In this document: positions 1 to 19,001 of the stretch, piece after piece
How the letters are laid out: each line of letters opens with the position of its first letter
How positions within the stretch are numbered: position 1 is the stretch's first letter
Origin: Candidatus Caldarchaeum sp.
GTDB lineage: Archaea > Thermoproteota > Nitrososphaeria_A > Caldarchaeales > Caldarchaeaceae
NCBI GenBank assembly: GCA_038831915.1
Contig: JAWBKB010000025.1
Location: 1-19,001, forward strand
Reading direction: 5' to 3'
DNA length: 19,001 nucleotides
Notes under the pieces: generated by a model
The model's database searches: none
Seen by the model: the letters and a program-made list of their open reading frames with translations, nothing else
What the model was told of the DNA's origin: nothing
Program-made: the position numbers and the translations under genes

Positions 1-126
1 GACACTAACATTGTCCTTGTAGTAAATAGCCTTATATGGCCAATTTTCACAAAAACGTTTAAAAGCTCTTCCAGCCTTTAAATACCAAAATACACCTTAT
101 TAAGAAAAAAGAAAAACAAATCAACC

Positions 127-142
127 ATCATAATATTATGAT
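127..142. promoter_or_regulatory. Perfect 16-bp palindrome ATCATAATATTATGAT, candidate transcription-factor operator
   Basis: Identical to its own reverse complement; lies in AT-rich intergenic DNA about 145 bp upstream of the first CDS. Confidence 0.5.
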
Positions 143-251
143 TAGGCGGCCGAATATAATCGTGTATTAAATATTTCAGGTAAATATGTTGACTATGCGT
201 TTATTTCGCACCTGAGAAAATTGTTTTTAAGTTGTGGAACATGTCGTAGGT

Positions 252-259
252 TTTTTATA
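252..259 (+). promoter_or_regulatory. Archaeal TATA box (TTTTTATA) for the Mo large-subunit gene
   Basis: 26-33 bp upstream of ATG 285, the spacing expected for a leaderless archaeal transcript; no clear SD. Confidence 0.55.
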
Positions 260-284
260 CCTGTAACAAAGATGGATTGCCGTC

Positions 285-2570
285 ATGATGAAATACGTCG
301 GGGCCAGTGTAAAGCGGAAAGAAGACCCGAGACTGGTTAAGGGAAATTCAACCTACGTCGACGATGTCAGGCTTTCCAACATGCTTTACGCTGTTTTTCT
401 TCGAAGCACACATGCACACGCGAAAATCAAGAAAATCGACGTAGAAGAAGCACGAAAAATCAAGGGTGTCCACGGTGTTTTCACGGCTGCAGATTTGAAG
501 GAATTTGTGGGCCCATGTGTGGTAGAGACGATTTTTGACGAAAAGAGGTTTGTGGAACATTTTCCTCTCGCCGTCGATGAAGTGAAGTTTGTCGGAGAAC
601 CCGTCGCGGTGGTCGTCGCTGAAGACCTTTACACAGCCTTCGACGCCCTCGACCACATCAAAGTCGAGTACGAGCCGTTGCCAGCAGTTGTCTACCCTGA
701 AAAAGCCTTGGAAAAAGACTCCCCAAAAGTGCACGAAAACCTCGAAGACAACCTATGTTATCGATGGAAACGAGTTTATGGAAATGTGGAGAAAATTTTC
801 AAAGAAGCTGACGAAGTAGTTGAAGGTCGTTTCGTCATTCAGAGGTTGGCTCCTTCGCCGATGGAGCCGCGGGGAGTCGTGGCAAGCTACGACGGCTATA
901 ACAGGCTTTTGACAGTTTGGTCTTCGACACAGTTTCCGCACCGCCTCCGCACATGGATATCCATGTCTCTCAAGATTCCGGAAAATAGGATAAGAGTCAT
1001 CGCTCCCGAAGTCGGAGGCGGCTTCGGGTCAAAACTAAACCATTACCCCGAGGAGGTCATAGTTCCGTATCTCGCTATGAAGCTCAACAGGCCCGTCAAA
1101 TGGTTTGAAGACCGCGGTGCAAATCTGTCAGCCACAACGCATGGACGTGACATGATAGCCTACGTATCCGCGGCCGCAAAACGCAGCGGCGAAATCCTCG
1201 GGCTCAAGGTCAAAATAATCGCCGACCTCGGAGCATACAACCATGTTTACACGCAGGACAACCCTGTGATGGCCGCCCGCATGATTCAGGGATGCTATAA
1301 GCTTCAAAGCCTCGAGCTCGAAGTCGTCGGCGTCTACACCAACAAGATGGCTACAGACGCTTACAGAGGTGCGGGAAGGCCTGAAGCATCCTACATCATC
1401 GAGAGGACCGTCGACCTCGTCGCCCGCAAACTCGGAATGGACCCAGCTCAAATCAGGAAAATCAACTTCATCCATCCCGATGAATTCCCCTATGAAACTC
1501 TCACTCGTTTCACCTACGATTCTGGAAACTATCAAAATGCGCTCGACGAACTGCTCAAAGCCATGGATTACGACGGGTTGAAGAGACAGCGGGATGAATT
1601 GCGGAAACAGGGCCGTTACCTGGGCATCGGGCTTTCCACATTCGTCGAAGTATGTAACTTCTCTTATCAGAGTGCATCGGTCCGCGTCGAGCCCAGCGGC
1701 AAGATAATCGTGTTGACCAGCACGTCGCCGCATGGACAGGGTGAGGAAACCGCTTTCGCCCAAATAGTAGCAGATGAATTCGGTGTTTCCGTGGACGATG
1801 TTCAAGTCATCCACGGCGACACTCTTGCCATTCCCTATGGCTGGGGAACTGCGGGCAGTTGGACCTTAACAGCAGGGGGAATCGCCATCCTCAAAGCATG
1901 TAACGAGGTCAAAGAAAAGATGTTGAAGATTGCCGCGCATAGCTTGGAATGCAGGCCGGAAGACGTGGAACTCGCGGATGGAAAATTCTACGTCAAAGAA
2001 GCTGTGGAAAAAAGTGTTTCCTTTGAGGAAGTTGCGGCGAATGCGTATGATGCTGAAAAGCTTCCGGACGGTGTTGAGATGGGGCTGGCAGCGACGAGTT
2101 TCTACAACCCTGATTTGACGTTTCCCTTCGGCGCGTATGGCGCGGTTGTGGAAGTCTTTCCCGAAACCGGCCAGGTCGAGGTCAAGCGACTTTACATGGT
2201 GAGCGACTGCGGCAAAGTCGTCAACCCGATGCTCGTCGACGGACAAATCATGGGCGGCGCGATGCAGGCCATCGGACAAGCTCTTTACGAAGAAGTCGTC
2301 TACAACGAAGACGGTGTGCTACTTACCAGCAGCTTCACGGATTACTTGGTGCCGTCAGCTGTGGAGACACCGCCGATGGTTTTGCTCAGGACAGAAACAC
2401 CTGCACCCAACCCTCTTGGCACAAAAGGCGTGGGGGAGCTCGCCACCATTGGAGTCACGCAAGCAATCGTAAACGCGGTTCAAGACGCACTATCACCGTT
2501 CAACGTAACCATCGAAAAAACACCACTCCTACCATCCTACGTCTGGAAAATCATGTCAGGAAAAAAATGA
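285..2570 (+). CDS. Xanthine dehydrogenase family molybdopterin-binding large subunit (form II CoxL-like / aldehyde oxidoreductase-like)
   Basis: N-terminal VGASVKRKEDPRLVKG..YVDD; MEPRG; VGGGFGSK; active-site loop AYRGAGRPEA; HGQGEET; DCGKVVNPMLVDGQIMGG; KGVGE with catalytic Glu. Start could be 288 (ATGATG). Confidence 0.93.
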   Translation: MMKYVGASVKRKEDPRLVKGNSTYVDDVRLSNMLYAVFLRSTHAHAKIKKIDVEEARKIKGVHGVFTAADLKEFVGPCVVETIFDEKRFVEHFPLAVDEVKFVGEPVAVVVAEDLYTAFDALDHIKVEYEPLPAVVYPEKALEKDSPKVHENLEDNLCYRWKRVYGNVEKIFKEADEVVEGRFVIQRLAPSPMEPRGVVASYDGYNRLLTVWSSTQFPHRLRTWISMSLKIPENRIRVIAPEVGGGFGSKLNHYPEEVIVPYLAMKLNRPVKWFEDRGANLSATTHGRDMIAYVSAAAKRSGEILGLKVKIIADLGAYNHVYTQDNPVMAARMIQGCYKLQSLELEVVGVYTNKMATDAYRGAGRPEASYIIERTVDLVARKLGMDPAQIRKINFIHPDEFPYETLTRFTYDSGNYQNALDELLKAMDYDGLKRQRDELRKQGRYLGIGLSTFVEVCNFSYQSASVRVEPSGKIIVLTSTSPHGQGEETAFAQIVADEFGVSVDDVQVIHGDTLAIPYGWGTAGSWTLTAGGIAILKACNEVKEKMLKIAAHSLECRPEDVELADGKFYVKEAVEKSVSFEEVAANAYDAEKLPDGVEMGLAATSFYNPDLTFPFGAYGAVVEVFPETGQVEVKRLYMVSDCGKVVNPMLVDGQIMGGAMQAIGQALYEEVVYNEDGVLLTSSFTDYLVPSAVETPPMVLLRTETPAPNPLGTKGVGELATIGVTQAIVNAVQDALSPFNVTIEKTPLLPSYVWKIMSGKK

Positions 2571-2592
2571 TAAACCGGGAGCGAAGGTTCCT

Positions 2593-3759
2593 TTGAGAAT
2601 CGCGGTTCTCGGCGGAGCTGGTGCGACAGGTTCCGCGGCTGTCAGAAACCTGGTCGAGGACAAACATGTTTCAGAAGTCTTGGTCGGCGACGCTAATGAG
2701 GAGAAGCTCGAAAAATTCGCCTCGAAGCTTCGAAGTAGCAAAGTTTCTACGAAGGTGGTTGACGTGAGGAAAATCGATGAAACAGCGGATTTTATTCGTG
2801 GATGCGACGTTGTGATCAACGCGGTCCAGTACTACTTTAACTTGGATGTGATGATGTCCGCGTTGAAGGCTGGTGTCCACTACGTCGATCATGGCGGGCT
2901 GTATCACGTCACGTTGAAGCAGCTTGAACTCGACGACCAGTTTTGCAGTAAGGGGTTGACTGCCTTGGTTGGCATGGGTGCTCAGCCAGGGTTGACCAAC
3001 CTATGCGCTTCACATGCGGCCTCGCTGCTGGACGAGATGAAAGCCGTTTACATCCGTGATGGATACCGTGATTTGACGCCGAATGGGCCGTTTTTCACAT
3101 GGTCTCCTTCGACGCTTTTCGACGAAATGATGCTTGACGCCGTCGTGCTACGCGGCGGAAAAACCGTCAGCGTTCCAGCGTTCTCCCTCTCTGAAGAGGT
3201 TGATTTCCCAGAGCCCGTAGGCCGTCTAAAAACCTACGTAACCCTGCATTCGGAGCTCGCGACCTTTCCACGAAGCTTCAAGGGCAAAAACCTCTCGGAA
3301 TGCGACTGGATGGAAGGAAGCCCCGAGCTGGAGCTTATCAAGAAACTCGCCGACATCGGGTTCGCGTCCCTGGATGAGATAGATTATGAAGGCTGCCGTG
3401 TTTCACCGCGTAGACTGTTTCTCAAGCTCGTGGAGATGAAGGACCTTATGGGTTTCAGGGAAGGAGTGGTTCCCGACGACTGGGAATACACATACGTCTA
3501 CGTTGTTGGCAGAAAGATGAGCAGAGACGTGAAGCTGGTTTACCGAATTTTGTTTCCTCCGCATCAGGGTTGGATGATGAGCTGCTCCCAAACAGGGGTG
3601 GGCATACCTTCGTCGACAGCCGCCGTGATGATAGCTGAAAACCAAATAACAGCGAGAGGAGTCGTGCCTCCCGAAACCGCTTTGGAGCCCGCCAGCTTCT
3701 TCGAAAAAATGGCTCAGCATGGCATCGAAATCATGCAAACCGAGGAATCAATTCGCTGA
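2593..3759 (+). CDS. Saccharopine dehydrogenase-like NAD(P)-dependent oxidoreductase (lysine 6-dehydrogenase / carboxynorspermidine dehydrogenase superfamily)
   Basis: Rossmann IAVLGGAGATG; DVVINA; HYVDHGG; GMGAQPGLTN; FPEPVG..TLHSELATFP; C-terminal GVVPPE. TTG start 22 bp after the upstream stop, so probably co-transcribed. Confidence 0.88.
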   Translation: MRIAVLGGAGATGSAAVRNLVEDKHVSEVLVGDANEEKLEKFASKLRSSKVSTKVVDVRKIDETADFIRGCDVVINAVQYYFNLDVMMSALKAGVHYVDHGGLYHVTLKQLELDDQFCSKGLTALVGMGAQPGLTNLCASHAASLLDEMKAVYIRDGYRDLTPNGPFFTWSPSTLFDEMMLDAVVLRGGKTVSVPAFSLSEEVDFPEPVGRLKTYVTLHSELATFPRSFKGKNLSECDWMEGSPELELIKKLADIGFASLDEIDYEGCRVSPRRLFLKLVEMKDLMGFREGVVPDDWEYTYVYVVGRKMSRDVKLVYRILFPPHQGWMMSCSQTGVGIPSSTAAVMIAENQITARGVVPPETALEPASFFEKMAQHGIEIMQTEESIR

Positions 3760-3762
3760 ATT
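3755..3762 (+). repeat. Left target-site duplication GCTGAATT (contains the TGA stop of the dehydrogenase gene)
   Basis: Identical 8-mer at 4416-4423; both copies directly abut the TIRs. Confidence 0.9.
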
Positions 3763-4415
3763 GGGACTGTCAACTTAAGGTCATCCATGACCTTATCCAC
3801 TTCTCTGATACCTTAGGCCTGTATGTTGGGAAGCATGTGTTGAACTGTTTTATTCTTCTCTTGAGCTTGCTGAACCAAGACTCTATCGTGTTTCTCCTAC
3901 CGAACGTCTCTACCCTCCTCCTAAAGCCCAGAACCTTCATAGGTCATCCATACCATGGAGCCCTATCCATGTAGACTGTAGGGTTATTAGCGCACCTATC
4001 CCTAACAACCTCGAGGAACCTTATACACTCTGCTATCCCCCTAACCCTAGATACCTGGACTGCCATTATCTCCCTAGCAGCCCATACATAGGCTCTCCTG
4101 ACGAGATTATGGATTACTGTCTCATCTACAGCTATCGATCCACGCCTACTATAGATGAGAAGGCCTCACCACCCCTTTGGAACCAATCCCTAACAGACTC
4201 AAGGCTTACCTGGAATCCGAGCTCGCATAATATCTCCGCTACCCTCCTGAGGCTATAGCCTAACACCTAGAGCCCTAAACCCACGGAGACGTCCTAAGAC
4301 GGAAAAAGACACTTCTATCACCGAAGAAACCTATAAGACGGCCGAGGCCTACCCCAACTCTGCATCACCCACAACTAATGGGAAAGCCCAGACCATAGAC
4401 CAAGTTGACAGTCCC
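3763..4415 (-). mobile_element. IS6-family insertion sequence, 653 bp, non-autonomous (decayed transposase)
   Basis: Perfect 14-bp terminal inverted repeats GGGACTGTCAACTT (3763-3776) and AAGTTGACAGTCCC (4402-4415); flanking 8-bp direct repeat GCTGAATT; DDE transposase remnants on the minus strand. Confidence 0.92.
3770..4365 (-). pseudogene. IS6-family DDE transposase pseudogene
   Basis: Manual translation gives GYSLRRVAEILCELGFQVSLESVRDWFQR (HTH-like), IAVDETVI..YVWAA (first Asp), PTVYMDRAPWY (second Asp), FGRRNTIESWFSKLKRRIKQF (Glu). Frameshifts near 4150 and 4260-4280, in-frame TGA at 3944-3946, natural stop inside the TIR at 3770-3772. The 5' start is uncertain. Confidence 0.88.
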
Positions 4416-4423
4416 GCTGAATT
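4416..4423 (+). repeat. Right target-site duplication GCTGAATT
   Basis: Identical to 3755-3762. Confidence 0.9.
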
Positions 4424-4425
4424 TC

Positions 4426-4441
4426 CGAAAAAATTTATAAA
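4426..4441 (+). promoter_or_regulatory. BRE + TATA box (CGAAAAAA-TTTATAAA) of the substrate-binding protein gene
   Basis: Consensus TTTATAAA at 4434-4441 preceded by a purine-rich BRE, 24-31 bp upstream of ATG 4465. Confidence 0.75.
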
Positions 4442-4464
4442 CATTTGATGGATCCACATCACAT

Positions 4465-5700
4465 ATGACCGACGTTTCTCGACGCTCCTTTTTCCGGGCA
4501 GTTGGTTCAGTAGTGGCGGCCGGAATCGCGGGAATAGCCGGCGGATATGTTCTCGGTTCCTCGATGACTCGGGCAGAGTTTGAAAGACTTTACGGGCCCG
4601 GCGCCACTCAGGCTGGAAACGAAATAATTAGAAGGCTTGAAGCGGAAATTAAGGAGCTGAAGGAAAAGCTCGCACAGTACGAAATCAAGGACAAGGAAGT
4701 GGGGGTTTATTTCTGGGCCGAAACAATACCCGAACATTTGATCACGTTTTTCGAGGAGAAAACAGGTGTCCGCGTCATTTTCGACACGTTTGACAGTAGC
4801 GACGAAGTTTACGCCAAGCTTTTTACCGGCCGAATGCCCTACGACGTGACATCAGTCACCATGGGTGGAATGACCCGTCAAGAACATGAAAGATATCTGA
4901 TGAAGCTTGATTTGTCCCGCATTCCAAACTTCAAGAGATATGCTTTCGACGGATTCATCAAGGAAATTCTCAACCCGCCTTTTGACCCGAGGAGGGATTA
5001 TTCTGTTCCCGCAGAGCTCGGCACAACAGGCGTGTCATTTAGAACGGATAAAATTTCTGAAAACGACTGGCCAACAGGATTCAGAGATTCGCTTTTTGAT
5101 TTTGACGGGTTTTTGCGGAAATACAGCCCACGAGATGGTGTGAAGAGGGCTACGATGATTCCCGGCGGAGTCGAAACAATTCCCGTAGTTATCAAGGCAA
5201 TTATGGGTAAGTCCATAAACGCCATCACGCCTGAAAACGTACAGGAAGCGAAGGAAATTCTCATCCAGCAGAAGCCATACCTCGCGACATATGCGGGGGC
5301 GTCGGAATATGTGCCAGGCCTCGCCGAAGCAAGGTTCTGGGTCAGCGAAACATGGATTTGGCAGGATTCGCCTAACAACGTAGACTACGTCGCCCCGGTC
5401 GAAGGCTCCGAAATCTGGGAAGATTCTTTCGTCATTCCCAAGTCAGCTGAACACGTCGACGCCGCGTATGCGTTCATCAACTACATGCTTGAGCCGCCGG
5501 TTCAAGTCGCCCATGTTCTTTACAACAGCTTGGTAACCCCGAACAGGCTCGCTTATGAAATGCTTCCAGACGACGTGAAAAACGACCCGAGCATCTACCC
5601 GCCCAAAGAAATCATCGACAGGTATGAGATGTGGGTTAACCGCACGCCGGAGGAGAAAGAACTTCTCACACGAGCATGGCTCGAAGTATTAGCCGCGTAA
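4465..5700 (+). CDS. potD: PotD/PotF-family (polyamine-type) ABC transporter substrate-binding protein with Tat signal
   Basis: SRRSFFR twin-arginine motif plus hydrophobic helix; FEEKTGVRVIFDTFDSSDEVYAKL; KLDLSRIPNF; FDPRRDYSVP; EGSEIWEDSFVIPKSA..AYAFINYMLEP; IYPP; adjacent to potABC. Confidence 0.85.
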   Translation: MTDVSRRSFFRAVGSVVAAGIAGIAGGYVLGSSMTRAEFERLYGPGATQAGNEIIRRLEAEIKELKEKLAQYEIKDKEVGVYFWAETIPEHLITFFEEKTGVRVIFDTFDSSDEVYAKLFTGRMPYDVTSVTMGGMTRQEHERYLMKLDLSRIPNFKRYAFDGFIKEILNPPFDPRRDYSVPAELGTTGVSFRTDKISENDWPTGFRDSLFDFDGFLRKYSPRDGVKRATMIPGGVETIPVVIKAIMGKSINAITPENVQEAKEILIQQKPYLATYAGASEYVPGLAEARFWVSETWIWQDSPNNVDYVAPVEGSEIWEDSFVIPKSAEHVDAAYAFINYMLEPPVQVAHVLYNSLVTPNRLAYEMLPDDVKNDPSIYPPKEIIDRYEMWVNRTPEEKELLTRAWLEVLAA

Positions 5701-6474
5701 CTATTTTCTTCTATACCTTGTGTAGAGTAAAGCGAGGGTCAAGGAGATTAACAGCGACACAGTTGCCACTGCGTTTACTTCCGGAGATATTCCTCGTCCT
5801 CTACCAGCTGCCGCGTTCCAGATGTAGACGGGAAGTGTTTCAAACCCTGGGGCCCGTGTGAACTGTGTTTTGATAAAGCTGTCCCAAGACCATGTGAAAA
5901 TCAACAATCCGCCGGTGACTATGCCGGGCATCAACAACGGCAAGGTGACGCTGAAAAACGTTCTCACGCCTGAAGCACCCAGAACACGGGCCGCGTCTTC
6001 GTAGATTTTCGGCATCCCCGCCATTCGTGCCCTGATGACGACGTAGACGAGCGGAAACCAGACAAGGTGCCCGACAATCACCGCGAAGACCCCGAGCGGA
6101 AGGTCAACCCAGATGAAGAATAAGACGAGTGTCAAAGCTTCTGCGATTTCGGGAATCACGATGGATAGGTAGAACGCGTTATGAAGAGACATGCGTATTC
6201 TTTCGGAGAGCTTTTCCACGGCGACCGCGGCGAGTAGGGCAAACACGATGGAGATGGCGGTGACGACAGCCGCCACCCAGAAACTGTTGTAAAGGGCGTT
6301 GAGCACTCTTGTGTTTGAGAAGGCGCGGAAATACCAGTCCAACGTGAAGCTGCCGACAGATGTTAGAGAGCCGCCCGAAGTGAAGGAGACCAGAGCCATA
6401 GCGGCTAACGGTGCGTAGAGAAATGCGAAGATAAGCACCGCGAATCCTTTGAGCAGTAGGTCGCCGAGCTTCAA
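5701..6474 (-). CDS. potC: ABC transporter permease, PotC-like
   Basis: FLYAPL..LVSF, FTLDWY, EAA loop YEDAARVLGAS..TFFSVTLPLLMPGI, TLPVYIW, ISPEVNAVAT; 4-bp overlap with potB. Confidence 0.9.
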   Translation of the reverse strand: MKLGDLLLKGFAVLIFAFLYAPLAAMALVSFTSGGSLTSVGSFTLDWYFRAFSNTRVLNALYNSFWVAAVVTAISIVFALLAAVAVEKLSERIRMSLHNAFYLSIVIPEIAEALTLVLFFIWVDLPLGVFAVIVGHLVWFPLVYVVIRARMAGMPKIYEDAARVLGASGVRTFFSVTLPLLMPGIVTGGLLIFTWSWDSFIKTQFTRAPGFETLPVYIWNAAAGRGRGISPEVNAVATVSLLISLTLALLYTRYRRK

Positions 6475-7331
6475 AGCGTGAACTCCTCTCTTGAATATTT
6501 GAGGTATAGGATGACGCCGACCATGACCATCGCGATGTATATCAGGGATAGCGCTGAGCCCCAGTTCCAGTTTCGTGCGCTGATGAACGCGGAGTAAATC
6601 ATGGTTCCGACGAAGACTTCGCTGGGGCCTCCGAGAAAAGCAGGTATGACGAATTCGCCTGCCGCGGGGATGAATGTGAGCAGCGTTCCAGCTACTAGAC
6701 CTGGCTTGCTGAGCGGCAGCGTCACTTTGAAGAAAGCCGATAAAGGCCCTGCTCCGAGAGCTCGCGCCGCCTCGATGTGTGTTTTGCTGATTTTTTCCAG
6801 GCTTGCGTAAAGAGGTAGAATCATGAAGGGTAGGTAGCCGTAAATCATGCCCAATAGGACGGCGAATTCGTTGTAGATGAGGTAAAGCGGTTCTCTAATG
6901 ATTCCCATGGCGATGAGTATGTTGTTGACAATTCCTTCGGGCCCGAGAAGGGATAGAACGGCGTAGGCGCGGAGCAGGAAAGTGACCCATAGCGGTAGAA
7001 TGATTAAGAGGACGAGGAAGTTTTTGTATTGTCCGCCTTTAAACGCGATGAGGTATGCAATCGGGTAGCCGAGAATGATGCATGCGGCTGTCGTAGCTAA
7101 TGCGAAAACCAGCGACTTGCCCAGCACACGGAGGAACACGGTGTCCAGTGCCTGCTGAAAATACGTGAGCGTGAAAACATCCCCTCTCAGCTGCTGCGCG
7201 GGACTGGGAAGGATGACGCCGAAGCTTACGCCAACAACCGTGATAAAGGGGAAGATGAAAAAGACGAGGTAGAAGAGGATGGGCGGCAGTAGAAGAAGTA
7301 GAATCAGCCCGGTTTTCCGCTTCTGTTTCAT
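6471..7331 (-). CDS. potB: ABC transporter permease, PotB-like
   Basis: LGYPIAY, LPLWVTFLLRAYA, YLPFMILPLYASLEKI, EAARALGA, FVIPAFLGG, RNWNWGSALS; 4-bp overlap with potA. Confidence 0.92.
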   Translation of the reverse strand: MKQKRKTGLILLLLLPPILFYLVFFIFPFITVVGVSFGVILPSPAQQLRGDVFTLTYFQQALDTVFLRVLGKSLVFALATTAACIILGYPIAYLIAFKGGQYKNFLVLLIILPLWVTFLLRAYAVLSLLGPEGIVNNILIAMGIIREPLYLIYNEFAVLLGMIYGYLPFMILPLYASLEKISKTHIEAARALGAGPLSAFFKVTLPLSKPGLVAGTLLTFIPAAGEFVIPAFLGGPSEVFVGTMIYSAFISARNWNWGSALSLIYIAMVMVGVILYLKYSREEFTL

Positions 7332-8398
7332 CTCTTCTCAACCACGAAAGAGTCGCTGGGCTTCCAGCAGATTGTAACGCTGTCACCGATTTTGATGTTC
7401 CTCAATATCTGGGGCTCGCGGACATGTATCGTCAACAACACCTCGGGAAGAACTCCGACCTTGACCACTCCGTACGGGCCCATAAACTGTTTATCTATGA
7501 CTGATGCGGAAAGCTTGTTTTCATAATCCGGCGAGTTGCCGATGACGATTCTCTCAGGCCTAATTGATAGGATGGCCTTTTTACCGATGACTCCGTTCGT
7601 CTGCGAAGGGTCGATGGTTATCGGCGGCAGTCCATTTGCGACGAAAATGTTCTCCCCTTCGACTGCGCCTTCGATGAGGTTTGTCTCGCCGATGAAGTCG
7701 GCGACGAATTTGTTCAATGGTTTTTCGTAGATTTCCTCGGGAGTGCCGACTTGAAGAACCATTCCACGGTCCATTACGGCTATTCTGTCGGACATGGCGA
7801 ACGCCTCCATCTGGTCATGAGTGACATAGATGAAAGTCGTTCCCACTCTTTTCTGAAGACGCTTCAGCTCAAGCTGCATTTTCTGCCGTATCTTTAAGTC
7901 GAGAGGTCCGAGAGGCTCGTCGAGAAGAAGAACTTTAGGCTCCAACACGAGCGAACGGGCGATTTCAACTCTCTGCCTTTCACCTCCGCTGAGTTGATGC
8001 GATTTTTTCCATGCATATTTTTCGAAAGGCATGTTCATCAGTTCTAAAATTTTCTTGACTCTTTCACGAATCTCGCCGCGTGAAAGACCCCGCATCTTCA
8101 ATCCGAAAGCGATGTTGTCGAAGACGTTGAGATGGGGGAAAATCGCGGTTCCCTGAAAAACAAGTCCAACACCTCTTTTGTTCGGCGGGATGTCGTCCAT
8201 GATTTTGCCGCCGATTTTTACGTTTCCTTCATCCTGGCGTTCAAGACCCGCGATTATCCTGAGGAGAGTTGTTTTGCCGCATCCGCTGGGCCCCAGCAAG
8301 GAGAAGAATTCGTTCTTGTTGATTGATAGAGTTACTCCGCGAAGTGCTTCGACGCCGTCGTAGCTTTTTCGAACGTTCAGGACTTCTACTTCGGCCAT
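7328..8398 (-). CDS. potA: ABC transporter ATP-binding protein, PotA-like
   Basis: Walker A GPSGCGKT, signature LSGGERQR, Walker B LLLDEP, YVTHDQ, FVADFIGETN, C-terminal TOBE-like RPERI. Confidence 0.95.
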   Translation of the reverse strand: MAEVEVLNVRKSYDGVEALRGVTLSINKNEFFSLLGPSGCGKTTLLRIIAGLERQDEGNVKIGGKIMDDIPPNKRGVGLVFQGTAIFPHLNVFDNIAFGLKMRGLSRGEIRERVKKILELMNMPFEKYAWKKSHQLSGGERQRVEIARSLVLEPKVLLLDEPLGPLDLKIRQKMQLELKRLQKRVGTTFIYVTHDQMEAFAMSDRIAVMDRGMVLQVGTPEEIYEKPLNKFVADFIGETNLIEGAVEGENIFVANGLPPITIDPSQTNGVIGKKAILSIRPERIVIGNSPDYENKLSASVIDKQFMGPYGVVKVGVLPEVLLTIHVREPQILRNIKIGDSVTICWKPSDSFVVEKR

Positions 8399-8452
8399 CG
8401 TATTCTTTGCCTCACCTTTCTATGAGCTTTACATAAATATTGTGAAACATGG

Positions 8453-9817
8453 TTATAGGATTTCTTCAACCCCTATGGGTGCGAATTTTTTCTTCAGCTT
8501 TGTCACCACGGCTTTCATGGCTTCCAGCGCTGTTTCGATGTCTTGTTGGGTGTGTTGCACCGAAACGGTCCACTGCTCGTCATAGCCTAAAGCCTGTGGG
8601 ATAACGCCGTTCGCTAGCATACCCATCACCCAGGCATACCATTTGCCGAAGTCGTTGAACTTGACGAATTCACGCCAGTTGGTTATCTTGTGAGGCGTGA
8701 AGTAGATGGTTCCGCTTGTGGCGATGTGCACGATGTTATACTCGATGCCGGCGTCCTGGAGAATGTCTCCGTATCCGTGTGCGAGGTCTTGGCTTAGGCT
8801 CTGGGCTTTTCGCAGATTTTCCTCTGTTAAAATCTTGGTCAAAGTCACGTAGGCCGCTGACACCGACAACGGGTTTGAGTTGAATGTTCCGCCGTGAGCG
8901 GTCTTGCCAGGGCCCACGACTTCGAAAATTTCCTTCCGCGCCATGACAGCTGAAAAAGGATAACCTCCTGCGATCGACTTCGCCGCGACCATTACATCGC
9001 CTTTAACACCGCACCATTCCTGAACACCTCGATAAAACTTTCCACTTGTCTTAACCTCGTCGAAAATCAGCAAGCAATTGTATTCATCCGCTATTTCCCG
9101 CAGTCCTTTGAGGAACTCGATGTCCGGTATGACGACGCCCATGTTCATGGCGATTGGTTCGAGAATTATGCCTGCGACCTGATTTCCATGTTGCTGCATG
9201 ATTTTTTCCACGGCGTCGTAATCTCCAAACGGCGCGGCCACCACGAGGTTTGCGAATTCTTCCGGCATACCCATACTCGCCGGAACTGAATTAGGTGTTT
9301 TAATGTGACCCGCCCTATAGATATTAGGCTTAACGCTCACCATCAACGGTTCATGCGTGCCGTGGAAACAACCTTCAAACTTGAGAATCTTCTTGCGGCC
9401 CGTGAAGGCCCGTGCCAGCCGAACCGCGAGCAAAGTCGCCTCCAACCCGGTGGTCGCAAACCTAACAATGTCATATCCAAACCTCGAAGTAAGAACTTTC
9501 GCGGTTTTGACAGATGTTTCGGATTCGAACCCGAAAATCGTGCCATTTTCGACCACTTTTCGCATCTCTTCGACGAGAATCGGATGAGCATGTCCGACAC
9601 CCAACGCTCCAAAAGCCATGTTAAAGTCGATGTATTCGTTTCCGTCAACATCCCATATCCGCGGCCCTTTACCAGACCGCATAAACAATGGATATGGGTC
9701 GAAAATCCTCCAGTTGCTATGAACACCGTATGGAGTCAGTTTTTTCGCATCCTCGTAGAGCTGAGAACTCCGTGATGTTTTGGACTTGAATTCCTCTAGG
9801 AATGATTCCTCAGACAT
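8453..9817 (-). CDS. Class III PLP-dependent aminotransferase (glutamate-1-semialdehyde aminomutase-like, substrate unknown)
   Basis: WDVDGNEYIDF, GHAHP, TGLEAT, KFEGCFHG, IILEP, LIFDEVKT, PLP lysine in AAKSIAGGYP, HGGTFNSNP. ATG 9817 preferred over TTG 9829 from TATA spacing. Confidence 0.9.
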   Translation of the reverse strand: MSEESFLEEFKSKTSRSSQLYEDAKKLTPYGVHSNWRIFDPYPLFMRSGKGPRIWDVDGNEYIDFNMAFGALGVGHAHPILVEEMRKVVENGTIFGFESETSVKTAKVLTSRFGYDIVRFATTGLEATLLAVRLARAFTGRKKILKFEGCFHGTHEPLMVSVKPNIYRAGHIKTPNSVPASMGMPEEFANLVVAAPFGDYDAVEKIMQQHGNQVAGIILEPIAMNMGVVIPDIEFLKGLREIADEYNCLLIFDEVKTSGKFYRGVQEWCGVKGDVMVAAKSIAGGYPFSAVMARKEIFEVVGPGKTAHGGTFNSNPLSVSAAYVTLTKILTEENLRKAQSLSQDLAHGYGDILQDAGIEYNIVHIATSGTIYFTPHKITNWREFVKFNDFGKWYAWVMGMLANGVIPQALGYDEQWTVSVQHTQQDIETALEAMKAVVTKLKKKFAPIGVEEIL

Positions 9818-9846
9818 ACTTTTGAACAATCAATACTAAAAATATA

Positions 9847-9854
9847 GATATAAA
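9847..9854 (-). promoter_or_regulatory. TATA box (TTTATATC) for the aminotransferase
   Basis: Minus-strand TTTATA 32-37 bp upstream of ATG 9817. Confidence 0.55.
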
Positions 9855-10056
9855 GCTATTCCTACATCATACGCCGGTTTTCGGCTAGCATATCCAGGTT
9901 TCGCAAACAATTTGTGTAAGCGAACTTAGACGTGTGACGACATGCTGTAAATAGAAACGTGATGTCAAGAATGTTTGGATAGCAACTTAACAAGCCACGT
10001 CTTTGGGCGAGGATTTGGTTACGCATAAATTCACGCTATGGTTTGTATATGTCGGG

Positions 10057-10359
10057 ATGACGGTTCGCGTCAATTTCTATTCGAGTTATCTGAAGGAGGC
10101 CTCGGGAACCGAAAGCATTCATATCTCAGAGGAGCCCAAAACTGTGGGAGAATTACTCGACCTTCTCGCCGCAAAGCTCGGAGCGAAATTCGAAGAACGC
10201 GTTTACGACTCGAAACAGAAGGTGCTGAAAAGAGCGGTTGTCCTTCTCGTTAACGGCCACAGTGTAAAGATGCTGCAGGGCATGGATACTCCTCTTACAT
10301 CGGGTGACAACGTAACAATCGACACCGTAGAGATAGTGGAAATAGTGGGCGGCGGATAA
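10057..10359 (+). CDS. MoaD/ThiS/SAMP-family ubiquitin-like sulfur carrier protein
   Basis: Beta-grasp pattern MTVRVNFYSSYLKEASG..TVGELLDLL..VLLVNG..GMDTPLTSGDNVTI with C-terminal GGG. ATG 10057 matches the family N-terminus better than TTG 10003. Confidence 0.88.
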   Translation: MTVRVNFYSSYLKEASGTESIHISEEPKTVGELLDLLAAKLGAKFEERVYDSKQKVLKRAVVLLVNGHSVKMLQGMDTPLTSGDNVTIDTVEIVEIVGGG

Positions 10360-10381
10360 AAAATAAGGAATGTTTATTTTT
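10359..10381. terminator. Candidate bidirectional terminator between convergent SAMP and Fe-S subunit genes
   Basis: AAAAATAA-(7 nt)-TTATTTTT inverted repeat giving a T-tract on each strand. Confidence 0.4.
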
Positions 10382-10835
10382 CTTTGGCCGCGTCGAGAAT
10401 CGCGTCGATTATCTGCCTGTAGCCCGTGCATCTGCAGAGAATGCCGTCAATCGCCTCGGCCACTCTTTTCCGGTAGAGGCCGTTTTCATGCTGTATCAAC
10501 CAATGGCCGGTCAAGACGAACGCGGCGGTGCATATTCCGCATTGAAGCGCTCCGTGTTTGATGAAGGATTTCTGAATGGGGCTGAGTGAGCCGTTTTTCG
10601 CAAGTCCTTCGATGGTCAGTATTTCGGCTCCGTCTACTTCGGGAGCGAGGACGAGACAGGATTTGACCGGGGCGTTGTTGACTAGAACGGTGCAGATGCC
10701 GCAGTCTCCTCTGTCACATCCATGCTTTGTTCCTTTGAGCTTTAGCTTTTCGCGGATAAGCCAAAGCAAAGTCCTGTTATCCTCGACCTCGACTTTTCTT
10801 TCAACACCGTTTACCTTCACGGTTATGCTACGCAA
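10374..10835 (-). CDS. Mo-hydroxylase small subunit, two [2Fe-2S] clusters (CoxS/CutS-like)
   Basis: GTKHGCDRGDCGICTV..KSCL; QCGICT; CRCTGY. TTG 10835 has GGAGG 9 nt upstream and overlaps the medium-subunit stop. Confidence 0.93.
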   Translation of the reverse strand: MRSITVKVNGVERKVEVEDNRTLLWLIREKLKLKGTKHGCDRGDCGICTVLVNNAPVKSCLVLAPEVDGAEILTIEGLAKNGSLSPIQKSFIKHGALQCGICTAAFVLTGHWLIQHENGLYRKRVAEAIDGILCRCTGYRQIIDAILDAAKEK

Positions 10836-11703
10836 CTGCCATCGCCTCCACACCAAGTAACTTGTTCAATGCGTTCCGCGTGAAAGTCTTCACAAGATGC
10901 AGCCGGTATTCTTTGCTCGCCCTAACGTCTGAAATGGGTGACACAGCTGACACCGCCAATTCAACAGCTTTGTTAATTTTATCACGGATGTCGCCGTCTT
11001 GTTTAAACACGTTTTCAGCATTTCTCGCCCTGACAGGGGTTGGTGCGACGCTCGCGTAGGCAAGCCTGACATCTCTTCCCCTGTCGGCGACCAAAGCCGC
11101 TACACCGACCAAAGCCAAATCTTCACTCCAAACTCGCATAGCCTTCATGTAGGTTCCCTTCGCGTCATGCGGAGGCTCGGGAAGCTTCACCGAAACAACA
11201 ATTTCCCACGGCTCCAACACCGTCTTCTTAACTCCGGCGAAGAACTGCTCAATGGGAATCTTTCTGCCGCCGCGTTTACTGGCTGTTTCAACCACGGCGT
11301 CGTACACCAACAACGCTGGAGCCGTATCTGCTGCGGGTGAAGCGGTGCAGATGTTACCCACCAACGTCGCACGCATACGGAGGATTTCATCAGCCACGGT
11401 TTTCACAGCCTCCCACAAAACAGGATATTTATTCAACACAGGCTCGTAGGAAAGAATCTGATGGTAGGTGACGGTCGCGCCTATCACTAGCCCGTTGCCC
11501 GGCTCATACTTTAGAACGTTCAATCCCTTAATCCGTTTGACGTCGATGACTGCTTTCGGGTGTTTCTTTTTTTCGCGTAAATCGACGATGAGGTCTGTGC
11601 CTCCTGCGAGGATTTTCGCTTCGCCGCCGTATTTCTCCAACAGGTCAAGAGCTTCTTCAAGTGTTTCAGGCGCGTAATACGTGAATTTCGGCAAATACAT
11701 CAC
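10828..11703 (-). CDS. Mo-hydroxylase medium subunit, FAD-binding (CoxM/CutM-like)
   Basis: FTYYAPETLEEAL, KILAGGTDL, IGATVT, RATLVGNICTASPAAD, PISDVRASKEYR. GTG 11703 or ATG 11700, with GGAGGTGA SD. Confidence 0.93.
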   Translation of the reverse strand: MMYLPKFTYYAPETLEEALDLLEKYGGEAKILAGGTDLIVDLREKKKHPKAVIDVKRIKGLNVLKYEPGNGLVIGATVTYHQILSYEPVLNKYPVLWEAVKTVADEILRMRATLVGNICTASPAADTAPALLVYDAVVETASKRGGRKIPIEQFFAGVKKTVLEPWEIVVSVKLPEPPHDAKGTYMKAMRVWSEDLALVGVAALVADRGRDVRLAYASVAPTPVRARNAENVFKQDGDIRDKINKAVELAVSAVSPISDVRASKEYRLHLVKTFTRNALNKLLGVEAMAVA

Positions 11704-14060
11704 TTCATCACCTCCATCACAATTTTCTCCTTCTTCGCCTGTATGTGGAGCCAGACGTTTTCAGGTGATATTGGCAGGTTTTTGATGTTGATTCCAAGGG
11801 CGTCGTAAAGTGCGTTTGCGATGGCTGTTTCGACCGACAGCATCGACAACTCTCCGATTCCACGTGCTCCATAGGGGCCGTCGAGCTGGGGGTTTTCTAT
11901 GATGATGGCTTCATGTTCTTCTGGGATGTCGCTTGCTCTCGCGATTTTGTAGTCGGTGAGGTTCGGGTTAAGCATTCGTCCCTGCTCATCATAGACATAT
12001 CCCTCTAAAACGCCGAGGCTCATCGACTGAAGAGCGCCTCCGTAAATCTGGCCGAGGACTAGCAAGGGGTTGATGGCTTTTCCTATGTCAAACGCGGAGA
12101 CAAGTTTCAGGACTTTTATCATTCCTGTGCCTGGGTCGACTTCGATTTCGACGGCGTGAGCTCCGAAAGTCCATTTCAACGCCGGATATCCCTGACCTGT
12201 TTCGGGGTCGAGGTATGTTAGCCGAGCCGCTGAATAAAAGCCGCGTCCGATGACCGGGCCGCCGACCACGTTGCCGTTAGGATACACGTAGCCGTTGACA
12301 ATTTGACGCAGCTCAAGCCCGACGTCAGGCCTTCCCTTCACATACACTTTTTCATCGGCCAACACCAAGTCGTCTTTGGAAACTCGGAGAACTTGCGAAG
12401 CGATTTCGAGTATTTGGTTTTTCGCGTCTCGTGCCGCGGCCTGAACCGCTCGACCGTCCATAAACAATCCTCGACTGGCTACGGTCTGCCAGGAATACGG
12501 CGAGACATCGGTGTGTCTGAATGGGACGACTTTGATTTTTTCAATCGGCAGCCCGAGTTCTTCCGCTGCGATTTGGGCGAGAGCTGTTTCAGCTCCTTGT
12601 CCTATTTCGGTTATTCCGAGCAATAGCTCAGCTGTTCCGTCTTCGTTGAATTTGATTACGGCTGCTGATGAAGCGTTGGGAGGCATGGCGGGAGCTTTCC
12701 ACAGCGCCGCGATTCCTTTACCACGAGGCTTGCCGGTCGGAGACACAGATTTCTTACCCCATTCAATTTTTGCAGCCACGGCCCTTATGCATTCGTCGAC
12801 TCTGCCCGCATCCTCTCTCAAAACCTCGCCCGTAGGAGTTGTTTTGCCGGGAAGCAACGCGTTCTTCAGCCGAATTTCAACCGGGTCCATCCCCAGCTCT
12901 CGTGCCAACAAATCCATTTGGCGCTCGATGGCCCAGAGAAATTCGAAATGACCGAAGCCGCGGAAAGCCGTTCCCCATGGATGATTTGTATAGACCGTGA
13001 GCGATTCTGTTTCGACGTTCGGCACATAGTAAGGCCCTGTGCATGAATAGCCGGCGGCACGGCCGACGTTCACGCCGTAGTCAGCGTATGCTCCCGCATC
13101 GTAGACGTAGAGAATTTTTTCAGCCATGATTTCGCCGGATTTCTTTGCGCCGGTTTTGATTTTCGCGTAAAGGCCCTGCCTCACCGGAGCCGTCATGAAC
13201 TGTTCTTCACGGGTCAGTTCCAGCCGCACGGGCCTGCCGCCAGCCATCTTCGACAGCATCACGACTAATGGCTCAAAGTTGATTCCAGCTTTTCCACCAA
13301 ATCCACCTCCAACGTAGGGCACGTAGACCGTGATGCGGTGCTCGGGAACGCCGAGCGAAACACTGAGAATATGCCGTACCGTGAAAGGTGATTGAGCCGA
13401 CGTCCACACCTTGATTTTTCCATCAGGCATGTATTGTCCGATGCTGATGTGTGTTTCGAGCGGAACATGTGAAACCTGAGGCATGCTGAATTCATTTTCC
13501 AACACCACGTCGCTTTGAGCGAAACCAGTCCGAATGTCGCCTTTCTTTAAGACGAACCTGCTGGCGATGTTAGTGCCTGCGACGGGATGGAAAGCAGGCG
13601 AATGAGCGTATTCTCCAAGCTCTTCATGAACCAACGGCGCCCCGTGCTTCAACGCTTCCCTAACGTCTAAAACGGCTGGCAAAGGCTGGTATTGGACGTC
13701 TATCAGCTCGACTGCTTCTTCCGCTTGTTCAGGTGTTTCAGCGACGACGGCTGCGACAGGTTCGCCGGTCCATCTCACTTTTTTACGAGCCAGTATGTTC
13801 CGGTCATTTACGTAGAGACCTACGCGGAAAGGAAAATCATCACCTACCGCAACAGCGACAACTCCCGGAGATTTCCGCGCCTTCGACGTGTTTATGGAGA
13901 GAATTTTGGCATGGGCGTACGGGCTGAGCAGAAGCTTGGCGTGAAGCATTCCGGGAAGCTCAATATCACCCGTATATTCCGCGACTCCGAGAATTTTCTC
14001 AAACGAATCAACTCGTGGAATGGGCTTCCCTACGTACCTAAAGTCAGCCCCGAAACTCAT
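11700..14060 (-). CDS. Xanthine dehydrogenase family molybdopterin-binding large subunit (heterocycle hydroxylase-like)
   Basis: VGKPIPRVD, VGGGFGGK, AFRGFG active-site loop, EIGQGAET, QTVASRG, DIGKAINP..GQIYGG, GPYGARGIGE. ATG 14060 preferred over 14069 from TATA spacing. Confidence 0.93.
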   Translation of the reverse strand: MSFGADFRYVGKPIPRVDSFEKILGVAEYTGDIELPGMLHAKLLLSPYAHAKILSINTSKARKSPGVVAVAVGDDFPFRVGLYVNDRNILARKKVRWTGEPVAAVVAETPEQAEEAVELIDVQYQPLPAVLDVREALKHGAPLVHEELGEYAHSPAFHPVAGTNIASRFVLKKGDIRTGFAQSDVVLENEFSMPQVSHVPLETHISIGQYMPDGKIKVWTSAQSPFTVRHILSVSLGVPEHRITVYVPYVGGGFGGKAGINFEPLVVMLSKMAGGRPVRLELTREEQFMTAPVRQGLYAKIKTGAKKSGEIMAEKILYVYDAGAYADYGVNVGRAAGYSCTGPYYVPNVETESLTVYTNHPWGTAFRGFGHFEFLWAIERQMDLLARELGMDPVEIRLKNALLPGKTTPTGEVLREDAGRVDECIRAVAAKIEWGKKSVSPTGKPRGKGIAALWKAPAMPPNASSAAVIKFNEDGTAELLLGITEIGQGAETALAQIAAEELGLPIEKIKVVPFRHTDVSPYSWQTVASRGLFMDGRAVQAAARDAKNQILEIASQVLRVSKDDLVLADEKVYVKGRPDVGLELRQIVNGYVYPNGNVVGGPVIGRGFYSAARLTYLDPETGQGYPALKWTFGAHAVEIEVDPGTGMIKVLKLVSAFDIGKAINPLLVLGQIYGGALQSMSLGVLEGYVYDEQGRMLNPNLTDYKIARASDIPEEHEAIIIENPQLDGPYGARGIGELSMLSVETAIANALYDALGINIKNLPISPENVWLHIQAKKEKIVMEVMK

Positions 14061-14066
14061 CACATA

Positions 14067-14093
14067 CATAATTTATGGCGCGTGGTTTAAAAA
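14067..14093 (-). promoter_or_regulatory. TATA box TTTTTAAA (14093-14086) and palindrome CATAATTTATG (14067-14077) upstream of the L/M/S operon
   Basis: TATA lies 26-33 bp upstream of ATG 14060; the palindrome lies between TATA and start. Confidence 0.5.
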
Positions 14094-14213
14094 CATAATC
14101 ATTTTGACGACGGCGAAACAACTATCACTAAATTATTTACTAAATTTGTGTTCACGAGCTTTATGCATCAGTTGAATAGGGTTAAAACCAGCGACCGCCA
14201 ACACATATTGCGC

Positions 14214-15611
14214 ATGACCTCTAATCCGGCGTTAAACAGGATTCAAATGCTTTTGGATGAAGGAAGTTTTCAGCAGATTTTTGCGGGAATTGAGCAGCAG
14301 GCCGCCGATGTTCCGAAAAAGCCCGGCGACGGTGTCTTCGCTGGTTTCGGCAAAATAGAGGTAAGGGATGTTGCGGTCGCTGCACACGACCCGACTTTCG
14401 CGGGAGGCTCTTTGGGTGAAGTTGGGTTGAGGAAGATGGCTAAGTTGTTCGAGTTAGCTGGTCGATTCGGTGTTCCCATCGTCGTATTAACCGATTCTTC
14501 GGGAGCACGCCTGCAGGAAGGAGCGCGGTCTCTCCTCGCCGTGGGCGAATTAGTGAAGGTGGCGAACTCAGTTCATGGAAAAATTCCGATAATCAACGTG
14601 ATTATCGGCGGCGGTGTCGGAGGAGCAGCTTTCACAGCTGAAGTCGGCCACATCGTCATCGGCGTGGCCAAAACCGGCTACATGTTTCTACACGGCCCCC
14701 GAGCAGTCAAGCACGCAACGGGACAAGACATATCCATCATGGAGCTCGGCTCGGTGAAATCTCTCGCCGAAACATCTGGTATGATAGACTTTCTTGTGGA
14801 AGATGAAGCCGAAGCCATCTCGCTTGTAAAAACAATCCTGACTTATCTGCCGTCTAACAGCAGGGAAGCTCCGCCGAAGCCTGGACGAGCCGTGAGGCTG
14901 CCGCGACCCGTTCAAGAAGAAACCGAAACCCGGAAGCTGATAGCGGAAATCGTCGACCCCGACAGCTTCCTCGAATTCAACGCCTTCTACGCACCCAACA
15001 TGATAACTGGCTTGGCCCGTGTCGACGGCACGGTTGTTGGAATTGTTGCCAACGAGCCGGCCAAAATGAACGGCTACATCGACGTCAAAGCATGCATCAA
15101 GCTTTCTCAGTTCGTCAACTTCTGCAACATCTTCAACATCCCAGTGCTAACGATTGTGGACACACCCGGGTTTGAGCCGGGCAAAACCGCCGAACACGAA
15201 GGAATAGTTAGGGAAGGCGCCGACGTCTACAGAGCCTATCTCAACGCATCGGTTCCAAAGATAACTTTATTGGCGGGCAAAGCATACGGCGGAGCATTCA
15301 TCGCGATGTGCAGCAAAGGCATCGGAGCGGACTATGTCATGGTGTTTCCTACGTCCGAGGCAGCTGTCCAACCTCTCGAAATTTCAGCTGAAATCCTTTA
15401 CCGCAAAGAGCTGGAGAAACTTTCGGGTGAAGAAAAAACAAAAGCGTTTACACAGTACGTGGAAAATTTGAGAAAGCTGGCACGTGGCGAGGCGTTGCTC
15501 AGCATAGGAGTCGCCGACGAAGTCATCAACCGCGACCAAGCGAGAAAAGCCGTTTCAGCAATTCTACAAAAGCTCTACGAAAACTACGTCCGTTTCCATC
15601 TCAAACATTAG
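14214..15611 (+). CDS. Acyl-CoA carboxylase carboxyltransferase (PccB/MmdA-like) subunit, divergent
   Basis: RIQMLLDEGSF, GDGV, GGSLGE, DSSGARLQEG, MFLHGP, YLPSN, GLARVDG..VGIVANEP, VDTPGFEPG, KAYGGAFIAMCSK. ATG 14214 preferred (TTAAAA at 14182-14187); track start is 14148. Confidence 0.9.
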   Translation: MTSNPALNRIQMLLDEGSFQQIFAGIEQQAADVPKKPGDGVFAGFGKIEVRDVAVAAHDPTFAGGSLGEVGLRKMAKLFELAGRFGVPIVVLTDSSGARLQEGARSLLAVGELVKVANSVHGKIPIINVIIGGGVGGAAFTAEVGHIVIGVAKTGYMFLHGPRAVKHATGQDISIMELGSVKSLAETSGMIDFLVEDEAEAISLVKTILTYLPSNSREAPPKPGRAVRLPRPVQEETETRKLIAEIVDPDSFLEFNAFYAPNMITGLARVDGTVVGIVANEPAKMNGYIDVKACIKLSQFVNFCNIFNIPVLTIVDTPGFEPGKTAEHEGIVREGADVYRAYLNASVPKITLLAGKAYGGAFIAMCSKGIGADYVMVFPTSEAAVQPLEISAEILYRKELEKLSGEEKTKAFTQYVENLRKLARGEALLSIGVADEVINRDQARKAVSAILQKLYENYVRFHLKH

Positions 15612-15619
15612 CCATTTTA

Positions 15620-16882
15620 TTATATTCCGTATTTTTCGGCGTATCGTCTGAGTGCCTGTTTGAATGGTTCTATGGGTATTTCCACGATGCCTGCTCCGAC
15701 TTGACCGACGCCGGGGTTTCGATGAGCTATTCCCGTATCGGCTACGGGAGGTAGGCCCAGCCGCAGAATCTTCCGGACATCTACACCGGTTGGTGTTCCT
15801 TCGAATTCGAGGTAGGGAATCGTGAAATAACGATGCTTGCCGTAGGTTATCCGGCTCATTCTGTTTGTTATTTCGACGGCTTGTTTGACGTCTCCTCCCA
15901 CGAATCTGACTATTGCCGGGCTCGCGGCCATCGCAGCAGCTCCAAGCCCTGCTGTCTCGGTGATGGTGCTGTCGCCGATGTCAGGGTTCGAATCGGCCTC
16001 TGTAAAGCCTGGAAAGTAAAGGCCTTTCGGAACCGGGGCCGGTGAAACAAACCATTCATCACCCAGCCCGCTCACCCTAATGCCGAGGTCTGTTCCGTTC
16101 CGTGAAATCGCCGTAACAATCGTGCTGTATGGAATGTTATGTGCCTTGTCTGCCATGAGTTTGCAGGAAGCCATGGCGAGGTTGAGGAAGAAATGATTGT
16201 TCGCGTCTATGGTCGATAAAACTGTGCGTGCTTCGTTTTTGTCGGCGACTTTCAAGACGTAGGGTGATATTTCACGGAAAAACAGCGATGTTGCTGCCAC
16301 GTTTCTGTTGTGACATTCATCGCCCATGTGAACAGCCTGAGCGATGATGTTTCGAAGGTCTATTCCGCCTTTGTCGTTGACGGCTTCGTGGATAGCGTTG
16401 GCTAAGACAACGGCGAACTGTCCGTTCAGATACTTCAGCCTATCGAGAACGTCTTTCGAATACGCTCCATAACGCAGAACGCGGCCCAAGCCTTCGTTGA
16501 TGTTGCTGTAGGAGCGGGATTCGCCGTCTCTGAGGACGAAAACTTTCATCGAAGGAGATATTACTCCAGCCATCGGGCCGACGGCGGAGTTGTGATGATT
16601 CGGCTCCAGCAGTACTTCACCTCTTTCAAGGAGTTTGACGGCTTTTTCCTCGGTGTCCGCCCATCCTTCGAAGAGAACCGCTCCTATGATAGCTCCGCGT
16701 AACGGCCCGCTCGTCCTTTCCCATGAAATCGGAGGCCCGGCATGAGTCAACCGGTAGTCTTGCCTCAAAAAAGAGATGGCTTTTCTGGCTTCGACAACGT
16801 CGACGAGAACAGGCCGTGTCTCAACCATGCGTTCGAAAGCCTGCTGGTTAGCTTTTTCAACGGTTTCTTTCAGGCTTTCCAT
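15620..16882 (-). CDS. ylbE: DUF1116 family protein (YlbE/YahG-like; oxamate carbamoyltransferase subunit AllG family)
   Basis: HAGPPISWE..GPLRGAIIGAVLFEGWA, AVGPMAGVISPSM, NEGLGRVLRYGAY, MGDECHNRNVAAT, HFFLNLAMA, RNGTDLGIRVSG, NPDIGDSTITETAGLG, TGIAHRNPGVGQVGAG. Confidence 0.92.
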   Translation of the reverse strand: MESLKETVEKANQQAFERMVETRPVLVDVVEARKAISFLRQDYRLTHAGPPISWERTSGPLRGAIIGAVLFEGWADTEEKAVKLLERGEVLLEPNHHNSAVGPMAGVISPSMKVFVLRDGESRSYSNINEGLGRVLRYGAYSKDVLDRLKYLNGQFAVVLANAIHEAVNDKGGIDLRNIIAQAVHMGDECHNRNVAATSLFFREISPYVLKVADKNEARTVLSTIDANNHFFLNLAMASCKLMADKAHNIPYSTIVTAISRNGTDLGIRVSGLGDEWFVSPAPVPKGLYFPGFTEADSNPDIGDSTITETAGLGAAAMAASPAIVRFVGGDVKQAVEITNRMSRITYGKHRYFTIPYLEFEGTPTGVDVRKILRLGLPPVADTGIAHRNPGVGQVGAGIVEIPIEPFKQALRRYAEKYGI

Positions 16883-16885
16883 GGT

Positions 16886-17689
16886 CTATTCCGACGTAAC
16901 AGCGATGACTCTGCAGTAGGCTGTTTCACCGCCTTCAAATTTGAACGGCAAAGCCATAATCAGACATCGTTTGTCGGCGACTTTTTCAATCTCGCCGCCG
17001 AGGTTTTCCGCATGCAGAATCATCTCCGGAAACAAGGCGATGTGCATCACCTGATAGTTTTCAGGCCACGGCATTAGTTCGTCAATTTTCTTCCCCCATT
17101 TCTTCTCGGCTTCGGCCACGAGGTCAGGCCTCGCCCGCCTAATCACCGTGTTAAACGGATGGTCCTGTGAAGCCGCGTCAATACCCAGCCAACGAATCTT
17201 TTTCTCGATACACCATCTAGCGAACTCCGCGGTTGGGCCGGGATGCTTACACATGTATCGGACTTCGTCAGGCTCGGGCCCGCACCACGCATACCGATGA
17301 TAGCCGGTGTGAATGATGAGAATGTCGTCGGGCTTGATTTGCAGACCCGCTTCTTTCGCAACTTCTTCGATGGTTTGACTCGTGTAAATGTCGTAGTCTC
17401 CCACTTTCTTGCTAATGTCGACGATGACCCCTTCGCCGATGAAATAGTTGATGTCGATGCTTGCGATGTCTTTTCCACCTGTCATGAAATGAAGCTGGCC
17501 GTCGAAATGCGTTCCGGTGTGAAGCGGCCCTTCAATGTACTGGGCGTTCACGTTGTGTTCGCTCAAACGCTTAATCCAAGTCACTTTGAAAGGCGGATAC
17601 CACATGAAAGGTGGGGCGCGGGGACTCGTCGGCTGAGAAAGGTCGTAAATTTTTATCTTCGACCAATCCCAAACAGATTTTGCACTCAT
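16886..17689 (-). CDS. Cyclase family metal-dependent amidohydrolase (kynurenine formamidase/isatin hydrolase fold)
   Basis: HTGTHFDGQLH (HxGTHxD metal motif), DILIIHTGY, HPG, GIDAASQDH, HAENL, PFKFEGGE..RVIA. ATG 17689 preferred from TATA spacing; 3-bp gap to the DUF1116 gene. Confidence 0.9.
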   Translation of the reverse strand: MSAKSVWDWSKIKIYDLSQPTSPRAPPFMWYPPFKVTWIKRLSEHNVNAQYIEGPLHTGTHFDGQLHFMTGGKDIASIDINYFIGEGVIVDISKKVGDYDIYTSQTIEEVAKEAGLQIKPDDILIIHTGYHRYAWCGPEPDEVRYMCKHPGPTAEFARWCIEKKIRWLGIDAASQDHPFNTVIRRARPDLVAEAEKKWGKKIDELMPWPENYQVMHIALFPEMILHAENLGGEIEKVADKRCLIMALPFKFEGGETAYCRVIAVTSE

Positions 17690-17750
17690 ACATATCAACA
17701 TGTCAAAACTAATATAAATATTGGCCGCCAGAAGTTGATGATGTATTGAC
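17690..17750. promoter_or_regulatory. 61-bp divergent promoter with one central AT block (AATATAAATATT, 17711-17722)
   Basis: Reads TTTATATT on minus and TATAAATA on plus; flanked by inverted repeat CATGTCAA (17699-17706) / TTGACATG (17746-17753). Confidence 0.55.
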
Positions 17751-19001
17751 ATGGGTTTGTCGCGAACAGTAAATTATGTGATTCGCGGCGTGTACAGAGA
17801 TTCTGTTCAACTCATGGAAGTTTCTGAACGCGTTAAACGATTGCCCGGTGTCTTGGACGCGGCGGTTGTCATGGGGACGGCTGCGAACAAGGAATCCCTC
17901 AAACCGTTGGATTTGCTCACCGTCGAAGGTGAGCAGGCAGGGCCCAACGACATCATCGTCGCGTTAAAAGTCTCAGAAAGCCCTGAACAAATTTTCGAAG
18001 AAGTGAAGAAAATTCTGTTTGAAACAAAAAAAGCTGCCGCGAGACACTTTAGTTTTGAAGACGCAATCAAAGCTCATCCAGACATAAAGTACGCTTCAAT
18101 ATCTATTCCCGGTAAATATGTCGAACGCATCGCTTTGGAAATGCTTCGACATGGTGTGAACTTGTTTGTTTTTAGCGACCACGTGCCGGTGGAAACCGAA
18201 GTCCTGCTGAAGAGGAAAGCTGCTTCCCGTGATTTGCTGGTTATGGGTCCCGAAGCGGGAACCGCGATTGTCTCAGGAGTTGGGTTCGGGTTTGCGAACA
18301 AGGTTGCAGAAGGCCCCGTGGGAGTAGTTGCCTCCGCTGGTTCAGGAATCCAAGAATTCGTCACCCTTCTCGACCACTACGGATTGGGCATAAGCCATGC
18401 CATCGGCGTGGGAGCTCGAGACCTAAGCCGAAAAGTCGGAGGAATCATGACGAGAAAAGCTCTCAAAACTCTTGACGAAGACCCCAAAACTCTGATACTC
18501 GCGTTGATCGCGAAGCAATCCGACATCGACGTGGTTCGTGAAATTCTCGAAGGTGAGAAGTTTTCCAAACCTCTTGTCACTTGTCTTCTCGGACATGAGA
18601 CGAAAATTTCAGAGTATCCACAGGCTTCGACGCTTCATGGATTGTTTCTGAAAGCAGCTTCAGCTTTTTCAAGACAGGTCTACCAGAAAGCGTTGGACGC
18701 GTTATTCAGAGATGTCAAGGCGTTGACGGGCCTCGTTCGGAGGGAAACAGGATTTCCGAGAGCTTTTTACAGCGGCGGAACTTTGGCGACTGAAACGGCG
18801 TATGTATGGACGAAGGCTGGGTTGAAAGTTTATTCAAACCTCGGCTCCTCATGGACGCAACAGCTTCCCAGCCCCTACGTTTCTGTCGAATCAACCGTCG
18901 TCGACTACGGCAGCGAGGAATTCACCGAGGGACGGCCCCATCCAATAATCGACCCAACACTTCGAAACAAAAGAATTATCGCGGAACTAAACTCGCCCGA
19001 C
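17751..19001 (+). CDS. fdrA: FdrA (acyl-CoA synthetase-like; oxamate carbamoyltransferase subunit AllF family), 3'-truncated by the window end
   Basis: Not in the ORF track. Manual translation is open for 417 codons: MGLSRTVNYVIRGVYRDSVQLM..VVMGTAANK..GPNDII..SISIPGKY..FVFSDHV..LVMGPEAGTA..FANKVAEGPVGVVASAGSGIQE..ISHAIGVGARDLS..YSGGTLATE..DYGSEEFTEGRPHPIIDPTLR. Confidence 0.9.
   Translation, partial: MGLSRTVNYVIRGVYRDSVQLMEVSERVKRLPGVLDAAVVMGTAANKESLKPLDLLTVEGEQAGPNDIIVALKVSESPEQIFEEVKKILFETKKAAARHFSFEDAIKAHPDIKYASISIPGKYVERIALEMLRHGVNLFVFSDHVPVETEVLLKRKAASRDLLVMGPEAGTAIVSGVGFGFANKVAEGPVGVVASAGSGIQEFVTLLDHYGLGISHAIGVGARDLSRKVGGIMTRKALKTLDEDPKTLILALIAKQSDIDVVREILEGEKFSKPLVTCLLGHETKISEYPQASTLHGLFLKAASAFSRQVYQKALDALFRDVKALTGLVRRETGFPRAFYSGGTLATETAYVWTKAGLKVYSNLGSSWTQQLPSPYVSVESTVVDYGSEEFTEGRPHPIIDPTLRNKRIIAELNSPD

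Follow-up and report, generated by a model that had tools for sequence, protein, structure and literature searches.

In Pseudomonas, the bauABCD genes act in the beta-alanine route. The accessible part of PMC9397018 describes how this route is reached, spermidine dehydrogenase (SpdH) being followed by the aminoaldehyde dehydrogenase KauB and then by passage through beta-alanine to acetyl-CoA, as well as the putrescine pathway of E. coli, in which two class III aminotransferases alternate with two aldehyde dehydrogenases (PatA, PatD, GabT and GabD). A third described system, carboxyspermidine/carboxynorspermidine dehydrogenase (CASDH, EC 1.5.1.43; structures 8deb, 8h4z, 4ina and 4rl6), connects an amine with an aldehyde through the NAD(P)-linked interconversion of imine and secondary amine, and the excerpted text of PMC10413350 assigns roles to its general-base His, its relay Glu and Glu188.

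We analyzed a window of 19,001 nucleotides from the hot-spring archaeon Candidatus Caldarchaeum sp., which is one entire contig, and found in it a cluster with the following features:

285..2570, plus strand: Mo-binding large subunit of the xanthine-oxidase family, form-II CoxL / glyceraldehyde-dehydrogenase-alpha type (Pfam Ald_Xan_dh_C, MoCoBD_1, MoCoBD_2)
2593..3759, plus strand: P0001, saccharopine-dehydrogenase-family protein, a CASDH-like NAD(P) dehydrogenase belonging to the H-S-E subfamily (Pfam Sacchrp_dh_NADP, Sacchrp_dh_C)
3763..4415, no strand: repeated non-coding (MITE-like) element with 14-nt terminal inverted repeats and copies elsewhere in the genome
4465..5700, plus strand: PotD/PotF-like substrate-binding protein (Pfam SBP_bac_8)
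5701..6474, minus strand: PotC-like ABC permease (Pfam BPD_transp_1; NCBIfam PotC best, 153 bits, cut-off 326)
6471..7331, minus strand: PotB/PotH-like ABC permease (Pfam BPD_transp_1; NCBIfam PotB 217 and PotH 211 bits, both below their cut-offs)
7328..8398, minus strand: PotA-like ABC ATPase with TOBE domain (Pfam ABC_tran, TOBE_2)
8453..9829, minus strand: HemL-like class III PLP aminotransferase, glutamate-1-semialdehyde-aminomutase-like (Pfam Aminotran_3)

Every gene that an earlier note on this DNA had named between 285 and 9817 was found at or near the same coordinates, and the aminotransferase probably starts at the ATG at 9817, where that note ended its interval.

We propose that 285-9829 encodes a module for the uptake and catabolism of a polyamine-like cationic amine, with an NAD-linked, C-N-oxidising dehydrogenase at its core, a reading to which we give an even chance of being right. 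Gene context and residue patterns together suggest its substrate, the direction of the dehydrogenase, the order of the steps and the part played by the Mo subunit; the imported cation would most probably be a polyamine, for instance spermidine or norspermidine, or one of their longer relatives. A literature search on the H-S-E subfamily and the amine module found no paper describing either.

The element at 3763-4415 occupies 653 bp between the dehydrogenase and binding-protein genes, where relatives have about 40-60 bp. It ends in perfect terminal inverted repeats (3763-3776 and 4402-4415), copies or parts of it lie on 12 other contigs, several of them at contig ends, and read depth over it is raised in three DNA runs. 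Its coding content is limited to short broken frames without a Pfam match; it stands outside the pathway and splits the operon between the two genes. The left end of the window also recurs elsewhere in the genome. In relatives the aminotransferase is preceded by H-E-E paralogue and M20 genes, which sit on another contig here. Contigs from one RNA library, in which DNA carry-over is possible, give a weak sign of possible expression: they align at 0-1 differences to segments of the genes for the Mo subunit, the binding protein, a permease, the ATPase and the aminotransferase.

Importer, aminotransferase and conserved neighbourhood

The importer has the same four-component architecture as PotABCD and PotFGHI, and for each part the PotA to PotD models come out first or close to first, although all four proteins lie below the equivalog cut-offs. 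For the ATPase, PhnT2 is marginally higher (350 bits) than the potA subfamily (341, cut-off 355.6) and PotA (338). The binding protein scores 115 bits on PotD (cut-off 582) and 113 bits on PotF (cut-off 636), and all 22 of its solved relatives at E <= 1e-6 bind polyamines. It differs from the described proteins in having a twin-arginine-type signal, a membrane anchor and a linker of roughly 40 residues. It differs also in its putative binding site: aligned to E. coli PotD, using what we take to be the contact residues of the latter, it retains W34, E36, E171, W229, W255 and D257, whereas Y37, Y85, D168 and Y293 are changed and about half of the contact residues are lost.

The aminotransferase scores 348 bits on hemL (cut-off 527) and 331 on GntE (cut-off 525). 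Two other HemL-like genes of the genome score higher, none of the three reaching the hemL cut-off, and hemA was not found in the genome. Further aminotransferases, of the omega and GABA types, are encoded on another contig.

Among 14 loci fetched from the same class, a Pot-type transporter adjoins the dehydrogenase gene in 12, the remaining two being of the H-E-E paralogue type; the arrangement is not due to chance. Orthologues of the aminotransferase (at least 54% identity) occur in 9 of the 14, and one other family has the order aminotransferase, SBP, PotB, PotC, PotA, dehydrogenase and AOR, all on one strand. We also surveyed the best 80 of 581 related loci, which are mostly from Thermoplasmata, so that the numbers exaggerate how much independent support there is. 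Of these loci, 64 have a HemL-like aminotransferase no more than 2.5 kb from the gene, and 71 have a class III aminotransferase of any kind within 5 kb; an ABC ATPase is encoded within 7 kb at 58 of them, and at 37 there is an aldehyde dehydrogenase (ALDH), an AOR or a Mo subunit within 10 kb. A PotD-type binding protein was found in only 6 of these 80, and both annotated Thermoplasmata loci have genes for Opp/Dpp-type transporters instead of Pot. Transporters of the Opp/Dpp type are not known to carry polyamines. The suggestion in the earlier note that the importer takes up polyamines is weakened by the wider set. The conserved synteny for which it had proposed a search extends far beyond close kin, through the class loci and the best 80 of 581 to haloarchaea and rhizobia.

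Those haloarchaea and rhizobia are cultured carriers with H-S-E genes beside annotated spermidine/putrescine-binding proteins, and genes so annotated were present in four of the six plasmid loci viewed. Omega- and GABA-type aminotransferases also occur among the neighbours in related loci. Further neighbours with a link to polyamines are genes of the arginine-deiminase and nitrilase families next to the Haladaptatus cluster and, in G017, an adjoining gene for S-adenosylmethionine decarboxylase. The two haloarchaeal clusters (Haladaptatus and Natribaculum) contain no aminotransferase. In the rhizobial clusters there are, in addition, a glycosyltransferase and two cupins, a hint of a different substrate there. 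Altogether, the same core is found again in several archaeal phyla and in some bacteria.

Aldehyde oxidation and the Mo subunit

The Mo subunit, whose translation contains the motifs AYRGAGR and GVGE, passes the NCBIfam model glyceraldDH_alpha (NF041018; 803.4 bits, cut-off 790) and reaches 637-651 bits on CO-dehydrogenase models with cut-offs of 950-991; among solved structures, CoxL-type chains are its best relatives. Genes for Fe-S or FAD subunits do not adjoin it. The beta/gamma subunit genes elsewhere in the window (214 against a cut-off of 350, 170 against 290) are part of an Xdh-like operon.

In other lineages the position directly beside the H-S-E gene is taken by a tungsten AOR (Bathyarchaeia locus L057) or by an ALDH (Haladaptatus, Natribaculum, Pararhizobium, Rhizobium daejeonense and Terrarubrum), which fits the aldehyde-oxidising role that we propose for the Mo subunit in the module. 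Judged by gene context and sequence, the aldehyde oxidiser appears interchangeable, being a Mo subunit here and an ALDH, methylmalonate-semialdehyde dehydrogenase or tungsten AOR elsewhere. CoA-acylating methylmalonate-semialdehyde dehydrogenases score above cut-off in three loci (L057, L061 and L067), and one aminobutyraldehyde-dehydrogenase-like neighbour reaches 585 bits against a cut-off of 615. Such neighbours are enzymes known from polyamine and beta-alanine routes. Mo subunit, AOR and ALDH are three unrelated enzyme types.

Alternatively, the Mo subunit may stand outside the amine pathway and simply be a neighbour of the cluster in one lineage, acting as an oxidoreductase for glyceraldehyde or for aldehydes in general, or as a different form-II CoxL enzyme; a role in sugar metabolism would agree with the glyceraldehyde-dehydrogenase cut-off being passed. 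It is clustered only in two related genera, g1 and g2 (six genomes including the present one), whose relatedness means that the linkage in them is not independent. Large subunits without partners are common in this genome, which has 13 large-subunit genes against five for Fe-S and five for FAD subunits, and in one relative (G013) the neighbours of the Mo gene are the H-E-E paralogue and PotA, not the H-S-E gene. Against this stand the gap of 23 bp to the dehydrogenase gene, which has the same orientation, the retention of Mo orthologues (51-78% identity) as cluster members at 5 of the 14 loci fetched, and the ALDH or AOR genes that directly adjoin the H-S-E gene in five other lineages. We regard this alternative as rather unlikely. 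The Mo-dependent aldehyde oxidation put forward in the earlier note thus gains from the replacements at the same spot and loses from the two-genus distribution, the lack of Fe-S/FAD neighbours and the glyceraldehyde-dehydrogenase score; its idea that NAD-aldehyde dehydrogenases are replaced applies to this genus only, most relatives using ALDHs.

The dehydrogenase: substrate and direction

Sequence and model comparisons place P0001 nearest CASDH and further from lysine 6-dehydrogenase. With its predicted structure (pLDDT 95.2), Foldseek put the CASDH structures 8deb, 8h52 and 4ina on top (TM about 0.85, the three-domain fold being common to both), and gave TM 0.75/0.83 for the lysine dehydrogenase 3abi (Pyrococcus horikoshii PH1688); the best match of the family profile was 8deb at 2e-44, with 3abi at 3.7e-23. 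P0001 as a standard lysine 6-dehydrogenase, CASDH or saccharopine reductase was rejected on model scores, fold and profile comparison. Identity to CASDH is only about 20%, and the NCBI model gives 46.6 bits against a cut-off of 800.

P0001 carries T217-L218-H219-S220-E221, the TLHSE that had been remarked on before, and H219-S220-E221, D177-E178 and D33 are invariant across the family alignment. These residues set it apart as a distinct subfamily on sequence, with H-S-E for H-E-E, D-E for R-E, and Asp33 for the Ser of the CASDH Ser-Arg. The general-base His, relay Glu and Glu188 of CASDH are kept as H219, E221 and E178, and Ser144 corresponds to T/S135 in the family; Ser replaces Glu229, and Asp stands for the Arg in N-[I/L]-R-E, a motif that 4 of 4 CASDH structures share. 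As a general rule, Asp in place of Ser-Arg after strand 2 favours NAD over NADP. By this rule Asp33 predicts a preference for NAD+ and hence an oxidative role; the alignment suggests putative roles for D177 and S220 as well.

A different substrate would follow if P0001 deaminated a primary amine, as lysine 6-dehydrogenase does, the module then degrading lysine (through aminoadipate semialdehyde and aminoadipate to 2-oxoadipate) or, in versions that are also possible, a diamine or omega-amino acid (1,3-diaminopropane or beta-alanine through malonate semialdehyde to acetyl-CoA). Some homologues are named lysine 6-dehydrogenase by automatic annotation, 3abi is a clear structural relative that shares the Asp after strand 2, and lysine catabolism has the same gene logic of dehydrogenase, ALDH and aminotransferase. 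In Natribaculum, moreover, the dehydrogenase gene directly follows an ALDH gene and overlaps an annotated methylmalonate-semialdehyde dehydrogenase gene, which would fit beta-alanine deamination. However, the profile is far closer to CASDH, and 3abi has no His at the family's invariant His, as seen in our alignment and in the available part of PMC10413350. The neighbouring ALDHs score only 209-254 bits on the piperideine-6-carboxylate dehydrogenase model (cut-off 730), while three neighbours pass the methylmalonate-semialdehyde dehydrogenase cut-off, and the solved relatives of the binding protein all take polyamines, not amino acids. We therefore consider primary-amine deamination distinctly unlikely; the standard lysine 6-dehydrogenase that the earlier note had allowed for is further from P0001 than CASDH in both profile and fold.

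Very improbable is a reductive P0001, a decarboxylase-free CASDH variant or two-enzyme equivalent of homospermidine synthase that would join the aldehyde from the HemL-like aminotransferase to the imported amine and so build or remodel a polyamine or opine-like secondary amine: the retained His and relay Glu, an S-adenosylmethionine decarboxylase gene adjoining the homologue in G017, the tight aminotransferase pairing (64 of the best 80 of 581 loci), which would suit aldehyde supply, and the biosynthetic role of all close relatives characterised in the accessible parts of PMC11999265 and PMC10413350 (CASDH, CANSDH, CAPADH and carboxyspermine-forming homologues) agree with it, but Asp33 replaces the Ser of NADPH-using CASDHs, and the gene is surrounded in relatives by importers, by regulators of the Lrp/AsnC, GntR or PucR type and by up to three enzymes (at least one) that oxidise aldehydes, CoA-acylating methylmalonate-semialdehyde dehydrogenase among them, as is typical of a catabolic cluster. 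The carboxynorspermidine decarboxylase that the earlier note had reported as absent from the window was not detected in the whole genome (95.6% complete) either, no match to the nspC model TIGR01047 being found at E <= 0.001, and the dcAdoMet route is already present (AdoMet decarboxylase on C2, Spermine_synth domain on C5); a biosynthetic role of the module thus appears unlikely. The reading of the locus as amine catabolism is strengthened by synteny, the non-standard dehydrogenase and this missing decarboxylase, whereas its substrate, direction and step order are suggested by context and residue patterns.

Proposed pathway and known systems

In the oxidative pathway that we favour, the amine would be imported by the PotD-like binding protein with PotABC, and the H-S-E dehydrogenase would then oxidise a C-N bond, hydrolysis of the imine yielding an amine and an omega-amino-aldehyde, in effect CASDH in reverse on a substrate without the carboxylate. 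The reactive aldehyde would be removed through irreversible oxidation by the form-II CoxL-type Mo subunit, which may borrow Fe-S and FAD subunits encoded elsewhere, or by an ALDH or tungsten AOR in other lineages. From the primary amines that are left, HemL-like and omega-/GABA-type aminotransferases would form aldehydes or semialdehydes, and the products would enter central metabolism, for example from beta-alanine through malonate semialdehyde to acetyl-CoA.

Compared with CASDH, P0001 would perform the same sort of chemistry in a catabolic context (importer, ALDHs and aminotransferases) rather than a biosynthetic one, in a genome without the partner decarboxylase. L-lysine 6-dehydrogenase, of the same superfamily, is itself a catabolic amine dehydrogenase giving an aldehyde; the ALDHs beside P0001 relatives are not of the piperideine-6-carboxylate dehydrogenase type. 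The Mo subunit shares AYRGAGR with Sulfolobales glyceraldehyde dehydrogenase and form-II CoxL enzymes (480 bits to the S. tokodaii chain 4zoh), but lacks adjoining beta/gamma genes and lies in a context of amine, not sugar, catabolism.

The two-plus-two pattern of the E. coli putrescine pathway is also seen in the Thermoplasmata locus L061 and in locus L067; here, however, the signature aminotransferase belongs to the HemL-like rather than the PatA/SpuC branch, a CASDH-like dehydrogenase is added and, in this genus, a Mo enzyme takes the place of the ALDH. The proposed logic is that of Pseudomonas aeruginosa SpdH, KauB and bauABCD, in which spermidine gives a diamine and an aminoaldehyde, then GABA or beta-alanine and acetyl-CoA (PMC9397018, accessible part). 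SpdH is a FAD/haem enzyme unrelated to the saccharopine-dehydrogenase fold, whereas the cleaving enzyme proposed here would be flavin-free and NAD-linked. The absence of any detectable FAD amine oxidase from the genome is consistent with the earlier suggestion that the FAD polyamine oxidase is replaced, and the module, if our reading is true, would represent an undescribed oxygen-independent route for the breakdown of polyamine-like amines.

Gene arrangement of the window and partners of the dehydrogenase

We called the genes of the window from six-frame open reading frames with Pfam and NCBIfam, and these calls bear out the two convergent gene strings that the earlier note had described:

285-2570, +, Mo-binding large subunit of the xanthine-oxidase family
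2593-3759, +, saccharopine-dehydrogenase-family protein P0001
4465-5700, +, PotD/PotF-like binding protein with an RRSFF signal
5701-6474, -, PotC-like permease
6471-7331, -, PotB-like permease
7328-8398, -, PotA-like ATPase
8453-9829, -, HemL-like class III aminotransferase, probable ATG at 9817

The window proteins find their best named relatives in Candidatus Caldarchaeum. In the host genome (G000; 1.59 Mb, 34 contigs, 95.6% complete), where the window makes up all of contig C25 (19,001 bp), the dehydrogenase and binding-protein genes are separated by a repeated element of 653 bp (3763-4415) that ends in perfect inverted repeats of 14 nt (GGGACTGTCAACTT) and encloses only short, broken frames. 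Copies or parts of it are carried by 12 other contigs, often at contig ends, so this element has probably broken the assembly. Some of the broken frames resemble transposase ends by eye; since Pfam gave no meaningful match, we did not retain the element as a transposase remnant and describe it simply as repeated and bounded by inverted ends. An uninterrupted form of the locus, with 3762 joined directly to 4416, was found in no contig from four sequencing runs. The left end of the contig (1-152) is a different repeat, with copies on C10, C28, C33 and C2. An 8.9-kb contig from one DNA run, long enough to overrun this end, aligns with the window from base 218 rightwards and no further left, and the true left neighbour therefore differs from the contig as assembled.

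In the host genome, contigs C3 and C13 carry the genes by which the cluster is flanked in relatives. The start of C3 (C3:1745-5963) has three genes for class III aminotransferases, of the omega-aminotransferase, HemL-like and GABA-aminotransferase types, and because these three genes are directly upstream of the Mo subunit in relatives, the cluster probably continues onto C3. One RNA library yielded contigs that agree with parts of most cluster genes at 0-1 differences; the parts without cover carry no weight either way and, as the tool warns, such matches are no proof of transcription. To the right of the cluster, a MoaD/ThiS-like small protein is encoded next to an Xdh-like operon that is complete with Fe-S, FAD and Mo subunits (10003-14069), an arrangement absent beside the clusters of relatives. 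The operon is followed by genes for a carboxyltransferase, an AllG-family protein, a cyclase/formamidase-like protein and an FdrA-like protein truncated by the contig end (14148-19001). AllG and FdrA are parts of the E. coli oxamate carbamoyltransferase, and the position of these genes beside the Xdh-like operon hints at purine or ureide breakdown.

The window aminotransferase scores below the cut-off of the hemL model (TIGR00713; 348 versus 527.3 bits), as do the other HemL-like genes of the host genome (three in all, on C3, C16 and C25). A search of this genome for hemA (glutamyl-tRNA reductase, TIGR01035) gave no match at E <= 1e-10. Because no hemA was found, tetrapyrrole synthesis is an unlikely role for the window aminotransferase, and all three HemL-like genes probably serve other roles. 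The Mo subunit exceeds the cut-off for the glyceraldehyde dehydrogenase alpha subunit (NF041018; 803.4 versus 790 bits), no cognate beta or gamma subunit is adjacent to it, and the FAD and Fe-S subunits of the window fall below the corresponding cut-offs (213.7 versus 350 and 169.6 versus 290, respectively). It falls below both cut-offs for the large subunit of aerobic, form I CO dehydrogenase (TIGR02416, 637 versus 991; NF040766, 651 versus 950), and its motif, AYRGAGR, is of form II rather than form I. Genome-wide, 13 Mo large-subunit genes stand against five Fe-S and five FAD subunit genes, and an orphan FAD/Fe-S gene pair (C2:79398-80775) lies far from any large subunit.

The binding protein is well below the PotD and PotF equivalog cut-offs (115.4 versus 582 and 113 versus 636 bits), and its 22 relatives of solved structure (E <= 1e-6) all bind polyamines. 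We aligned it with E. coli PotD, comparing the contact residues of the spermidine pocket: W34, W255 and D257 are invariant in 10/10 sequences, E171 and W229 are conserved in 90% or more, and the window protein also keeps E36. It differs from PotD at Y37 (Thr), S83 (Thr), Y85 (Gly), D168 (Gly) and Y293 (Leu). This pattern of residues suggests a cationic amine as ligand, in a pocket that is changed and perhaps roomier.

The H-S-E dehydrogenase and its paralogues

The AlphaFold model of P0001 (pLDDT 95.2) has a three-domain saccharopine-dehydrogenase-like fold. Foldseek placed carboxyspermidine dehydrogenase (CASDH) structures at the top (8deb, 8h52, 4ina and 4rl6; TM 0.83-0.86, about 0.85), followed by lysine 6-dehydrogenase (3abi) at TM 0.75 and then by saccharopine reductases and homospermidine synthases. 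The family profile gave the same ranking, with 2e-44 for 8deb versus 3.7e-23 for 3abi, which at 85 bits scored below every CASDH chain (124-155 bits). P0001 nevertheless fails the CASDH model (NCBIfam NF043000; 46.6 bits versus a cut-off of 800), and its similarity to solved saccharopine reductases of the LYS9 type is confined to the N-terminal ~195 residues (E ~1e-11 to 1e-9). We tentatively read the enzyme as one that cleaves secondary amines, those of polyamines specifically. A primary-amine dehydrogenase, with a diamine, an omega-amino acid or lysine as substrate, is a somewhat unlikely alternative; lysine 6-dehydrogenase is among the structural matches, and by neither profile nor structure ranking is it the closest characterised relative of P0001.

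In the CASDH structure, His228 is the general base, Glu230 and Ser144 form a proton relay, and Glu188 and Glu229 are ligands of aspartate semialdehyde; the triad H228-E229-E230 of BfCASDH is a His-Glu-Glu sequence absent from lysine dehydrogenase and saccharopine reductase (PMC10413350). The family of P0001 keeps the equivalents of His228, Glu230, Glu188 and Ser144 (H219, E221, E178 and T/S135), whereas position 229 is an invariant Ser: the motif H219-S220-E221 (H-S-E) is unchanged in 26/26 family sequences and aligns to the H-E-E of 8deb, 4ina, 4rl6 and 8h4z. The Arg that precedes Glu188 in 4/4 CASDH chains is likewise replaced, by an invariant Asp. From these substitutions we infer a pocket that would still hold an ammonium group and no longer a carboxylate. 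As a general rule, the residue after strand 2 (Asp versus Ser-Arg) indicates NAD versus NADP; since the invariant Asp33 of P0001 is aligned to the Ser of A-S-R at this point in 4/4 CASDH chains, the predicted coenzyme is NAD rather than NADP, which would suit an oxidative role.

A carboxy(nor)spermidine decarboxylase of the nspC type gave no match in the host genome (TIGR01047, E <= 0.001, 95.6% completeness), the same search being positive in 7/14 control genomes. A reductive, biosynthetic role of the dehydrogenase appears quite improbable: this genome has an AdoMet decarboxylase and a Spermine_synth-domain gene, the nspC search gave no match, and the predicted coenzyme is NAD. No FAD amine oxidase was found in the host genome.

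Oxidative H-S-E proteins, as we tentatively read them, have CASDH-like paralogues with the canonical H-E-E triad that are ~30% identical to P0001. Among 97 distinct family proteins from all loci, 80 carry H-S-E, 11 H-E-E, four H-P-E, one H-Q-E and one none of these. In a tree built with FastTree only, with several long branches flagged, a branch of support 93 sets the H-E-E proteins apart; the tree serves solely as a basis for this grouping. The haloarchaeal and rhizobial dehydrogenases carry H-S-E in the 3/3 examined. A profile search of 1.84 billion representatives retrieved 7765 proteins at E <= 0.001 and, at E <= 1e-30, 1074 clusters at 50% identity; H-S-E is present in 124 of the best 150 of these 1074 matches.

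In Caldarchaeum relatives the H-E-E paralogue heads a string that continues with an M20 deacylase, the aminotransferase, PotA, PotB and PotC, and in the host genome the paralogue and M20 genes are on contig C13 rather than in the window. The paralogue adjoins an ArgE/DapE-type M20 deacylase both there (C13:39295-41606) and in a related locus (L034:1703-4012). It stands in the host genome without any detected carboxyspermidine decarboxylase. One Bathyarchaeia locus (L058, 6176-19987) encodes four saccharopine-dehydrogenase-family paralogues (H-S-E, H-P-E, H-Q-E and one motif-free), together with an ornithine-cyclodeaminase/mu-crystallin gene, a seemingly split HemL-like aminotransferase, an EamA transporter and a Pot-type ABC transporter.

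Gene neighbourhoods in close kin, across phyla and on plasmids

We searched 76 genomes of the class for homologues of P0001. Proteins at least 49% identical occur in eight other genomes (4/12 of the genus and 1/2, 2/2 and 1/1 of sister genera), and 34-37% identical ones in 7/8 genomes of one genus of another family. Window proteins were mapped onto 14 fetched loci. A Pot-type transporter lies beside the dehydrogenase gene in 12 of them, the remaining two holding only the H-E-E paralogue type; an aminotransferase orthologue (at least 54% identity) is present in nine, and a Mo subunit orthologue (51-78% identity) in five, all in genera g1 and g2. The locus from the other family (G047) reads on one strand aminotransferase, binding protein, PotB, PotC, PotA, dehydrogenase, a tungsten-type aldehyde:ferredoxin oxidoreductase (AOR) and a further dehydrogenase paralogue. 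Elsewhere, an aldehyde dehydrogenase (ALDH) adjoins the aminotransferase (G013) and an S-adenosylmethionine decarboxylase adjoins the dehydrogenase (G017).

A profile built from 26 family members retrieved 581 related stretches from one-genome-per-species contigs, the best 80 of which are mostly from Thermoplasmata, with others from Bathyarchaeia, Nitrososphaerales and Caldarchaeales.

Table. Genes near the dehydrogenase gene in the best 80 of 581 loci; many loci are truncated at contig ends and most are kin, so the counts are not independent events.
Gene; distance; loci
HemL-like aminotransferase; within 2.5 kb; 64/80
Any class III aminotransferase; within 5 kb; 71/80
ABC ATPase; within 7 kb; 58/80
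ALDH, AOR or Mo subunit; within 10 kb; 37/80
PotD-type binding protein; within 7 kb; 6/80

Five loci were annotated with Pfam and NCBIfam. They include Lrp/AsnC regulators, PRK06062-type omega-aminotransferases, an aminobutyraldehyde-dehydrogenase-like ALDH (585 versus a cut-off of 615) and, above cut-off in L061, L067 and L057, a CoA-acylating methylmalonate-semialdehyde dehydrogenase. An AOR gene is directly upstream of the dehydrogenase gene in L057, from Bathyarchaeia. Both annotated Thermoplasmata loci (L061 and L086) carry Opp/Dpp-type transporter genes, L086 with an SBP_bac_5 binding protein as well. In L086, a chromosomal locus of 68% GC whose genes were taken from a scan of all frames, a type I glutamine synthetase (above cut-off) and an Amidohydro_3 protein are encoded just upstream of the H-S-E gene (6099-9224), and the aminotransferase and ALDH read as split frames, perhaps owing to frameshifts or assembly errors.

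A tblastn search of annotated plasmids returned 58 records, and six loci were inspected; an ALDH gene adjoins the dehydrogenase gene in five, and a Pot-type binding protein is part of the string in four. On the megaplasmids of Haladaptatus caseinilyticus and Natribaculum luteum, an Lrp/AsnC regulator, two permeases, an annotated spermidine/putrescine-binding protein and an ATPase come first, followed by ALDH or AOR, ALDH and the dehydrogenase, whose gene in Natribaculum overlaps one for a CoA-acylating methylmalonate-semialdehyde dehydrogenase. Pararhizobium gei and Rhizobium daejeonense have GntR, a Pot-type transporter, a glycosyltransferase, two cupins, ALDH and the dehydrogenase, and Terrarubrum has a PucR-type regulator, the dehydrogenase and ALDH. 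The Streptomyces plasmid locus has a context unlike the others, without ALDH or transporter, and these homologues (26-28% identity) were set aside as another subfamily. Directly beside the Pot-ALDH-ALDH-dehydrogenase string of H. caseinilyticus are genes for an arginine-deiminase-family protein and a nitrilase-family C-N hydrolase, with an Lrp/AsnC regulator (L134, 1-1405). Agmatine deiminase and N-carbamoylputrescine amidase belong to these two families, and the hydrolase genes could form an agmatine-to-putrescine branch. The four named haloarchaeal and rhizobial species are cultured carriers, which makes direct testing possible.

A proposed route of amine breakdown and its relation to known systems

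Taken together, these gene sets could encode a module for amine catabolism, a reading for which we see roughly even chances. An amine would be imported by the transporter, and the H-S-E dehydrogenase, using NAD+, would oxidise a C-N bond and so release an amine plus an aminoaldehyde. The aldehyde would be oxidised at once, by the Mo enzyme in the window and by ALDH or AOR in other lineages, which would also draw the unfavourable dehydrogenase equilibrium forward; a single pathway position would be occupied by a Mo, W or NAD enzyme depending on lineage. Aminotransferases and semialdehyde dehydrogenases would complete the breakdown. Several observations count against the module: the Opp/Dpp-type transporters of both annotated Thermoplasmata loci, the distance of the window binding protein from true PotD, the confinement of the Mo link to two genera, the glycosyltransferase and cupins of the rhizobial clusters, and the haloarchaeal clusters without an aminotransferase.

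A more specific joint reading of the module is put forward only tentatively. H-S-E proteins may be unrecognised flavin-free, oxygen-independent, NAD+-linked polyamine dehydrogenases that would act on spermidine-type polyamines by splitting the secondary-amine bond, with a diamine and an aminoaldehyde as products. With the HemL-like aminotransferase and an interchangeable oxidiser, they would form the main polyamine-mineralising route of Thermoplasmata, Bathyarchaeia, Caldarchaeales, haloarchaea and some rhizobia, under anoxia included. If true, cleavage by an NAD-linked enzyme would account for anaerobic and thermophilic archaea drawing carbon and nitrogen from the polyamines of dead biomass, and many genes that now bear the label saccharopine dehydrogenase or lysine 6-dehydrogenase would gain a function. 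Open-access papers and bioRxiv yielded nothing on the H-S-E subfamily or the cluster, and the available part of 'New routes for spermine biosynthesis' (PMC11999265) neither mentions archaea nor discusses a catabolic role for CASDH homologues. The CASDH/saccharopine-dehydrogenase superfamily itself is known; what is new is this subfamily and its putative catabolic context.

According to PMC9397018, known internal C-N cleavage of polyamines is carried out by O2-dependent flavin oxidases or by an FAD/haem spermidine dehydrogenase, and other known routes, among them gamma-glutamylation, acetylation and transamination, have terminal amines as their target. The closest known logic is the spermidine-dehydrogenase route of Pseudomonas together with the putrescine aminotransferase route (PMC9397018), from which the route proposed here would differ in that its cleaving enzyme is of a different, flavin-free kind.

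What the first reader, a model, noticed from the sequence alone, without database searches (positions are those of the whole stretch)
10374..19001. Candidate undescribed heterocycle-catabolic system: Mo-hydroxylase + cyclase amidohydrolase + FdrA/DUF1116 + acyl-CoA (de)carboxylase
Seen: an L/M/S Mo-hydroxylase operon, an orphan carboxyltransferase, DUF1116, a cyclase and fdrA are contiguous and linked by two divergent promoters. Established: E. coli FdrA/YlbE/YlbF (AllF/G/H) form oxamic transcarbamylase acting on oxalurate; oxidative pyrimidine catabolism in Rhodococcus runs uracil/thymine -> barbiturate (Mo enzyme) -> ureidomalonate -> malonate. Inference: ureidomalonate is the one-carbon homolog of oxalurate. 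One pathway would then explain every gene: the Mo enzyme hydroxylates uracil/thymine, the cyclase opens the ring in place of barbiturase, the AllFG-like complex removes the carbamoyl group and/or CoA-activates the product, and the carboxyltransferase decarboxylates (methyl)malonyl-CoA. No allantoinase, allantoate amidohydrolase or ureidoglycolate dehydrogenase is in the window, so this is not visibly the classical all locus.
Basis: partly seen in the sequence, partly recalled or inferred. Interest (0 to 1): 0.82.

Follow-up and report, generated by a model that had tools for sequence, protein, structure and literature searches.

The report
Archaeal nucleobase-breakdown island, probably pyrimidines
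This stretch is half of a conserved gene island in a hot-spring archaeon that most likely breaks down uracil-type bases by an unpublished route, oxidising the ring, opening it and saving the urea-like part as energy-rich carbamoyl phosphate.

Summary
The window is a whole contig of a Caldarchaeum-like archaeon. fdrA is cut by the contig end and continues on contig C11.

There it is followed by a 51-aa module, AllH/DUF2877, a GNAT-fold protein, a second Mo large subunit, Bmp-type ABC importers, a CodA-like amidohydrolase, a true cytosine deaminase and uracil phosphoribosyltransferase. A single-contig relative holds all of this as one island.

Around AllG in 41 well-flanked loci from archaea and bacteria:
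- FdrA occurs in 41, cyclase in 25, a Mo large subunit in 20, carbamate kinase in 13.
- The carboxyltransferase occurs in 7, all archaeal.

E. coli AllG sits in a separate clade with no cyclase-linked member. No AllD was found in the genome.

Other loci add nucleobase permeases, CoA-transferase, C-N hydrolase, Na+-decarboxylase subunits and methylcitrate genes. All of these fit uracil/thymine -> barbiturate -> ureidomalonate -> carbamoyl phosphate plus (methyl)malonyl-CoA. This is inferred; no enzyme was assayed, and a purine-like substrate is not excluded.

The window's carboxyltransferase is a divergent subtype with no biotin partners detected in its genome.

This scan has already noted the same cluster type on other DNA (46 AI notes). 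I found no paper describing it.

The parts
10003..10359 (+). MoaD/ThiS-like small ubiquitin-fold protein. Probably a Moco-biosynthesis or accessory protein of the island.
   Evidence: PF02597 ThiS 42 bits. TIGR01687 moaD_arch 47 bits, just under its cut-off of 49.5. A homologue sits beside the FeS gene in G010 and inside the islands of G033 and G037. Homologues occur in 6 of 80 wider loci.
10374..10856 (-). 2Fe-2S small subunit of a xanthine-oxidase-family Mo hydroxylase.
   Evidence: PF01799 Fer2_2 84 bits and PF00111 37 bits. 78% identical to the G010 homologue.
10828..11703 (-). FAD-binding medium subunit of the Mo hydroxylase.
   Evidence: PF00941 169 bits and PF03450 67 bits.
11700..14069 (-). 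Mo-cofactor large subunit ('w11 type'). Candidate nucleobase (uracil/thymine) hydroxylase; not a canonical xanthine dehydrogenase.
   Evidence: PF02738, PF20256 and PF01315. Best NCBIfam hit is XdhA_XDHase at 541 bits, below its cut-off of 780. Closest solved relatives are 4-hydroxybenzoyl-CoA reductase alpha, CoxL and quinoline oxidoreductase. This type lies next to AllG at 15 places among the 80 loci.
14070..14162 (.). Divergent spacer between the Mo operon and the carboxyltransferase gene. Holds two A/T-rich TATA-like boxes.
   Evidence: Sequence read. Boxes at about 14086-14093 and 14130-14147, each about 20-30 nt from the nearest start codon. Promoter function is inferred.
14148..15611 (+). 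Divergent, short carboxyltransferase (acyl-CoA carboxylase/decarboxylase beta/alpha type). Likely start at the ATG at 14163. Proposed (methyl)malonyl-CoA decarboxylating component.
   Evidence: PF01039 361 bits. It is the only copy in the genome. Its narrow subfamily is about 12 clusters at 48% identity or more, all named ones archaeal, followed by a drop to about 42%. It keeps the GGVGGAA and KAYGGA motifs but lacks the N-terminal segment and the ANPY motif of the partner-linked type.
15620..16882 (-). AllG/DUF1116 subunit of an AllFGH-like carbamoyltransferase.
   Evidence: PF06545 295 bits. 44% identical to E. coli AllG and 40% to YahG. In the tree it lies in an archaeal, mostly cyclase-linked clade, outside the E. 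coli AllG clade.
16886..17752 (-). Cyclase-family metal-dependent amidohydrolase. Likely start at 17689. Proposed ring-opening or amide-cleaving step.
   Evidence: PF04199 127 bits. Its HTGTHFDGQLH segment aligns with the HTGTH.DAP.H segment of kynurenine formamidase and isatin hydrolase. A homologue is adjacent to AllG in 7 of 7 relatives' loci and present in 33 of 80 wider loci.
17690..17750 (.). Short divergent spacer between the cyclase and fdrA genes, with one A/T-rich box (taatataaatatt).
   Evidence: Sequence read. Promoter function is inferred.
17751..19001 (+). FdrA/AllF subunit (succinyl-CoA-synthetase-alpha-like), cut by the contig end. Its C-terminus is on the reverse strand of the C11 end.
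   Evidence: NF004760 283 bits over profile positions 6-405 of 555. The C-terminal fragment and the 51-aa module are on the C11 end. G010 has an intact 516-aa FdrA followed by the module and AllH.

Best explanation
The finding is the left half of a nucleobase-catabolic island of roughly 30 kb in a Caldarchaeum-like archaeon. The island is split between contigs C25 and C11.

Most likely it degrades pyrimidines (cytosine, uracil, thymine) by an oxidative route that conserves energy. The proposed steps, all inferred, are:
1. Bmp-type ABC systems import the base or nucleoside.
2. CodA-type deaminases make uracil or thymine.
3. The Mo hydroxylase(s) oxidise C6 to give barbiturate or 5-methylbarbiturate.
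4. A metal amidohydrolase opens the ring to ureido(methyl)malonate, an N-acylurea like oxalurate. The cyclase-family protein is the best candidate and the CodA-like paralogue is the alternative.
5. The AllF/AllG/AllH-like complex, with its 51-aa module, splits this with phosphate into carbamoyl phosphate and (methyl)malonamate.
6. The carbamate kinase on contig C4 turns the carbamoyl phosphate into ATP.
7. The C3 acid is handled as a CoA ester by the GNAT-fold protein and the carboxyltransferase, and decarboxylated to acetyl- or propionyl-CoA.

Shown here: gene content, the contig join, conserved synteny across two domains, the separation from the E. coli AllG clade, the folds and the motifs.

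Inferred: the substrate, each reaction, and which hydrolase does which step.
For: The island is one unit.
- In the single-contig relative G010 the order is: AllG, cyclase | FdrA (516 aa), 51-aa module | AllH | GNAT-like 246 aa, Mo large subunit 2 | CT | Mo L/M/S | MoaD | CodA-like, ABC, 2 permeases, 2 Bmp proteins.
- The FdrA C-terminus, the module and AllH sit at the C11 end.

The synteny is conserved.
- AllG, cyclase, FdrA, the module and AllH occur in 7 of 7 relatives' loci. A Mo large subunit occurs in 6 of 7 and CT in 5 of 7.
- Of 41 loci with at least 5 kb on both sides of AllG: FdrA 41, cyclase 25, Mo large subunit 20, GNAT-like 13, carbamate kinase 13, CT 7. Cyclase and CK occur together in only 4.

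It is not the classical all system.
- E. coli AllG falls in an SH-aLRT 99 clade of 21 rows: 18 CK-linked, 3 without either gene, 0 cyclase-linked.
- The window's AllG lies in a separate archaeal clade of 21 rows: 14 cyclase, 2 cyclase+CK, 2 CK, 3 neither.
- No Ldh_2/AllD was found in the genome.

Pyrimidine context.
- A cytosine deaminase scores above the NCBIfam cut-off (520 against 483), and so does uracil phosphoribosyltransferase (220 against 208). Both lie beside the island's second ABC importer.
- The island's own amidohydrolase scores best against cytosine-deaminase models.
- An NCS1 cytosine/uracil-type permease lies beside FdrA in L061. Xan_ur permeases occur in 7 cyclase-type loci.
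- A separate SsnA/XDH-like/carbamoyltransferase/carbamate-kinase locus on C4 could serve purines.

Context for a C3-acid CoA end product.
- Among the 33 cyclase-type loci: CoA-transferase III in 6, C-N hydrolase in 3, thiolase-like in 5.
- L047 has CT, OAD_gamma, a biotin carrier and OAD_beta as one operon inside the cluster. G033 and G037 have the same subunits (CT convergent with the other three) plus BirA.
- The CT lies beside PrpD and a methylisocitrate-lyase-type gene in L048 and L061.
- The 246-aa protein has a GNAT fold: pLDDT 86, Foldseek hits to GNATs at E about 1e-6.

Other points.
- The cyclase's metal-site segment is conserved.
[quoted passage not shown] Barbiturate opens to 3-oxo-3-ureidopropanoate in the oxidative pyrimidine pathway (PMC3758960, introduction passage).
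- One RNA library holds 13 short contigs, 12 of them at 99% identity or more, over the FeS, FAD, Mo, CT, AllG and cyclase genes. This is only a hint of transcription, because DNA carry-over is possible.
Against: - No enzyme activity was tested. Uracil/thymine dehydrogenase has no known gene to compare with (one search found no gene-level paper).
- The Mo subunits are generic family members. The best NCBIfam name for the window's subunit is xanthine dehydrogenase, although below cut-off.
- Bmp transporters, Xan_ur permeases and the PucR regulators found in 4 bacterial loci would fit purines equally well.
- The only substrate ever shown for an AllFGH enzyme is oxalurate/oxamate.
- Upp is not next to the island in G010, and the G010 CodA looks frameshifted.
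- Carbamate kinase is not in the island; it is on C4.
- The window's CT has no biotin carboxylase, biotinyl carrier or OAD_beta in its genome, so its activity is unclear.
- CT is each genome's only copy and is linked to AllG in archaea only (7 of 41 loci).
- The 80 loci are the best 80 of 562 hits to an archaeal-centred query, so the shares are not unbiased.
- AllH and the 51-aa module are under-detected by tblastn.
Confidence: 0.5

Rival explanations
1. Same enzyme logic, different ring. The island degrades a purine-derived or other N-heterocycle (xanthine/urate-type, hydantoin-type, isoguanine and the like). A Mo hydroxylase and a ring-opening hydrolase make some N-acylurea, which the AllFGH-like enzyme phosphorolyses.
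For: - The Mo subunit's best-named models are xanthine dehydrogenases.
- PucR-family regulators occur in 4 bacterial cyclase-type loci and Xan_ur permeases in 7.
- Bmp/PnrA-type binding proteins are commonly linked to purine nucleosides (recalled).
- CodA-family enzymes also deaminate non-pyrimidine rings (recalled).
Against: - All XDH equivalog scores are below cut-off (541 against 780). The closest solved relatives are not XDHs.
- The genome has a separate SsnA/XDH-like/carbamoyltransferase/carbamate-kinase locus.
- A true cytosine deaminase and Upp flank the island.
- Known purine routes would not produce a (methyl)malonyl-type C3 unit. Such a unit would explain the CT/OAD_beta operons, the PrpD/PrpB-type genes and the CoA-transferase.
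Confidence: 0.25
2. The AllFGH-like proteins are ordinary oxamate carbamoyltransferase acting on oxalurate. The Mo enzyme and cyclase make oxalurate from an unknown precursor such as a parabanate or hydroxyhydantoin-type ring. The oxamate goes on to oxalate and oxalyl-CoA.
For: - Oxalurate is the only demonstrated substrate of the family (PMC11326118).
- Family-III CoA-transferases (6 loci) include the oxalate-activating enzyme (recalled).
- A C-N hydrolase (3 loci) could deamidate oxamate.
Against: - The window's AllG lies outside the E. coli AllG clade, which contains no cyclase-linked member.
- No AllD was found in the genome, and no allantoin genes are in the island.
- No thiamine-dependent decarboxylase appeared among the recurrent neighbours I annotated. 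Only cluster representatives were scanned.
- The CT/OAD_beta and PrpD/PrpB-type genes would be unexplained.
Confidence: 0.1
3. This rival concerns the carboxyltransferase only and is independent of the substrate question. The CT is the organism's general acyl-CoA carboxylase/decarboxylase subunit for propionate metabolism, and it merely neighbours the island.
For: - It is the single CT gene in G000, G010, G013, G014, G033 and G037.
- G013 and G014 have a biotin carboxylase and carrier elsewhere.
- G013 keeps cyclase, AllH, AllG, FdrA and the module without a CT nearby.
- No bacterial locus has it.
- Next to PrpD/PrpB-type genes it could simply belong to propionate metabolism.
Against: - The CT stays inside or beside the island through several rearrangements and in three archaeal lineages: G000, G010, G014, G017, G033, G037, L044, L047, L048, L061.
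- In G033, G037, L047 and L048 its decarboxylase partners travel with it inside the island, and BirA does too in G033 and G037.
- G000, G010, G033 and G037 have no biotin carboxylase, so it is not a carboxylase there.
Confidence: 0.3

Closest known systems
E. coli oxamic transcarbamylase AllF-AllG-AllH with carbamate kinase AllK (anaerobic allantoin branch; Kim & Kim 2024, PMC11326118)
   Same: - The same three protein families are encoded together: FdrA, DUF1116 and DUF2877.
- AllG is 44% and FdrA 34% identical to the E. coli proteins.
- A carbamate kinase exists in the genome.
- The expected chemistry is phosphorolysis of an N-acylurea to carbamoyl phosphate.
   Different: - The AllG lies outside the E. 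coli AllG clade.
- There is no allK in the island and no allB/C/D/E genes; AllD was not found in the genome.
- It is always paired with a cyclase-family hydrolase and usually with a Mo hydroxylase.
- The stretch that forms the C-terminal 42 residues of E. coli AllF is a free-standing 51-aa gene here.
- The substrate is probably ureido(methyl)malonate rather than oxalurate (inferred).
E. coli yahEFG-yahI-yahJ cluster (paralogous DUF2877/FdrA-like/DUF1116, carbamate-kinase-like, amidohydrolase; function unknown as far as I recall)
   Same: - It is an FdrA/DUF1116/DUF2877 trio together with an amidohydrolase-superfamily gene.
- The window's FdrA is slightly closer to YahF (37%) than to AllF (34%).
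- The 51-aa module matches the N-terminus of YahG at 40% identity.
   Different: - The yah cluster has no cyclase, Mo hydroxylase or carboxyltransferase.
- YahG groups with Tissierella, Clostridium ultunense and Flavonifractor proteins, not with the archaeal clade.
Oxidative pyrimidine pathway of aerobic actinobacteria: uracil/thymine dehydrogenase, barbiturase, ureidomalonase (Soong et al. 2001/2002, as cited in PMC3758960)
   Same: The proposed intermediates are the same (barbiturate, then 3-oxo-3-ureidopropanoate), and so is the malonate-type C3 product. A Mo-type dehydrogenase does the first step.
   Different: - No AtzD/barbiturase-family gene was found in the genome. The controls for that search were silent, so this negative is weak.
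- Ring opening would be by a cyclase-family or CodA-like metal hydrolase.
- The ureido group would leave as carbamoyl phosphate (worth one ATP) instead of urea.
- The C3 acid is coupled to CoA and decarboxylase genes.
Na+-translocating biotin-dependent (methyl)malonyl-CoA decarboxylases (Mmd/Gcd/Mad type)
   Same: - The CT belongs to the same domain family.
- In L047 and L048 the island CT sits with OAD_beta and a biotin carrier; L047 also shows OAD_gamma.
- In G033 and G037 it sits with OAD_beta, a biotin carrier, a small membrane protein and BirA.
   Different: - The window's CT is a short, divergent subtype: 353-381 bits against the Pfam model, compared with 657-688 for the partner-linked type.
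- Its genome shows no OAD_beta, no biotinyl carrier and no biotin carboxylase.
- It may act without biotin, with an unknown partner, or not at all.

Membership tests
AllFGH oxamate carbamoyltransferase (EC 2.1.3.5) | Three subunit families (FdrA/AllF, DUF1116/AllG, DUF2877/AllH) encoded together | tested here: met
   AllG 295 bits. FdrA NF004760 283 bits; the gene is truncated and scores below the cut-off of 433. AllH 63-66 bits on the adjoining contig end. All three are contiguous in G010.
AllFGH oxamate carbamoyltransferase (EC 2.1.3.5) | Orthology with the characterised E. coli AllG | tested here: not met
   E. coli AllG lies in an SH-aLRT 99 clade of 21 rows that does not include the window's AllG and has no cyclase-linked member (quick IQ-TREE search, LG+G4, 84 rows).
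AllFGH oxamate carbamoyltransferase (EC 2.1.3.5) | Operon context with allK and the allantoin genes that make oxalurate (allB/C/D/E) | tested here: not met
   Carbamate kinase is on another contig, C4. No Ldh_2/AllD in the genome. No allantoin-pathway family appeared among the island genes scanned.
AllFGH oxamate carbamoyltransferase (EC 2.1.3.5) | Activity on oxalurate / oxamate plus carbamoyl phosphate | not testable with these tools
   Needs an enzyme assay.
Xanthine-oxidase-family Mo hydroxylase (L/M/S type) | Large subunit with hammerhead and two MoCo-binding domains, plus FAD and 2x[2Fe-2S] subunits in one operon | tested here: met
   All Pfam domains score above their cut-offs. The genes overlap or abut at 10374-14069.
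Xanthine dehydrogenase proper | Score above the NCBIfam equivalog cut-offs for XdhA, PucD and XdhB | tested here: not met
   541 against 780, 453 against 784 and 338 against 850 bits. After the GGGFGGK motif the window's subunit has Ala where XDHs have Glu. The XDH motif is recalled, not tested.
Oxidative pyrimidine pathway (barbiturase type) | Barbiturase of the AtzD/TrzD family | tested here: inconclusive
   No PF09663 match in the genome, but the family rang in none of the 14 control genomes, so the search is unvalidated.
Oxidative pyrimidine pathway (barbiturase type) | Uracil/thymine dehydrogenase (EC 1.17.99.4) | not testable with these tools
   I found no gene or sequence for this enzyme in the library. 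The window's Mo enzyme is only a candidate.
Biotin-dependent acyl-CoA carboxylase/decarboxylase | Carboxyl_trans catalytic subunit with conserved Gly-rich motifs | tested here: met
   PF01039 361 bits. The GGVGGAA and KAYGGA segments are conserved with the partner-linked CTs.
Biotin-dependent acyl-CoA carboxylase/decarboxylase | Partner subunits in the same genome: biotinyl carrier plus biotin carboxylase or OAD_beta | tested here: not met
   - Own genome (95.6% complete): no Biotin_carb_C and no OAD_beta.
- Of its two Biotin_lipoyl hits, the C33 one is lipoyl-type (ETEKA) and the C4 one was not inspected.
- tblastn with the L047 carrier gave nothing beyond those two sites (E 3e-5 and 1e-3).
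- The feature is met in the relatives G033, G037, L047 and L048.
Cyclase family PF04199 (kynurenine formamidase / isatin hydrolase type metal amidohydrolases) | Domain match and the conserved His/Asp metal-site segment | tested here: met
   127 bits. HTGTHFDGQLH aligns with the HTGTH.DAP.H segment of 4co9 and 5nmp. It is not an arylformamidase equivalog: 47 bits against a cut-off of 223.
GNAT acyl-CoA N-acyltransferase superfamily (the 246-aa protein on C11) | GNAT fold | tested here: met
   AF2 model with pLDDT 86 and pTM 0.84. The top Foldseek PDB hits are all GNATs, with E from 5e-7 and query-normalised TM 0.4-0.5. No Pfam or NCBIfam match. CoA binding and activity are untested.

The most novel reading that the evidence does not exclude
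The island encodes a complete, unpublished, ATP-yielding oxidative pyrimidine pathway shared by archaea and many anaerobic or thermophilic bacteria.

- Its Mo hydroxylase would be the long-sought uracil/thymine dehydrogenase.
- A cyclase-family hydrolase would replace barbiturase.
- An AllFGH-type enzyme would have a second natural substrate, ureido(methyl)malonate, released as carbamoyl phosphate.
- In the Caldarchaeum lineage the (methyl)malonyl-CoA decarboxylation step would be done by a carboxyltransferase that has dispensed with biotin partners.
Probability: 0.4. Interest if true: 0.8.

Novelty: new variant of a known kind. Interest (0 to 1): 0.62.

Why it matters
If the reading is right, it has several consequences.

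- **Orphan enzyme:** it supplies candidate genes for uracil/thymine dehydrogenase, an activity known since the 1950s for which I found no published gene.
- **New ring-opening enzyme:** it points to a replacement for barbiturase.
- **Enzyme class:** it would show that the three-subunit AllFGH carbamoyltransferase is a class of N-acylurea phosphorylases rather than a single-substrate curiosity.
- **Energy gain:** it would explain how microbes gain ATP, and in some lineages a sodium gradient, from pyrimidines without oxygen-dependent steps or urea release.
- **Archaea:** it would be, to my knowledge, the first candidate pyrimidine-catabolic route described for archaea.

Each step is directly testable with simple substrates. 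This scan has already flagged the same cluster type on other DNA. This window mainly adds the archaeal variant, its link to the carboxyltransferase, and the flanking cytosine deaminase and Upp genes.

Tried and rejected
**Classical allantoin locus.** Rejected for three reasons: no allantoin genes in the island, no AllD in the genome, and an AllG outside the E. coli clade.

**C33 biotin/lipoyl protein as the CT's carrier.** Rejected. It has a lipoyl-type ETEKA motif and lies beside 2-oxoacid dehydrogenase E1 genes.

**Housekeeping second CT in relatives.** Not found. Each of the 5 relatives has one CT. The regions around the biotin carboxylases of G013 and G014 hold a carrier but no CT.

**Pfam and NCBIfam on the 246-aa protein and on AllH.**
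- The 246-aa protein matched nothing in Pfam or NCBIfam.
- AllH matched nothing in NCBIfam.
- The Atlas gave only a weak GNAT lead for the 246-aa protein.
- The fold search settled the GNAT fold.

**Active-site reading of the Mo subunits.** I did only a motif look, against XDH motifs that I recalled. I did not align to a solved XDH, so I give it little weight.

**Literature searches.**
- DUF1116 + cyclase + xanthine dehydrogenase: 0 papers.
- Uracil/thymine dehydrogenase terms: 4 irrelevant papers.
- Barbiturate / uracil / malonate / carbamoyl phosphate / molybdenum: 1 irrelevant paper.
- Malonamate / ureidomalonic terms: nothing on catabolism beyond the AtzD papers.
- Barbituric acid + uracil + gene cluster + catabolism + dehydrogenase: 0 papers.
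- Subscription journals are not covered by the library.
- Supplements were closed. I did not see Table S3 of PMC11326118 (distribution of AllFGH homologues) or Fig. S12 of PMC12625717 (allFGHK next to bmpA-nupABC), and both may bear on distribution.

**Papers read.**
- PMC11326118: abstract and passages.
- PMC12625717: two passages.
- PMC3758960: one introduction passage and its references.
- All other papers: search listings only.

**RNA evidence.**
- Run X2 laid nothing.
- X1 left the fdrA part (17826-19001) and several other bins without cover.
- A single low-depth contig shows a 'goes back 467' joint at 15308/14842.
- None of this is informative.

**Barbiturase search.** Negative, but its controls were silent.

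Full report
**1. Observation**

- 10374-10856(-): 2Fe-2S subunit.
- 10828-11703(-): FAD subunit.
- 11700-14069(-): Mo large subunit.
- 14148-15611(+): carboxyltransferase (CT).
- 15620-16882(-): AllG/DUF1116.
- 16886-17752(-): cyclase.
- 17751-19001(+): fdrA.

The window is a whole 19,001-bp contig (C25) of a 1.59-Mb genome that is 95.6% complete. The fdrA gene is therefore cut by an assembly break. The nearest database relatives of AllG and the CT are named Candidatus Caldarchaeum.

The likely start codons are the ATG at 14163 for the CT and 17689 for the cyclase. They leave two short divergent spacers with A/T-rich TATA-like boxes. Promoter function is inferred.

**2. What lies beyond the window**

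- AllH/DUF2877 is at the 3' end of contig C11.
- On the reverse strand, that contig end carries a C-terminal FdrA fragment and a 51-aa ORF. The ORF matches positions 503-554 of the FdrA profile.
- Reading onward on that strand come:
  - AllH, convergent with the 51-aa ORF;
  - a 246-aa protein with no family match;
  - a second Mo large subunit;
  - a Bmp binding protein, two ABC permeases and an ABC ATPase;
  - a CodA-like amidohydrolase and a second Bmp binding protein;
  - a second ABC system;
  - a cytosine deaminase above the NCBIfam cut-off (520 against 483);
  - a PAC2 gene and uracil phosphoribosyltransferase (220 against 208);
  - DNA-repair genes.
- In G010, a single-contig genome of the same genus, all these genes and the window's genes form one island in a rearranged order, and FdrA is intact at 516 aa.
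- The C25-C11 join is therefore well supported. About 44 FdrA residues are missing.

**3. Conservation**

AllG was found in 15 of 41 sampled genomes of the order, counting the window's own, and in 4 of 12 other genomes of the genus. The island is therefore accessory.

In the 7 relatives' loci I fetched:
- AllG, cyclase, FdrA, the 51-aa module and AllH were present in 7 of 7. Some AllH matches are weak, at 24-29% identity.
- A Mo large subunit was present in 6 of 7.
- The CT was present in 5 of 7.

A scan of species-representative genomes with an AllG alignment gave 562 relatives, and the best 80 were kept. In the 41 loci with at least 5 kb on both sides of AllG:

| Gene | Loci (of 41) |
|---|---|
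| FdrA | 41 |
| Cyclase | 25 |
| Mo large subunit | 20 |
| FeS subunit | 19 |
| FAD subunit | 18 |
| 246-aa protein | 13 |
| Carbamate kinase | 13 |
| CT | 7 |
| CodA-like amidohydrolase | 6 |

Two locus types stand out:
- FdrA-AllG-carbamate kinase, as in E. coli.
- FdrA-AllG-cyclase with a Mo hydroxylase. This type occurs in archaea and in Chloroflexota, Thermotogota, Spirochaetota, Bacillota and Acidobacteriota.

Cyclase and carbamate kinase occur together in only 4 of 41 loci. The sample is biased towards relatives of the archaeal query.

**4. Relation to the known enzyme**

Purified E. coli AllF-AllG-AllH is oxamic transcarbamylase (PMC11326118, abstract and passages). In a tree of 84 AllG sequences:
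- E. coli AllG falls in an SH-aLRT 99 clade of 21 rows: 18 linked to carbamate kinase, 3 to neither gene, none to a cyclase.
- The window's AllG is in a separate archaeal clade of 21 rows: 14 cyclase, 2 both, 2 kinase, 3 neither (support 91).
- E. coli YahG groups with Tissierella, C. ultunense and Flavonifractor.
- Only 4 changes between cyclase-linked and kinase-linked states are needed on the tree.

No AllD family gene is in the genome. This is an AllFGH-like enzyme in a different context, not the classical all locus.

**5. The 51-aa module**

- It matches residues 513-554 of E. coli AllF and residues 12-53 of E. coli YahG.
- Among 20 detected copies it stands alone in 13 loci (the 14th, L053, could not be classified), is fused to the FdrA C-terminus in 1, and is fused to the AllG N-terminus in 5.
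- A complex model places its C-terminal helix on AllG next to AllG's N-terminus. The score is 0.88 and the best of 3 controls is 0.00.
- That mark was reached by 58 of 80 solved complexes and by 2 of 110 mismatched pairs.
- The three runs agree in at least 90% of their contacts, and the partner's pLDDT is at least 60.
- This is a split-gene case, for which such passes are expected. The solved DUF1116 structure 3clq lacks the module.

**6. Clues to substrate and products**

*Pyrimidine-side clues*
- A true cytosine deaminase and Upp lie at the island's edge.
- The island has a CodA-like paralogue, which also occurs in G010, G033, G017/L045, L055 and L120.
- An NCS1 cytosine/uracil-type permease lies beside FdrA in L061.
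- Xan_ur permeases occur in 7 of the 33 cyclase-type loci.
- A separate locus on C4 holds an SsnA-like hydrolase, an XDH-like L/M/S enzyme, carbamoyltransferases and the carbamate kinase. It is a plausible purine locus.

*Product-side clues from the 33 cyclase-type loci*

Clusters were built by BLAST, and only one representative per cluster was scanned with Pfam.
- CoA-transferase III in 6 loci, thiolase-like in 5, C-N hydrolase in 3, OAD_beta in 3.
- L047 has CT, OAD_gamma, a biotin carrier and OAD_beta as one operon within the cluster.
- G033 and G037 have the CT with OAD_beta, a carrier with an ESMKME motif, a small membrane protein and BirA inside the island.
- L048 and L061 place the CT beside PrpD and a methylisocitrate-lyase-type gene.
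- The 246-aa protein has a GNAT fold.

Together these point to a C3 dicarboxylic acid handled as (methyl)malonyl-CoA and decarboxylated. That is what the C4-C5-C6 part of uracil or thymine would give.

The established oxidative pathway goes pyrimidine -> barbiturate -> 3-oxo-3-ureidopropanoate -> malonate + urea (PMC3758960).

**7. The window's carboxyltransferase**

- It is the genome's only CT.
- It belongs to a narrow, short, divergent subfamily. All named members are Caldarchaeum-type archaea, except one MAG labelled Methanomethylicaceae.
- It scores 361 bits against the Pfam model. Close relatives of the same subtype score 353-381 bits, and the partner-linked type scores 657-688 bits.
- It keeps both Gly-rich catalytic segments. 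It lacks the N-terminal segment and the ANPY motif, and it has a linker deletion.
- Its genome shows no biotin carboxylase, no OAD_beta and no biotinyl carrier. G010 likewise has no biotin carboxylase.
- BPL-like hits in G000 and G010 are below cut-off.
- Whether it works without biotin, with an unknown partner, or is a relic is open.

**8. Expression**

One metatranscriptome library holds 13 short contigs, 12 of them at 99% identity or more, over the FeS, FAD, Mo, CT, AllG and cyclase genes. DNA carry-over cannot be excluded, so this is only a hint.

**9. Novelty**

My five literature searches found no description of this cluster or route. The library omits most subscription journals.

This scan's earlier AI notes describe the same cluster type in at least 44 other genomes and reach the same reading. 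I saw them after I had formed mine, and they are not independent evidence.

**10. Verdict**

- It is very likely (about 0.85) a coherent N-heterocycle catabolic island built around an AllFGH-like enzyme that forms carbamoyl phosphate.
- That the substrate is a pyrimidine, and that the route runs through barbiturate and (methyl)malonyl-CoA, is the best-supported reading (about 0.5). It is untested.

Noticed in passing
window 285-9829: A third Mo large subunit (761 aa) scores above the cut-off for archaeal glyceraldehyde dehydrogenase alpha (803 against 790 bits), and no FAD or FeS genes lie in that stretch. It sits with a saccharopine-dehydrogenase-like gene, a Pot-type ABC importer and a class-III aminotransferase. 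It may share the island's FAD and FeS subunits. Another note of this scan covers this stretch.
   Followed up: no
G000 contig C4, about 13900-25900 (locus L043): A second N-heterocycle locus. It holds two OTC-family carbamoyltransferases, a threonine-synthase-like PLP enzyme, the genome's carbamate kinase, an XDH-like L/M/S enzyme and an SsnA-like aminohydrolase. It resembles the enterobacterial ygeW/ssnA/xdhD region.
   Followed up: partly
C11 50494-50646(-) and relatives (L044-L107): A 51-aa module occurs as a separate gene, as the C-terminal tail of FdrA (E. coli AllF, L068), or as the N-terminal extension of AllG (E. coli YahG, L083, L099, L102, L104, L107). In the window's genome its gene overlaps the convergent AllH gene by about 88 bp.
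   Followed up: yes
G010:C1 about 502166-503424: The cytosine deaminase homologue of the single-contig relative matches in two frames (query residues 1-77 and 73-419). This could be a frameshift, a pseudogene or a sequencing error.
   Followed up: no
L063, L068, L077 (Chloroflexota loci): Two cyclase-family genes lie in tandem after AllG; in my ORF extension the first one's frame runs through the second as a single 556-559-aa frame. L077 carries two FdrA-AllG-cyclase sets side by side.
   Followed up: no
window 12522-12588 and 14842-15308 in RNA run X1: Five clustered base differences occur in one RNA-library contig within the Mo large-subunit gene, probably a strain variant. One low-depth contig has a 'goes back 467' joint inside the CT gene, probably an assembly artefact.
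   Followed up: no
G033:C20 about 34123-34686 (local 25124-25687): A 187-aa multi-pass membrane protein lies directly after BirA inside the island. It might be a biotin transporter, but I did not scan it.
   Followed up: no
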